Shown here: positions 1 through 43,004 of the stretch, piece after piece
Position numbering within the stretch: the stretch's first letter is position 1
Layout of the letters: every line of letters begins with the position of its first letter
Source of the DNA: Gammaproteobacteria bacterium
Lineage (GTDB): Bacteria > Pseudomonadota > Gammaproteobacteria > SZUA-152
Direction of reading: 5' to 3'
DNA length: 43,004 nucleotides
NCBI GenBank assembly: GCA_036507695.1
Contig: DATCIR010000220.1
Span: 1-43,004, forward strand
The notes under the pieces: generated by a model
Database searches by the model: none
Seen by the model: only the letters and a program-made list of their open reading frames with translations
What the model was told of the DNA's origin: nothing
Made by a program: the position numbers and the translations under genes

Positions 1-97
1 GTCTGCGGCCAGGGATGGCCGCAGTCGAGCCTACAGGGACGTACTTGTGGCGTCCCCCGGCAGGCGACACCGGCACCGCCCATGGGTGAGTAGTTAC
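1..97. mobile_element. Partial copy (right arm, cut by the window edge) of the ~158-bp MITE seen complete at 27769..27926
   Basis: 1..97 aligns without gaps to 27830..27926 with 5 substitutions. Both end in the same terminal motif GGGTGAGTAGTTAC. Confidence 0.7.
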
Positions 98-379
98 AGC
101 GGAGTAAGATAACCTGAAGCGTATCCGATCACGCTAAAGCGATTTTCATATAATAACAAGCCCGGAAATAGTGATTGGAAATAACTGATTGCACTCGTGA
201 AAAATTTGCACCCTTATAACAGCTGGCTTAGACTGGGGGCTAGCAGTCTGGCCATTGCCGCGCGCGGAAACGAACAATAACATCCAGAGTAAGGAAGCTC
301 CGCGCGTAAGATAAGTTCCGCAAGCTAGCAGTCGTTGCGGCGAGCTTGTTCCGGCGCAAACTGAAAACCGGTAATTTCC

Positions 380-415
380 ATGTTTCTGGAATGTTTCTGG
401 CTGGAATGTTTCTGG
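380..415 (+). repeat. Three direct copies of ATGTTTCTGG (380-389, 391-400, 406-415); candidate regulator binding array
   Basis: Exact 10-mers spaced 11 and 15 nt apart. Copies 2 and 3 extend to GGAATGTTTCTGG. They lie about 220 nt upstream of the barrel gene. Confidence 0.4.
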
Positions 416-634
416 ATAGCGGCTTGCGCCGGTTTGCCGGTCTATAAGCAACCGGGAATGCATTAAAGCGTCCGGAGCGATAATTTTTTACCCTGCATAA
501 TGGGGTTAGTAGGGGGGCGATCTCATTTTGATTCACTTGGATCAACTGATTGGATTGGCTAAGGGCTTGGCTTTAGCTTTAATAGTCAGCATGCTCGCGC
601 GCAAAGTGAGTTGGACTGGCCGCTATTGAATTCT

Positions 635-2377
635 ATGCCTGTCACATCAAAAAAAATACGAATGGTGGGGAAGCCGCTTGGGTACTGGATAATCCTTGGC
701 TTACTCTGGGTGTGCTCAGAGGCTTGCTTCGCCCTGCCCCTGGTCCCCATGGCCTATAGCGGGAGTTTGGGGTATTACTACAGTTATATAAAAGCGGAAG
801 AGGCGGAATCGGAGACCGCGCTGCTCACCGCCACAATATCCGGCAACGGGTTTGTCTGGCAGCCCTGGTTTGTGACGCTGGGTATTGGACTGAGTATTGG
901 GTATTCCGATTCGAACTCTAACACCGGGGGTGGTAGTTCCTCGACCACGGGTTCGGGCAATCTTCAGTTTTCAGTTTTTCCGCAAAGCCGTTTTCCGTTT
1001 GTGCTGTCACTGAGCGTCACGGATAGCCGGTTGGAAAATACCGCCGCCGCGTTCACCGCCGATGATCATTTCATCAATTACCGGCTTTTTATGAGCCAGT
1101 CCTACTTCAGCGCCGGTGGTTCTGTGGCACGCTTGTCTTACGACCACAATGAGTTTGAATCGGACCGCTCAGACTCCAGCAGCGACAATATCAGCGCCAG
1201 CTTTTATTCTAAAACCAGGCGTCATCGTTACGGCGCCAACGCGAATTACTCAACGTCGGAGCGGTCGAATTCCGATTTAAAGCCCGAGAATTCGCTCCTG
1301 GAATTTCAGCACGATTATTCAACCGGATCGGATATGTCGGTAAGCTCGCTGGCCAGTTATACGGAAAATGACAGCGGTGTTGGCGGGGACGCCGGTGTTT
1401 TTCAAATTACCCAGGCCAACAGTGTGTTCTCCTGGCGTCCCATCGATCGTCCTTATACGCTTTCCGGCGGCGCCCGAATCGCCACATCGGAAAGCGGCGG
1501 CGGCGATAAGACGGATAACCTGGCCACGAATATCGGCGCCAATTACCGCCTGACACGCTCGTTGAATGTTCTGGCGCTGGCAACGATTAGCGCCACGGAT
1601 ACCGATACCACGCAAACAGTAACCGATACGGAAAGCGTGACTGTGAATTATTCGTCGCTGCAATACTTTGTCGGCGGATTCAGCTGGAATTGGAACGCGG
1701 GAGCCGGATTCAACAATTCCCATACCTCCGTCGACGATGATAGCGAGAGTGAGCAGAACATTGCTGGCAGCTTAGGACAAACACTAAACCGCAGCTGGGC
1801 CACGGGCCGGAATTCCACGATGAATATCGCGTTTTCGCAAAACGGCAGCGCGACTAAAAGCACGGATGCCGATGAGCCGGTGTATGGTTTGGGGAATGGC
1901 GTGAGCCTGGGCTGGAGCCGGCGCGGGATCAGGTCCAGTACGTACTCATCCCTGTCGCTATCGGATTCGCGCAGTTTCGGCGAAACCGATACCTCGTTTC
2001 AACAATTGCTCGGCCAGTTAACGCAGCGCAATGAGTTGTCGCGGGTAAGCTCATTGTCGGCCAACGTGCTGTTCCAGGCCAACCGGCTGGATAGCTCCGA
2101 GGCGGCATCGCCCGCTGAACCAAAATCCCTGGCGGCGAGCCTGACTTACCTTAATTCCCGGACTTTTGGCATCTTTCCGCTTCGATTCGGCGCCGAACTG
2201 GAGTACCACAAGCAGTTTGAGGACAATGGAATTAAAGGATCAGAAACGCTGGAATTAGAAAACCGGTTTGATTATCAAATCGGCCTGCTGACCACCAATA
2301 TGACGTTCCGTATAATGAACACGGTGGGGGGGGCAACCTCGGAATCGCTGACTTTTTCGATTACTCGAACATTTTGA
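635..2377 (+). CDS. Putative outer-membrane beta-barrel protein (porin-like), no haem motif
   Basis: The track ORF is 611..2377. ATG 635 gives a signal peptide, MPVTSKKIRMVGKPLGYWIILGLLWVCSEACFA. The body is rich in Ser/Thr/Asn/Gly/Tyr with alternating pattern. The C-terminus ...SLTFSITRTF ends in Phe, as in OMP barrels. There is no CXXCH. Confidence 0.6.
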   Translation: MPVTSKKIRMVGKPLGYWIILGLLWVCSEACFALPLVPMAYSGSLGYYYSYIKAEEAESETALLTATISGNGFVWQPWFVTLGIGLSIGYSDSNSNTGGGSSSTTGSGNLQFSVFPQSRFPFVLSLSVTDSRLENTAAAFTADDHFINYRLFMSQSYFSAGGSVARLSYDHNEFESDRSDSSSDNISASFYSKTRRHRYGANANYSTSERSNSDLKPENSLLEFQHDYSTGSDMSVSSLASYTENDSGVGGDAGVFQITQANSVFSWRPIDRPYTLSGGARIATSESGGGDKTDNLATNIGANYRLTRSLNVLALATISATDTDTTQTVTDTESVTVNYSSLQYFVGGFSWNWNAGAGFNNSHTSVDDDSESEQNIAGSLGQTLNRSWATGRNSTMNIAFSQNGSATKSTDADEPVYGLGNGVSLGWSRRGIRSSTYSSLSLSDSRSFGETDTSFQQLLGQLTQRNELSRVSSLSANVLFQANRLDSSEAASPAEPKSLAASLTYLNSRTFGIFPLRFGAELEYHKQFEDNGIKGSETLELENRFDYQIGLLTTNMTFRIMNTVGGATSESLTFSITRTF

Positions 2378-2424
2378 AACCAGGCGGTTCGTGTAGTATA
2401 GTCCAGGTTCCGATCAAGAAATAA

Positions 2425-2448
2425 AAGCACAAATATAAGCACAAATAT
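2425..2448. repeat. Tandem 12-mer AAGCACAAATAT x2 (a third degenerate copy follows)
   Basis: Read directly from the sequence, in the barrel-cytochrome intergenic region. Confidence 0.6.
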
Positions 2449-2535
2449 AAGCGCAAGGCGCGGAAAAAAATCGATTCACGACAACCTGCCATGTCAGGCC
2501 GGCATATCACATATACATATAGAGAGGAGGGCTCT

Positions 2536-2997
2536 ATGTTTCGATCCGTAATAATCGGGCTACTTAGTGTAGTTGCTGTACTTATCCTGCCGCCATCGGC
2601 AAAGGCGGAATACGCTGACGTGGTCATTAACAATTACGCGGACGCCGCCGGTATGCGGCCCGTGGTTTTTCCTCATTGGTATCATCGCATTCGCTTTCGC
2701 TGCAAGGTATGCCACGCCGATCTCGGTTTTGAATTTAAAGCCGGCGGCAACAAAATCACCATGGCGAAAATCATTGATGGCCAGTTCTGCGGGGCCTGCC
2801 ACAATGGTGAAATTTCTTGGTCGGTAGAGAACTGTGGAATGTGCCATTCCGGAATTCCAGGCACGCCGACATCCATACATGGCAGTACCGTTCAACGTCT
2901 CGTTGCGCCAACCTACAAAGCGCTTGAAGAAAAAGAAAAAGCAAAAGAAAAAGAAAAAGAAACAGAAAAACAAAAAGAAAAAGTGCCGCAAAAATGA
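2536..2997 (+). CDS. Trihaem c-type cytochrome (c3/c7-like) with Lys/Glu-rich C-terminal tail
   Basis: GGAGG lies 6 nt before ATG 2536 and a signal peptide follows. The haem motifs are CKVCH, CGACH and CGMCH. A FPHWYH motif precedes haem 1. The tail is EEKEKAKEKEKETEKQKEK. Confidence 0.8.
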   Translation: MFRSVIIGLLSVVAVLILPPSAKAEYADVVINNYADAAGMRPVVFPHWYHRIRFRCKVCHADLGFEFKAGGNKITMAKIIDGQFCGACHNGEISWSVENCGMCHSGIPGTPTSIHGSTVQRLVAPTYKALEEKEKAKEKEKETEKQKEKVPQK

Positions 2998-3021
2998 TGG
3001 CAAAGGAGAGGGGGAACTAAC

Positions 3022-3678
3022 ATGATTATGAAGAAATACTTGTTTATTATAACGGCGCTTCTATTGGCCGTTATGTTGCTGGGAACGGTGGCCACGGCGG
3101 AAGAAAAAAAACAGGAAGCCAAAAAACCCGCCGTGAGTTCGGCGAACGTTTTTAACCGCTTATTGAAAAAAGAAAAGACAAAGAATGCGGCGCCCGCGGA
3201 AGATGGCATCCATGACGTGGAAAATGACAACACCCATGCATTGCAGCCGCCGTTGATTGCCTATGAAGGATTGCCGACGACCGAGTTTGGCAACTATGTG
3301 GACTGGGTGAAAGCGCTGAACGATGGTTTATTAAAGCCGCGCTACGACCTGGCGGATCCCGCGGTGCAACCGCTGATTATGGACCTGGATATCGTCCGTG
3401 AAGTTAAAGCATCCTTGCCGGACGTGGTTTTCCCGCACAAACCGCATACGCAATGGCTGCATTGTTCAAACTGTCATCCAAAAATCTTCGCACCGCAGAA
3501 AAATGCGAACGTTATGAGCATGTCCGCTATCTTGCTGGGCCAGAAGTGCGGAGTTTGCCATGGCAAGGTTTCCTTTCCCGTGACAACGGCAACGTGTAAG
3601 AAGTGCCATTCGAAAGCGAAACCAGCCGACTGGACACCACCGCAAAGTGAAGCGAGCGTGAAAACACCCTGGCGTTAA
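3022..3678 (+). CDS. Trihaem c-type cytochrome, paralog of 5690..6280
   Basis: A signal peptide is present. The haem motifs are CSNCH, CGVCH and CKKCH. The blocks DGIHD...ALQPP...VDWVKALNDGL..P and FPHKPHTQWLHCSNCHP are shared with the 5690 gene. Confidence 0.85.
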   Translation: MIMKKYLFIITALLLAVMLLGTVATAEEKKQEAKKPAVSSANVFNRLLKKEKTKNAAPAEDGIHDVENDNTHALQPPLIAYEGLPTTEFGNYVDWVKALNDGLLKPRYDLADPAVQPLIMDLDIVREVKASLPDVVFPHKPHTQWLHCSNCHPKIFAPQKNANVMSMSAILLGQKCGVCHGKVSFPVTTATCKKCHSKAKPADWTPPQSEASVKTPWR

Positions 3679-3697
3679 GGGTTGATGTAACGTGGTC

Positions 3698-3745
3698 TGG
3701 GTTTGTGAATATGGGTTTGTGAATCTGGGTTTGTAAATTTGGGTT
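3698..3745. repeat. Tandem 14-mer TGGGTTTGTGAAT(A/C), about 3.5 copies
   Basis: Copies at 3698-3711, 3712-3725 and 3726-3739, with a partial fourth. The array starts about 20 nt after the stop of the cytochrome gene. Confidence 0.7.
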
Positions 3746-3793
3746 CACGGGGTGATTCATTTCGCATGGCATGGCGGTAGTAGTGATCTCTCG

Positions 3794-3827
3794 ACGGCGC
3801 GTGGCGGTTAATCGGGCCACGCGCCGT
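3794..3827 (+). terminator. Stem-loop with a perfect 12-bp stem, ACGGCGCGTGGC / GCCACGCGCCGT; possible terminator
   Basis: The inverted repeat has a 10-nt loop. The T-tail is weak (TGCTGTATT). Confidence 0.4.
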
Positions 3828-3946
3828 TGCTGTATTAGTGCTTAAGTTTTACTCCCATATTGAGTAATAAATTTGCATACCCTGGGTATTTGGTTTCTAA
3901 TTTAAGGCATTTCATCCACTATCGAATCTTTAACGAGAGCCAATTT

Positions 3947-5464
3947 ATGAATGCCATATCAAAAAAACTCCAGAGCATGGTATTGGTTTTTCTGTTTTTA
4001 GTATTCAGTTTGTCCGGGTGTGGTACGGCCGGGGTTCAAGAATCGGCCGGAGAAAAAACCGGCGCACCCACGGCTGCGGTAACAGCCGGGGCGAGTGCGG
4101 AAAAAGCGCCGGATCCGGATATAAAGCAAGGACCGGAAGAATCCGGCGTTGAGGTCATCGCCAACCAGGCGGGCAAGGATACCGGATTAACGGTTGCGCC
4201 GATTGCGGCGCGGGAACCCGCTTCCGCGCCAACCCAAGTGCCTGTGTCTTCCGGCCCGGATCATTTTGTCATTACGGTCGCCGCGAAAGATCAGACCCAT
4301 GCTCACTATGGCAAGGGACACGAGATGGCGTTTCTCGTGAACAACGAGCAAGGCAAGGATCTGGTTTTGGAACGCGGAAAAACCTACCGTTTTGATGTGG
4401 CGACGGATCCCATGCATGATGTTTATTTTTCCTTAAAGGAAATCGGCTGGGGCAGCACACCCTATTCAGAGGGAATAGAAGGCCAGTACACCTATAAGGG
4501 AACCATCACCATCACACCGACCGAAAAGACACCCGATGAGTTGTTTTACGCCTGCCGCAATCATCCCTATATGGGTGGAAAAATTCATGTTGTGAACGCC
4601 GGTGAAACCGTTGCACCGGCAAAGAAAGCAAGCACCGCGGCGGTTCCCGCGGCAGCGGTTCAGAATAAGCCGGTCAGCAAGGCGGACGCCAATCAGAAGT
4701 TGATGTTCGCCGACATGCTATTAAAATCAAAAAACAGTGAAACCATACTGAAAAGCAACAACAGCGAGGCGATCGCGCTGTATAAAAAAGCCGAAACCGG
4801 AGTGGGCTCGGCCAGGCAAAACCTGGAAGCCGGTAAAAATGCTCAAGCTTACCAGGAGGCTGAAAACTCCATTGCCCTGTTAAAGCAGTCCGCCGGCCTG
4901 GTGCCCGGCGAAAACGCCATGGAGCACCTGGAAGAACAAAATCGGGAATTGCTGGCATCCATTCACGGGTTTGAAGCGGCGCACAAGGATCACTATGAGA
5001 GAGTCGCCAAAAAGCAGGGTAAAGACGCCGCGGTTGGTTATGATAAAGCGGAAGTGCAAAAACTGATAAAATCCGCGGAAGAATTTACCAGCAAAGGCGA
5101 GCATGCGAAAGCCAACCGGGATTTGCACGAGGCGCAGCATAGTATCACGGTTGCACTGCAAAAAATGCTGCACAACCAGACGATTGTTTACGACTTGAAA
5201 TTCGAGTCGGCGCAGGAAGAATACGAGTACGAATTAAGCCGTTTCAAGGGTTATGAAGAACTGGTGCCGGTCGCAATTGAGCAACAAAATCCCGCCGCAG
5301 GTCCGCGGCAGTTAATGGAATCGTTCGTTAAAAAGGGGCAGGATTTGCGGGATCGCGCGATAGAAGCCGCGGCAGACCGGGACTTACCGACCGCAATCGC
5401 CATGCTGCACGATGCGACCAATGATGTGCGCCGGGCATTGCGGATGATCGGTGTAACGCAGTAA
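3947..5464 (+). CDS. Lipoprotein with a cupredoxin (type-1 copper) domain and a long alpha-helical C-terminal region
   Basis: The lipobox is LSGC, using ATG 3947. Candidate Cu ligands are DPMHD and FYACRNHPYMGGKIHV (C-x2-H-x2-M, amicyanin-like spacing). The C-terminal ~270 aa are rich in A/E/K/Q. Confidence 0.65.
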   Translation: MNAISKKLQSMVLVFLFLVFSLSGCGTAGVQESAGEKTGAPTAAVTAGASAEKAPDPDIKQGPEESGVEVIANQAGKDTGLTVAPIAAREPASAPTQVPVSSGPDHFVITVAAKDQTHAHYGKGHEMAFLVNNEQGKDLVLERGKTYRFDVATDPMHDVYFSLKEIGWGSTPYSEGIEGQYTYKGTITITPTEKTPDELFYACRNHPYMGGKIHVVNAGETVAPAKKASTAAVPAAAVQNKPVSKADANQKLMFADMLLKSKNSETILKSNNSEAIALYKKAETGVGSARQNLEAGKNAQAYQEAENSIALLKQSAGLVPGENAMEHLEEQNRELLASIHGFEAAHKDHYERVAKKQGKDAAVGYDKAEVQKLIKSAEEFTSKGEHAKANRDLHEAQHSITVALQKMLHNQTIVYDLKFESAQEEYEYELSRFKGYEELVPVAIEQQNPAAGPRQLMESFVKKGQDLRDRAIEAAADRDLPTAIAMLHDATNDVRRALRMIGVTQ

Positions 5465-5521
5465 CCGGTTGGGTTGCGCGGCCTGAGTAGCCGCGCTGGC
5501 TTTACTTTATATCAAGTAGCT

Positions 5522-5604
5522 CTACTTTGTTACTTTAGTTTATGCTTATGAACAATCCCGCGCGGGAGGCGGTATGCATGCCGCCATTTAAAGTAACAAA
5601 GTAG
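5522..5604. repeat. Perfect 16-bp inverted repeat, CTACTTTGTTACTTTA / TAAAGTAACAAAGTAG, around a 51-nt spacer
   Basis: Arms at 5522-5537 and 5589-5604. It lies between the cupredoxin gene and the next cytochrome gene. A GC hairpin at 5476-5496 precedes it. Confidence 0.6.
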
Positions 5605-5689
5605 AAGTAGACGACAGTCCAAAGGTCGGTCATTAGTCATCAGTCATTACAGAGTATTGATAAAACGGGAAACACGGGACCGGGGTTTT

Positions 5690-6280
5690 ATGCGTAAAAA
5701 AATGCTTGCTGCTTTCACTATAAGGAATCGATCCGGAAAATCCGCCGTGCTGTTGCTCCTGCTGGTGCTTGCTATCGGCGCGGGATCGGTCGCGGCCGTG
5801 GAAGGCGGCCGTCATTTCCAGTTGCATGGCGATGCGGTGGCGGTTGACAAGGATGGCATTCATGATCCATCCAATGACGCCGTAAAAGCCTTGCAGCCGC
5901 CGGTGGAAGCCATGAAGGATTTCCCGCGTGATGGGCGCGGCGTTGTCAACTGGGTGGAAACGTTAAATGGCGGCCTGATTCAACCGCGCACCGGGGTGAA
6001 GGGCGAAGAAAAAATGCATTCGGTGGATTTTGATGTGATTTTTAAAAACACCGCTTCCATGCCCTATGTCCGGTTCCCTCATTTGCCGCATACGCAATGG
6101 CTCACCTGCAAGAACTGTCATCCGGCCATTTTTCTGCCGCAACGCGGCGGTAATTTCGTCACCATGGCCGCTATCATAGAAGGCGAGTATTGCGGTGTTT
6201 GCCACGGTAAAGTCGCGTTTCCTCCCCTGGAGTGTAATCGATGCCACAGTGTCTCGCGCGAAAGCGTCGGTTTACGCTAG
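5690..6280 (+). CDS. Trihaem c-type cytochrome, paralog of 3022..3678
   Basis: ATG 5690 gives MRKKMLAAF... followed by a signal peptide. The haem motifs are CKNCH, CGVCH and CNRCH. The FPHLPHTQWLTCKNCHP block is conserved. Confidence 0.85.
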   Translation: MRKKMLAAFTIRNRSGKSAVLLLLLVLAIGAGSVAAVEGGRHFQLHGDAVAVDKDGIHDPSNDAVKALQPPVEAMKDFPRDGRGVVNWVETLNGGLIQPRTGVKGEEKMHSVDFDVIFKNTASMPYVRFPHLPHTQWLTCKNCHPAIFLPQRGGNFVTMAAIIEGEYCGVCHGKVAFPPLECNRCHSVSRESVGLR

Positions 6281-7305
6281 TCCTGCCGGTTTTACTCGCC
6301 TGCGCCGTGCAATTCGGCTGCTCCATGGCGGAGATGGAGCGGATTGCCATGGAAAACCGCCTGGCGGATCTTAAAACCCAGCCGGGCGGCGCCGCCTCCA
6401 AATCGCGGTTTCTCGCGTTTGAAGCCGTCATTAAAGGCGGCATGAAGGAGGAAGCGGGGCTAACGGGCGCATTCAGGCGGCTGATGATTGGCCCCGACCG
6501 GGAGATCCAGTTTCTTACGCCGGTCGCGGTGGGTGGTGTCGACAACTACCTGTATGTCGCCGATTCGGGTTTGCGCATCGTGTTCCGTTATGATCTGGTG
6601 AATAACACCATTGAAACACTGGGTAACGCAGGCACCCAGTTTGCCGGGGAAATGGGCAACATGTATGTGGCGCGGGACCGGAGCTTTTATATCGCCGATC
6701 CAGCCGGCAAGCAGGTGCTGCATTTCGACGAGCTGGGCAATCTTATCGCGGCGTTTCAGGATCTGGCCAACTTGTCGCGGCCCTTGGATGTTATCTACGA
6801 TGAAACAACCGGTGATCTCCTGGTCGCGGATGGCGCTTTCAGTCATATCGTGGTGTTTAACAAATCCGGTAGAGCGATACGCACCATTGGTCAGCGCGGC
6901 ACCGGACCCGGGCGTTTCCGCGCGATCACGGCCATGACCATGAGCGATGATGGACTTTATGTCTTAGACAGGCTCGAGCTGCCGGTGCAGGTGATCACTA
7001 TCACCGGCGATTACAAGTATGCCTTTGGCGAATCACACCATAGTTTTCCCAGCGCGATCGCCGTGAATGCGGACGGCGTGGTGTATGTGGCCGATAAATC
7101 GGATAACGCGATTCGTATTTATCAGGACGCGGAATTATTATCGGTATTCGGCGGCACCGGTTCCGCACCCGGACGCTTTCGGGAAATAACCAGTATGTGG
7201 ATCAATAATGATTTATTGTACATTGCCGATAGTATGAACCGGCGCGTGCAGGTTTTGCGCATGACCGTTGAAGAGGTAGCCGCGCCGGCGCCGTCAAACC
7301 CATGA
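6241..7305 (+). CDS. NHL-repeat beta-propeller lipoprotein
   Basis: The lipobox is QFGC. Repeated motifs are YVAD/YIAD/LVAD...G.G.G.F..P (for example GTGPGRFRAITAM and GSAPGRFREITSM). The start overlaps the upstream gene by 40 nt. Confidence 0.75.
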   Translation: MPQCLARKRRFTLVLPVLLACAVQFGCSMAEMERIAMENRLADLKTQPGGAASKSRFLAFEAVIKGGMKEEAGLTGAFRRLMIGPDREIQFLTPVAVGGVDNYLYVADSGLRIVFRYDLVNNTIETLGNAGTQFAGEMGNMYVARDRSFYIADPAGKQVLHFDELGNLIAAFQDLANLSRPLDVIYDETTGDLLVADGAFSHIVVFNKSGRAIRTIGQRGTGPGRFRAITAMTMSDDGLYVLDRLELPVQVITITGDYKYAFGESHHSFPSAIAVNADGVVYVADKSDNAIRIYQDAELLSVFGGTGSAPGRFREITSMWINNDLLYIADSMNRRVQVLRMTVEEVAAPAPSNP

Positions 7306-8423
7306 AACCCATCACTGAATCACTGAACCGTTGTGCGCTTTACCCGGGTTTGGTGCTTGCACTGTTATTAACGGCCTGCGCCAGCCGGGAATACCGCGTG
7401 GATTACGAAGTGCAAGCGTCCGATGCCCAGGTCTGGCCGGCGCCGCCGGAAATACCCCGCTTCCGTTATGTCGGCACGCTGACCGGCGAGGATAACGTCA
7501 AGCCAGTGGAAGAAGGCAAGCGCTTCGGTGACTATGTCACCGACTTCTTCAGATGGGTGGTGGGATTGGTTGGCCCCAATCCGATACCCTTGGTATTGCA
7601 GCGGCCGCAGTCCGGTGTGATGGATGATAACGGCCGGCTGTACATTACCGATGTGAGCCGTCAGTCAATCATGGTGTTTGACTTGCAAAAAGGCACATTA
7701 ACCGAGTGGGAGCAAGCGACGCCTAACACCGGTTTCCTGACACCGGTGGGCATTACGCTGGGGCCCGCGGGCAGTATCCTGGTGGTGGATGCGGATCTGA
7801 AACAGGTGCTGCAGCTCGATGCCACCGGAAAGCCTGTCAAGGCGTTCGGCGCTGACACCTTCAAGCGCCCCACGGGCATCGCCCGGGATCCGGTCAAAGG
7901 CCGGATTTATGTTGCCGATACCCACGCGCACGATATAAAAGTTTTTGATGATAACGGCGCCCTCCTTAATGTTTTTGGCGAATATGGTACGGACGGCGGT
8001 GAATTTAATAGCCCCGCCCACCTGTCATTTGCGGAGGGGCTGCTCTATGTAACCGATACATTCAATACCCGGGTGCAGGTTTTAAGAGATTCTGGCGAAT
8101 TTAGACGTGAATTCGGTAAAAGAGGCTTGTATGTCGGGGATCTGGTCCGGCCCAAGGGGGTCGCCACCGATAGCGAGGGCAATATCTATGTCATTGAGTC
8201 GTTTCACGATCATTTGCTAGTATATAGTGCTAACGGGGAATTTTTGTTGCCGATTGGCGGGACGGGCGCGGGTATCGGACAGTTCTATTTGCCTTCCGGG
8301 GTGTGGACGGATAAAAACGACCGCATCTATATTGCGGATATGTTCAATGGGCGGGTGGTCATATTGCAATACCTGGGTGGGCGCTATGCCCGTGGCGCGG
8401 TTCAAAACGCGGTTCAGCCATAG
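7302..8423 (+). CDS. NHL-repeat beta-propeller lipoprotein
   Basis: ATGA start/stop overlap with the previous gene. The lipobox is LTAC. Repeats include YITD, YVAD, YVTD, YVIE and YIAD, plus GEFNSPAH and GQFYLPSG. Confidence 0.75.
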   Translation: MKPITESLNRCALYPGLVLALLLTACASREYRVDYEVQASDAQVWPAPPEIPRFRYVGTLTGEDNVKPVEEGKRFGDYVTDFFRWVVGLVGPNPIPLVLQRPQSGVMDDNGRLYITDVSRQSIMVFDLQKGTLTEWEQATPNTGFLTPVGITLGPAGSILVVDADLKQVLQLDATGKPVKAFGADTFKRPTGIARDPVKGRIYVADTHAHDIKVFDDNGALLNVFGEYGTDGGEFNSPAHLSFAEGLLYVTDTFNTRVQVLRDSGEFRREFGKRGLYVGDLVRPKGVATDSEGNIYVIESFHDHLLVYSANGEFLLPIGGTGAGIGQFYLPSGVWTDKNDRIYIADMFNGRVVILQYLGGRYARGAVQNAVQP

Positions 8424-8462
8424 TAGCGGCCGGTGCGGTTCAAAAAATGGTACAAGGTGAGC

Positions 8463-11267
8463 ATGCGAGTTAACAACGTTATAGTGACGGGGGTTATCGG
8501 ACTGGTGGTGCTACTAATCTGGCACGCTAATGCCAATGCTGACCGTGTTTCCGATATTCAAAACACCAAACATAATTTCTCCGCATTGCCTACGGATCCG
8601 AATTTCAATGTGCAACGGACTGTCAGGGCAACGCAGGAAGTCCAGATCTGCGTGTTTTGCCATACACCGCATGGCGCGGAAGCATCCGTCGGCCCCTTGT
8701 GGAACCGGCGGTTATCGACCGCGAATTATCAAACCTATGTGAGCGGTTCGCTGGACGCGGGACGGCCCGGGCTGGATCCTAGCAGTGCGGCGCAGGCGCT
8801 GCAGCAACCTAACGGGGTATCCAAACTTTGTTTGTCCTGCCATGACGGCACCCTGGCGATCGGCGCCGTCAATGTGTTGTGGGGACGCTTTACGGATCGC
8901 GTTGGCACGACCGCGGAGATTGCCATGCAGGGCACCGGCACCGGCGGCACGATGCCCGCGGGAGAGGGTACGCGAACCGGCTTTACCCGCAATCTCGGCA
9001 TCAACCTTACCAACGACCATCCGATATCGGTTCGTTACGATGCCACGCTGGCGACGGTCGATGGCGAAATGCGCTTACCCAGCCAGGTCGACGATATTGT
9101 CGTGCGCAGCGTTGATCCCTGGCCTACCAACCAGGGACAGCGTACCCGCACCGAATATATCCATCTGGAACCGGATCCGGGCACCACCACGGGCGGTTTG
9201 GTGCAATGCAACAGTTGTCACGATCCGCATATTCGCAGCACCGATCCCACCGAAAACATCAAGTTCCTGCGCCTGAACCGGTTCCAGAAAGTTCAGCCCC
9301 AGCAAGGCCAGTTTAGCGCGGCCAATGATATTATTTGCCTGGCCTGCCATGACAAAGCGGGCTGGGTGGGCTCGGCGCACGCCCATCCGCAGGTGGCCGA
9401 TGAAACCTACACCACGGCCGCCGCCCAAGTGCGGGAGTTCCCCACCTCGGGGGATGGCACCCAAGTGTGGGAAAGCGCCTGCCTGGCCTGTCACGACGCC
9501 CATACCGTGGAAGGCTCGCGCCGCCTGCTGCGGGAAGGCACCGATGGCGGCGTCATTACTTCTTCATCCGGTTACCGCATTAAAACCGGTACCGGCCAGG
9601 CGGCCATTGAAGAAACCTGTTATGCCTGTCATTCCGCGGACGGCGCCACCTTGGTGGGCCAGGGAACCACTACCAATTTCCAGGTGCCCGATATCAAGAC
9701 CGATTTCACCACCATGCGCATTCACATGCCGATTACTAATGCCGATCAAGCGGCGGGACAGGAACGGCATGATATTGGTTCACCCAATCCGGACGTTACC
9801 GATCCAAATGGTTTGGGAAAGGATTTTATTGAGAGTCCGGTTAATATGGGGCGCGGCAATTTAACCAACCGTCACGCGGAATGCACCGATTGCCATAACC
9901 CGCACCGGGTTACTAAAAAACGTCTGTTTAATGCGGACCCTTTTGCGCTCGACCCGGCCGGTACCCACAATCATACCCAGCCGCATAATAACCTGGCGTC
10001 GGGCGTGTTGCGCGGCACCTGGGGCGTGGAACCAGTTTATGGTTCAACAACCTTTATGAGTATACCGAACAGCTTTGACATCAAGCGCGGTAATCCGGGC
10101 ATCAACGCCAGCACGGCGGTTAACGCGGCCTATGTCACCCGCGAGTACCAAGTGTGCCTGAAATGTCATTCCAATTATGGCTACAGTGACGCGAACAATA
10201 ATTTTGGCACCAGCCCGCCGCGGCCCCAGTTGGGCTCGTTCAGCGGCGGCACCCCACCGGGAACCAATGACCTGGACAATTATACCAACCAGGCCATGGA
10301 ATATCAGTCGCCAACCGATCATCTGGGTGAAGGAACCTCCGGTTCTCCCACGGGCGCGGCGGCGGCGTACGCCACCAATAACCACCGTTCCTGGCATCCG
10401 GTGATGCGTGAAACCGGCCGCGATAGCGCCGAGCGCGGGGGCGCCAATGTGAACAATTGGCGCACGCCGTTCCAGACGCTAGGCACCCAAACCATGTATT
10501 GCACCGATTGCCATGGTTCGGATACCAATACCGCGGATGGCGTGGCGCCGCGTCCCAAGGGGAGCGGAACCAGCGAAGATGGGTTCCCCTGGGGACCGCA
10601 CGGCTCGATTAATGATTTCCTGTTGAAAGGCCAATGGAGCGGCAACCGTCTTACCAATACCGATGGTACGGGTAATCTGGGCACCGGTGGCGCGGGTTCG
10701 GAAAACCATTTGTGTTTTAAATGCCATGAATACAATCAATACGGCGACGCCGGCGGTGGCGTCACGGCGCAGAACAGCGGTTTTCGCACACCCAATGCCT
10801 GCATGGGTATGGGCGCCGGCTGTATGGGTGGCGGCGGAATGGGAATGGGCGCGATGGGCCCGAACAATAACTTGCACATTTACCATACCGCGCTGGTGCA
10901 AAACTGGCGTTGTAATTTGTGTCATGTCGCTATTCCCCATGGCTGGAAAAACAAGGCCTTCCTGGTGAACTTGAATGACGTGGGTCCCGAAGGTAATCAA
11001 CCGGCGGGCACGCAATTGCGCAATGGCGCTGCTGGCGGCGGTGGCGGCGGCATGGGTGGCGGTGGTGGCATGGGCGGTGGTGGCGCTGCGGTGGACGCGT
11101 TTACCCTCGGCCCTTATTACAATCGCGCGGCGTTAAAAGTGGTTAACTTTGCGGTGAGTGGCCAGTGGCTGCCGAATGATTGCGGTTCCGCCGGCGCGCC
11201 GGGAAATGGAGCGGTTGGCGTTGCCTGGATGTTCAATAGCAGTGAAGCGTGTAACAATTTGCCCTAA
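8463..11267 (+). CDS. Undecahaem c-type cytochrome (11 CXXCH) with two Gly/Met-rich low-complexity inserts
   Basis: AAGGTGA precedes ATG 8463 and an N-terminal TM/signal follows. The motifs are CVFCH, CLSCH, CNSCH, CLACH x2, CYACH, CTDCH x2, CLKCH, CFKCH and CNLCH. The N-terminal pattern is HNFS...CVFCHTPH...PLWNR...CLSCHDGT. Confidence 0.9.
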   Translation: MRVNNVIVTGVIGLVVLLIWHANANADRVSDIQNTKHNFSALPTDPNFNVQRTVRATQEVQICVFCHTPHGAEASVGPLWNRRLSTANYQTYVSGSLDAGRPGLDPSSAAQALQQPNGVSKLCLSCHDGTLAIGAVNVLWGRFTDRVGTTAEIAMQGTGTGGTMPAGEGTRTGFTRNLGINLTNDHPISVRYDATLATVDGEMRLPSQVDDIVVRSVDPWPTNQGQRTRTEYIHLEPDPGTTTGGLVQCNSCHDPHIRSTDPTENIKFLRLNRFQKVQPQQGQFSAANDIICLACHDKAGWVGSAHAHPQVADETYTTAAAQVREFPTSGDGTQVWESACLACHDAHTVEGSRRLLREGTDGGVITSSSGYRIKTGTGQAAIEETCYACHSADGATLVGQGTTTNFQVPDIKTDFTTMRIHMPITNADQAAGQERHDIGSPNPDVTDPNGLGKDFIESPVNMGRGNLTNRHAECTDCHNPHRVTKKRLFNADPFALDPAGTHNHTQPHNNLASGVLRGTWGVEPVYGSTTFMSIPNSFDIKRGNPGINASTAVNAAYVTREYQVCLKCHSNYGYSDANNNFGTSPPRPQLGSFSGGTPPGTNDLDNYTNQAMEYQSPTDHLGEGTSGSPTGAAAAYATNNHRSWHPVMRETGRDSAERGGANVNNWRTPFQTLGTQTMYCTDCHGSDTNTADGVAPRPKGSGTSEDGFPWGPHGSINDFLLKGQWSGNRLTNTDGTGNLGTGGAGSENHLCFKCHEYNQYGDAGGGVTAQNSGFRTPNACMGMGAGCMGGGGMGMGAMGPNNNLHIYHTALVQNWRCNLCHVAIPHGWKNKAFLVNLNDVGPEGNQPAGTQLRNGAAGGGGGGMGGGGGMGGGGAAVDAFTLGPYYNRAALKVVNFAVSGQWLPNDCGSAGAPGNGAVGVAWMFNSSEACNNLP

Positions 11268-11518
11268 GCTTTAAACGGCAGCCGTTGATCTGAAAATACC
11301 GAAAATAGCACGTCGATCCGGCAGCAACTACCGTCCGTCTGTTTAGCCCGCGGTTCTATGGTTAGAGGTTGGAACGCAGTTTTTTTAACGGCACGTGTTT
11401 ATTAATTTATAAACACTGCCGGTGAATTGCGCCGGGAACACGCTGGGTGTGCCGGCCTTTATCAAACCGGATTCCGCTTCCCGCGATGTACCGCGGGACT
11501 TTATAGAGTGGGTGTAGC

Positions 11519-13702
11519 ATGGGCTTTATTTTTTTTAACCGGCGGGCGCAGCGCTTGCTGGGATTATTTTTACTGGCCACAGTAACAAGCGCTCAGGCCG
11601 GTGTGCCCCGGTTCGCCTACGTAACCAATCCCTATGATCATACGATTTCCGGGTATTTTCTCGACGCAGAAAGCCGGATGTTCTTTAACGGTATGGTGTA
11701 TACCGGGGACAAATTTCCCGCGGCATTGATCATTCACCCAAACGGGAAATTTATTTACAGCGCCTCACGCACCGTGGATACCGCGCTCATTTATAAAATC
11801 GATCCGCGGACAGGCTGGTTAACGGAAACACCGGGTCCGCGCTTGCCTACCCGGCTGCGCTCGCCGTTCTCGTACGGATTTCACCCCTCGGGTAAATTTC
11901 TTTATGTCGCGGGACGCGGCGGCGGGGTTGCGGCGTTTACGGTTGATGAAGCAAGCGGCGCACTGGGTTATGTGCCGGGTTCCCCCTATAAAGCCGGTGA
12001 CCGCACCCGGTCTTTGACCGTACATCCGTCCGGCAAGTTTGTCTATGCGTCCAACGCCTACACCAATAATATTTCCGCCTACCGCGTTAACCAGTCGACC
12101 GGGGTTTTAACGGAGTTGCCTGATTCGCCGTTCTTCGCCGGTGAAGCCGGCCCCTTTGCCAGTACGATTGCAATGCTGCCGGATGCAACCGACAACAAAG
12201 GCGGCATTCCTTATTACACCGCGGCGCACCCGTCGGGCAAATTCGTCTATGTGGTAAACTGGATGGCCGCCAGTGTGTCGATATTCCGGGTGGATGAAAC
12301 GTCGGGGGATTTGTCCCTCATCGGCAAGCCCACAGCAACCGGAGATGCGCCCTATGCGGTGGCGGTGCACCCGTCCGGAAACTATGTGTTAGTGAGTACC
12401 TGGGGCGGGCATGACATTTATGTCTATACCGTTAATCTGCAAACCGGGGAATTGGAGCCTGTACCAGGCTCGCCCTTCGGCACCCTGGGATTTAAGCCCG
12501 TTGATATCAAGTTCAACAGCGATGGCAGCTTGGTGTTTGTGGCCAACAAAGACTCGAATAATGTGTCGATCTTTGACATGAATGTCACTACGGGTAAGTT
12601 AGCGCTGAAAGATTTCGCCATGACCCGGGCAGGCGCCCTGGATGCTGAACTGGTGACGGTGGAACAGCCGGTCACCCTGCTGCCGCATTATGCGTTTGTC
12701 CTTGATCAAGTGTCTGAATCATTAATCAGCTACCGCATCGATATTGCCACGGGTGACTTCAAGGAAGCGGCGCGCGCCAAGACGGGTAAACAGCCGGTAG
12801 CGGTGGCGCAGGATCCGCTGAACCGGTTTGTATATGTGGCCAACGCCGGTTCCAACAATGTGTCCGCGTTTGCCATTGATAGCGCTAGCGGGGCGCTAAC
12901 CGAGGTTGAGGGTTCACCGTATGCGGTGGGTGAAAATCCGCGCTCCATCGCCGTCGACGCCAATGGCTGGTACCTGTATACCTTAAACCACGGCAGCCAG
13001 GACATGTCGGTATTTTTAATTCACGTGAAAAAGGGCCAGTTGGCGGAAGCGCAAGGCTCGCCGGTGCCGATCAAAAAACAGCTGCTGAACCTGGCAACCG
13101 ACCCGACGTCGCGGTTTGTATACATTAACAGCCGCGACGGCAAATCCGTAAGCGTATATCGTTATCGGCAGGCGGTAACACCGTCGATCTTTGAAATTTC
13201 CGAGCATGGTTCGCCGTTTGTGTTTGATACGGTTCCCAATGATCTGGTGGTTGATCCCACCGGCCGGTTCGCCCTGGTGCTGCAAGGTGAAGCGCAACAA
13301 GTATCCATGTTTAACGTGCATGTGGCAACCGGCGCCCTGGAACCCATCAAGGAAAACCTGCAGCCCTACAAGATCGCTGGCAAACACGCTGTGCAAGCGG
13401 CGTTTCATCCCAGCGGCAAGTTTGCCTATGTGTTAAATGCCGGGAGCAAGGATATCGTGCAACTTAAACTGGACCGGCTTAACGGCAAGGTAAGTGAAAT
13501 CGACAAACCGGCCGCCATCCAGGGCAAGCCCTTGGCGTTCACCATTGATCCCTCCGGCCAGTATCTTTATGTGCTCAATGAAAAGGAAAAAGGTTTGGGT
13601 AAATACCGGATTGATAAAACCACGGGAAAGTTGACCAGGCTCGGTGAAGTTATGTTGCCGTATTCACCGGCGGCGCTGGTGATTTCGCGGGAATTTCAAT
13701 GA
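11519..13702 (+). CDS. Exported tandem lactonase-type (7-bladed, YVTN-like) beta-propeller protein
   Basis: A signal peptide is present. More than 12 repeats follow the pattern HPSGKF(V/L)YV.N....I..(Y/F). Confidence 0.7.
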   Translation: MGFIFFNRRAQRLLGLFLLATVTSAQAGVPRFAYVTNPYDHTISGYFLDAESRMFFNGMVYTGDKFPAALIIHPNGKFIYSASRTVDTALIYKIDPRTGWLTETPGPRLPTRLRSPFSYGFHPSGKFLYVAGRGGGVAAFTVDEASGALGYVPGSPYKAGDRTRSLTVHPSGKFVYASNAYTNNISAYRVNQSTGVLTELPDSPFFAGEAGPFASTIAMLPDATDNKGGIPYYTAAHPSGKFVYVVNWMAASVSIFRVDETSGDLSLIGKPTATGDAPYAVAVHPSGNYVLVSTWGGHDIYVYTVNLQTGELEPVPGSPFGTLGFKPVDIKFNSDGSLVFVANKDSNNVSIFDMNVTTGKLALKDFAMTRAGALDAELVTVEQPVTLLPHYAFVLDQVSESLISYRIDIATGDFKEAARAKTGKQPVAVAQDPLNRFVYVANAGSNNVSAFAIDSASGALTEVEGSPYAVGENPRSIAVDANGWYLYTLNHGSQDMSVFLIHVKKGQLAEAQGSPVPIKKQLLNLATDPTSRFVYINSRDGKSVSVYRYRQAVTPSIFEISEHGSPFVFDTVPNDLVVDPTGRFALVLQGEAQQVSMFNVHVATGALEPIKENLQPYKIAGKHAVQAAFHPSGKFAYVLNAGSKDIVQLKLDRLNGKVSEIDKPAAIQGKPLAFTIDPSGQYLYVLNEKEKGLGKYRIDKTTGKLTRLGEVMLPYSPAALVISREFQ

Positions 13703-13769
13703 GATTGATGTTCGCGAATTTGACGCTGTCAGGACGCGTGTGCGTTGCCGGTGCCTGCGTGTACTACAA

Positions 13770-14867
13770 ATGTTAAATTTTCTAAGAAAATTCGCATCCT
13801 TAAAAATCGCCCTGCTTGGAATGGCGCTGCTGGCGATTGGCGCCATGCTCAGTTATGGTAATCCGCTGGGCACGCCGGTCTGGGTGCTGGTGGCGCCGAT
13901 GGCGTTGCTGGCCGTTAACCTGGTCGCCGCCATTACCACCAATCCCCGCATCAATCAGCAGCCCGGGCTGTTGGTGTTTCATGTGGCGTTATTGTTGTTG
14001 CTGTTGCTCGCCACCGTTGGGCGGCTCACGCACCTGGATGCGCACTTGGAACTGGTGGTTGGAACCGGGTTTGAAGCCGATAAATTACTGGAAATCAACG
14101 CCGGGCCTTTGCATCCGGGCAGTTTTGACAGCGTGCACTTTGTGCAAGGACCATATACCGTTGAATACTCACCCGGCATGCAGCGCGGCTTGACGCACAG
14201 CCACGTTAAGGTAAAAACCGCTGCCGGTGCATGGGAAGGCCGCATCGTGGGTGACGACCGGCCGCTGGTCATGGACGGTTACCGGTTCTATACCACGTTC
14301 AACAAGGGGTTTACCTCGGTGCTTACATGGCTGCCGGCCGGCGGGGCGCCGGTAACGGGCAGCGTCAATATGCCTTCGTATCCGTTGTTTGAATACAAGC
14401 AGGACAACCGTTGGACTCCGCACGGCAGTAACACGGAAATCAAATTTTGGCTGCAACTGAAAACCGCGATGAATGCAGAGGCGCACTGGGTATTGGATGC
14501 CGCAAGCTCCAGCGGGGTATTGATTGTTACCTCCGGTGATAAGCGCTACGAGGTCCGGCTGGGTGAGTTCGTGGATTTGCCGCAGGGCCGGTTACGTTTT
14601 GAGGCGTTAACCATGTGGATGGGTTACCGCCTGTTTTACGACCCGACCATTCAATGGCTGTTTTTTGTGGCCATTATGGGTATCCTGGGATTGACACACT
14701 ATTTTTGGAAGAAAATAAATTTGCAGCCCTGGATGGATGAAAAACCGGATACAATCGCCGAACAAGCGGGGAAACCATTGGACGGCATTGGCAGTCCAAG
14801 CAGCGGTAAACCGTCCGGGAACAATGCTCCGGTAACCACCGCCTATCTAACAGGGGAGAAACATTGA
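13770..14867 (+). CDS. ccsB: ResB/CcsB-like System II cytochrome c biogenesis protein (short form)
   Basis: ATG 13770 gives MLNFLRKFASLKIALLGMALLAIG, a ResB-like N-terminus. TM helices flank a periplasmic domain. The gene is directly coupled to ccsA downstream. Confidence 0.6.
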   Translation: MLNFLRKFASLKIALLGMALLAIGAMLSYGNPLGTPVWVLVAPMALLAVNLVAAITTNPRINQQPGLLVFHVALLLLLLLATVGRLTHLDAHLELVVGTGFEADKLLEINAGPLHPGSFDSVHFVQGPYTVEYSPGMQRGLTHSHVKVKTAAGAWEGRIVGDDRPLVMDGYRFYTTFNKGFTSVLTWLPAGGAPVTGSVNMPSYPLFEYKQDNRWTPHGSNTEIKFWLQLKTAMNAEAHWVLDAASSSGVLIVTSGDKRYEVRLGEFVDLPQGRLRFEALTMWMGYRLFYDPTIQWLFFVAIMGILGLTHYFWKKINLQPWMDEKPDTIAEQAGKPLDGIGSPSSGKPSGNNAPVTTAYLTGEKH

Positions 14868-15709
14868 ACATGGTTGCGGAAGTGCCCTGGTTATGGTCCG
14901 GCTTAGGCGCGTATTTCGCGGCGACGCTGATTGCCATCTGGGGGGTGGCGCCGCGTTTCGCCGGCATGCCCGTTATTCAAAACCGCCGCCATGAGTATGC
15001 GGTACTCGCGTTTTTAATGCTTGGCGTGACCTTACTGGCCGTCGCCATCGCCGAACGCTGGCTGCGTATCGGTCACGGACCGTGGATCAGCCTCTTCGAA
15101 TTATTAATGAGCCAGTTATGGAGCCTGGGGCTGATTTTTGTATTATTGTATTGGCGATTGCCAGGCCTCAGGCCCAGCGCCGTTATTGTGCTGCCGGTGA
15201 TGTGGATCCTGGGCAGTTGGGTGTTGACACTCGAGCCGGCAGCCAGTCACTTTCCGCCCACGTATTACAATGCCTGGAAATGGGTGCACGTAGGCCTCGG
15301 TAAAATATTTTTGGCCTTGTTGTTGGCCGGCGTGGGGCTGGCGGGCGTATTGATCTTGCGTCACACCCGGCGGGGTCAAGCCTGGTTCCGCAACATGCCG
15401 TCGAATGTGATTGTCGACCGGCTCGCGTGGCGTTTCATGATGCTGGCCTTGGTGTTTGACAGCCTGATGCTGATTGCCGGCGCGGTGTGGGCGCAGGATG
15501 CCTGGGGCCGTTATTGGGCGTGGGATCCGCTGGAGACCTCCGCGTTTCTCACCTGGCTGTTGCTGGCGATTGGCTTGCATCTCAGGCTGAGTTACCGGGT
15601 ACCGCCTGTTGTCAGTGGCCTGATGATTATCGGGGTTTTTATGCTGGCATTCGCAACCTATTTTGGCGCCCCTTATATCAGTCCTGCCGCTCATAAAGGC
15701 GTGGTATAG
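14864..15709 (+). CDS. ccsA: CcsA/ResC-type cytochrome c assembly protein (System II haem handling)
   Basis: Polytopic membrane protein with the W-rich WWD motif WGRYWAWDPLETSAFLTWL. The start is TTG 14864 or ATG 14870. Confidence 0.8.
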   Translation: MNMVAEVPWLWSGLGAYFAATLIAIWGVAPRFAGMPVIQNRRHEYAVLAFLMLGVTLLAVAIAERWLRIGHGPWISLFELLMSQLWSLGLIFVLLYWRLPGLRPSAVIVLPVMWILGSWVLTLEPAASHFPPTYYNAWKWVHVGLGKIFLALLLAGVGLAGVLILRHTRRGQAWFRNMPSNVIVDRLAWRFMMLALVFDSLMLIAGAVWAQDAWGRYWAWDPLETSAFLTWLLLAIGLHLRLSYRVPPVVSGLMIIGVFMLAFATYFGAPYISPAAHKGVV

Positions 15710-15758
15710 CAATGCCGTGGCGGATAAACACTGGGGTATTAACAGTGGGTGAGGTTGC

Positions 15759-16481
15759 ATGGCTGATATAAGTCACAATCAAGCGGCTAAGCAAAATATC
15801 AGTTATGAGAATCTGATCTCTCTTTTCGCGGTGCTGTTTGTTTTTATGATCAGCAGCGGTTTTTTTACGCTCGCCAAACACTATCCGCCAAAACCGGCCG
15901 ATTACCAGCCGCAAAACGCCGCGCAGCGGTTGCAGGGTTATACCCGCCCGAAGTCAACCCAGGCGCGGGCGCCGGTTCCCGGGCAGCCGGCCACCCGGCA
16001 AATCAATTTACTGGAAGGCCTGTCACCACAGGACGTGGAACTGTTGCAACAACGTTTTGATCAAGCGGCGGCGCTCATCCACGCCGGACAATTTGAGTAC
16101 GCGATCATGGCGCTGGATCAAGTCATTAAAATTCAGCCCCGGTTGCCCGAAGCCTATGTGAACCTGGGTTACGCGTATTTAGGGATTAATGAGCATCAGA
16201 CCGCGGCCAATGCGTTTTCCAAAGCCATCGATTTGCGGCCGGAGCAGGTAAACGCCTACTATGGTTTGGCGGCGGCGCTGGAGGGCGTACAAGATTATGA
16301 AGGGGCGTTGGGCGCCATGCGCAGTTATATTCATTTATCACCCCCCGACGATCCGTTTATTACCAAGGCCCAGTCCGCGATCTGGGAATGGGAAGCCAAG
16401 TTAGGCCGTAATAGCCAGCCGGGGCAACAGGAAAAAGCCATGGACTTTGATAACAAGCGCTTTGTTTCGCCGCATAACTGA
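15759..16481 (+). CDS. TPR-repeat protein with N-terminal membrane anchor
   Basis: TPR-like AxxxF/Y..A pairs are present (EAYVNLGYAYLGINEHQTAANAFSKAIDLRPEQVNAYYGLAAAL). Confidence 0.6.
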   Translation: MADISHNQAAKQNISYENLISLFAVLFVFMISSGFFTLAKHYPPKPADYQPQNAAQRLQGYTRPKSTQARAPVPGQPATRQINLLEGLSPQDVELLQQRFDQAAALIHAGQFEYAIMALDQVIKIQPRLPEAYVNLGYAYLGINEHQTAANAFSKAIDLRPEQVNAYYGLAAALEGVQDYEGALGAMRSYIHLSPPDDPFITKAQSAIWEWEAKLGRNSQPGQQEKAMDFDNKRFVSPHN

Positions 16482-16539
16482 TGCAAGATTAAAACTAACG
16501 GTTATGCTGCGTATTGAAAATTAATGTACCGAAAAATTA

Positions 16540-17097
16540 ATGTCCCGAATCCAAAAACCAACGATCGTAACGTTTCTAGTAGCTTTCGGCGTGCTGATGC
16601 TGGTGTCGGGCTGTCAGCAGCCGTTGCCGCCTCTCAAGATTCAACCGGGGCAAACCGTCACCCAGGCCTTGGATGTGCAGGATGTGACGGGCAAGGGCGC
16701 CAAGCTGTCCCTGGCAACCGGCAAGCTCCTGATCCTGAATGTGTGGGCGACCTGGTGTGGTCCGTGCCGTCATGAAATGCCCAGCCTGGACCGCCTGGCG
16801 CAAAAACTGGATACCAATCACTACGTGGTGGTGGGCTTGTCCGTGGATAGTGATGATCACCTGGTCCGGGAATTTCTGATTGAGCGCAAGGTCGGTTTTT
16901 CCAATTATCTGGATCCCACGATGGCGATTGCGACCCAGGTGTTCGGGATTCGCGCTTTTCCCTCGACCCTGGTGTTCGCGCCCGATGGACGGCTGTTGGA
17001 AGTGATCGAAGGCTGGCGGGAGTGGGATAACCTGCAGATGATTAACCGGCTTACCAACTTAAATCCCCAAGCCACTCAAAGTCTGTCAGCAGGCTAA
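16540..17097 (+). CDS. TlpA/ResA-like thiol:disulfide oxidoreductase lipoprotein
   Basis: The lipobox is VSGC. The thioredoxin active site is WATWCGPC. A cis-Pro region, RAFPSTLVF, is present. Confidence 0.8.
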   Translation: MSRIQKPTIVTFLVAFGVLMLVSGCQQPLPPLKIQPGQTVTQALDVQDVTGKGAKLSLATGKLLILNVWATWCGPCRHEMPSLDRLAQKLDTNHYVVVGLSVDSDDHLVREFLIERKVGFSNYLDPTMAIATQVFGIRAFPSTLVFAPDGRLLEVIEGWREWDNLQMINRLTNLNPQATQSLSAG

Positions 17098-17250
17098 GTA
17101 ATAATCGATGTAAACGATTTTAATGACTACTTGCAAATCCTACGTACGAGAACCCCCTAAGGCGTAGAGAAATCTAAAAAAATCATGCTACACTGGTCGC
17201 TCAATGACACTTGGGCAGCCGGTGGACAAATAGCAGGCAAAGACGAAAAA

Positions 17251-17871
17251 ATGCTGGAAGTACGCGAACTTGAATGCGTGCGTGGTGATCACCGCTTGTT
17301 CAAAGACCTGAATTTTACGCTGCGGCCGGGAGAGCTGTTGTATCTGCGTGGCAAGAACGGTTCGGGAAAAACCAGCCTGTTGCGTACCATCTGTGGGTTG
17401 ACAACACCCGCCGGTGGAGAAGTACTTTGGAAAGGCGAGAATATTCGCTCCCTTCGTGATGAATTCAATCGTGGATTGACTTTCCTGGGACACTTAAACG
17501 GCATCAAGGGCGAACTCAACGCGCTTGAAAATTTGCAAGTGGCGAGCGCGCTTTCTGGGGAAAAAGTACCAGAAAACCAAATACATGATGCCTTGCAGCA
17601 AATCGGTTTGAAGGGGCGGGAAGATCTACCCACCAAGGTGCTATCGCAGGGTCAGAAACGCCGCGTGGCCCTGGCGCGCTTGCTGATCAGCAAAACCACG
17701 TTGTGGGTGCTGGACGAGCCTTTTACCGCGCTGGATGTGCATGCGGTGGAGCTGCTAAAAGGCTTGATTACCCGGCATCTCACCTCAGGGGGAATGGTGA
17801 TTCTTACCACGCATCAACACGTTGCAATCGATACTGGTGTGTTAAAAGAGATTGATTTGAGCGCGGCATGA
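17251..17871 (+). CDS. ccmA: Haem exporter ATPase CcmA
   Basis: The Walker A motif is GKNGSGKTSLLR and the ABC signature is LSQGQKRRVALA. It is the first gene of the ccm operon. I prefer ATG 17251 over the track start 17185. Confidence 0.9.
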   Translation: MLEVRELECVRGDHRLFKDLNFTLRPGELLYLRGKNGSGKTSLLRTICGLTTPAGGEVLWKGENIRSLRDEFNRGLTFLGHLNGIKGELNALENLQVASALSGEKVPENQIHDALQQIGLKGREDLPTKVLSQGQKRRVALARLLISKTTLWVLDEPFTALDVHAVELLKGLITRHLTSGGMVILTTHQHVAIDTGVLKEIDLSAA

Positions 17872-18551
17872 GTGATTCCAGTCTTCTGTTGGCCAGCCGA
17901 ACCATGCTGGCGCGGGATTTCACCCTGGCCATGCGGCGCAAAGCCGATGTGCTGACGACCTTGTTCTTTTTTCTGATCGTTGTCAGTCTGTTTCCCCTGG
18001 GTGTGGGGCCGGAGATGGAGACTTTGCGGCAGATCGCGCCGGGTGTGATCTGGGTGGCCGCCTTGCTGGCTTCCATGTTATCCCTCGGGCGTTTGTTTTC
18101 CGATGATTACCAGGATGGCACCCTGGAGCAGATTATGCTGGAGCCGCAGCCTTTGTCGCTGTTAGTGCTCAGCAAGGTATTGGCCCACTGGCTATTGTCA
18201 GGCTTGCCGCTGGTTGTATTTTCGCCCCTGTTGGGAATGCAGCTAGGCCTGGATGGTGAAGCCATAGTATTATTGCTGATTACCCTGCTGCTGGGTACGC
18301 CCGCATTAAGTCTGATAGGCGCTGTGGGTGCGGCATTGACCCTGGGGTTGCGCGGTGGAGGAGTGTTGATTTCATTGCTCGTACTGCCGCTTTATATCCC
18401 CATTTTGATTTTTGGCGCCGGCGCCGTGGAATCGCAAAACGCCGGTCTGGGTGCGCAAGCCCATTTATCCATCCTGGGCGCGTTCCTGATGTTGACCCTG
18501 GTATTCGCGCCAGTCAGCGCGGCGGTAGCGCTGCGCATTAGTATGGATTAA
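17868..18551 (+). CDS. ccmB: Haem exporter permease CcmB
   Basis: ATGA overlap with ccmA. It is a six-TM protein with a CcmB-like sequence (FFFLIVVSLFPLGVGP...). Confidence 0.9.
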   Translation: MSDSSLLLASRTMLARDFTLAMRRKADVLTTLFFFLIVVSLFPLGVGPEMETLRQIAPGVIWVAALLASMLSLGRLFSDDYQDGTLEQIMLEPQPLSLLVLSKVLAHWLLSGLPLVVFSPLLGMQLGLDGEAIVLLLITLLLGTPALSLIGAVGAALTLGLRGGGVLISLLVLPLYIPILIFGAGAVESQNAGLGAQAHLSILGAFLMLTLVFAPVSAAVALRISMD

Positions 18552-18563
18552 CAATTGAATTCA

Positions 18564-18776
18564 AGGAGTCTGTCGGACTTAGGCGATCGTAGCGAGCAAG
18601 GTGGGAGAACGAGGACCGTTTTTCGATCGTTTGAGGAGAATAGCCGTAGCTATTTGACGAAAAGGATCGGAAAAATGGACCGCTCTCCCGCCGGCGCAGT
18701 ACGACTGCAGGGATGCAGGAGGTAGGGCAACGCATGGAGCAGTTGTCGAGATCAGTCCTAAGTTCGACAGACTCCT
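18564..18776. mobile_element. MITE-like 213-bp insertion bounded by 20-bp terminal inverted repeats, between ccmB and ccmC
   Basis: AGGAGTCTGTCGGACTTAGG (18564-18583) matches the reverse complement of CCTAAGTTCGACAGACTCCT (18757-18776) at 19 of 20 positions. No ORF and no clear TSD. Confidence 0.5.
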
Positions 18777-18833
18777 AAGTAGCAGTTATCTAACTCAATC
18801 GGTTATTTATTGCAAGAAACGCAAGAAACATTT

Positions 18834-19589
18834 ATGGGCTTCAAAGACTCCATCATCTGGTTGTATTTCTCCTCACCCAGAAATTTCTATCCCTTCGCGG
18901 GCCAATTGATTCCGTGGTTCGGCTGGTTGGCGGCGGCGTTAACGGTGGTTGGTCTCTACATTGGGTTTTTTGTCGCGCCGCCGGTATTAAGCGACCAGAA
19001 AGAATATTACGTCATCATTTTTATCCATGTGCCGGCCGCCTGGATGTCGATGTTTATCTATATCATCATGTCCCTGTATGCGTTTATCGCGCTGGTATGG
19101 AATATCAAGATGTCCGAAATGATGGCGACCGCGCTGGCGCCAACCGGTGCGATGTTCACCTTTCTGGCGTTATGGACCGGCGCCTTGTGGGGCCGGCCCA
19201 GTTGGGGCGCTTATTGGGTGTGGGATGCGCGTCTTACGTCGGAATTGATTTTACTTTTTCTTTATATTGGATTCATGTCATTACAGTCGGCCATCGATGA
19301 TCCCCGCCGCGCGGCGCGCGCCAGCGGCTTGCTGGCGGTGGTGGGCGCGATCAATGTGCCGATTATTTATTTTTCCGTGCGCTGGTGGAATACCCTGCAT
19401 CAGGGATTTTCAGTACAGCCCGCGCAGGCCCAGCAATTGATGGACCCGTCGATAAAGTGGGGCATGCTCATTCTGGCGCTGGCGTTCTGGATGTATACCA
19501 TCGCGGTGGTGCTGTACCGGGTGCGCACCATTATTCTGGAACGGGAGCGTCAAACCACCTGGGTGCAGGAGCTGGTAAGCGGTAAATGA
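18834..19589 (+). CDS. ccmC: Haem lyase/exporter subunit CcmC
   Basis: The WWD motif is WGAYWVWDARLTSELILLF. I prefer ATG 18834 over the TTG at 18810. Confidence 0.9.
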   Translation: MGFKDSIIWLYFSSPRNFYPFAGQLIPWFGWLAAALTVVGLYIGFFVAPPVLSDQKEYYVIIFIHVPAAWMSMFIYIIMSLYAFIALVWNIKMSEMMATALAPTGAMFTFLALWTGALWGRPSWGAYWVWDARLTSELILLFLYIGFMSLQSAIDDPRRAARASGLLAVVGAINVPIIYFSVRWWNTLHQGFSVQPAQAQQLMDPSIKWGMLILALAFWMYTIAVVLYRVRTIILERERQTTWVQELVSGK

Positions 19590-19765
19590 TGAGCGCGATA
19601 GCGGAATTTTTTTATTTCAGTGGCTATGCCTGGTATGTATGGGGCTCTTATGGTGTCACGGCGGCGTTCATGATTGCGGAAGTCATACTGGTCATCCGCG
19701 GCAAACGCAGCACGATGAACCGCCTGGCCCGTATGGTGCGGCTGAATAATTCAAGTAGCGAATAA
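19586..19765 (+). CDS. ccmD: CcmD (59 aa), absent from the supplied ORF track because it is under 60 aa
   Basis: ATGATG overlaps the ccmC TGA stop. My translation is MMSAIAEFFYFSGYAWYVWGSYGVTAAFMIAEVILVIRGKRSTMNRLARMVRLNNSSSE. It has one TM helix followed by a basic tail, in the canonical ccmC-ccmE position. Confidence 0.85.
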   Translation: MMSAIAEFFYFSGYAWYVWGSYGVTAAFMIAEVILVIRGKRSTMNRLARMVRLNNSSSE

Positions 19766-19844
19766 AGGGTTATCAAATGCGGTTGAACAAATCGTTCCTC
19801 TGCGGGATCAGATACCCAGTAGCGAAAACCTAAGGTGACATATT

Positions 19845-20303
19845 ATGAAAGCACGGCATAAACGATTTGCATTTATCGTCGCGGGAGTGACAGGTTTGGC
19901 GGTTGCCATCGGTTTGATCGCCAATGCGTTTAATCAAAACCTGGTGTTTTTCTTCAGTCCCAGCGATGTCCAGGCCAGTCAAGCGCCCGTTAACCGGGAT
20001 TTCCGCCTGGGCGGCCTGGTGGAAGAAGGCAGCCTGAAGCGGGAAGACGATGGCTTGACGGTTCATTTTATAGTGACGGATAACGCCCATACCATACCCG
20101 TAACCTTTACCGGCATATTGCCGGATTTATTCCGTGAAGGTCAGGGTGTGGTGGCGCAGGGCAAGTTAACTGAGAACGGCGTGTTCATGGCAAAAGAAGT
20201 GCTTGCCAAACATGATGAGAGCTATATGCCGCCGGAAGTGCAAGATGCGTTAGACAAAGTGAAACAATCCGCAAGCGCCACTCTTGTCAAAGACAGCCAG
20301 TAA
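19845..20303 (+). CDS. ccmE: Haem chaperone CcmE
   Basis: N-terminal anchor, with the conserved haem-binding region LAKHDESYMPPEV. Confidence 0.9.
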   Translation: MKARHKRFAFIVAGVTGLAVAIGLIANAFNQNLVFFFSPSDVQASQAPVNRDFRLGGLVEEGSLKREDDGLTVHFIVTDNAHTIPVTFTGILPDLFREGQGVVAQGKLTENGVFMAKEVLAKHDESYMPPEVQDALDKVKQSASATLVKDSQ

Positions 20304-20368
20304 ATGGTCAAAGACAGCCAGTAAACGGTCAAAGACAGCCAGTAAACGTCAAAGACAGCCGATAAACC
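20286..20368 (+). repeat. Four tandem copies (21/21/20/21 nt) of GTCAAAGACAGCCAGTAAA, the first being the ccmE 3' end including its stop
   Basis: Copies at 20286-20306, 20307-20327, 20328-20347 and 20348-20368. The first three each encode VKDSQ-stop; the fourth is degenerate (VKDSR, with the stop displaced). Confidence 0.85.
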
Positions 20369-20393
20369 GATTCAATGAGGGAGTGAGCAAGCC

Positions 20394-22421
20394 ATGATTC
20401 CAGAACTGGGGCATTTTGCTTTAATACTGGCGCTGTGCGTCGCGACAGTGCAGGGTGTGTTCTCCATCGCCGGGGCGCAGCTGGGGGTACGTTCCTGGAT
20501 GGTGCTGGCAAAACCGGCGGCGCAATGCCAGTTTGTGCTGGTCGCGGTAGCCTTCGGATTTCTTACCTATTCCTTTATCGAAAATGATTTTTCCGTGCTC
20601 TATGTCGCCTCGCATTCCAATTCCCTGCTGCCGATCGAATACCGTATTTCCGCGGTCTGGGGCGGTCACGAAGGTTCCATGTTGCTGTGGGTGTTGTTGT
20701 TATCCGGCTGGTCGATGGCGGTGAGCCTGTTCAGCAAAAACCTCCCGGATGATATGGTGGCGCGGGTCATCGGTGTCATGGGGCTGGTCTCCGTCGGCTT
20801 TTATCTGTTTATTCTGTTTACCTCCAACCCGTTTGAAAGACTATTGCCCGCGGCTGTGGACGGCCGCGATCTGAATCCGCTATTGCAGGATCCCGGTTTG
20901 ATTATTCATCCGCCCATGCTGTACATGGGTTACGTGGGATTTTCGGTCGCGTTTGCGTTCGCCATAGCGGCACTACTGAGTGGCCGATTGGACGCCGCAT
21001 GGGCGCGCTGGTCGCGTCCCTGGACCACCGTGGCCTGGATGTTCCTGACGATGGGCATCGCCCTTGGCAGCTGGTGGGCGTATTACGAGCTCGGCTGGGG
21101 CGGCTGGTGGTTCTGGGATCCGGTGGAAAACGCATCGTTTATGCCCTGGCTGGTGGGTACCGCCTTGATTCATTCGCTCGCGGCAACGGAAAAACGCGGC
21201 AGCTTCAAAAACTGGACGGTGCTGCTGGCGATTTTTACCTTCTCATTAAGTTTGCTGGGCACCTTCCTGGTGCGTTCCGGCGTGTTAACGTCGGTACACG
21301 CGTTTGCCACCGATCCCGAGCGCGGCGTATTTATCCTGATGTTGCTGGTACTGACCATTGGTGTTTCGCTGGCCTTGTTTGCCTGGCGCGCGCCGAAAGT
21401 CGGCGTCGGCGGACGTTTTAACCTGCTGTCCCGGGAATCCGCCCTGTTGAGCAACAACGTATTGCTGGTGGTCGCCGCCGGCGCGGTCTTGCTCGGCACC
21501 TTATATCCGTTGCTATTAGATGCGCTCGACATGGGAAAAATTTCGGTGGGGCCGCCGTATTTTGACGCGGTGTTTATGCCCTTGATGGCGCCGGCTTTGT
21601 TTTTAATGGCGATTGGCCCGATGGCCCGCTGGAAGAAAACTGAGGTGCCCGAACTGGTCACCCGCTTGCGCTGGGCGGCGGTGGTTAGCCTTGTCATGGG
21701 CCTGTTGACGCCGGTTATAATGGGTGAGTGGGGAGCGGCTCGCAGCCTGGGCTTGACGCTGGCGTTCTGGATTCTTTGCAGCGTGGTGCTTATGTTGCAT
21801 GACCGCGTGCAAAAGAGTCCACGTTCTGGCAATGCAATCAGCAAAATTGCGGGTTTACCCAATTCCTTTCTGGGCATGTGTGTGGCTCATAGCGGCGTGG
21901 CGGTGTTTGTCATTGGCGTCACCATGGTGCAGAGCTATCAAATCGAAAAAGATGTGCGCATGGAGGTGGGTGATACCGTTGAATTGGGCGGCTATGAATT
22001 CCGCTTTGAGGGCGTGACACGTGTTAAAGGCCCTAACTTTAATGCCGATCGCGGGCAAGTGGTGGTAAGTAAGGGCGGTAAAGTGGAGAGCGTAATGTTC
22101 CCGGAAAAACGCATCTATACCGTGCAAACCATGCCGATGACCGAAGCGGCGATAGACACCGGGATAACGCGCGACCTTTATGTTTCACTGGGCGAGCCGG
22201 TCAGTAATGGCGCCTGGAGTGTGCGTGTGTATTATAAGCCGTTTGTTGATTGGGTTTGGAGCGGCGCCTTTATCATGGCGCTGGGTGGATTGCTGGCGAT
22301 TACCGACCGCCGCTACCGCCTGGTAAGCCGAAAAGTAGCGGAGGAAGAAGACCGCGAAGCAAAGGGCGCTGCTGTTTCAGGTGCTCCTGTTTCGAGTAAA
22401 ACAGTGACTGGAGAGTCGTAA
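20394..22421 (+). CDS. ccmF: Cytochrome c haem lyase subunit CcmF
   Basis: 675 aa and polytopic. The WWD motif is WGGWWFWDPVENASFMPWL. Confidence 0.95.
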   Translation: MIPELGHFALILALCVATVQGVFSIAGAQLGVRSWMVLAKPAAQCQFVLVAVAFGFLTYSFIENDFSVLYVASHSNSLLPIEYRISAVWGGHEGSMLLWVLLLSGWSMAVSLFSKNLPDDMVARVIGVMGLVSVGFYLFILFTSNPFERLLPAAVDGRDLNPLLQDPGLIIHPPMLYMGYVGFSVAFAFAIAALLSGRLDAAWARWSRPWTTVAWMFLTMGIALGSWWAYYELGWGGWWFWDPVENASFMPWLVGTALIHSLAATEKRGSFKNWTVLLAIFTFSLSLLGTFLVRSGVLTSVHAFATDPERGVFILMLLVLTIGVSLALFAWRAPKVGVGGRFNLLSRESALLSNNVLLVVAAGAVLLGTLYPLLLDALDMGKISVGPPYFDAVFMPLMAPALFLMAIGPMARWKKTEVPELVTRLRWAAVVSLVMGLLTPVIMGEWGAARSLGLTLAFWILCSVVLMLHDRVQKSPRSGNAISKIAGLPNSFLGMCVAHSGVAVFVIGVTMVQSYQIEKDVRMEVGDTVELGGYEFRFEGVTRVKGPNFNADRGQVVVSKGGKVESVMFPEKRIYTVQTMPMTEAAIDTGITRDLYVSLGEPVSNGAWSVRVYYKPFVDWVWSGAFIMALGGLLAITDRRYRLVSRKVAEEEDREAKGAAVSGAPVSSKTVTGES

Positions 22422-23005
22422 TGGTTCGTTATTTGGTGCCGCTGGTTATTTTTTTTGTATTAGCAGGTTTTTTGTATGTGGGTTTGGATTTGAAACCGCG
22501 CGAGGTGCCATCGCCCTTTATCAATAAGCCGGCACCCGGTTTTCAGCTGCAACAGCTGCATTCCATGAACGAATTGTTTTCCAACAAGGATATGTTGGGT
22601 AAGGTGTGGTTGTTGAATGTCTGGGCATCCTGGTGTGTCGCTTGCCGTCAGGAACATCCGGTATTGGTCGATATGGCGCGCCGGGGTGAAGTGCCCTTGT
22701 ATGGCTTGAATTATAAAGATACGCCCAACAACGCCAAACGCTGGCTAAATGAACACGGTGATCCTTATACATTAAGCGCGGTTGATTACCAGGGCAAAGT
22801 GGGTATCGATTTCGGGGTGTACGGTGTGCCCGAGACATTCATTATTGATAAACAAGGCGTGATCCGGCACAAGGTTATCGGGCCGGTTTCCTATCAAGAA
22901 TTAAGTGCCTGTATCATGCCGATCGTGAATGAATTGAATAAGCGCGAGCAGATAGATCCGGCGGCGTTGGCCGTGTTGACTGAGGTAAGAAAGGCATGTA
23001 CTTAA
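22421..23005 (+). CDS. ccmG: Thiol:disulfide interchange protein CcmG/DsbE
   Basis: The active site is WASWCVACRQEHP and a GVYGVPETFIID motif is present. The start overlaps the ccmF stop. Confidence 0.9.
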   Translation: MVRYLVPLVIFFVLAGFLYVGLDLKPREVPSPFINKPAPGFQLQQLHSMNELFSNKDMLGKVWLLNVWASWCVACRQEHPVLVDMARRGEVPLYGLNYKDTPNNAKRWLNEHGDPYTLSAVDYQGKVGIDFGVYGVPETFIIDKQGVIRHKVIGPVSYQELSACIMPIVNELNKREQIDPAALAVLTEVRKACT

Positions 23006-23505
23006 TGAGGCGTTATATCGCTTGTTTGTTGCTGTTGGGGCTGATGGCCGGCGGGGCGGCGGTCTCCGCCAAGGAAGCCGCCCCGCTGTCGGCCGATCCC
23101 GAAATGGAAAAAATGGTGAACGAAATAGCCGCTGAATTGCGTTGCTTGGTTTGCCAGAATCAAACCATTGCCGATTCGCACGCCGACCTGGCGGTGGATT
23201 TGAAAAACCAGGTGCGGGAAATGGTGCGCCAGGGCAAGACCCGCGACGACGTGGTTGACTATATGGTGCAGCGGTACGGTGATTTTGTGCGTTATCGTCC
23301 GCCCGTCAAGCCGACTACTTATTTACTGTGGGTGGGTCCATTCCTGTTGTTGGCGGGCGGTTTTACTATCCTGACGGTTAATTTGCGCAAACGCAGGCAA
23401 ATAACCACTGACGCGCCGCTCAGCGAAGAAGAGCAGCAAAAGCTGGAATCCATTCTCCATTCCAAAAACAAGACCGCAGGAAATAAAAAAGGCGAGGATT
23501 ATTAA
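22996..23505 (+). CDS. ccmH: Cytochrome c maturation protein CcmH
   Basis: Signal peptide, LRCLVCQNQ motif and a C-terminal TM helix. An alternative ATG lies at 23005. Confidence 0.9.
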   Translation: MYLMRRYIACLLLLGLMAGGAAVSAKEAAPLSADPEMEKMVNEIAAELRCLVCQNQTIADSHADLAVDLKNQVREMVRQGKTRDDVVDYMVQRYGDFVRYRPPVKPTTYLLWVGPFLLLAGGFTILTVNLRKRRQITTDAPLSEEEQQKLESILHSKNKTAGNKKGEDY

Positions 23506-23507
23506 TC

Positions 23508-24824
23508 ATGGTGGTATTTTCTACGGTGGTGTTGCTGTTAATTGTAGCGGCGTTGTTGTTTCTGCTGCCTCCCTTGATTCAGCGCCAGACATCGAAGAGT
23601 GCGATCGAACGTAAAGAACTGAACATCATGTTATACAAGGATCAGCTTGCCGAACTGGAGGCTGACCTCAAAAGTGAAACCATTACCCGGGAACAGTTTG
23701 AGCAGGCCCACGCGGATCTGGAAAGAAATTTGTTACAGGATGTTGCGGACGGCGATGGCGGCAAGCCGCGCGCGTTGACGATTTCCGGCAATCTTGCGGC
23801 GATCGTGGTGGGTGTCGCGATTCCGGCGGTTGCGATCGGTCTTTATGCGCATCTTGGCACGGGCAAGGTCGGATTTGAACCGGAAAACTTCCGCCCGGAG
23901 CAGTCCACACAAGGGCATGAGGGCACCTTGGAGCAGCAGCTCGCCAAGCTGCAGGAACATTTAAAACAAAATCCCGGTGACGCGGAAGCGTGGATGATGC
24001 TGGCGCGTTCCTACTATTTCCTTAAGCAATACCAGACTGCCAGCGACGGGTTTGCCAAAGCCGTGGCGATAACCAGCGAGCAGAACCCGGATCTGCTGGC
24101 GGATTATGCGGATGCGCTGGCGATGGCCAGCGGGCGTAACATGGCCGGCAAGCCCTACGAGCTGGTCAAGAAAGCGTTGACCATCGACCCCGGTCACCAG
24201 AAATCACTGTGGCTGGCGGCTACCGCCACATATCAGGCGCAGGATTTCAAAACCACGCTCGATTACTGGCTGACGCTGCGGAGTCAATTCCCCGAAGGAT
24301 CGGAAAATTATCTGCAAATGACCCGAAATATCGCCGAAGTTAAACAATTTCTGGGCATGGCCACGGATGCAGAAATCGCGATCGTGCAACGGGCCGAGAC
24401 CGGAACTGTCACTCCAGCGGCGGGCGGTGAAGCCGCGGCCACGGCCGCTACTGCTTCCCCCAATGCTTCCGCCAGTGTTTCCGGCAAAGTGTCCGGCGTA
24501 GTCTCGTTGGACCCATCCATGCAGGCTAAGATATTACCCAGTGATACCTTATTCGTGTTTGCCCGGGCCGCCAGCGGTCCGCGTATGCCCTTGGCGATCA
24601 TCAGGACATCGGTGGCGGAATTGCCGTTGACTTTTGCACTGGATGATTCGCTGGCGATGAATCCGCAAATGAAGATTTCCAATTTCAAGGAAGTCATCGT
24701 TGGCGCGCGGATTTCCAAAACCGGCAATGCGATGCCGCAAAGCGGAGATCTGTCCGGTCAATCGGACGTTGTTCCGTTGGGTGCGGAGGGGTTGCAAATA
24801 ACCATAAACGGTATCGTGCCGTAA
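23508..24824 (+). CDS. ccmI: CcmI (TPR-containing apocytochrome chaperone)
   Basis: Two N-terminal TM helices, a TPR block (AEAWMMLARSYYFLKQYQTASDGFAKAV...) and its position after ccmH. Confidence 0.8.
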   Translation: MVVFSTVVLLLIVAALLFLLPPLIQRQTSKSAIERKELNIMLYKDQLAELEADLKSETITREQFEQAHADLERNLLQDVADGDGGKPRALTISGNLAAIVVGVAIPAVAIGLYAHLGTGKVGFEPENFRPEQSTQGHEGTLEQQLAKLQEHLKQNPGDAEAWMMLARSYYFLKQYQTASDGFAKAVAITSEQNPDLLADYADALAMASGRNMAGKPYELVKKALTIDPGHQKSLWLAATATYQAQDFKTTLDYWLTLRSQFPEGSENYLQMTRNIAEVKQFLGMATDAEIAIVQRAETGTVTPAAGGEAAATAATASPNASASVSGKVSGVVSLDPSMQAKILPSDTLFVFARAASGPRMPLAIIRTSVAELPLTFALDDSLAMNPQMKISNFKEVIVGARISKTGNAMPQSGDLSGQSDVVPLGAEGLQITINGIVP

Positions 24825-24921
24825 TCAACGGCCTGGCAAAACACGGATGCCGGTTTAGTTAAAAATAAAACATGTACGGTTCGAACAATTCGTTAAACAT
24901 TCCACCAACGAGGTCGCGAGA

Positions 24922-25230
24922 GTGAAAGCCAAGCTGATTGCCGCGGGTATTTCTATTAGCTTTTTTACTGCCGCGGGGCTGGCGTGGGCCGGTGATCCGT
25001 ACGCGGGTTCGGCGATTTATGCATCCCATTGCGTGAGTTGTCACGGTGGCGACGGTTCCGGTGAAGTGGCGGGTACACCGAGTTTTCGCGGTGGAAAACT
25101 GATGAGCAAGAGTGAGTTTGAGTTGCGCGATAAAATCAGAATGGGCAAAGCCTTGATGCCCGGTTTTGGCGGTATTTTAACGCAACAACAAATCGAAGAT
25201 GTTGTGACCTATATCAGGACGTTTAACTAA
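24922..25230 (+). CDS. Small monohaem class I cytochrome c
   Basis: GTG start and a signal peptide. There is a single CVSCHG and a distal Met region LMPGFGG. Confidence 0.8.
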   Translation: MKAKLIAAGISISFFTAAGLAWAGDPYAGSAIYASHCVSCHGGDGSGEVAGTPSFRGGKLMSKSEFELRDKIRMGKALMPGFGGILTQQQIEDVVTYIRTFN

Positions 25231-26415
25231 ATGCGTTACCGCGTCGTCAAGATTTTAGTAATCGCCGGCGTGGTTTTAGTGTTTGCCACCGCTTGTTCCA
25301 AGGACGATAAACAACAAACCGCGCCAACAACACCCGCACCTTCTACACTCGCACCTTCAACACAATCCGCATCCCCGCAGTCCCCGGATCTGTTGCCGCA
25401 AGCAGCACCGGAACCGCCGCCGGTCCCCTCCGGCTATAAAGTTATCGACACTTTCAACGTTGGGGAGAATGTTTATGTGCGCTCGATGACGGTGGATCCT
25501 GCCGCTAAAACCTTATGGATCGGCACCTCGGTGGGTGTGTTGGAAATCGATATTGAAACCCGCAATATGCTGAACAGTTATACGCGGGATCATGGCCTGG
25601 CCAATGAGTATGTGTTTGGCATGCTGGTTGACAGCAAGGGCAGAAAATGGTTTGGCACCAATGGCGGGGGTATCACCCGCTTGAAGGACGGTGAGTGGAA
25701 AACTTATTTTCCCATGCATGGTTTGGCCGATTATTGGGTGTATTCCTTCGCGGAACAGTCCGACGGAACGCTATGGGTGGGTACCTGGGCCGGCCTCAAT
25801 GCCTTAAACCCGGAAACGCAGGTCTTCAAAACGTATGTGAAAGAATTGGTGAATGAATGGGTGTATGGCCTGGGTGTTGATAACAAAGACCAGGTTTGGA
25901 TTGGCACCGAAGGCGGTATCAATATGTATGATGGCAACACCTGGCATGTCTGGACGCATAAGGATGGCCTGGGTGCGCCGAATACAGACAAACTGCCGCT
26001 CAGCGATAACACGGGGCTGGGAACCCGCTCGCGCCATGATTTAAGCGTCATGTCGCAAGGCATGAAAACCTATAACCCCAACTATGTATTTTCATTGATT
26101 GTCGCCCGGGATCAATCGGTGTGGGCCGGCACCTGGGGTGGAGGGGTCAGCCACTATGACGGCAAGACCTGGGTCAATTACACCAAGCAGGAAGGGCTGG
26201 CCGGCAATATTGTGTATAGCGTGGCGCAAGATAGTCAGGGTGAATTCTGGTTTGGCACCGATAACGGCTTATCGCATTACGATGGGAATAGTTGGGAAAC
26301 CATTGCCCAAGTGCACGGCATTCTGGACAACAGTGTGTACGCCATTGCCAATACCGGGAACAATCAAATCTGGGTGGGCACTCGCAATGGAGTCGCTGTA
26401 ATTGCCAAACCATAA
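25231..26415 (+). CDS. Exported lipoprotein made only of two-component-regulator-propeller (Reg_prop) type repeats
   Basis: The lipobox is ATAC. Repeats include WFGTNGGGITRL, WVGTWAGLNAL, WIGTEGGINMYDG, WAGTWGGGVSHYDG, WFGTDNGLSHYDG and WVGTRNGVAVI. No kinase or HTH domain. Confidence 0.75.
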   Translation: MRYRVVKILVIAGVVLVFATACSKDDKQQTAPTTPAPSTLAPSTQSASPQSPDLLPQAAPEPPPVPSGYKVIDTFNVGENVYVRSMTVDPAAKTLWIGTSVGVLEIDIETRNMLNSYTRDHGLANEYVFGMLVDSKGRKWFGTNGGGITRLKDGEWKTYFPMHGLADYWVYSFAEQSDGTLWVGTWAGLNALNPETQVFKTYVKELVNEWVYGLGVDNKDQVWIGTEGGINMYDGNTWHVWTHKDGLGAPNTDKLPLSDNTGLGTRSRHDLSVMSQGMKTYNPNYVFSLIVARDQSVWAGTWGGGVSHYDGKTWVNYTKQEGLAGNIVYSVAQDSQGEFWFGTDNGLSHYDGNSWETIAQVHGILDNSVYAIANTGNNQIWVGTRNGVAVIAKP

Positions 26416-26453
26416 TTGCATCCCGCTGCGAAAACTGCTTGAGAGTCAGAGAG

Positions 26454-27689
26454 GTGAAGCAAGTGAATATTAATGCGAAAAGTCTGGCGATTATCCTATT
26501 GGTAATGGGCGTGGCGGTGGTTGTGGCCTATCAAATGGGCGCCCGTCAATCGGAAAAGGAAACGGCCGCTCAGGCGCCGCAAACCGCGCCGGCCCAACCC
26601 GCTGCTCAAGCCGGGTTACCCGCCAGCCATCCGCCCATGGATCCCAATGCGCCCAGCTTCACCCATTTTCGCGTGGGCAACAGCAATGTCAAAGGCATGG
26701 CTGTGCTGCAAGGCGAGGTATGGGTGGGGACTTCCAGTGGCGCCATTCGTTACGCCCTGAAAAGCGAAGACTACAAGCTCTATGATGTGAATAACGGGAG
26801 TTTACTGTCCAATGGCGTGTTTCATGTCAGTAAGGTGCGTGACAATATCGTCTTGGGCACTTACGGCGGCGGCATGTCGGTATTTGATACCAAAACCCAA
26901 ACCTGGAAAAACTATAATATTCCCGACGGTCTGGCTGACCAGTTTGTTTACGATATTGATGAAGATGCGCAGGGTAATTTCTGGATTGCGACCTGGTCCG
27001 GCGCGAACTTTGTTCCGGGCGGCAACTTGAATGACAAGACCGGCTGGAAGACCTACACGGTCAAAAACACCCATGGCGGACTGCCCAATGATTGGGTCTA
27101 CGGCGTGGAAGCCGGACTGAACGGCGATGTGTGGTTTGCCACGGAAGGCGGTCTGGCGCGGCTTGATAGCCAAGGCGAATGGACCAACTGGCAGCACGAA
27201 CACGGCCTGGGCGCGCCGTACGAAAAAGTAAAAGAGGATATCACCTTTCAAAACGATCCCGCCGCGATGTCCAAACACCATGCGGCGCAGAAAGAAGAGC
27301 AGGGATTGGGTAAGGCTATCCAAGTGGGGTTTAATCCCAATTACATTGTGTCCATGGTGGTGGACAAGGACGGTTCGGTGTGGTGCGGCACCTGGGGTGG
27401 CGGGCTGTCGCACTTTGATGGCAAGACCTGGACGACGTATTCGAGCAAAGAAGGTTTGCCCGGCAATCACATATTCATGCTGACCCTGGGCAAGGACGGC
27501 AAACTGTGGATAGGCACCAACAAAGGCCTGGCGCGCTTTAACGAAACTGGTCAGGGATTTAAAGTCTATACCAAGGCCCAGGGATTGTACGCGGATAATG
27601 TGTTTTCCATGGCCGAAGCGGACGACGGCAGTTTGTGGGTTGGCAGTTTCGGTGGCGTGGCGCGCATCAAGAACTACAACAAAATGTAA
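26454..27689 (+). CDS. Second exported Reg_prop-type beta-propeller protein
   Basis: The track ORF from 26292 overlaps the previous gene. GTG 26454 (or GTG 26463) precedes the TM/signal NINAKSLAIILLVMGVAVVVAY. Repeats include WVGTSSGAIRY, WIATWSGANFV, WFATEGGLARLD, WCGTWGGGLSHFDG, WIGTNKGLARF and WVGSFGGVARI. Confidence 0.75.
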   Translation: MKQVNINAKSLAIILLVMGVAVVVAYQMGARQSEKETAAQAPQTAPAQPAAQAGLPASHPPMDPNAPSFTHFRVGNSNVKGMAVLQGEVWVGTSSGAIRYALKSEDYKLYDVNNGSLLSNGVFHVSKVRDNIVLGTYGGGMSVFDTKTQTWKNYNIPDGLADQFVYDIDEDAQGNFWIATWSGANFVPGGNLNDKTGWKTYTVKNTHGGLPNDWVYGVEAGLNGDVWFATEGGLARLDSQGEWTNWQHEHGLGAPYEKVKEDITFQNDPAAMSKHHAAQKEEQGLGKAIQVGFNPNYIVSMVVDKDGSVWCGTWGGGLSHFDGKTWTTYSSKEGLPGNHIFMLTLGKDGKLWIGTNKGLARFNETGQGFKVYTKAQGLYADNVFSMAEADDGSLWVGSFGGVARIKNYNKM

Positions 27690-27716
27690 ATGTGGTTTGG
27701 TTTGAAAGTGACTAAT

Positions 27717-27750
27717 AACCCCGTAAGGAGTATTCCACACGGGGTTTTTT
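27717..27750 (+). terminator. Rho-independent terminator
   Basis: AACCCCGT / ACGGGGTT stem with a 14-nt loop, followed by TTTTTT. It lies 28 nt after the stop codon. Confidence 0.75.
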
Positions 27751-27768
27751 ATCAATGGTTCTTTGATC

Positions 27769-27926
27769 GTAACTACTCACCCCGTGTGCAGCCTAGGTTA
27801 AAGCGGTGCGGGTGTCTCCTGCCGGGGGCGTCTGCGGCCAGGGATGGCCGCAGTCGAGCCTACAGGGACGTACTTGCGGCGTCCCCCGGCAGGAGATACC
27901 GGCGCCGCCCACGGGTGAGTAGTTAC
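27769..27926. mobile_element. Complete ~158-bp MITE with terminal inverted repeats and an 8-bp target-site duplication
   Basis: The TIRs are GTAACTACTCACCCCGTG (left) and CACGGGTGAGTAGTTAC (right). There is a second internal arm pair, GGTGTCTCCTGCCGGGGG / CCCCCGGCAGGAGATACC. CTTTGATC occurs at 27761-27768 and again at 27927-27934. Confidence 0.8.
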
Positions 27927-27954
27927 CTTTGATCCAGTTCGACGGGTTTAATCA

Positions 27955-29355
27955 ATGAAGATACTACGATTCTCGGTGATGAGTATACTTGCGGTGGCGG
28001 TGGTTTCATGCGGCAAGGACGATGCGGGCAAGCAGCCACCGGTGAGTGTGTCTTCCGCGGCAGTATCAACATCAAATACGCAAGGCGTATCCGGTGTGCA
28101 GTGGATTAAAGGCTGGCGTGATGCAAGCGCGTTGCAAGGACCGCGCGCGGGCGCGGCGTCGGTGGTTGTAAATGGATTTATCTATGTGATTGGCGGGGTG
28201 AATGGCATTGATTTTGTCCGTCTCACCGAATACGCGAAAATAAATGATGATGGCAGCCTGGGCCCGTGGCAAGCAACGTCGCCGCTGGTGGAAGAACGTG
28301 GTTTTATCGATGCGGTTGAGAAACAGGGTTATATCTATGTGGTTGGCGGTGGTAATGGTCCCAATGGCAAGAATTTACTGCATACCGTTGAGCGCGCTAG
28401 CATTAACGAGGACGGCAGCTTAAGCGCCTGGCAAACGCTGACCTCCGGTATGGTGATGCCGCGGCGTTGTTCCAAAACGGTGATCCAGGGAAATTTTATC
28501 TATGCCCTGGGCGGCTTTGCCGGCGCGTTATTGGATAACGTGGAACGCGCGGAGATCCTGGCAAGCGGCGATCTGGGGCCGTGGCGCCTGGAGCATGCGG
28601 TCATGACGATGCCGCGTTATGTCAACGCCGTAAAGGCGTCAAAGGGTAATACCTATGTGTTTGGCGGGCATGATCAGAGCAAGGGTATTGGTATTACCGA
28701 TGTGGAATGGGCAATTCCGGACCATCAAGGCGGTGTTAAAAATTGGAAAGCGGCCAGCAGGCTGCAGGTCGGCCGTTACGGCTTGGCGAGCGCCAGCCAT
28801 GGTGACGCGGTTTATGCCATTGGCGGGCTCACGGGACTGGAATATCTGGATAGCATTGAAGCCGCGACTATTCAGGAACATGGCGAGTTATCCCCCTGGC
28901 GTTTTACCACGCCATTATCCGAGCCCCGCGCGACTGCCAATGTGGTTGTCTATAAGGATTGGATCTACGTGATCGGTGGCACGAATCAAGACCGCTACCT
29001 GAATACGGTCGAGTACGCGGCGTTTAACGATTCCAACGACATTGGTTTTATGGGCACCTTGCAGGACGCCCGGGCCTACCAGGCAAAGCTAACTCAGTTG
29101 AAAGCGGCCAGGCCACAACTGCCCAATGCCGGCACCGTCAAGGCGGTTCAGCAGGCGTCTATGTATACCTACATCCAGGTTGTCAACGAGCAGGGCGTGC
29201 TGTGGCTGGCGGGGCCGAAGACCGAGTTGCAGCTCAATGACAAAATCCGGTTTAGCAAAGGCGTGTCCATGTCGAATTTTTACAGCAAAGAGTTGCAGCG
29301 CTCCTTTCCGCACGTGTTGTTCGTCAGCACTATTCAAAAACAACAATCGCGGTGA
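27955..29355 (+). CDS. Kelch-repeat beta-propeller lipoprotein with an extra ~80-aa C-terminal domain
   Basis: The lipobox is VSCG. Six blades are marked by YVIGG, YVVGG, YALGG, YVFGG, YAIGG and YVIGG, with W..(L/A) strands. The C-terminal segment is GTVKAVQQASMYTYIQVVNEQGVLWLAGP... Confidence 0.75.
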   Translation: MKILRFSVMSILAVAVVSCGKDDAGKQPPVSVSSAAVSTSNTQGVSGVQWIKGWRDASALQGPRAGAASVVVNGFIYVIGGVNGIDFVRLTEYAKINDDGSLGPWQATSPLVEERGFIDAVEKQGYIYVVGGGNGPNGKNLLHTVERASINEDGSLSAWQTLTSGMVMPRRCSKTVIQGNFIYALGGFAGALLDNVERAEILASGDLGPWRLEHAVMTMPRYVNAVKASKGNTYVFGGHDQSKGIGITDVEWAIPDHQGGVKNWKAASRLQVGRYGLASASHGDAVYAIGGLTGLEYLDSIEAATIQEHGELSPWRFTTPLSEPRATANVVVYKDWIYVIGGTNQDRYLNTVEYAAFNDSNDIGFMGTLQDARAYQAKLTQLKAARPQLPNAGTVKAVQQASMYTYIQVVNEQGVLWLAGPKTELQLNDKIRFSKGVSMSNFYSKELQRSFPHVLFVSTIQKQQSR

Positions 29356-29381
29356 TTAACCCGCGCCGGAGTTGACGCCGC

Positions 29382-29750
29382 ATGACCATAAAGATTGCCG
29401 CCGACTTGGTATTGGTCATTCATCTGCTGTTTATCCTGTTTGCCATTTTTGGCGGGCTGCTGGCGCTGCGCCGCCGCTGGGTGATCTGGCTGCACCTGCC
29501 GGCGGTGTGCTGGGCCGCAATGATCAGTTTCGCCGGCTGGATCTGTCCATTAACACCCCTGGAAAATACCCTGCGCCGGATGGCGGGGGAGGAGGGCTAT
29601 AGTGGTGGTTTCATCAACCAGTACATTGCGCCTGTTATTTATCCCGCGGGATATACCCGCGAACTGGCGGTTGCGGCGGGTGTCACCGTCCTATTAATCA
29701 ATCTGGCCGTTTATGGCTATGTTATTTACCGTCAACGCAAAGCAGCCTGA
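29382..29750 (+). CDS. DUF2784-family small membrane protein
   Basis: The diagnostic stretch is LHLPAVCWAAMISFAGWICPLTPLENTLR, and 3-4 TM helices are predicted. Confidence 0.7.
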   Translation: MTIKIAADLVLVIHLLFILFAIFGGLLALRRRWVIWLHLPAVCWAAMISFAGWICPLTPLENTLRRMAGEEGYSGGFINQYIAPVIYPAGYTRELAVAAGVTVLLINLAVYGYVIYRQRKAA

Positions 29751-30082
29751 GGCGTTGGCGTTATTTCGGTAACAACGGGATTAATCAGTGGCAAATTGTT
29801 CGATAACGATACGACGGCTACCATGGCCGCGAACGCGGGCATCGCAATCACCGTGAGTGCAAGGGGATTCATGGTGTTATTGTCATCAGGTGTTTTGCTT
29901 TTCATTAAGCCCATCGCTCACAGCGCGTTGCTTGTGGCGGATTAAAAATAGCATCTGGGCAATCAATGGCGTAAAAAATAAACTATAAACTATTTTTACC
30001 ATTTGAATTGATCGTTGATCATGGTCAATGCGATTCTTGGATTTGTAGTGATAATGGCAGCGTTGACAACCGGGAGCACGCC

Positions 30083-30556
30083 ATGACCATGATCTTGACG
30101 GCCAGCGATTTTCAGCATAACACCGAAATACCCAGTGATTATACTTGTGAAGGAGAGGATATCTCCCCCGCCTTGGCGTGGAAAGGCGTGCCCGCCGCCG
30201 CGAAGAGTTTGGTGCTGATCGTGGATGACCCCGATGCCCCGGATCCCGCCGCGCCCAGAATGACCTGGGTGCACTGGCTGTTATACAACATTCCTCCCGG
30301 GGTTCATGAATTGCCGCAAGGCGTCAGCCCCAGCGAACTTCCCGCCGGCGCCCTGCAGGGTATCAATGATTGGCGCCGCACGGGCTATGGCGGACCTTGC
30401 CCGCCCATTGGGCGGCACCGCTATTTCCATAAACTTTTCGCTCTGGATAAAATACTCCCGGATCTGCGCAAACCAGGCAAGGCCGAGCTTGAAAAAGCCA
30501 TGCAAGGGCATATCATTGCGTATGCCGAACTCATCGGAACTTATAAAAAACATTAG
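30083..30556 (+). CDS. YbhB/YbcL family PEBP (Raf kinase inhibitor-like) protein
   Basis: The motifs are LIVDDPDAP, WVHWLLYNIP and GYGGPCPPIGRHRYFHKLFALD. I prefer ATG 30083 over the track start 30008. Confidence 0.85.
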   Translation: MTMILTASDFQHNTEIPSDYTCEGEDISPALAWKGVPAAAKSLVLIVDDPDAPDPAAPRMTWVHWLLYNIPPGVHELPQGVSPSELPAGALQGINDWRRTGYGGPCPPIGRHRYFHKLFALDKILPDLRKPGKAELEKAMQGHIIAYAELIGTYKKH

Positions 30557-30581
30557 CCAGTATTATTATTAGCAACAAAAA

Positions 30582-31415
30582 ATGAAAATCGCCTATTGCG
30601 GTTACGATTTTTTTCATGCCTGTCTGAGCGATTTGCTAGTTTCCCGGCATGACGTTCACCGGGTTTTTAGCTTTCCCTGCGATAACCGCTATAATTTCAA
30701 CCGGTACATCCGGGAGCTTTGCAGGCAACACAGTATTCCATTCAGCGAGCAACGCATGGATGAAAACGCCGTGACAGAACTCGCCGCCGAGGGATGCGAG
30801 TTAATCATAACCGCGGGTTATCGGTACAAAATTCCGGATTTGACGGCGTATTCCATCAGAGGCATTAATATTCATCCCACGCTGTTGCCTGCCGGCAGAG
30901 GCGTCTGGCCATTGCCATGGACGATATTAACGGCTCAGAAGTACAGTGGCGTCACCATTCATCAACTATCCGGCGACTATGACGCCGGGCATATATTGGC
31001 GCAGCGGGATTTTTTAGTGGACGTGAACGAGCGGCTGGAGTCACTTTCGGCCAAGGCCCAACTGCTGGCGACTGATTTATTGCGCAGTGTGATGCTGGAC
31101 TTTGGCCATTACTGGCACAGCGCTTTGCCGCAGCGCGGCGAGGTTATCGAATGGGGAATGCCTTCCAAAGAACAACGCACACTGGATTGGCATAGTGGCG
31201 TGGCGGACCTGGACCGCCTGTGCCGCGCGTTCGGCAAGTTCGGCTGTTTTGCTTTCTTTGAGCAACGAAATTGGGTAGTGTATGGGCTAACCGCCTGGCA
31301 CTATCAGCACGCGTATGACATTGGCGCGGTGGTCCATAAAACCAATACTGAAATGATTGTTGCCGCCAGTGACGGTTTGGTGTCGTTATTGTATTTTGAT
31401 CCAATGCCGGCATGA
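30582..31415 (+). CDS. Formyltransferase-family protein (Fmt/PurN-like fold)
   Basis: The catalytic-type motif is GINIHPTLLPAGRGVWPLPW, followed by GVTIHQLSGDYDAGHIL (N/H/D triad positions present). Confidence 0.7.
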   Translation: MKIAYCGYDFFHACLSDLLVSRHDVHRVFSFPCDNRYNFNRYIRELCRQHSIPFSEQRMDENAVTELAAEGCELIITAGYRYKIPDLTAYSIRGINIHPTLLPAGRGVWPLPWTILTAQKYSGVTIHQLSGDYDAGHILAQRDFLVDVNERLESLSAKAQLLATDLLRSVMLDFGHYWHSALPQRGEVIEWGMPSKEQRTLDWHSGVADLDRLCRAFGKFGCFAFFEQRNWVVYGLTAWHYQHAYDIGAVVHKTNTEMIVAASDGLVSLLYFDPMPA

Positions 31416-31484
31416 AGTGCCGGGGCTCCTGAGGTACGCAACAATGGGTGAATTGATGAGTTATTCCTTTCGGGCGAAAGCGCT

Positions 31485-31877
31485 ATGCTTGATCTAATAG
31501 GGTTGGTGGTTGCCGTCAGCGTTGCGATTTTCGGCTATCGTTATGCGGTAAAAAAACAGCAAGCCCGTTCGCTGGATGGCCACACCCTCAAACAACTGGA
31601 AACAGCCGGTGTCGATTTACAACAAACGCATAAACTTGAGTTCTGGTTTTTTGGCGACAAAAAAGCGGCCATCGACACTGTCGCCGCGGAGTTGCAAACG
31701 CGCCAATTTGAAGTGTATGTCACCGAGACTGACGATGCCCCCCGGTATATCATTCGGGCCATCAAGGTGATGTCGCCTGAGCTTGCGGTGCTGCAAGGAT
31801 TGCGAATGGAATTTTTACAATTGGGGAAAGCCTATGGCGTGGAATATGACGGATGGGACAGAATATATAACCAGTAA
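31485..31877 (+). CDS. RraB-like (ribonuclease E inhibitor family) domain protein with N-terminal TM helix
   Basis: HKLEFWFFGD...FEV...AYGVEYDGWD resembles the RraB family core and the VEYDGWG motif. Confidence 0.55.
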   Translation: MLDLIGLVVAVSVAIFGYRYAVKKQQARSLDGHTLKQLETAGVDLQQTHKLEFWFFGDKKAAIDTVAAELQTRQFEVYVTETDDAPRYIIRAIKVMSPELAVLQGLRMEFLQLGKAYGVEYDGWDRIYNQ

Positions 31878-31904
31878 CTAAACGACAAGAATGAAATGGA
31901 GCAG

Positions 31905-31936
31905 ACCGGCCTGACCGCCGTCAGGCCGGTTGTTTC
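31905..31936. terminator. Bidirectional stem-loop terminator between convergent genes
   Basis: Perfect 11-bp stem ACCGGCCTGAC / GTCAGGCCGGT with a 4-nt loop, followed by TGTTTC. Confidence 0.6.
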
Positions 31937-31949
31937 AAACCAAGATCGA

Positions 31950-32123
31950 TCAAGCCGCCTTGGGGGCACATAAATTTTCTTTGGCCACCTTACCCAGAAT
32001 GCGTTCATCAAGTATTTTTAATACCACCTCAAAATCAACGCGCATAAATGCCGCAATGATGCGAATGGCGTTTGCATGATTCGCCGCCCACGGGTAGTGA
32101 TCCAATAATGCGGTGTTTTCCAT
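31950..32123 (-). CDS. Hypothetical 57-aa protein not in the ORF track
   Basis: GGAGGG lies 7 nt upstream of the ATG (complement of 32121-32123). My translation is MENTALLDHYPWAANHANAIRIIAAFMRVDFEVVLKILDERILGKVAKENLCAPKAA. It ends at the shared terminator. Confidence 0.4.
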   Translation of the reverse strand: MENTALLDHYPWAANHANAIRIIAAFMRVDFEVVLKILDERILGKVAKENLCAPKAA

Positions 32124-32677
32124 GATCTATCCCTCCGCTATGAAGGTTATTAACGCGCAGCGAGCCGGTATTGGCCGTGTACTACACTCCCTTGGCCGGC
32201 ATTTAAACCTAGCGCATCACGATTACCGATGAACTACCTTTCTGCAGGCGGGTTAATTTTCACGGCGGCAGGCAGTGCATGACGGGGATTCACTTAAGTT
32301 TGTTCCAGTGTCCGGACAGAAACCTATTGCCGGTGGCCGGGAGAGGTAGCCTGCGTTCCTGCCAGTTTTGCCGGGGTGTTTTGTTGCAGAGCGCATTTAC
32401 CGGATTTTGTCCGATGGTGAAAATCCTGAAGTCACGCGGCCGCACATCCGGGGCGGCATTTTTTAATACCGGCGCAAGCGGTTTTTATTACCCAAAAAGG
32501 CGTTGTTCGCAGCGGCTTTTTTGCAGGGCGTTTGCCCGCGACAGGCGGCGCGCAACTGCGTTCAAACCCGCCACCAGCGGCAGGATATCCGTTCGACACT
32601 GTGATAATATAGCCACCTTGCAAATATCCTGATCTTATCGTCTCGAATTCAATTCTATGTCCGGCAGCGTGAATTAA

Positions 32678-34471
32678 ATGCAAAATCGCACCATCGTTTG
32701 TCCTCTCTGGCTGGTCCGGCTGTTTCCCTTTATTCGCTGGTGGCACCGGGTCGATCGCCAAACCCTGCAAAGTGACTTGACATCGGGTGCGGTTGGGGCG
32801 CTCGTGGTTTTACCGCAAGGCGTTGCATTCGCGACTATCGCGGGTCTGCCGCCGGAGTATGGCTTATATGCCGGCATGGTGCCGGCAATCGTGGCGGCGT
32901 TATGGGGCTCATCCTGGCATTTGGTTTCAGGCCCCACCACGGCGGCGTCGATTGTGCTGTTTTCCACGCTGAGCAATCTGGCGGAACCGGGTTCCGTGGA
33001 ATACGTGCGCTTGGCGCTAACCTTGACTTTCATGGTGGGTATCATTCAGCTCGTGATGGGCATGGTGAGACTGGGCACCCTGGTTAACTTTATTTCTCAT
33101 TCAGTGGTTATTGGATTTACCGCCGGTGCGGCGATTTTAATTGCGGTCAATCAACTAAAACATTTTTTTGGTATCGCCATCTCCGGAAACTCCCATTTTC
33201 ATGAAATTATCTTTGAACTGATTAACCAAATTGACCAGGCCAATGCTTATATTGTCACGATTGGTATCGTGACGCTGGCGGCGGGATTGTTAACCAAACG
33301 TTACTTGCGCAAGATCCCGTATATGATCGTGGCCATGCTGGCAGGCAGCGTGGCGGCAATCATCCTGGATGCAATCTATGGCCATGCTACGACTGGCATC
33401 GTTACCGTGGGCGCGTTACCCGCGTCATTGCCGCCGTTATCGGCTCCGGATTTTACGTTGAAAACAATCCGGGAACTGGCGCCCGCGGCCTTGGCCGCGA
33501 CCCTGTTCGCACTGGTGGAGGCGGTATCCATCGCGCGATCGATTGCGATCAAATCCGGCCAGCATATTGATGGCAACCAGGAGTTTGTAGGGCAGGGCTT
33601 GTCAAACATCGCGGGGAGTTTTTTCTCCGGTTACGTGGCGACCGGGTCGTTTAACCGCAGCGGCTTGAATTACGAAGCAGGCGCAAAAACGCCGTTAGCC
33701 GCCGTGTTCGCGGGAATCTTGTTGGTGGTTGTGGTGTTATTTGTGGCGCCTTATGCCTCCTATTTACCGAACGCCACCATGGCGGCGATCCTGTTCCTGG
33801 TGGCCTGGGGCTTAATCGATTTTCATCATATCAAACGGGTTCTGCAACACAGCCGCACGGAATCCAGTATTTTGCTCACCACATTTTTTTCGACACTGCT
33901 GCTCGATCTGGAATTTGCGATCCTGTTGGGGGTCATGTTGTCGCTGGTGCTGTATTTGCACCGCACTTCGCGTCCGAAAATTTATGCGCGTGTGCCCGAT
34001 CCGCGCCTGCCCCGCCGAAAATTCAATACCGATGCAACGCTGCCGGAATGCCCGCAATTGAAAATGGTGCGCATCGACGGTTCCTTGTTTTTTGGGGCCG
34101 TCAGCCATGTGCGGGAAACGCTAATGGCGTTTGAACAACAAAATCCTGGGCAAAAACACCTGCTGCTACTGGCTCAGGGAGTAAATTTCGTGGATTTAGC
34201 GGGCGCGGAATTCCTGGAAGACGAAGCCGAGCGGCGCCGCCAGGCCGGTGGCAGGCTGTTCCTGTATCGTGTTAAGGAAGGTGTCTGCGAGGAGTTTCGT
34301 AAAGCCGGGACACTTGACAGTATAGGCCGGGAAAATATTTTTAACGCCAAGGAAGAGGCGCTCAAAGTCATTATTGAGCAGCATCTTGATAAAAATGTTT
34401 GCGCCCGGTGCGAGAAAAGGATTTTTCTGGAATGCGAGCATTTGCCCAAGCCGCAAAGTAAAGCCAGCTAA
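32678..34471 (+). CDS. SulP-family anion transporter with C-terminal STAS domain
   Basis: The motif LPQGVAFATIAGLPPEYGLYA is present, with about 11 or more TM segments and a STAS-like C-terminus (MVRIDGSLFFGAVSHV...). The tail is Cys-rich, CARCEKRIFLEC. Confidence 0.9.
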   Translation: MQNRTIVCPLWLVRLFPFIRWWHRVDRQTLQSDLTSGAVGALVVLPQGVAFATIAGLPPEYGLYAGMVPAIVAALWGSSWHLVSGPTTAASIVLFSTLSNLAEPGSVEYVRLALTLTFMVGIIQLVMGMVRLGTLVNFISHSVVIGFTAGAAILIAVNQLKHFFGIAISGNSHFHEIIFELINQIDQANAYIVTIGIVTLAAGLLTKRYLRKIPYMIVAMLAGSVAAIILDAIYGHATTGIVTVGALPASLPPLSAPDFTLKTIRELAPAALAATLFALVEAVSIARSIAIKSGQHIDGNQEFVGQGLSNIAGSFFSGYVATGSFNRSGLNYEAGAKTPLAAVFAGILLVVVVLFVAPYASYLPNATMAAILFLVAWGLIDFHHIKRVLQHSRTESSILLTTFFSTLLLDLEFAILLGVMLSLVLYLHRTSRPKIYARVPDPRLPRRKFNTDATLPECPQLKMVRIDGSLFFGAVSHVRETLMAFEQQNPGQKHLLLLAQGVNFVDLAGAEFLEDEAERRRQAGGRLFLYRVKEGVCEEFRKAGTLDSIGRENIFNAKEEALKVIIEQHLDKNVCARCEKRIFLECEHLPKPQSKAS

Positions 34472-35394
34472 ATCCGGTACATCGTTTCGCCGCCGTTTTC
34501 AATCCAGCCATGAATCATTTTTCGGGTCGTATGTCCGCTGGCGCAGCGTCCTTGATGGTCAATCAGAATCACGCCGCCGCGTCCGTTGACCCTGGATTGC
34601 AGGTAGCCGATGCCTTGCTTGACCGCGAGTTGGGCGTCAAGATTCTTGAGCTCGATTAAATCCGATAGCCGTTTGGCAAGCACGGTGCGCATGAAATCCT
34701 CGCCATAACCGGTCGCGGAAACCGCGCAGGTGGTGTTGTCGGCATAGACGCCCGCGCCGATGATCGGTGAATCCCCGATCCGTCCCCATTTTTTGTTCGT
34801 GATGCCCCCCGTGGAGGTCGCCGCGGCCAGGTTGCCCAGTTTGTCACGCGCTATCGCACCGATCGTGCCAAATTTTGGTTCCTGATCCGGGTCATCGTGC
34901 TCGAGCAATTGTTGATTTTTACTGCTGGCCGCTTCAAATTGCGCAATCCGTTGTTGGGTTAAAAAATAGCTGTCCGGCGTGCGTTCCATGCCGCAATGTT
35001 CCGCAAAGCGCATGGCGCCTTCACCGGCTAACATCACATGTTCTGATTTGGCCAACACCAGCCGGGCCAGCATGATTGGATTGGCGATATTGGAGATTCC
35101 CGCGACGGCCCCCGCGGACAAGTCCTTACCGTCCATAATGGCCGCGTCCATTTCCACTTTGCCGTTTTCGTTAAGCACAGAACCACAACCCGCATTAAAC
35201 AACGGATCATCTTCCAGCATCACCGCGCAAACTTCAACGGCCTCCATGGCCGAGCCACCCACGCTGAGCACGTAGCGGCCATGCTCCAGCACAACGCGTA
35301 GACGATCGGCGTAACGCATGGCGTCCTTATCGGTTTTAATGTGACTCAGCGTGCCTGCGCCGCCATGAATCATTAAAGAAAAGTTATGGCTCAT
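34468..35394 (-). CDS. iaaA: Isoaspartyl peptidase / L-asparaginase (Ntn hydrolase)
   Basis: The N-terminus is IHGGAG. The autoprocessing/nucleophile region is KFGTIGAIARD, and GAGVYADN is present. Its stop overlaps the SulP stop in convergent orientation. Confidence 0.85.
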   Translation of the reverse strand: MSHNFSLMIHGGAGTLSHIKTDKDAMRYADRLRVVLEHGRYVLSVGGSAMEAVEVCAVMLEDDPLFNAGCGSVLNENGKVEMDAAIMDGKDLSAGAVAGISNIANPIMLARLVLAKSEHVMLAGEGAMRFAEHCGMERTPDSYFLTQQRIAQFEAASSKNQQLLEHDDPDQEPKFGTIGAIARDKLGNLAAATSTGGITNKKWGRIGDSPIIGAGVYADNTTCAVSATGYGEDFMRTVLAKRLSDLIELKNLDAQLAVKQGIGYLQSRVNGRGGVILIDHQGRCASGHTTRKMIHGWIENGGETMYRI

Positions 35395-35458
35395 AATGAA
35401 AATAAACCCGAACGCTGTTTGCCTTGTTAAACCCCGTTAGCATATATGGCTCCATTAT

Positions 35459-35494
35459 TTACTTCAAATCACAGGCTTACTTCAAATCACAGGC
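35459..35494. repeat. Perfect tandem 18-mer TTACTTCAAATCACAGGC x2
   Basis: Copies at 35459-35476 and 35477-35494, 65 nt upstream of the iaaA start. Confidence 0.8.
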
Positions 35495-35551
35495 TGGCTC
35501 CAGAGCGATTAATTTATTAATGCCTGGAGATAAGTATCGGCTAAAAGTGAC

Positions 35552-35717
35552 CTAGCCCGCATTTCTCACCAGGCGGCCGCTAACGATCAAGAAAAGACGG
35601 AAAAACAAATGGCTATGCATCATAAATCGAAGACACACTGTTCAGCTCCCTAGCCTATCGCGGTTCAGACTGGTCTTCGCGTCTGCTCCCGCGATCCTGG
35701 TGAGAAATGCGGGCTAG
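35552..35717. repeat. Perfect 22-bp inverted repeat CTAGCCCGCATTTCTCACCAGG around a 122-bp spacer, at the truncation point of intI
   Basis: Arms at 35552-35573 and 35696-35717. No ORF inside and no TSD seen. Confidence 0.7.
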
Positions 35718-35978
35718 TGCAACTCATCATGCCAGGATTGAAAATTACCGGCCTGACTATTGTAACAGCTTGGCGATCGAAAACGGTGCTCATGGATTTC
35801 CCGCCAACATAAAATTGTTTTCTTAGCTTCTGAACAGCAACTGTTGTGCCAGCGCCTAACCCGCTGTTTTTGCGAGCCGTTAAAAGTGAATGCCGCACTG
35901 TAATGGTTCATTGACCAATTTAGTAGTGCACGGTTTATGAGCGCAGCGCGCGCACGGAGAAATTTTACGGCTTTGGCA

Positions 35979-36941
35979 TTATGTGACCCACTCCTTATAA
36001 CCCTTGGCATTGCGCACCAAAATATGATTGTAGGAAAAATCAATATCGAATATCCGCAAGCGGGCGCATTCAAGCAGCCGTAAACCACAGCCATATAAAA
36101 GATTCGCCATTAAACGATGCGTATGATTATTTATACCGGAAAACAACCGGGTTATCTCCGCGCGGGATAGCACCACGGGTAACCGCCGGGGTTTTTTGGA
36201 GTGTGTAAAGTGCCCAATATCGCCTAACTCTTTTTCCAAAACGTATTTATAAAAAAATACCAGCGCACACAATGCCTGCCCCTGTGTGCTGCTCGATACC
36301 TGCCGCTTAATCACACGATATTCAAGAAACGCGGCTACGGCACTGCCATCCAACGCCGCCGGGTCGTTCATGGCATGGAACGCCACGTATCTAGCCACCC
36401 CGTTTTCGTAAGACTGCTCGGTTCGGATCGCATAATTTTTAACACGTATTTCGGTAATCAATTTATTGAAGTGCTGCGGATACGCAATGCGCACTTTATT
36501 GATCAAGCGATTATCGGACGTGGATAAGACAACGGTGTCGCCGCCGTTACTTTGCGGTGCGCTGTAATTAGAACTTACTGGCCTGTGGTTGTCCCTGGCC
36601 ACGGTAGCGTGCGACGGCTCCAACCCGGCCGCGGATTCAATCCAGTCATGCCACGGAAATTGGCTAGCCCAATCCGTCCGTACCCTGGCAACAAACAATA
36701 TCTTTAACGCATCAACCGCTTGTTTAAACTGCCAATCCTCCAGCCTGGGATTTCGGCCCAATTTCTCCCGGTAACTTTGAACCGTTTGCACAGTATGTTG
36801 CGCCATTTGAATGGTGGGGTGCGCCTTAATGAATTCCTCGACTCGCTTTACATACCAGCGAATGGAAGGCGTGGGAACATTATCAGTTTTTGTTTTGTTG
36901 ATATAGTTCTCCCAAAACCGGTCGATAGCCTCCGTTTTCAT
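35979..36941 (-). pseudogene. intI: Integron integrase IntI, C-terminal catalytic half lost; carries a ~145-aa N-terminal extension
   Basis: IRVKNYAIRTEQSYENGVARYVAFH...VSSSTQGQALCALVFFYKYVL...RLPVVLSRAEI...LLYGCGLRLLECARLRIFDIDF...ILVRNAKGYKE matches the IntI N-terminal and core-binding pattern. The frame stops at the GKGxKDR position. Only weak frame-shifted remnants follow (for example GLGAGTTVAVQKLRKQF). No HxLRHSFATHLL or TMIYTH box is present. Confidence 0.75.
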
Positions 36942-36992
36942 GGAATCTCCCTCGCGATTGTTTTGCGCGCAATTTAACCGTGGTGTAAGGGG

Positions 36993-37012
36993 TACTGCTT
37001 ATAAAAGCAGTA
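36993..37012. promoter_or_regulatory. LexA (SOS) box upstream of intI
   Basis: TACTGCTTATAAAAGCAGTA is a perfect palindrome with CTG-N10-CAG. It matches 16 of 20 positions of TACTGTATATATATACAGTA and lies 52 nt upstream of the intI ATG. Confidence 0.7.
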
Positions 37013-37366
37013 GTCTATCAAAATCAAACAATATGTCCACCATCTATCTTTTACAGACTTAGTGACAATGTCGATAAGTCAGTAAATTTGACACAGGCAA
37101 TAAATACAGCCGGGTAAACACCTTTTGATGGGTAAAAAATCCGGCAACCGGTGGCGAGTGCTATTGAGCGAGCACTCAAATAATCGTCCCGCTGGCTCGA
37201 ATTGTTGGCATATATAAGCTATAACAATATGAAAAATAGAATAAATCAGAACAGCAAAAGAGCAGTACCTTACCCATTAAAACCGGGTATAGCAGATCCG
37301 GTCAGCTAAAGTTGATTGACAACGTGAATCGCAATTGGCAATGTTCGGAAAAAGATTTATAAACTG

Positions 37367-37413
37367 TGTCGATAAGTCTGGAAAATGACAATCTGTATAA
37401 ACAACTATTATGT
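37367..37413 (+). other. Candidate attI region and cassette 1 junction (crossover predicted between 37407 and 37408)
   Basis: TTATGT at 37408-37413 is the exact complement of the R'' core ACATAA(C) of the first attC. It is the only such match between intI and the first ORF. A 24-nt repeat (37367-37390), also present at 37069-37093, lies just upstream. The base before TT is A, not the canonical G. Confidence 0.4.
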
Positions 37414-37428
37414 TTCAAGGAGAGATCA

Positions 37429-38586
37429 GTGTCACGTGCCGTAACGGCTGATCATGTGTTGTTCGACGAGTGCATCAGCGCTTTCCGGCCTAATGGTGAA
37501 CAACGTTTTCGTTTGCGTGATGGACCAAGCTACTCATATCTTCTGACTAACTTTGAGCTTTCTAAGGACTGGCAGTTGCCCAATTGCACAGTTCACCGAT
37601 CAGTGCGTGTCCACCTACCTGGTGCGTATTCCGCATTCATTTGTAGAGTTGATAATCCTGAATCGTGTGATTCTCATAACTCACATCTCTACGGCATAGC
37701 ACTGTCTTCGATTGTTACTTTCTCATCGGGCCGACTCTGCAAGTCGACACGAGATGATTATCTATGCAGGAGAGAGAGTCTTACAGAACACGATGCCGTA
37801 GAACTTTCACTCTTTTATCCTGTTCTTACTGCTGGCCCAGGTTGCGTACATACGTCGCTCACGGCTATTACTCTACAAAAGTACGAAGACGAATTGAGAC
37901 ATCTAATTTCGCAATTGCATGTAGTGCCTTACTCCACATACGTCGTTCTTATGCAGGCGATCCGCCTTGTCCATCTCTAGCTGTTAGCGAAGAGAGATGA
38001 CTTTGGCATGGCGTATTTATTAATCGTATCGGCGATAGAGTCAGTTGCGCAACACGCGATAAAACGGGATAAGGTGAGGAAAGTGCACCCCAATGAAGAT
38101 GCATGGTCCAGCCGAGCACAGCATGATCAAGAGTTTTCGCAGCTACTAAAAGCCTATCGAGAAGCGCGAGGTCAGAATCAATACCTTAAAGAGCGATACG
38201 TTGAGTTCATCAACACGTTTGCCCCTGCCTCTGACTGGGAGAAAGTAGTTTCCCATCCTCTTCAGGACTTGGCTGACTACGTTCGAGATATATCCCCGAC
38301 ACACGGCATGGATCACGTTGTTGAGAAACATTGGTTCGAAAAGTACCCCGCGGACCTCTCGAATAAAGAGATTGGAACCATTCTCTCTGACTCTTATACC
38401 CACCGATCGTGCTTCATCCATAGAGGCGAACAGCCCCCTCATCGGGAGCCCACATCATTCAACCGTTTCTTTCAAGAATTTCTGGATTACGATGGCACCG
38501 CGATAATTAAGCAACTTCTGCCGAATTACGATCTGCTTTTCGGGATTGCGCAATGTTCGATACGCAACTGGATGGACAGCATATGA
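37429..38586 (+). pseudogene. Cassette gene for a ~385-aa protein with a C-terminal HEPN-like Rx4H motif, interrupted by one in-frame TAG (37978-37980)
   Basis: Track ORFs 37366..37980 and 38008..38586 are in the same frame, separated only by the TAG. AAGGAGAG lies 4 nt before GTG 37429. The motif is YTHRSCFIHRGE. The helical pattern AYLLIVSAIESVAQHAI directly follows the stop. Confidence 0.55.
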
Positions 38587-38587
38587 A

Positions 38588-38650
38588 ACATAACAAATAA
38601 GGATAGGTCGCGTGAGCGCAGCGAACCGCGACCTTATCCATTGGTTGAAC
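38588..38650 (+). other. attC site 1
   Basis: R'' is ACATAAC and R' is GTTGAAC (GTTRRRY). The imperfect stem is AAGGATAGGTCGCG / CGCGACCTTATCC with a bulged base. It starts 2 nt after the stop codon. Confidence 0.7.
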
Positions 38651-38856
38651 AAGCCCGGCGGTGACTCAGAAATTACTTATTTATAGCAAATATCTCAATA
38701 GGGAAAGAGGGCTTGCATGGCGCAAGCATAAATTGCGGGCGAGTCAGGACCTCGCCCGGCACAGGCGATAAAAAGCAAGGGGTTATCTCATAGCGTTAAA
38801 GCCTCCTCTGTGAGTGTATTTTGGGTGAGGCGTGTCGCATGACACAACGCTGTTAA

Positions 38857-39904
38857 TTATCCGGCACGCCAACTGGGCGGAACGAAGGCGATGATGCGCA
38901 TGGGACATCGGCACCGCCGGCAGATAAACGCCGGGCGGATGCCAGGCTCCGGCACAGGCAGTGTTACGTTTAGAACCATCTGGATCAGCTGCCGGATCTT
39001 GGCCGCATTGCCGTGCAAGAAACCATAATCCCGAGTCCGGCGAAACCCTTTGGGCAAGGCATGCTGAAACACGCGCCACAGGAAGTCCTCGCCGTTGCAG
39101 CGCTGGATTTTAAACGCGTTGGTTTCGCTATCACGGTAACGGAACGTCACCTGGGCGCCATCATCGGACAAGATGTTGTTCTCATCGATGACACCGCGAT
39201 ACAAATAACGCGACAGGTATTTCAACGCGGGCAATCCACTGCCCACATGATCACAATGCACCACCCAGTGCGCGGGTAGATTGGCCGGCAGCGTAAATCC
39301 GGCCTTGGCGATGGCCGCCAGCATCCGCGCGCGAAACACCGTGGCCAGGTTGATCTCGTTAAACAGATACTGGCCGCGGCGCTTTTTCCACTGGCGCCGG
39401 GCGCGCAGGTAGCACCCGCCGGGGATGATCATGTGCACGTGGGGATGAAAGGCCAATCGCCGCGAATGCGTATGCAGCACGGCGGTTAAACCCAGCTCAC
39501 CCCCGAGGGCCTTGTCATTCAGACCAAAGGTTTTGAGGGTGCTGACCGCGCACTCGAACAGCAGGGCGTACAGCGTGCGTTGATGATGCCACGCTAGGTT
39601 TCGCAGCTGTCGTGGCACGGTAAAGGTTGCCATATAGTACTCGACAGGCAACAGCTTCTGCGCCTGACGTTGCAACCACTGCCCCGTGTCATAGTGCTGG
39701 CAAGCCGCAACTGCGATGCCCGCAGCTGTGATAGCGCTCGGCTTGGGTTTGACACTTTGGACAAGACAGCGTCATGTGCCCATAGCGTTCAGTACGACAG
39801 GCCAGCACCGCATTGATAGCCTTTTGCATGGCCGGTGTCATGGTGTCGGCATATTTGGCGTCAAAGCCACTGCGGTAGGTGTGCACAACGGAGGCGAGAT
39901 TCAT
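38857..39904 (-). pseudogene. IS91-family transposase, frameshifted after the N-terminal zinc-binding domain
   Basis: The N-terminal ORF has CPKCQ...HSCGHRSC. The frame then breaks. The expected continuation ACQHYDTGQWLQRQAQKLLPV is in the next frame (about 39680-39700). The core has AVLHTHSRRLAFHPHVHMIIPGG. Confidence 0.75.
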
Positions 39905-40859
39905 GCTTTAACCTCCGCAAAGCGCAGATCCAGGCCGTTGACCAGGTCATTGATCATGCGGTTGGCGTTTTGCGCCGCCGGCTCGGTGAGCTGAGTGTAG
40001 ACGGCGGTGGTCTTGGGACTGTCGTGGCCCATCGCCTGCTGAATGGCGCGCAAGTGCACGCCGGCGGCCATTAAATGCGCCCCGTAACAATGGCGTAAAC
40101 TGCGAATCGAAATACGTTTGTGGATCCCGCATGCGGTGACGATCTTCTTAAACGACACCTGCGTGCCGCCCCGGCTCATGGGTTTTTTTGCCGCAAACTG
40201 CTGCTCACTGGTGCGGCCCTCGTGGAACAACCAGACGGGATTTCGATGGGTAGACCAGTATTGGCGTAAGGCATACAATGTGAGTTCGGGCAAAATGACA
40301 TAGCGATCTTTCCGGCCTTTGCCGTTGCGAATGTGCGCACGGTTTAACTGGGAATCGATGTCACCGACCTTCAGATTCAGGGCTTCGCCCAGGCGCAGGC
40401 CCATGCTGTAAGTGGTGAGGATAAACACCTGGTAGCGCAACTCGCGGGTGGAGTTGATCAGCCTTGCCACCTCCTCAGGGGTGAGAATGTCGGGCAACGA
40501 ACGCACCTGGGGCGGTTTGGCCGCTATTTGCTCCATGCAATAGCGGCATTTCCGCCATCCCTGGCGGTCACGATATCCACCCACTGCCAGTGTTTATCGA
40601 GCACATGTTTATAGAAAAACTGCAAGCCGTTGCGATCAAGTTTGACGGTACTCCAGGAATGGGACTGTACCAGCGAGGAAAAGTAGTCTTTTAAATCCGC
40701 CACGCTGAGACGGTCAGGGCAGCAATCGAAGTACTCGGCAATGCGCCGCACGGCGCGGGCATAGGCATCAATCGTGGCCCTGGCCTTGCCCTGACGCTTG
40801 AGGGCTTTAACGTGGGCTTGATACAGATTATTGAAACGGCTTTGTTGTGATCGGTTCAT
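39901..40859 (-). pseudogene. Tyrosine recombinase (phage-integrase family), split by one frameshift near 40524-40584
   Basis: The N-terminal SAM-like part is TIDAYARAVRRIAEYF...LSVADLKDYF. The C-terminal part has RLGEALNLKVGDID, GKGRKDRYV, SIRSLRHCYGAHL and GHDSPKTTAVYTQL (R, K, H-x-x-R, H and Y all present). Its TGA overlaps the transposase ATG (ATGA). Confidence 0.75.
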
Positions 40860-40969
40860 GTGGAAAATCCTCCGTAGTTAACGTACTCGGGATTGGGTAC
40901 GGGAGGATTATCCCTTTACTTACATTGATAACTAACGATGAATTGGGTTTTCTGCCGCGTAGCGGCTTT

Positions 40970-41041
40970 GTTCAACAACCGGTTCGAGCCGACCTTCGGG
41001 TCGCTGCGCTCCCCTTCGGCGGCTCAAACGGAACGTTAGGC
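40970..41041 (+). other. attC site 2
   Basis: R'' GTTCAAC is the exact complement of GTTGAAC at 38644-38650, where this cassette starts. R' is GTTAGGC. The stem is GGTTCGAGCCG / CGGCTCAAACGGAAC. The central TCGCTGCGCTCC is shared with attC 3 and, inverted, with attC 1. Confidence 0.8.
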
Positions 41042-41061
41042 TATTTAGTTCGAAAAAGGAG

Positions 41062-41262
41062 ATGCCTGTGAGTAATCGAAAGAATCTTAAATCAGCACGA
41101 GCTTATCGCTCTCCGACGGGCGGGTGGAAGTTAGATGTAACTTTTCAAGATGGCGTTGTCGGAAACTTAAAAAGCAACGTAGACGCAACCTACCAAACAC
41201 TTGAAGATGTTGCGATAGAAATTGGTAACACAAATCTGAAGGAATTCGCAGTAGAAGTATAA
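41062..41262 (+). CDS. Hypothetical 66-aa soluble protein (cassette 3, first ORF)
   Basis: AAGGAGA lies at the start. The start is ATG 41062 or GTG 41068, about 25 nt from the cassette boundary. I recognise no family. Confidence 0.5.
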   Translation: MPVSNRKNLKSARAYRSPTGGWKLDVTFQDGVVGNLKSNVDATYQTLEDVAIEIGNTNLKEFAVEV

Positions 41263-41292
41263 ATGATATCTAGATAGTGATTCGAGGAATAA

Positions 41293-41637
41293 ATGGAAAT
41301 AGAAAAACTAAAACTTCTTCATGACCACACCAAGCACGTGACCACATTATCAACTGGCGCAATACTTATTTTGGTCGCGTTTTACGAAAAATTACCGAAA
41401 ATACCAGTGGCTCATAAACTCATTCCTGTTTCTCTCCTGTTTTTTGTAATTTGCATCTTATCTGCAACACTGGCTCAAATAGTTGTAGTGGTATCGCATT
41501 CTAATGAAGATAAAGAATATGAGAAAAATACTTTAGAGTTTACGGACAAAGTATTTTTGGCGTCATGGGTTACGTTTGCGGCAGGTATGGTAACTTTGTG
41601 CATTACGGGAATGTTTGATTTATTTATTGCCGCCTAA
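41293..41637 (+). CDS. Hypothetical 114-aa membrane protein, 3 predicted TM helices (cassette 3, second ORF)
   Basis: GAGGAA precedes the ATG. The stop TAA lies inside the R'' core of attC 3, as is typical of cassettes. Confidence 0.55.
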   Translation: MEIEKLKLLHDHTKHVTTLSTGAILILVAFYEKLPKIPVAHKLIPVSLLFFVICILSATLAQIVVVVSHSNEDKEYEKNTLEFTDKVFLASWVTFAAGMVTLCITGMFDLFIAA

Positions 41638-41712
41638 CTAGCGCGTAAACATGGACGCATTTTTCGGTCGCTGCGCTCCCTACAAATACGCCAGTTACGC
41701 TTTACGTTAGCC
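41632..41712 (+). other. attC site 3
   Basis: R'' GCCTAAC is the exact complement of GTTAGGC at 41035-41041. R' is GTTAGCC. The stem is GCGTAAAC / GTTACGCTTTACG. Confidence 0.8.
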
Positions 41713-41734
41713 ATAAATAATAAGAGAGGAACCG

Positions 41735-42085
41735 ATGTTTACAATCCAAGATATCCCAAATGTAGTGGGTTGGCTGTTTGGTATTCTCCCTGCACTAGGA
41801 GTGATGTATTGGGCGTGGTTAAGCCGGGGCGAAAGCTGGAGATTGTCGGTTTTATGTTGCGGGTTCCTGCTTGTAGCACTCGGTGTGTGGATGGCAGGTC
41901 TTTTTATAGAAATAATTGATTATATTGAAACTCTTCCAGCAGAAAAAACGGGGCGCGATTCTGTTTGGGCGGTACTGAAAAATAGTAGCGCTATATGGCT
42001 TTTATTTTTTCCGGCCGCTGCAGGGGGAGTTGGAGTCAATCTGATTTCTGCATGGCTTACTACGAAGAAACCAAGCAATGGCTAA
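41735..42085 (+). CDS. Hypothetical 116-aa membrane protein, 3-4 predicted TM helices (cassette 4)
   Basis: GAGAGGAA precedes the ATG. The stop TAA lies inside the R'' of attC 4. Confidence 0.55.
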   Translation: MFTIQDIPNVVGWLFGILPALGVMYWAWLSRGESWRLSVLCCGFLLVALGVWMAGLFIEIIDYIETLPAEKTGRDSVWAVLKNSSAIWLLFFPAAAGGVGVNLISAWLTTKKPSNG

Positions 42086-42164
42086 CAAGGCAAATTCACA
42101 CGGACGGCAAAAAGCGCCGCTCGTTCCTCGCTCTGCTTTTTGCCGCCGGTGATTTGCGGCGTTA
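42080..42164 (+). other. attC site 4, interrupted in its R' core by a group II intron
   Basis: R'' GGCTAAC is the exact complement of GTTAGCC at 41706-41712. The inner stem is a perfect 10 bp, GGCAAAAAGC / GCTTTTTGCC. R' reads GTTA and is followed at once by GTGCG. Confidence 0.75.
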
Positions 42165-43004
42165 GTGCGCCAAGCGAAGCTTGGTGCATCTTGCAGGGTG
42201 AAAGTCCCTGTCGGGTAAGGGCTAACCACCCACCCGTATCGAGTGTTGCGCCCATGGCGGAACCGAAGTTTGTTTTGTAAGAAACGAATTTCCAAAGGTG
42301 AACAAAGTGGGTGAAGCGTAGAGCCGGCCCCGCGAAGCGTTTTGGGTCCACAGAGAATTGTGCAGGCCGTAGGGCGTTCGCAGCGCCTGAAAGTTGGAAC
42401 AGCTTCGAAAAGCCAATTGAGATCGACGAGGGTTTTAACGCACACCGAAGTCAACACAGAAGCATCCGCTAGGGTAAGGATGTGAAGGATCTCCGGAGTC
42501 CTCAGACTGTGGCATGTACAAACAGATGCATTCAAGAACTTGGGAGCCCCATCGAGGCCCTGATAGGAAGACATGGAAGGAGATTGAATTGCTAGAGACA
42601 CGAAGCACTGCGGAGACGGGACTATGCTGGTTTCCGGAAATGGATTCATACTATCAGGAAAGCTCCGAAGCCGGTAAAGCGGATAAGGGCCGATGGCTCG
42701 GTGGGAGTCGGATCAAGCGTAGTACTCGGAGCGTGGGAGAGCCACGTACAAGGGGAAGGACTTGACGGAAGTACGCAGCCTGCAAAGCCCCCTCATACCC
42801 GACGCGGAAGATTGGGAATACTATGAGCTCAGCTTTTTGCGGGGAATAGCCTACAAAGCAAAGACGCAACCGGCTTACCGGTTTCGAGACTTATCGCGCT
42901 GCCTCGATGAAACGCTGCTGAGGTATTGCTTTCGTAAGTTAAACAAGAAAGCGGCCTCAGGGGTGGATCGAGTCACGTATCTTGGCTATCGGGAACATCT
43001 CACG
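42165..43004 (+). mobile_element. Group II intron (5' part; ribozyme domains I-III and the start of the domain IV ORF), continues beyond the window
   Basis: It starts with the GUGCG 5' consensus at 42165, followed by about 600 nt of non-coding structured sequence. A reverse-transcriptase ORF then begins. Confidence 0.8.
42762..43004 (+). CDS. Group II intron-encoded reverse transcriptase/maturase, N-terminal fragment
   Basis: The frame is open from 42723. AAGGGGAAGGA precedes TTG 42762. My translation is ...AYKAKTQPAYRFRDLSRCLDETLLRYCFRKLNKKAASGVDRVTYLGYREHLT, the typical RT-0/RT-1 region (LNK.AA.GVD.VT). Confidence 0.75.
   Translation, partial: MTEVRSLQSPLIPDAEDWEYYELSFLRGIAYKAKTQPAYRFRDLSRCLDETLLRYCFRKLNKKAASGVDRVTYLGYREHLT

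Follow-up and report, generated by a model that had tools for sequence, protein, structure and literature searches.

The undecahaem electron transfer (uet) cluster was named in Candidatus Tenderia (Eddie 2022; bioRxiv 10.1101/2022.05.06.490989; mSphere 7:e00223-22). It comprises uetABCDEFGHIJ, ccsAB, nrfG and batABD, with a system I ccm operon in the vicinity. Expression of the uet cytochromes in Ca. T. electrophaga differs with electrode potential (bioRxiv 10.1101/2022.05.06.490989). The other name of the cluster, occ, comes from Ca. Dechloromonas occultata (Szeinbaum 2020; bioRxiv 10.1101/695007). The occ cluster contains 19 genes with 10 cytochromes, several of them small, an extracellular undecahaem OccP of ~920 aa, 6-bladed NHL proteins, a PPIase and a CcoN-like OccS, and homologues 40 to 60% identical were reported as widespread (10.1101/695007). 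Gallionella and Leptothrix are further reported carriers of the uet/occ cluster. The proposed direction of electron flow differs by host, being uptake in Tenderia and Gallionella and reduction in Dechloromonas, where Mn(III) was the proposed acceptor (10.1101/695007). MtrCAB, MtoAB and PioAB have in common with uet the logic of a large outer-membrane barrel combined with multihaem cytochromes. The Cyc2-rusticyanin-Cyc1 chain of Acidithiobacillus ferrooxidans also combines a barrel, a cupredoxin and c-type cytochromes and is a high-potential uptake chain.

The window analysed here is an entire contig of 43,004 bases. The first-pass annotation had described nine tightly grouped, co-directional genes as an uncharacterised module. 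All nine ORFs were present on the plus strand where it had placed them (Table 1), and start codons were refined with gene calls from near-identical contigs. The locus is the already named uet/occ cluster and not an undescribed module, as the same genes occur in the same order in uet (10.1101/2022.05.06.490989), the cluster also named occ (10.1101/695007). The order in the window is uetC-D-E-F-G-H-I-J, followed by ccsB-ccsA, a TPR gene and a thioredoxin gene. This matches the published list of uetA-J, ccsAB and nrfG, and was identical in the Ca. Tenderia sp. loci L012 and L014. The top match of each window product was at the syntenic position in L012, with identities of 26% (C), 72% (D), 68% (E), 34% (F), 62% (G), 40% (H), 51% (I) and 49% (J), and of 58, 60 and 51% for the downstream ResB, CcsA and TPR products. 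Components and order are thus shared with the Tenderia cluster from UetC to UetJ, CcsBA and TPR, as is the ccm operon nearby. Compared by description, the Occ proteins share with the window the undecahaem cytochrome, the NHL proteins and the small cytochromes. Relative to the Tenderia cluster, the window alone has a 727-aa double propeller gene between uetJ and ccsB. This gene beside the 11-haem cytochrome is the sole feature of the locus without an earlier description. Taken as a whole, the locus is very probably a uet/occ member that is a candidate outer-membrane electron conduit, with uptake favoured and a lineage-specific double propeller partnering UetJ.

Table 1. Features of the window, with positions counted from its first base.
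Feature	Position	Strand	Evidence
Repeat copy at contig end	1..97	.	95% identical to window 27830-27926
uetC, 571-aa outer-membrane beta-barrel with signal peptide	662..2377	+	AF2 model; best PDB match MtrB
uetD, c7-type trihaem cytochrome, 153 aa	2536..2997	+	3 CXXCH; TIGR04257 6e-18; PF14522 9e-15
uetE, c7-type trihaem cytochrome with N-terminal extension, 218 aa	3022..3678	+	3 CXXCH; TIGR04257 5e-17
uetF, 505-aa lipoprotein	3947..5464	+	Lipobox LSGC; cupredoxin fold; conserved ligand set
uetG, c7-type trihaem cytochrome, 196 aa	5690..6280	+	3 CXXCH; TIGR04257 5.5e-17
uetH, NHL-repeat beta-propeller lipoprotein	6241..7305	+	PF01436 3.9e-12; lipobox match
uetI, NHL-repeat beta-propeller lipoprotein	7302..8423	+	PF01436 7e-26; lipobox LTAC
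uetJ (= occP), undecahaem c-type cytochrome with signal peptide	8463..11267	+	11 CXXCH
Accessory gene, secreted 727-aa double propeller	11519..13702	+	PF10282 1.7e-81, both halves
ccsB (ResB-like) and ccsA, system II cytochrome c maturation	13740..15709	+	PF05140; PF01578
NrfG-like TPR protein and thioredoxin-like lipoprotein	15759..17097	+	TPR families; AhpC/Redoxin
ccmA, B, C, E, F, G, H, I, system I cytochrome c maturation	17185..24824	+	Pfam

The C-to-J order was kept in 44 of the 81 fetched loci. Its carriers were Gamma-, Beta- and Alphaproteobacteria, Magnetococcales, Nitrospinota and Myxococcota MAGs, and UetJ relatives were encoded in at least 587 species genomes. Because the same order recurs in so many loci and lineages, the arrangement goes far beyond what chance would give. 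Neighbouring frames overlap at G/H (40 nt), H/I (4 nt) and ResB/CcsA. A fortuitous neighbourhood of unrelated secreted proteins was rejected on this conserved synteny and these overlaps as extremely improbable, and no supporting points were found for it.

The boundaries first drawn, 611 to 13702, cut through the unit. Downstream it continues into ccsBA, the TPR and thioredoxin genes and ccmA-I, while uetA and uetB lie beyond the contig end. A 99.6% identical contig (L106) aligned with the window from position 98 onward only, and its upstream part contained uetB and the C-terminus of uetA directly preceding uetC. The terminal repeat of the window stands where that contig has the 3' end of uetB. 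Since both genes lie directly upstream in so similar a contig, their absence from the window is a contig-end effect. On the other side, uetJ was followed by ResB in 62 of the 81 loci and ResB-CcsA-TPR was kept in 46; ccsBA is conserved as part of the module. The TPR and thioredoxin-like genes were syntenic across related loci. Between the TPR gene and ccm, the window lacks the bat genes counted in the Tenderia module and has the thioredoxin-like lipoprotein gene instead. The ccm operon matched ABC_tran, CcmB, Cytochrom_C_asm, CcmE, CcmF_C, Redoxin, CcmH and CycH, and ccmD was not identified there by Pfam. No energy-metabolism genes indicating lifestyle were found within the 43,004 nt.

Export signals and localisation were judged with a PROSITE-style lipobox regex and by eye for hydrophobic segments. 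As had been noted from the sequence, all nine products carry a putative signal peptide or lipobox: each has a hydrophobic segment at its N-terminus, and UetF, UetH and UetI have the lipobox.

The AF2 model of UetC had a pLDDT of 88.4 and 28 long strands, the same number as predicted for UetC of Tenderia (bioRxiv 10.1101/2022.05.06.490989). The top structural match in the PDB was MtrB of the Mtr complex (6r2q_B, E 2.6e-8). The first-pass annotation had staked its reading on the 635..2377 product being a barrel, and this is the predicted structure. It had also described the barrel as ending in Phe and as distinct from MtrB/PioB and Cyc2. The C-terminal Phe was conserved in at least 90% of sequences. 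No Pfam or NCBIfam family matched UetC in the profile search, therefore neither did the MtrB/PioB model, and CXXCH counting found no haem motif, whereas Cyc2 has a fused haem. The syntenic L012 gene was matched at E 6e-33. In comparison with MtrCAB, MtoAB and PioAB, the barrel has 28 strands against 26 and belongs to no Pfam family, and no MtrA/DmsE-type decahaem accompanies it (TIGR03508 28 bits, cut-off 192, in the locus). The relays in the window are instead c7-type trihaems and a cupredoxin, and the NHL propellers are extra.

The three small cytochromes UetD, UetE and UetG are built on one scaffold, F-P-H-x2-H-x5-CxxCH ... CGxCH ... CxxCH, as first described, and each matched both TIGR04257 and PF14522. 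UetJ is a 944-aa ORF, shortened to 934 aa by the refined start, and has two Gly/Met-rich variable inserts. Exactly 11 CXXCH motifs were counted, the number originally given, and all were invariant in 21 homologues. UetJ matched PF09699, PF14522 and PF22113. The last of these, MtrC/MtrF domain II/IV, scored 36.8 bits against a cut-off of 30, and gives UetJ a segment like that of the Mtr complex (6R2Q). The window cytochromes are multihaem, in which they differ from the A. ferrooxidans chain.

UetF had no family match in the domain profile search and was hence tested by structure prediction; sequence-only profile matches were weak (laccase 0.0047, pseudoazurin 0.1). Besides a disordered linker, the protein has a cupredoxin domain and, at the C-terminus, a domain that is all-helical; the AF2 domains had pLDDT >90. 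The leading Foldseek PDB matches of the beta-sandwich were cupredoxins, with rusticyanin first (E 5e-4). The putative type-1 Cu ligands His157/Cys203/His206/Met209 were invariant in 29 homologues, so the fold, the ligand set and the lipobox bear out the proposed type-1 copper lipoprotein. Unlike rusticyanin, UetF is a lipoprotein (505 aa) that also has a helical domain, and the two are only 19 to 20% identical. The two NHL lipoproteins were likewise recovered, with PF01436 and a lipobox in both. The cupredoxin and NHL proteins had been thought to be partners outside characterised conduits. They are standard uet components, and only the double propeller is unpublished.

The locus would encode a conduit that carries electrons across the outer membrane, probably inward, a reading based on 'omics and architecture. 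UetC would form the 28-strand outer-membrane pore, and at least one multihaem cytochrome (UetJ, the tetrahaem UetA or both) would thread it or dock on it to give a trans-membrane haem wire, though at ~100 kDa UetJ may be too large to pass through the barrel. The trihaem UetD, UetE and UetG and the membrane-anchored UetF would relay electrons in the periplasm, with UetH and UetI as scaffolds, and the cytochromes would be matured by the dedicated CcsBA system. This retains the conduit proposed in the first-pass annotation, as the MtrB-like barrel free of haem motifs is consistent with the published logic, but not its novelty or its extent. The favoured direction is uptake, in which Fe(II), a mineral or a cathode would be oxidised and the electrons passed into a high-potential chain leading to oxygen, because the cluster invariably includes a type-1 copper protein whose fold resembles that of rusticyanin. 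To our knowledge, no characterised metal-reducing conduit uses a cupredoxin. The same machinery could instead be respiratory and run outward: electrons would leave the quinone pool, and UetJ/OccP as terminal reductase would pass them to a high-potential acceptor, extracellular or soluble, for instance Mn(III)-ligand complexes. Metaproteomics detected Occ proteins including OccP in a Mn(III)-reducing enrichment in which Ca. Dechloromonas occultata was dominant, but that study had no causal test, and both its electron donor and its link to Mn(III) were uncertain (10.1101/695007). A Dechloromonas MAG (L048) has the syntenic cluster, Mto/Mtr-type conduits are described in the literature as reversible, and Mn(III) should be thermodynamically compatible with a high-potential cupredoxin. 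The closest relatives of the window genes are nevertheless in Tenderia-like Gammaproteobacteria, for which uptake is proposed, and together with the cupredoxin this makes outward flow unlikely here.

The double propeller consists of two lactonase-type 7-bladed propellers, and the PF10282 match spanning both halves agrees with its first description. It contains no Cys, and no His is invariant across homologues. Weak NCBIfam similarities, all far below family cut-offs, were seen to hydrazine synthase beta (1.2e-15), lactonase-type NosZ (1e-10) and quinohaemoprotein amine dehydrogenase beta (1.4e-6). Lactonase-type and related propellers do occur as subunits of periplasmic redox enzymes, and the localisation of the Uet proteins is a predicted one. 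The propellers, both NHL and lactonase-type, could then be catalytic or substrate-binding for a soluble substrate, with cytochromes and cupredoxin accepting the electrons and the barrel acting as a solute or substrate channel. The similarities reflect a shared fold only, and the protein shows no other obvious cofactor ligands. It is absent from most uet clusters and so cannot be the core activity. The 28 strands of UetC exceed those of MtrB, its top structural match, and lie far above those of ordinary solute porins, and UetJ has an MtrC/MtrF-type domain. A periplasmic enzyme of this kind is accordingly improbable.

The double propeller is a lineage-specific accessory outside the published uet cluster, and is most likely a structural or docking subunit. 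All 11 full-length copies with known context were directly 3' of a uetJ, among them those in L001, L003, L004 (two), L005 (two), L033 (two), L082 and L086, and none was found elsewhere among the fetched uet loci. In a tree the propeller-associated uetJ copies formed one gammaproteobacterial clade, so that UetJ may have gained this cofactor-less protein as a dedicated partner in that lineage. Among 1.84 billion proteins ~25 to 30 full-length representatives were present. The uetJ-propeller pair was tandemly duplicated in three loci.

Nine ORFs were found between positions 611 and 13702 of the window, all co-directional and on the plus strand. Genes called on two public, near-identical contigs served to refine several of the starts. 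A motif search counted three CXXCH motifs in each of the three small cytochromes, 11 in the large cytochrome UetJ and none in the barrel UetC. The scaffold F-P-H-x2-H-x5-CxxCH ... CGxCH ... CxxCH was present in UetD, UetE and UetG alike and all three were assigned to the c7-type trihaem domains TIGR04257 and PF14522 (NCBIfam, Pfam). Pfam predicted NHL repeats (PF01436) in the putative lipoproteins UetH and UetI and a 7-bladed lactonase domain covering both halves of the double propeller (E 1.7e-81). UetJ contained paired-CXXCH, c7 and MtrC/MtrF domain II/IV domains (Pfam/NCBIfam). A lipobox was found in three products using a PROSITE-style pattern and a hydrophobic N-terminal segment in all nine. 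The gene orientation, haem counts, NHL and lactonase assignments and putative export signals proposed in the first-pass annotation were reproduced.

Genes of the putative electron-transfer cluster
Feature	Position	Strand	Remark
uetC, barrel	662-2377	+	refined start
uetD, trihaem cytochrome	2536-2997	+	refined
uetE, trihaem cytochrome	3022-3678	+	refined
uetF, lipoprotein	3947-5464	+	refined
uetG, trihaem cytochrome	5690-6280	+	refined
uetH, NHL protein	6241-7305	+	refined
uetI, NHL protein	7302-8423	+	refined
uetJ, large cytochrome	8463-11267	+	refined
double propeller	11519-13702	+	refined

The same annotation had described these genes as a candidate uncharacterised module. This did not hold, as the arrangement is that of the published uet/occ cluster. 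Eddie et al. named uetABCDEFGHIJ in Candidatus Tenderia electrophaga (bioRxiv 10.1101/2022.05.06.490989; mSphere 2022), listing UetA as a tetrahaem cytochrome, UetB as a PPIase, UetC as a predicted 28-strand beta-barrel, UetD, UetE and UetG as c7-type trihaems, UetF as a cupredoxin, UetH and UetI as NHL proteins and UetJ as an undecahaem cytochrome. Earlier, Szeinbaum et al. reported from Ca. Dechloromonas occultata a cluster named occ, whose products include the undecahaem OccP, a PPIase and NHL proteins (bioRxiv 10.1101/695007). Hoover et al. found Uet in six Gallionella genomes (PMC10734462), and UetJ and its porin were reported from Leptothrix in a 2026 paper (PMC13386937).

UetJ relatives were found in at least 587 species genomes by a scan with the UetJ alignment, one genome being searched per species. 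The best 80 of these were fetched with their flanks and, together with locus L001, made up the 81 loci against which all window products were compared by tblastn. Among these 81 loci (the best 80 of at least 587, plus L001) the order C-D-E-(F)-G-(H)-I-J was conserved in 44, A-B-C-D-E in 37, uetJ followed by ResB in 62 and ResB-CcsA-TPR in 46. Two of the 81 loci were from Ca. Tenderia sp. MAGs. Every window product matched one of these (L012) at the syntenic position, with identities of 26% for UetC (E 6e-33), 72% for UetD, 68% for UetE, 34% for UetF, 62% for UetG, 40% for UetH, 51% for UetI, 49% for UetJ, 58% for ResB, 60% for CcsA and 51% for the TPR protein. The trihaem genes are interleaved with uetF in the order D-E-F-G and the two NHL genes lie immediately 5' of uetJ, both as in Uet/Occ. 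On every core feature tested the locus belongs to the Uet/Occ cluster. The finding is genuine and coherent, yet the system already carries a name and has been surveyed in several papers.

L001 (GCA_975966025.1, CDLTTD010000114.1) belongs to an assembly labelled cyanobacterium Kaarinaea lacus. The UetF homologues of this assembly (P0126, P0168, P0172, P0208, P0253, P0286) are 48-65% identical to that of the window. The several different uet loci in one assembly indicate that it is mixed or contaminated, and not that cyanobacteria carry a uet cluster.

Forty-five homologues of UetC were found. An AlphaFold2 model built from an alignment of 29 sequences had a mean pLDDT of 88.4 and contained 28 long antiparallel strands. 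In the PDB, MtrB from the Mtr complex matched best (6r2q_B, E 2.6e-8, TM 0.41); LptD and TonB-dependent barrels came next. UetC ends in ...TRTF, with a conservation of 90% or more for the final Phe. The product had been proposed to be a transmembrane barrel, and a 28-strand barrel with MtrB as its closest structure is what was predicted. No Pfam or NCBIfam match was obtained for UetC at E values up to 0.1.

The locus would work like the porin-cytochrome conduits of the Mtr/Pio type, yet it stands outside that family: UetC matches no Pfam or NCBIfam family, the locus has no MtrA/DmsE-type decahaem gene and the strand number differs. MtrB is a 26-strand barrel while UetC is modelled with 28 strands and would be slightly wider; at a TM of 0.41 the resemblance between the two is structural only. 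In Cyc2 an N-terminal haem domain is fused to the barrel. UetC contains no CXXCH, CX3CH or CX4CH motif, in agreement with the earlier statement that the barrel is not haem-fused, and the locus is not Cyc2 for this reason.

No Pfam or NCBIfam match was obtained for UetF and its only phmmer match in the PDB was an antibody chain. Profile searches were weak (laccase 0.0047, pseudoazurin 0.1-0.19). In the AlphaFold2 model a lipoprotein signal and a linker of approximately 70 disordered residues precede a beta-sandwich at residues 100-220 and an all-helical domain at residues 245-500. Both the beta-sandwich and the helical domain were modelled with confidence. Cupredoxins led the PDB fold search: rusticyanin ranked highest, and CueO, plastocyanin and amicyanin came next. 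After the weak sequence-only matches it was this fold search that settled the cupredoxin question. His157, the residues Cys203, His206 and Met209 of a C-x2-H-x2-M loop, and the lipobox Cys25 were invariant in 29 UetF homologues. Another UetF (P0167) is 99% identical to the window's. The predicted cupredoxin fold and the invariant H/C/H/M ligand set support UetF being a type-1 copper lipoprotein, as first annotated.

All 11 CXXCH motifs of UetJ were invariant in 21 homologues. UetJ was 49% identical to the L012 protein over residues 16-944. Residues 253-358 matched the Pfam MtrC/MtrF domain II/IV model (36.8 bits) and this was the only such segment. UetJ differs from the OmcA/MtrC/UndA outer-surface cytochromes in having no full-length family match, with no hit to the OmcA/MtrC model TIGR03507. 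Against TIGR03508 (MtrA/DmsE-type decahaem) UetJ scored 28 bits, the cut-off being 192.

The 944-aa uetJ ORF (8433-11267) includes Gly/Met(/Cys)-rich low-complexity inserts at residues ~795-810 and 865-885, for example GGGGGGMGGGGGMGGGG. Homologues differ greatly in the length of these inserts, and many lack the second. The inserts are a further difference from the Tenderia module. The inserts may be analogous to Met-rich metal-binding loops. Orphan uetJ paralogues outside any uet cluster were seen in L007, L009, L039, L044, L056, L060, L063, L076 and L078. Three of these (L039, L063, L076) are separate loci in a single Thiohalomonadales MAG. In the sister-clade loci L007 and L009 the genes after the orphan uetJ encode an amidohydrolase, RNase T and a TPP enzyme. 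As these are unrelated housekeeping genes they are uninformative on the partners of UetJ.

The published Tenderia cluster has no double propeller while the window has one of 727 aa encoded 3' of uetJ. Neither of the two cluster papers searched for 'lactonase', the uet (10.1101/2022.05.06.490989) and the occ (10.1101/695007) preprints, mentions it. Among the 81 genome loci (the best 80 of at least 587, plus L001) it was found in L001, L003, L004, L005 and L033 only, each time directly 3' of a uetJ. Tandem uetJ-propeller pairs were present in L004, L005 and L033, with intergenic gaps down to 4-37 nt. L005 and L033 hold two pairs each; L004 also has two, plus a partial uetJ where the fetched stretch ends. 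The tandem copies have diverged. A metagenome scan was queried with a 2-sequence propeller alignment, as the 8-sequence alignment offered no stretch that was conserved enough. Two further orthologues were found (L082 and L086), both directly after G-H-I-J. The remaining 21 metagenome loci were generic lactonase-type repeats with no uetJ nearby. In a neighbor-joining tree of 84 UetJ sequences all the copies preceding a propeller formed a single clade adjoining the Tenderia group. Across 1.84 billion representatives searched exhaustively with HMMER, the repeat alone occurred in thousands of other proteins and only approximately 25-30 full-length collinear relatives of ~700-750 aa were found.

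This clade-specific pairing of UetJ with a double propeller is the modest new element of the locus. The propeller has a signal peptide and lacks Cys, and none of its His residues is invariant in eight orthologues, which favors a scaffold or docking role over a redox or catalytic one. It is possible, if on balance somewhat improbable, that UetJ in one gammaproteobacterial clade near Tenderia gained a dedicated cofactor-less propeller partner and that the two act as one unit. This would be a new Uet surface sub-module that may dock the haem wire to a mineral, electrode, partner cell or S-layer, or may array UetJ. The pairing could inform structural studies of the way in which the undecahaem is retained at the cell surface.

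Uet/Occ is one of few candidate extracellular electron-transfer systems besides Mtr, PCC3 and Cyc2. With UetJ relatives in at least 587 species genomes it is far wider spread than the founding papers reported, and the carriers include the culturable Sphaerotilus, Hydrogenophaga and Aromatoleum. The analysis shows predicted folds, cofactor motifs, export signals, a conserved gene order and linkage between the propeller and UetJ. In the proposed mechanism UetC would be the trans-outer-membrane sheath and may house or dock UetJ, UetA or both. UetD, UetE and UetG together with UetF would carry electrons across the periplasm, UetH and UetI would be the scaffold of the complex and CcsBA would mature the cytochromes. 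Electron uptake is the favored direction. The invariant putative type-1 copper protein with its rusticyanin-like fold suggests a high-potential chain as in Acidithiobacillus. The nearest relatives are also Tenderia-like lineages, and the uet cytochromes of Ca. T. electrophaga respond to cathode potential (10.1101/2022.05.06.490989). Outward transfer to Mn(III) is possible on the basis of the occ work (10.1101/695007). The first-pass annotation had called any function inference only and this stands, the literature on Uet/Occ extracellular electron transfer consisting of 'omics correlations. That gap in function is already recognised in the literature and the window contributes one more member of the cluster, not a new category.

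uetA and uetB were not in the window, which is a complete contig of 43,004 bases. Bases 1-97 share 95% identity with an intergenic repeat at 27830-27926 (BLAST). This copy at the contig end lies 564 nt before uetC, and homology to L001, the closest full locus, starts only at position 592. The public contig L106 has an identical UetC and 99.6% identity over window positions 98-7341. Directly upstream of uetC it carries a 372-aa SurA/rotamase gene, which is uetB, and it also carries a cytochrome C-terminus (...GSALCLTCHIK*) matching UetA of L001. A real truncation of uetA and uetB was rejected on the strength of this contig, and their absence is probably an effect of the contig end and not a feature of the system. 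The contig start at the repeat may reflect an assembly break or else the insertion of a small mobile or REP-like element at the uetB-uetC junction in some of the population. L105, another near-identical contig, likewise begins in the ~97-nt repeat, and a short inverted piece of the repeat was seen (54-79 versus 27828-27803).

No Rfam match was obtained in window positions 1-700 at E values up to 1. Group II intron RNA domains D1-D4 were predicted at 42201-42509 on the plus strand, near the other contig end (RF02005, 80.8 bits, E 4e-21). Positions 1-150 were considered as the 3' end of this intron and rejected, as BLAST showed the short intergenic repeat instead. On the strand opposite to the intron is a 215-aa ORF (42002-42649) with no Pfam match.

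Downstream of the propeller are ResB-like and CcsA genes (PF05140, PF01578) followed by genes for a TPR protein and a thioredoxin-like lipoprotein and by ccmA, B, C, E, F, G, H and I. ccmD was not identified in this operon. The unit had been drawn as ending at 13702. It runs past this position, as the cluster continues into the ccsBA, TPR, thioredoxin-like and ccm genes. In Tenderia uetJ is followed by ccsAB, nrfG, batABD and the system I ccm operon, so that the type-I maturation operon sits after the bat genes that succeed the uet module (10.1101/2022.05.06.490989). The window differs in that bat genes are missing at this place: neither a vWA nor a BatD domain was found between the TPR gene and ccmA, where the thioredoxin-like gene lies instead. 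The absence of batABD is not disqualifying because these genes are a peripheral part and are also missing from many syntenic loci. A promoter and terminator scan gave background levels. Positions 13740-24824 hold two complete cytochrome c maturation systems back to back, first system II (ResB-like/CcsA, TPR and thioredoxin-like genes) and then system I (ccm).

Just after ccmI are two beta-propeller ORFs that overlap (25231-26415 and 26292-27689) and contain 'two-component regulator propeller' repeats; a frameshift may have divided a single gene into these two. A 466-aa Kelch-repeat protein is encoded at 27955-29355. The region 35979-40584 has a GC content of 0.46-0.49 compared to ~0.54 and contains two tyrosine-recombinase/integrase genes, a Y2-type transposase and two ORFs with no family match. 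It is probably an integrated mobile element.

Follow-up and report, generated by a model that had tools for sequence, protein, structure and literature searches.

A putative IS91-family element with an attC-like end, inverted in an attC site of a chromosomal integron array

The unit first taken for the second of four gene cassettes in an integron array (37408-42164) is, judged by its sequence, an inverted IS91-family element that carries a tyrosine-recombinase gene and sits in the R'' box of the attC site of cassette 1. We analysed the 43,004-nt stretch of DNA that contains it, referred to here as the window; the region is very likely the part of a chromosomal integron nearest its integrase gene, from an uncultured bacterium of soil or wetland. 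Three ordinary plus-strand cassettes lie within 37408-42164, and two attC-seeking mobile elements, the IS91-family element and a group II intron, have invaded the array. We hold this overall reading of a decayed integron, an inverted IS91-family element and a group II intron with good confidence. The integron itself is of an ordinary, known kind; the interest lies in an apparently attC-specific, cassette-mimicking IS.

Truncated integrase gene, attI and chromosomal setting

The original prediction of an integron cassette array was supported by an adjacent integron-integrase gene with an intI profile match, an attI site and a covariance model of attC sites (R2, below). The intI gene (35979-36941, minus strand) is a truncated remnant of 320 codons with Pfam matches to Phage_int_SAM_4 and part of Phage_integrase. 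What is left comprises a ~155-aa N-terminal extension, the SAM-like domain and the beginning of the catalytic domain, but the catalytic C-terminal half has gone; tblastn with the intact relative P0002 found no trace of its residues 330-485, and the truncation is identical in independent sequencing runs. The remnant scored 178 bits against TIGR02249 over profile positions 3-160 of 315, short of the 265-bit cutoff, and its N-terminal half fits the integron-integrase model far better than Xer models. Intact relatives of 470-485 aa (P0002, P0004, P0011), which also bear the ~155-aa extension, scored 450-469 bits, above the cutoff. A functional integron encodes an IntI-clade tyrosine recombinase that has the catalytic residues as well as an additional, IntI-specific domain, a protein that the remnant does not supply; because the catalytic half is lost, the platform can no longer act in cis.

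Upstream of intI lies a LexA-box-like palindrome, TACTGCTTATAAAAGCAGTA (36993-37012, CTG-N10-CAG), directly beside a minus-strand sequence that resembles a promoter -10. When aligned with the intI upstream regions of four relatives, its arms, ACTGCTTAT and AAGCAGTA, are invariant and its centre nearly so; we infer that it may have a regulatory role. The attI site (37352-37407, plus strand) is a conserved block ending at the crossover ...TGTATAAACAACTA/TT. Conservation with four relatives (L072-L075) stops exactly at ...AACAACTG/TT and the sequences diverge beyond, confirming the predicted array start at 37408 as the true attI/cassette junction. The attI thus adjoins intI, and the first cassette is joined to it at the G/TT crossover, where the window has A at 37407 against G in the relatives, so that the junction between 37407 and 37408 reads A/TT. 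The 35 kb beside intI hold genes for cytochrome c maturation, SulP transporter genes and peptidase genes, and the intI genes of relatives occupy a conserved chromosomal neighbourhood, a location that agrees with the sedentary chromosomal integron originally proposed.

Cassettes, attC sites and a group II intron

Cassette 1 is split by the IS into 37408-38593, which holds the TTATGT start, a ribosome-binding site, the ORF and the first six bases (ACATAA) of R'', and 40976-41035. The remainder of its attC (40976-41041, plus strand) extends from the last base of R'', a C, to the end of R' GTTAGGC, the cassette ending at G 41035. Its ORF (37429-38586, 385 aa) is a single frame with an in-frame TAG at 37978-37980, where public runs and protein P0121 have TCG instead. 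The protein has 175 homologues of ~385 aa, some called Apea-like HEPN by NCBI, and R326-x4-H331 is invariant in the family. The start TTATGT (37408) matches R'' ACATAAC (38588), a fourth core pair implied by the start coordinate first given, and a homologous cassette, found in L163, pairs TTAGGT with ACCTAAC, a compensatory change. Cassette 2 (41036-41706, plus strand; originally the third) has ORFs at 41062-41262 (66 aa) and 41293-41637 (114 aa, hydrophobic), for which family profile searches, Pfam and NCBIfam among them, gave no matches; its attC spans 41632-41712 and its start TTAGGC complements R'' GCCTAAC. In cassette 3 (41707-42164, plus strand; originally the fourth), an ORF at 41735-42085 (116 aa, hydrophobic) is followed by an attC (42080-42164) interrupted after GTTA, and the start TTAGCC complements R'' GGCTAAC. 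Stop codons lie at or near R'', as had been observed: the cassette 1 ORF closes at 38586, leaving a single nt before ACATAAC (38588), and the stops at 41635-41637 and 42083-42085 fall within GCCTAAC and GGCTAAC. Extending the array, a check suggested with the original prediction, did add cassettes: the public contig L001 continues it with at least four more, which encode PG_binding_1, DUF4468, DUF4236 and BrnT/antitoxin-like (CopG/BrnA) proteins, and about eight units are visible before L001 ends, a lower bound for an array that in sedentary chromosomal integrons runs to tens of cassettes.

The cassettes would have been captured at attI, with crossover between 37407 and 37408, by IntI-type recombination at G/TT, which would explain the TTRRRY start of each and the attC at its end, with an R'' complementary to that start. 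Single cores are frequent, with 36 GTTRRRY and 33 RYYYAAC across the window, and the signal is therefore the ordered complementarity. All three pairs originally reported are exact 7/7 reverse complements (38644/40970, 41035/41632 and 41706/42080), but the first belongs to the minus-strand IS. R'' complements the start of its own cassette at 7/7 positions in cassettes 1-3 and at 6/7 or 7/7 in four L001 cassettes; by our own arithmetic, with only the purine/pyrimidine class free, the chance of this is ~1/16 per cassette and ~1/4000 for three. A further core, GTTAG/TG, lies at 42161.

R2 is a home-made covariance model whose sole input was 8 clinical class 1 attC sites. Its matches with E<1 all fall on predicted array sites, on the plus strand and with exact borders, and nothing besides predicted sites exceeded 10 bits in the scan of 43 kb. 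The best match is the attC of cassette 1 (40970-41041; 34.3 bits, E 4e-6, plus strand, exact borders); that of cassette 3 (42080-42167, plus strand) scored 19.2 bits (E 0.02), and that of cassette 2 matched weakly (10.2 bits, E 3.4, plus strand, exact borders). L001 yielded four more plus-strand matches with exact borders. By this home-made model the array therefore holds at least two co-oriented, closely spaced attC sites, the outcome the original prediction had anticipated. The predicted bottom-strand folds agreed with it as well: in all three host sites an R box and an L stem are separated by an unpaired spacer, and single bases bulge from the 3' (R''/L'') arm, these extrahelical bases being folding predictions, and the cassette 3 site folds at -28.7 kcal/mol (z -4.9). 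As had been noticed, the loop motif TCGCTGCGCTC is shared, at 41001 and 41668, with its complement at 38614; it occurs nowhere else in the 43 kb. The proposed close relatedness of the attC sites, in contrast, proved weak: pairwise identity is mostly 31-59% and just two pairs reach 75% and 80% (the cassette 3 attC is 75% identical to that at L001 8282-8368), so that several sequence types are present rather than the highly similar sites of a sedentary integron.

Position 42164, first taken for the end of the array, instead marks where a group II intron has inserted. Its 5' part (42165-43004, plus strand; Rfam RF02005, 80.8 bits) begins with GTGCG and runs beyond the window end. The intron interrupts the top strand of the attC at 42080, splitting its R' box at GTTA/GCC. 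The full intron in L001 is 2,070 nt long with a domain V/VI match ending at L001 5241, and its 451-aa intron-encoded protein (IEP) lacks an endonuclease domain; its nearest solved structures are those of IIC reverse transcriptases. The Rfam family is RF02001, as against RF02005 for the window intron, in a bottom-strand attC intron of L005, and the two IEPs are ~30% identical.

An inverted element in the R'' box of cassette 1

The IS (38594-40975, minus strand; 2,382 bp) is of the accessory-integrase type of the IS91 family. Similarity to seven metagenomic relatives begins and ends at these borders, running from (G)/TTGAAC through ...TTATTTG/TT, so that the site originally labelled attC 1 falls inside; the border is uncertain by one G. 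The original prediction recognised no family among the cassette ORFs, yet the minus strand bears Y2_Tnp/IS91 and Phage_integrase genes, and the cassette 1 protein has the named homologues given above. The IS91-type Y2 (HUH) transposase gene (38857-39904, minus strand) is split into a 71-aa frame (Pfam Zn_Tnp_IS91) and a 272-aa frame (Y2_Tnp) and matches NCBIfam transpos_IS91 (NF033538) at 270 bits (cutoff 125); the HUH Y2 transposase with N-terminal zinc-binding domain typical of IS91 is thus encoded, in a gene frameshifted here. An Xer/IntI-like tyrosine recombinase gene (39901-40859, minus strand) is split into 111-aa and 227-aa frames with Pfam Phage_int_SAM_4 and Phage_integrase matches. 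Its NCBIfam XerA/XerD/IntI-like matches are all under the cutoffs, and it lacks the IntI-specific insertion, with a 28-residue gap against IntI. Because both genes are frameshifted, this copy is dead; independent runs have no indel differences across it.

The ends of the IS, TTGAAC... and ...TTATTTG, resemble those of a cassette. The 5' end (40952-40975, minus strand) consists of TTGAAC and a small hairpin, GCCGC-TAC-GCGGC, and is kept in all copies; through TTGAAC it pairs, across 2.3 kb, with the R'' box. That box opens an attC-like 3' terminal hairpin (38594-38650, minus strand) made up of R'' GTTCAAC, a spacer, a stem with one bulged A, the loop GTTCGCTGCGCTCA, the second stem arm and TTATTTG. 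As in IS91, there are no terminal inverted repeats and no target-site duplication, and excision leaves no duplicated bases: removal of 38594-40975 yields a canonical 72-nt attC with R'' ACATAAC complementary to TTATGT, identical to the blaVIM-24 attC at 48/72 positions. The supposed attC 1 (38588-38650) is a chimera of two sites, its first six bases from cassette 1 and the rest the attC-like IS end, and its loop is inverted because it belongs mostly to the upside-down IS.

A genome search recovered ~40 copies with identical ends and G/TT borders, including copies from Shewanella. Intact copies encode a 302-303 aa tyrosine recombinase and a 349-356 aa transposase, and the recombinase gene is kept in all of them. 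In the family alignment of the terminal hairpin 97.4% of cells are paired, with compensatory changes in 9/19 pairs; among the covarying pairs is the one that joins the two IS ends (UA in 17 copies, CG in 5, other in 2). Across 98 IS-bearing loci, 67/68 attC matches are antisense to the transposase and 18 adjoin the IS 5' end; flanking ORFs lie on the opposite strand. Arrays hold at least 10 copies per genome, and tandem copies exist. The unit thus has G/TT borders and a 3' attC whose R'' pairs with its own start, as a gene cassette does, but here and in relatives it lies at R'' and antisense, rather than at attI or R' in array orientation.

Two other readings of the map were weighed. As first drawn, it had four co-oriented plus-strand cassettes, with 38588-38650 as the attC of cassette 1 and 38645-41035 a cassette carrying antisense transposase genes. 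GTTGAAC (38644) and GTTCAAC (40970) are exact complements, and a plus-strand reading of them is formally consistent because attC sites are near-palindromic. However, the block conserved in relatives takes in 38594-38650 and leaves out 40976-41041; a covariance model built from 24 IS copies (R1) gives the terminal hairpin a minus-strand score of 54.1 bits (E 5.6e-11) and a plus-strand score of 12.8 bits (E 0.94); the clinical attC model lists only the minus strand at 38588-38650; and loop motif and bulge face the opposite way from those of the other sites. We consider that map very unlikely, while its other three cassettes are genuine. The truncated integrase and the one weakly scoring site could also be taken to mean that there is no integron, and that terminators or REP-like repeats lie by chance beside a degraded phage-type integrase. 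This we find barely credible given that the N-terminal half of intI prefers the integron-integrase model over Xer models, attI is conserved, attC-model matches are confined to the array and co-oriented, cross-boundary complementarity holds, and a scan of the attI region (36850-37450) found no T-tract terminators.

Movement of the element and known systems

Borders, covarying end-to-end pairing, attC-array habitat and orientation bias are direct observations on the IS family, and from them we tentatively propose a route of movement, to which we give somewhat less than an even chance. The HUH transposase would copy the IS out as a circle, whose joined ends would build a complete attC-like hairpin, the R box existing only once the ends meet. 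The tyrosine recombinase of the IS would then swap strands at G/TT with the RYYYAA/C box of a folded host attC strand, and this exchange would account for the fixed antisense orientation. The lack of the IntI-specific domain in this recombinase speaks against such a role. So does a Victivallales subfamily whose 5' end is the same but whose flanks are mostly not attC-like.

On the same map, the IS may move purely by IS91-type rolling-circle transposition, the HUH enzyme cutting the attC bottom strand 3' of (C/T)TTG just past the hairpin, the attC-like end acting as terminator or guide and the recombinase merely resolving tandem multimers; this is a real possibility, though one we would sooner doubt than accept. 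It accords with the family membership, the lack of target duplication and the known tandem copies. IS91 insertion adjoins CTTG or GTTC, CTTG being the classical target. The flanking tetranucleotide is CTTG in 16/38 copies and TTTG in 6/38 (GTTG in the window), so that pure rolling-circle insertion suits the borders equally well, and the top-strand R' side of attC never ends in TTG, which would account for the choice of strand and box. However, 55% of uninterrupted R'' sides already read CTTG, which therefore cannot discriminate between the mechanisms, and CTTG is unenriched over this background (69% vs 55%). Also at odds with rolling-circle movement alone, the flanks of the Victivallales subfamily conserve only the G, all intact copies retain the recombinase gene, and the crossover is the IntI cleavage position. 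Improbable in our view is that the 2.38-kb unit is a passive cassette moved by the host IntI and found antisense because such insertions cannot be re-excised. Its perfect cassette architecture, with G/TT borders and an R'' complementary to its own start, would suit this, as would short sequences like the IS 5' end after the attI crossover in two relatives, but these match across ~24 nt only. PMC3458562 describes a strong preference of IntI for bottom strands and attI, which counts against this origin. So do the at least 10 copies per genome inside arrays and the tandem copies.

Compared with chromosomal integrons that have an inactivated integrase, and with CALINs, the region shares an intI divergent from a co-oriented array, an attI, attC sites of R''/L''/L'/R' geometry, cassettes mostly of unknown function with a toxin-antitoxin pair, and chromosomal neighbours. 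CALINs are clusters of attC sites lacking an integrase (IntegronFinder definition). Unlike in these systems, intI here lacks its entire catalytic half and its relatives carry the ~155-aa extension, and the attC sites are of several types instead of one species-specific type. The intron resembles group IIC-attC introns (e.g. S.ma.I2), whose IEPs form a monophyletic clade, in being a retroelement in attC just 3' of the hairpin with an IEP devoid of an endonuclease domain. Published introns of this group lie antisense to the cassettes, in the bottom strand (PMC3001079), whereas the window intron and its IEP lie on the top, plus strand in the same sense as the cassette ORFs. One same-orientation attC intron has been noted in Shewanella algae.

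IS1111-attC elements (IS110 family) are likewise attC-specialised, but use a DEDD transposase in contrast to the HUH Y2 transposase and tyrosine recombinase here; we know of no cassette-like borders or attC-like end in them. They are mentioned as insertion sequences specialised for integron attC sites in a Shewanella integron study that also noted ISShvi3 in the integron and found no IS interrupting attC sites (PMC9229058). ISShvi3 and other tyrosine-recombinase-bearing IS91 members (ISfinder) share with the window IS a recombinase gene upstream of the Y2 transposase and a length of ~2.3 kb. In contrast to the Shewanella report, the window IS interrupts an R'' box and introduces an attC-like site of its own, and it belongs to a family that lies consistently antisense.

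An IS91-type element inside the attC of the first cassette

The original prediction read positions 37408-42164 as four co-oriented plus-strand cassettes joined by complementary attC cores. By direct sequence check, all attC cores were found at the predicted coordinates, and the three core pairs that had been quoted (GTTGAAC at 38644 and GTTCAAC at 40970, GTTAGGC at 41035 and GCCTAAC at 41632, GTTAGCC at 41706 and GGCTAAC at 42080) are exact reverse complements. Single cores are frequent in 43 kb (36 GTTRRRY and 33 RYYYAAC), and therefore the evidence lies in how the cores complement one another in order rather than in the motifs as such. The position of ORF stops relative to R'' was confirmed, with the stop at 38586 lying 1 nt before ACATAAC and those at 41637 and 42085 inside GCCTAAC and GGCTAAC. 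So was the shared loop: the 11-mer TCGCTGCGCTC occurs in the window at 41001 and 41668 only, and its complement at 38614 only.

The division into four cassettes was wrong. The supposed second cassette (38645-41035), in which no ORF family had been recognised, encodes on its minus strand an IS91-type Y2 transposase (Zn_Tnp_IS91 and Y2_Tnp; NF033538, 270 bits) and, beside it, a tyrosine recombinase of Xer-like type; frameshifts have split both genes. Similarity to seven metagenomic relatives, 70–79% identical, runs from position 40975 down to 38594, taking in the site predicted as attC 1 and leaving out the site at 40976-41041. Read on its own strand, the conserved block extends from (G)/TTGAAC-AAAGCCGC... 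to ...CGGGCTT-GTTCAAC-stem-loop-stem-TTATTTG/TT. Deleting 38594-40975 joins ACATAA to CAACCGG... and restores a 72-nt attC whose R'' box, ACATAAC, complements the cassette start TTATGT. A homologue of the cassette 1 gene, 70% identical, is also carried as a cassette in contig L163, where the start TTAGGT and the R'' box ACCTAAC form a compensatory pair. Together, the borders of the element, the restored attC and the L163 pair show that the predicted attC 1 is chimeric and that its loop appeared inverted because the IS's own site was read from the wrong strand. A covariance model built from 24 copies of the IS family gave this site a minus-strand score of 54.1 bits and a plus-strand score of 12.8 bits; the same model was too sequence-specific to serve as a detector of host attC sites. 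No IS-free allele or circular junction was found in the public-run contigs. The revised map thus comprises cassette 1 (37408-38593 and 40976-41035), interrupted in the R'' box of its attC by a 2,382-bp minus-strand IS (38594-40975), cassette 2 (41036-41706) and cassette 3 (41707-42164).

The restored attC (38588-38593 and 40976-41041) has the same 72-nt length as the clinical blaVIM-24 attC and is identical to it at 48/72 positions without gaps, the CGCTGCGCTCC loop included. The likeness may be a clue to the sort of environmental array that supplied such resistance cassettes.

The integron platform and its cassettes

The integron reading was borne out by a truncated IntI-type gene, a conserved attI and a positive attC test. 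The intI remnant (35979-36941, minus strand), directly left of the array, matches TIGR02249 at 178 bits (cutoff 265) over profile positions 3-160 only, far above Xer models. Its relatives in the database, whose names point to a Gammaproteobacteria-like source, are 470–485 aa long, and three of them pass TIGR02249 at 450–469 bits with the IntI-specific region. A tblastn search of the window found no trace of residues 330-485 of one relative (P0002), and therefore the catalytic half of intI has been lost; the same truncation is present in contigs of independent soil runs. When the stretch between intI and the first ORF was aligned with those of four relatives, attI conservation stopped at ...AACAACTG/TT with divergence directly after. 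The window reads ...AACAACTA/TTATGT at 37407/37408, so the array does begin where predicted, at the attI/cassette junction. Genes for cytochrome c maturation, for multihaem proteins, for a SulP transporter and for a peptidase occupy the 35 kb to the left of intI, neighbours that indicate a chromosomal setting.

Several features of this platform were recorded alongside. A conserved N-terminal extension of ~155 aa before the usual start of the TIGR02249 match (36475-36941, minus strand) is covered by all 120 best relatives (P0002-P0120). A LexA-box-like palindrome, TACTGCTTATAAAAGCAGTA (36993-37012), lies upstream of intI, adjoins a promoter-like -10 on the intI strand and is almost fully kept in all aligned relatives, which suggests SOS control of this IntI lineage. 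An imperfect palindrome (GACTTA..ACAnTGTCGATAAGTC) occurs twice in the attI region, ~300 bp apart (~37057-37085 and ~37360-37378), is common to the relatives and may be an integrase or regulator binding site. The stretch from the peptidase gene to the intI remnant holds an exact 18-nt tandem duplication (TTACTTCAAATCACAGGC twice, 35459-35494), followed by a 166-bp MITE-like element (35552-35717) with perfect 22-nt terminal inverted repeats (CTAGCCCGCATTTCTCACCAGG). Three public runs lack the latter in their main contigs, which join 35552 to 35719 with CGGC between. In these runs it has a depth of ~300x versus ~6x for its neighbours; it is therefore multi-copy and polymorphic. In two public runs (X1 and X2), a contig joins the attI end (37410) to an attC like the 41632 site (41633), with extra differences (an insertion at 37381 and G>T at 41673). 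Such a contig is indicative of a second, related integron in these samples, one whose first cassettes differ.

For the attC test, a covariance model was built with AAC/GTT and L-box pairs from eight clinical class 1 sites (aadA1, qacL, blaVIM-24, aac(6')-IIc, aac(6')-31, aac(6')-Il, blaIMP-1 and blaIMP-18) and run unfiltered against the window and L001, a public contig that is 99.95% identical to it over 4 kb and extends it. Every match with E<1 fell on a predicted site, on the plus strand and with exact borders: 40970-41041 (34.3 bits, E 4e-6), 42080-42167 (19.2 bits) and four further sites in L001. The model was weak on the 41632-41712 site (10.2 bits, E 3.4), listed the 38588-38650 site on the minus strand only (11.4 bits) and gave no other match above 10 bits in the window. 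Predicted bottom-strand DNA folds have an R box of 7–8 bp, a short internal loop, a long stem and single-base bulges on the 3' arm. A rule-based hairpin scan (AAC...GTT, forced pairing) missed the 41632 site and matched housekeeping genes, and the covariance model was preferred. The argument that the attC sites are related to one another was weak, as they are heterogeneous, with most pairs 31–59% identical and two pairs at 75% and 80%. The integron is an ordinary environmental chromosomal array of a known kind.

The cassette 1 ORF (37429-38586, plus strand) has an in-frame TAG at 37978-37980. Every contig of two public runs has TCG (Ser) there, as does database protein P0121; the window's TAG allele is therefore either a nonsense variant or a difference in assembly. 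Homologues of the 385-aa protein number 175, occur in Vibrio, Pseudomonas, Shewanella and elsewhere, and share an invariant R326-x4-H331. The protein had no match in Pfam, PADLOC or PDB sequences, and a Foldseek search of PDB with its confident AlphaFold model (pLDDT 84.5) gave no match (best E 0.66). Some homologues are named Apea-like HEPN, and it is through this NCBI name and the invariant Rx4H motif only that the protein may be called a putative HEPN protein. Cassette proteins of 66, 114 and 116 aa had no match in Pfam, NCBIfam or PADLOC.

Extension of the contig through L001 added the rest of a group II intron and further cassettes, encoding PG_binding_1, DUF4468 and DUF4236 proteins and a BrnT/antitoxin-like (CopG/BrnA) pair. 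The intron (42165-43004 in the window, 3172-5241 in L001; Rfam RF02005) starts with GTGCG, ends at L001 5241 and splits R' as GTTA/GCC. Unlike published IIC-attC introns, it lies in the attC top strand, sense to the cassettes, and given this orientation could be spliced from the cassette transcript. The intron of another array (L005) is a bottom-strand RF02001 intron, and the proteins encoded by the two are ~30% identical. [quoted passage not shown]

The IS family in other genomes

One genome per species was scanned, which gave 80 loci of the IS family, in hosts including Shewanella spp., Methyloprofundus, Methylococcaceae, Litoribacillus, Paraglaciecola and Victivallales, with at least 10 copies in a Thiotrichaceae MAG and at least nine in a gammaproteobacterial MAG. 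Intact copies are 2.28–2.34 kb long and encode a recombinase of 302–303 aa and a transposase of 349–356 aa. Both ends were identifiable in ~40 copies. When each copy's 3' end was joined to its own first six bases, 97.4% of cells were paired, with both-side changes in 9/19 pairs; the pair linking the two ends was UA in 17 copies and CG in 5. When, as a control, the partners were shifted by one to three columns, pairing fell to only 33–38%. The attC model gave 68 matches (E<=0.05) in 30/98 IS-bearing loci, of which 67 were antisense to the transposase and 18 lay directly against the IS 5' end, overlapping it by the expected 6 nt; ORFs flanking the copies were on the opposite strand too. The paper that recorded ISShvi3 in a Shewanella integron states that it observed no IS that interrupts an attC (PMC9229058).

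Tandem copies in Methyloprofundus are joined as ...G/TTGGAC. On the chromosome of this genus (L098 2963 and L100 3004), two different IS copies stand in direct tandem, joined as ...CCTTGTTCG/TTGGACGAAGCC, and the junction is a complete attC-like site. In another locus (L019, ~60-112), four tandem copies of GAACAGCTT directly upstream of an IS 5' end could be the footprint of repeated events there. A Victivallales MAG (L115-L131, L135 and L154) holds at least 13 copies of a subfamily with the same 5' end (TTGAACAAAGTCGC...); its flanks are mostly not attC-like, with the final G alone in common, and similarity runs >400 bp beyond the transposase gene. In two relatives with intact intI (L072 1-25 and L074 1-110), the sequence after the attI crossover resembles the IS 5' end in starting with TTGAAC or TTGGAC and a small hairpin; this likeness extends over ~24 nt, to where the contigs end. 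A sense-orientation IS at attI in these relatives was not relied on, since it rests on this ~24-nt motif only.

How the IS may move, and a possible third class of attC-specific parasite

The borders of the IS fit two chemistries, IntI-like exchange at G/TT and IS91-type HUH cleavage. The model we favour, tentatively, is one in which the transposase would copy the IS out and the recombinase would paste it in, by an IntI-like exchange at G/TT between the IS's reconstituted site and the RYYYAA/C box of the host top strand. Such an exchange would explain why the recombinase gene is conserved, why the two ends covary and why the crossover falls exactly where it does. Ranked second, and a serious possibility in its own right, is pure rolling-circle transposition, in which the HUH enzyme would cleave the host bottom strand 3' of (C/T)TTG. 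Such a route would account for IS91 family membership and explain the choice of box, because the R' sides of top strands end ...CG/TT, never TTG. However, CTTG was not enriched at occupied sites (69% versus 55% at free sites), and the flanks of the Victivallales subfamily retain G alone. Passive carriage, in which the host IntI would itself move the IS, appears improbable. Were the IS recombinase to act on folded top strands, it would represent a naturally occurring enzyme whose strand choice is opposite to that of IntI.

Cross-boundary core complementarity cannot separate an ordinary cassette from an inverted transposon that mimics one, and strand-blind attC calling by annotation pipelines would put the cassette borders of such arrays in the wrong places. 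The IS family could account for breakage, inversion or stabilisation of arrays and offers a tractable system for strand choice at single-stranded hairpin sites. While the integron itself adds one more array, it is the attC-specific IS, a mimic of cassettes, that merits follow-up. It is a reasonable possibility, though we hold it with reserve, that ISShvi3-like IS91 elements of the accessory-integrase type are a third class of attC-specific parasite, 'selfish cassettes' with an attC-like site only across their joined ends, a rolling-circle transposase together with a tyrosine recombinase, strand-specific R''-box insertion and numbers that reach at least 10 copies per genome. Host IntI would be unable to excise them because R'' is the box it does not use. 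Such a reading would set ISShvi3-like elements beside IS1111-attC elements and IIC-attC introns as parasites specific to attC.

Follow-up and report, generated by a model that had tools for sequence, protein, structure and literature searches.

Which kind of group II intron has entered an attC site at this locus, and by what does it recognize its target? Specificity for attC has been given as a trait of one sub-lineage of class C introns; for all other classes, the homing sites described are long and sequence-defined (PMC4424553). The window—the whole stretch of 43,004 nt that was analysed, contig DATCIR010000220.1 of a Gammaproteobacteria bacterium—has the layout of an integron: an intI remnant on the − strand (35395–36941) is followed by co-oriented ORFs, each with an attC (38588–38650, 40970–41041, 41632–41712, and from 42080 onward), and an IS91-type element is also present in the array. 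The integrase gene is a pseudogene. Its ORF (35979–36941) ends after the GKG-K box, the catalytic-domain profile is matched only at positions 3–66 of 172, and the remainder is decayed and full of stops, in agreement with the sequence-only reading of this DNA, which had taken the integrase to be dead. The same reading had proposed that no mobility other than retrohoming may remain in the array; the IS91-type element lies there too.

The last attC of the window is intact up to GTTA (42161–42164), and the 5′ end of a group II intron (GUGCG) follows from 42165. Read on the + strand, the junction is ...GGCTAAC (42080–42086)...CCGGTGATTTGCGGC GTTA (42161–42164), and then directly GTGCG (42165–42169). 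The 5′ exon part of this attC (42080–42164, + strand) comprises R″ GGCTAAC, the bulged L″/L′ stem and GTTA of R′. The insertion point lies between bases 4 and 5 (A4/G5) of the R′ core GTTAGCC, and within GTTAGNC the integrase crossover lies 3 nt further 5′. The preceding cassette ORF (41735–42085) has its stop codon within R″, and the intron shares its strand with the cassette ORFs, i.e., it is sense and in the attC top strand. The remaining core bases, GCC (+ strand), lie beyond the intron and past the window end; they are supplied by L001, a longer and near-identical contig (2 mismatches over the 4,011 bases in common with the window), which carries more attC sites downstream of the intron. 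Joining the exons in silico turns GTTA and GCC into GTTAGCC, which is also the core found in the neighbouring attC (41632–41712), within predicted ligated exons of ...GGCGTTA-GCCATTGG... In a constrained fold, the attC with its 3′ exon added forms the R″/R′ pairing GGCTAAC:GTTAGCC and a long bulged stem (−28.2 kcal/mol). Since L001 supplies domains V–VI together with the 3′ exon GCC, splicing would restore GTTAGCC. The neighbouring attC at 41632–41712 (+ strand) offers a vacant perfect target, ACGTTA↓GCC (the arrow marks the insertion point), and the attC at 40970–41041 a further vacant CGTTAG target.

Of the intron, the window holds the 5′ 840 nt (42165–43004, + strand) of about 2,070 nt before its end cuts it; the full copy occupies L001 3172–5241. 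Rfam, the RT/maturase model and L001 all confirm the intron. The ribozyme domain I core is covered by Rfam RF02005 (group II D1–D4; group-II-D1D4-6) at 42201–42509 on the + strand with 80.8 bits (E 4e-21, gathering score 49)—the sole Rfam hit of the whole window—and domains V–VI by RF00029 at L001 5167–5241 with 43.7 bits. One domain I hairpin bears a lineage-variable insertion of ~89 nt versus the Rfam model (42258–42345, + strand), for which relatives in public-run contigs join 42261 to 42349 with different letters between. Without the ORF, the ribozyme amounts to ~715 nt, with 597 nt before the ORF (42165–42761, without a long sense ORF) and 117 nt after it. The domain V terminal loop is GAAAA, 5 nt long as in about 94 of 100 relatives. 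In L001 the domain VI bulged A sits 7 nt from the intron 3′ end, which reads ...CUACCGUGAC and is followed by the 3′ exon GCCATTGGG.

The RT/maturase starts with TTG at 42762 after a purine-rich stretch, and its N-terminal part (42762–43004, + strand; including ...LNKKAASGVDRVT...) lies in the window. Its full length in L001 is an uninterrupted 451 aa with YADD visible in the translation. It scores 339.7 bits against TIGR04416 (cut-off 300), and an identity as retron, DGR or DRT reverse transcriptase was rejected, as every such NCBIfam model stays far under its cut-off. Pfam recovers RVT_1 (E 3.8e-33) and GIIM only—the latter with 21.7 bits, slightly below its cut-off of 23—and finds no endonuclease (D/En) domain in the 451-aa protein. 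A GUGYG end, domains I, V and VI, an RT/maturase ORF in domain IV and an EBS1–IBS1 pairing are thus all present, as in mobile ORF-containing group II introns; judged by these predicted parts, the element is a genuine group II intron of full length that lacks an endonuclease domain and has a IIB-like ribozyme. The sequence-only reading had claimed a group II intron placed precisely in the R′ core after GTTA, on the cassette strand, with about 600 nt free of ORFs ahead of a reverse transcriptase; it had expected domains V–VI and a 3′ exon completing a GTTRRRY core further downstream. On all of these points it is borne out; the competing identity that it had named, a retron or DGR enzyme, does not apply.

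The copy in the window might nevertheless be an immobile relic, past splicing or moving. Many relatives start with an ATG four codons upstream of the TTG, where this copy has AAG, so that the TTG must serve, and the host integron is decaying too. Such a relic would have kept an unbroken 451-aa ORF with YADD, a length also seen in close relatives, and an RT that matches all invariant columns of a 25-sequence alignment (which it does by definition); GUGCG, EBS1, domain V and the domain VI bulged A are all intact as well. We hence regard a relic as unlikely.

To which class does this intron belong? The classification references were Ni.ha.I1 (g3/F), Sr.me.I2 (g1), a class D intron of pBpOF4-01, an Sr.me.I4-type intron (E), the RT of pO157—which we take to be EcI5/CL—and RTs of solved structure. 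Within this set, the nearest labelled RT is the Sr.me.I4-type class E reference with 286 bits and 40% identity (PMC5894124). Four class C RTs reach 137–148 bits, on par with D (143), g1 (137) and g3/F (134), and are followed by LtrA (121), T.el4h (111) and the pO157 RT (108); the C, D, g1, F(g3), ML and CL references together span 108–148 bits. With only 108 and 111 bits for the latter two, membership of CL1—suggested by UHB.I2 (PMC7923331)—was rejected. In an NJ tree with few references, the single class E reference is sister to the clade formed by the intron and its relatives. The 5-nt domain V loop is an idiosyncrasy of classes E and F (PMC3753933) and is present here along with the lack of a D/En domain; the apparent EBS2–IBS2 pairing of described E and F introns was not found. 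By sequence similarity, bacterial class E comes nearest to this RT, and with one labelled reference at 40% identity the clade may be either a subclass within E or sister to it—we call the intron class-E-like.

This assignment bears on the label IIC-attC-like that the sequence-only reading had attached. Membership of the established IIC-attC lineage (S.ma.I2-like) would account for the insertion into attC, the missing endonuclease domain and the short IBS1 without a detectable IBS2, and class C RTs are the best sequence matches among those of solved structure. Strand, RT similarity and RNA size each contradict this reading. Described IIC-attC introns are class C introns inserted into the bottom strand, antisense to the cassettes and against their transcription (PMC3001079), whereas the intron here occupies the opposite strand, top and sense; the class C scores of 137–148 bits stand against 286 bits for class E; and the ribozyme of ~715 nt compares with about 400 nt in IIC, next to a domain V loop of 5 nt (PMC3753933). 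We consider this membership barely conceivable, and the label has to be given up.

Recognition of the exons can be read from domain I. IBS1, CGTTA (42160–42164, + strand; C at −5 in 96 of 117 junctions), is complementary as CGUUA to EBS1 UAACG (42436–42440, + strand), the latter being part of a hairpin's terminal loop in domain I. The CGTTA/UAACG pairing recurs in most relatives, and the two elements covary: compensatory variants arose independently at least five times among relatives, and they include CCATT/AAUGG in L056, L125, L127 and L128, CATTA/UAAUG in L016, CGTTC/GAACG in L018 and L105, and AGTTA/UAACU in L043. A candidate EBS3, the C at 42501 (+ strand), would pair with G, the first 3′ exon base; across relatives this column gives C:G in 35 junctions and A:T in 11 of 13 T-type junctions. 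For EBS2–IBS2, no column window was complementary to exon positions −20 to −6 above permuted pairings (maximum 0.16; permutations 0.11–0.14). According to these predicted pairings, the site is read by a 5-bp EBS1–IBS1 helix (UAACG/CGUUA), and a single EBS3–IBS3 pair (C/G) is probably used in addition. For UCGCG-type relatives, a 3′ boundary of ..GAG↓A.. was discarded: the joined cores gain an extra A and the EBS3 column is mismatched. A 3′ splice site one base on (..GAGA↓G..) would yield GTTAGGC or GTTAGCC, and would suit both EBS3 and the head-to-tail tandem copy in L024.

How far this target is shared was assessed on 117 distinct junctions of relatives with RT identities of 49–86%. The 5′ exon ends in GTTA at 80 of them and in GTTG at 8, and since 88 of 117 independent junctions share such an end, the GTTA junction at this locus is not due to chance. 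In an NJ tree of 96 RTs, the CGTTA target occurs in nearly all sub-branches. The attC geometry was tested by counting helices in the order R″–spacer–L″/L′–spacer–R′, with at least 9 L″/L′ pairs, against controls. Such geometry is found at 37 of 85 GTT junctions (44%), compared with 3.3% of 1,500 control GTT sites and 16.7% of 420 control CGTTA sites from the same loci, which corresponds to a 13-fold and a 2.6-fold enrichment, respectively. Unconstrained MFE folding of the spliced exons was abandoned as an attC caller; it is too crude, with GTT paired upstream in 29 of 89 cases though many are visibly attC. The 5′ exons as such fold more stably than controls (−18.8 versus −13.6 kcal/mol, p 9e-9).

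These data also have to be weighed against a purely sequence-based targeting, in which CGTTA↓G is read via EBS1 and EBS3, attC R′ cores are simply the commonest exposed copies of the motif, and the hairpin is irrelevant. Pairing over five to six bases is clearly used, and sub-lineages with altered EBS1 occupy non-attC sites in the NJ tree. Many CGTTA junctions lack a recognizable attC in the geometry test, and because about half of them failed its strict form, a requirement for the hairpin is not proven. The motif alone, however, would leave unexplained why the intron sits in one of only 3 attC cores among the 12 CGTTAG sites of the window, and why the enrichment persists when CGTTA sites from these array-rich loci serve as the control; even 5′ exons with a low attC score remain more structured than controls (−17.7 versus −13.6 kcal/mol). 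Hence, we judge it improbable that sequence is all that is read.

DNA metagenomes point to activity of the lineage as well: in assembled Logan contigs, the intron 5′ end reaches a k-mer depth 50–700 times that of the unique cassette, and the same 5′ end is found behind other attCs. Junction counts, attC enrichment and EBS1 covariation argue for a large clade that is specialized for the CGTTA↓G motif which attC top strands carry in their R′ core. It is quite likely, on these comparisons, that the IIB-like, class-E-like, endonuclease-less intron of the window belongs to this clade and that the clade homes to the attC R′ core in the top (cassette-sense) strand. An intron lineage with this target has apparently not been described previously.

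The sense orientation recurs among the relatives: the sole neighbouring ORF is sense at 14 junctions and antisense at 4. Given its co-orientation with the cassettes, the intron would presumably be transcribed from the cassette promoter as part of the array transcript, and maturase-aided splicing would restore both GTTAGCC and the mRNA of the downstream cassette. Next, the RNP would reverse-splice into attC top strands that are single-stranded at replication forks, where the nascent lagging strand would prime cDNA synthesis, by analogy with other endonuclease-less introns; either the attC hairpin or its single-stranded state would add specificity. Alternatively, the sense bias might stem from reverse splicing into cassette-array RNA, i.e., into RNA hairpins of attC top strands, with entry into DNA by reverse transcription and recombination. 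Every target does lie on the transcribed strand of the arrays, and metatranscriptome contigs contain relatives, which are plentiful there together with attC-containing transcripts. Endonuclease-less introns such as RmInt1, however, invade single-stranded fork DNA directly (PMC5894124, PMC4424553), and the GC skew of the + strand, the strand of the intron, is positive, which suits direct DNA invasion and fits an intron in the lagging-strand template, albeit confounded by gene strand bias. We regard the RNA route as very unlikely and retain invasion of fork DNA as the preferred course.

Given an integrase in trans, the intron could still travel together with the next cassette, as it lies just inside that cassette and leaves GTTAG intact. 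The sense top-strand insertion, in turn, is what would let the intron use the cassette transcription of the integron and be erased from the mRNA. Taken to its full extent, this amounts to a second, independently evolved and widespread attC-specialized lineage—class-E-like, directed to CGTTA↓G of the top strand, sense, expressed via cassette transcription, spliced from the mRNA, exploiting attC top strands in the lagging-strand template and, 3 nt inside the next cassette, carried along by the integrase. We consider the case for and against this full picture evenly balanced.

A large near-class-E clade that lacks IBS2, has an IBS1 of 5 bp and keeps a conserved target in the attC core of the opposite strand would represent a convergent specialization on integrons. 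If the second lineage is true, homing with a short IBS1 and assisted by target structure extends beyond class C, and integron arrays harbour two mirror-image intron parasites. The clade also offers a testable system for the way in which an intron RNP recognizes hairpin DNA or a single-stranded context, for why arrays hold their bottom strands on the leading-strand template, and for whether sense insertions that splicing can remove are tolerated where antisense IIC-attC introns block transcription. In practice, annotation pipelines for integrons will split such an attC (GTTA ... 2 kb ... GNC) and call the RT a cassette gene.

Among known systems, the IIC-attC introns (S.ma.I2 etc.; PMC3001079, PMC4424553) are alike in being endonuclease-less, in having attC as natural target, in using a short IBS1 and IBS3 without IBS2, and in an insertion site at the 3′ foot of the hairpin that attC forms in the invaded strand. 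They differ in their class C RT and small IIC ribozyme, in blocking Pc transcription and in carrying outward promoters; the intron here combines a class-E-like RT, a ~715-nt ribozyme and a 5-nt domain V loop with sense insertion into the R′ core GTTA↓GNC. The class E introns Sr.me.I4, Cl.be.I2 and Ps.tu.I1 (PMC3753933, PMC5894124) share the missing endonuclease domain and the 5-nt domain V loop, and domain V of the Sr.me.I4-type copy ends GAGC...GAUC as it does here. Described class E introns nevertheless have ordinary homing sites and apparent EBS2–IBS2 pairs, and the Sr.me.I4-type copy sits at neither a CGTTA nor an attC site.

The unusual IIC intron of an Enterobacter cloacae integron and the intron of Shewanella algae KC-Na-R1 resemble the present one in occupying the top strand of attC or pointing the same way as the cassettes, and are set apart, as far as the descriptions in PMC7923331 and PMC9229058 go, by being reported as class C. 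Insertion sequences of the IS1111-attC type (reference 49 of PMC9229058) are likewise a mobile element family specialized for attC, although they are DNA transposons without removal at the RNA level. Closest in setting are the non-IIC introns in cassette arrays reported by Sonbol & Siam 2021 (PMC7923331): H.ha.F1 and H.ha.F2, a pair of class E fragments that follow attC-like structures in a Halorhodospira CALIN, and UHB.I2, a IIB1 intron directly after an attC and in cassette orientation, which was assigned to CL1 and whose odd 5′ end, UUGCG, resembles that of some members of the present clade. These are single cases, two of them 5′-truncated, with no demonstrated target rule (PMC7923331), whereas the junction, the predicted pairing rule and the clade-wide specificity are defined here.

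The intron sits at an exact position within the R′ core of an integron attC site. On the + strand, the R″ box GGCTAAC (42080–42086) is followed by a long imperfect inverted repeat and then by CCGGTGATTTGCGGC-GTTA (42161–42164), which is directly abutted by the intron 5′ end GTGCG (42165–42169); the insertion point lies 3 nt 3′ of the crossover point G|TT. GGCTAAC also contains the stop codon of the cassette ORF upstream (41735–42085). As this is the usual layout of a cassette ORF and the R″ box of its attC, the + strand corresponds to the top strand of the attC. The stretch 42165–42761 has no long sense ORF and overlaps the sole Rfam match of the whole window, group-II-D1D4-6 (42201–42509, + strand, 80.8 bits, E 4e-21). 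The reverse transcriptase (RT) ORF starts with TTG at 42762, includes LNKKAASGVDRVT and continues past the window end. All elements described by the sequence-only reading—attC, GTTA|GTGCG, ORF-free stretch and RT ORF—are present in the sequence, and the intron is indeed on the strand of the cassette ORFs, as the stop codon within R″ tells.

Three public contigs carry the gene for the 116-aa cassette protein, among them L001 (9,142 bp), which shows 2 mismatches to the window over 4,011 common bases and reaches 5 kb further. It holds the full intron of ~2,070 nt (L001 3172–5241) with an RT ORF of 451 aa (L001 3769–5124) and a ribozyme of 597 nt 5′ and 117 nt 3′ of this ORF. On all three points on which the sequence-only reading had staked the intron, the outcome of the check favours it. 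Domains V–VI are found downstream (L001 5167–5241; Rfam, 43.7 bits), with a bulged A in domain VI followed by CCGU-GAC. The 3′ exon, which starts GCCATTGGG... and leads after 16 nt to the ATG of the following cassette ORF, completes the core: the joined exons read GTTA+GCC = GTTAGCC, identical to the R′ core of the neighbouring attC at 41632–41712, and when the attC is folded with the 3′ exon added, R″/R′ (GGCTAAC:GTTAGCC) closes a bulged stem at −28.2 kcal/mol. Lastly, the RT is of intron type rather than of retron or DGR type, scoring 339.7 bits against TIGR04416, the NCBI group II RT/maturase model (cut-off 300). Models of retrons, DRT and Abi have cut-offs of 200 or more and do not exceed 66 bits with this RT. 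Pfam finds RVT_1, a GIIM match slightly below threshold and no nuclease domain in the RT; YADD is present.

A protein search revealed hundreds of close homologues in metagenomes (identity up to 88%). Both intron ends were located with nhmmer at 160 genomic and metagenomic loci, which have RT identities of 49–86%. Among 117 distinct 5′ junctions, the 5′ exon ends in GTTA at 80 and in GTTG at 8, position −5 is a C at 96, and no conservation is seen upstream of −5. The EBS1 loop UAACG (42436–42440, + strand) covaries with the 5′ exon: CCATT occurs with AAUGG (four loci), CATTA with UAAUG, CGTTC with GAACG (two loci) and AGTTA with UAACU, and for GTTG exons EBS1 stays UAACG via a G-U pair. For EBS2–IBS2 pairing, exon positions −20 to −6 gave nothing exceeding permuted controls. 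In the column at window position 42501, the intron base can pair with the first base of the 3′ exon (C:G at 35 junctions, A:T at 11 of 13), making it the candidate EBS3. Hence, the junctions together with these pairings define the consensus target CGTTA|G, composed of the R′ core GTTA|GNC and the C in front of it. In a neighbour-joining (NJ) tree, CGTTA targets appear in nearly every sub-branch, with a few sub-lineages retargeted, which makes the specificity an ancestral trait of the clade. The intron 5′ ends themselves vary (UCGCG 53, GUGCG 25, GAGCG 19, GCGCG 14), most deviating from GUGYG at the first two bases. Each variant is restricted to its own RT sub-clade (e.g., the loci L084 132, L019 504 and L064 770) and paired with particular 3′ ends, namely GAG(A), GUC/UAC or GAC. 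For UCGCG-type relatives, the 3′ boundary is probably ..GAGA|G rather than ..GAG|A, which would be one base short, since the former restores GTTAGGC/GTTAGCC, fits the 42501 column and agrees with a head-to-tail tandem copy.

Beyond the motif, GTT junctions were tested for attC geometry, with AAC 40–150 nt upstream, 2–6 nt spacers and an L″/L′ helix of at least nine Watson–Crick pairs. This is reached by 37/85 junctions (44%) compared with 3.3% of control GTT sites (n = 1,500) and 16.7% of control CGTTA sites from the same array-rich loci (n = 420)—in a strict test that several visibly attC-like sites do not pass. Folding of the 3′-terminal 120 nt of the 5′ exons gives −18.8 versus −13.6 kcal/mol in controls (p 9e-9), and junctions of low attC score still reach −17.7 kcal/mol. 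Of the 12 CGTTAG sites on the two strands of the window, three are attC cores; one bears the intron and two, ACGTTAGGC at 41034 and ACGTTAGCC at 41705 (both + strand, same array), are perfect CGTTA|G targets that are empty. Neighbouring ORFs of the relatives are only sense at 14 junctions and only antisense at 4, most other junctions being too short-flanked to judge.

The RT was scored against labelled references by BLASTP or phmmer. It matches the class E Sr.me.I4-type intron of S. meliloti with 286 bits (40% identity), compared with 137–148 bits for four solved class C RTs, 143 for the class D intron of pBpOF4-01, 137 for Sr.me.I2 (g1), 134 for Ni.ha.I1 (g3/F), 121 for LtrA (ML), 111 for T.el4h (CL) and 108 for the pO157 RT, which we take to be of class CL. 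The S. meliloti reference is 98.7% identical to a disrupted copy on pRmeGR4b, which carries S.me.I4, a disrupted intron of class E, and S. meliloti introns belong only to classes C, D, E and G (PMC5894124); its class E label follows from both. It scores only ~155 bits against class C RTs. The NJ tree places this reference next to the clade as a sister, together with an unlabelled Bacillaceae intron, while D, g1 and g3 branch farther out. Domain V ends GAGC...GAUC in the reference and in the intron alike, and its terminal loop has 5 nt here (GAAAA) as in ~94/100 relatives, a loop size listed as peculiar to classes E and F (PMC3753933). The intron is thus class-E-like, and with one reference at 40% identity it may belong to class E proper or stand beside it. 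Among 100 relatives, the domain V 'catalytic triad' (L001 5169–5201) reads AGC in 46 cases and AAC in the other 54; its middle base stands opposite a purine (G.A or A.G), where a G.U wobble would be usual.

The attCs of the array lie at 38588–38650, 40970–41041, 41632–41712 and 42080 onward, and in L001 the cassettes go on past the intron. The integrase had rightly been called dead: its remnant ORF (35979–36941, − strand) stops after the GKG-K box, matches only positions 3–66 of 172 of the catalytic-domain profile and is separated from the next gene, an asparaginase, by 585 bp full of stops. Two stretches of the 320-aa remnant match the N-terminal SAM-like domain Phage_int_SAM_4, which suggests that the N terminus ahead of the truncated catalytic domain was duplicated or extended. 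Besides the intron, the array holds another kind of mobile element, an IS91-family-like insertion (38857–40859, − strand) comprising Y2_Tnp transposase, Zn_Tnp_IS91 and two ORFs for tyrosine recombinases. The remaining window is chromosomal, with cytochrome c maturation, multihaem cytochromes and sulfate permease; the + strand flank (7302–13702 and 20394–24824), with a 944-aa protein with doubled CXXCH, beta-propeller/NHL and CcmF/CcmI, is unremarkable as context and places the integron on the chromosome. A 215-aa antisense ORF over the attC and the intron 5′ part (42002–42649, − strand), predicted by gene callers on all three contigs, is most likely spurious, since it has no family match and overlaps conserved ribozyme sequence. 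GC skew of the + strand is positive throughout the window, and if it reflects replication—a reading confounded by gene strand bias—the intron would lie in the lagging-strand template.

Across four DNA metagenomes (three from soil, one from a marsh), the attC 3′ half and the initial 100 nt of the intron reach 50–700x the k-mer depth of the adjacent unique cassette. Contigs show the same intron start behind the 3′ ends of other attCs (e.g., ...CTGCCGGTTACGGCGA-CGTTA), and related attCs continue through GTTAG with no intron inserted. In metatranscriptomes of sediments and wetlands, relatives are represented at high depth by their conserved 5′ ribozyme; this meta-omic evidence consists of assembled contigs and speaks of presence and multiplicity, not of splicing. 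Head-to-tail tandem introns are seen at four loci of relatives (L024 9121, L141 2671, L004 807, L105 4124), where the second copy begins 0–2 nt past the 3′ end of the first with no attC between; they may stem from reverse splicing beside a resident copy, template switching or circle integration.

The intron anatomy, the exact site, the EBS1 and probable EBS3 rule, the lack of EBS2 pairing and the clade-wide attC enrichment and sense orientation are shown here. For the mechanism, steps can be drawn from endonuclease-less introns (PMC4424553, PMC5894124). The intron would be transcribed as part of the array transcript, and maturase-assisted splicing would restore GTTAGCC. Reverse splicing might then occur into single-stranded top strands at replication forks, with nascent lagging strands priming cDNA synthesis and with specificity deriving partly from the hairpin or from single-strandedness. 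The interrupted site still reads GTTAG, because the first G of the intron stands in for the fifth base of the core, and hence may remain recombinogenic; the intron would then move together with the downstream cassette.

The sequence-only reading had proposed an IIC-attC-like intron, and this label does not hold. IIC-attC introns use the attC bottom strand and are thus opposite to cassette transcription (PMC3001079), whereas the intron here is in the top strand and sense; IIC ribozymes measure ~400 nt and those of classes E/F 450–700 nt (PMC3753933), compared with 597 + 117 nt here. The 5-nt domain V loop and the class E match of the RT likewise contradict this membership. According to a 2015 review, only class C introns target attC (PMC4424553). 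Introns in the same orientation have been reported in single cases (PMC7923331, PMC9229058), and the full-text literature searched, which covered non-subscription papers, held no further reports of group II introns in the attC top strand or in the same orientation. The nearest precedents are those of Sonbol & Siam 2021 (PMC7923331)—two class E fragments, both 5′-truncated, within a CALIN, and a single IIB1 intron immediately after an attC in cassette orientation. Hence, attC-specific group II introns as such are known, and what is new is the class, strand, site and scale seen here.
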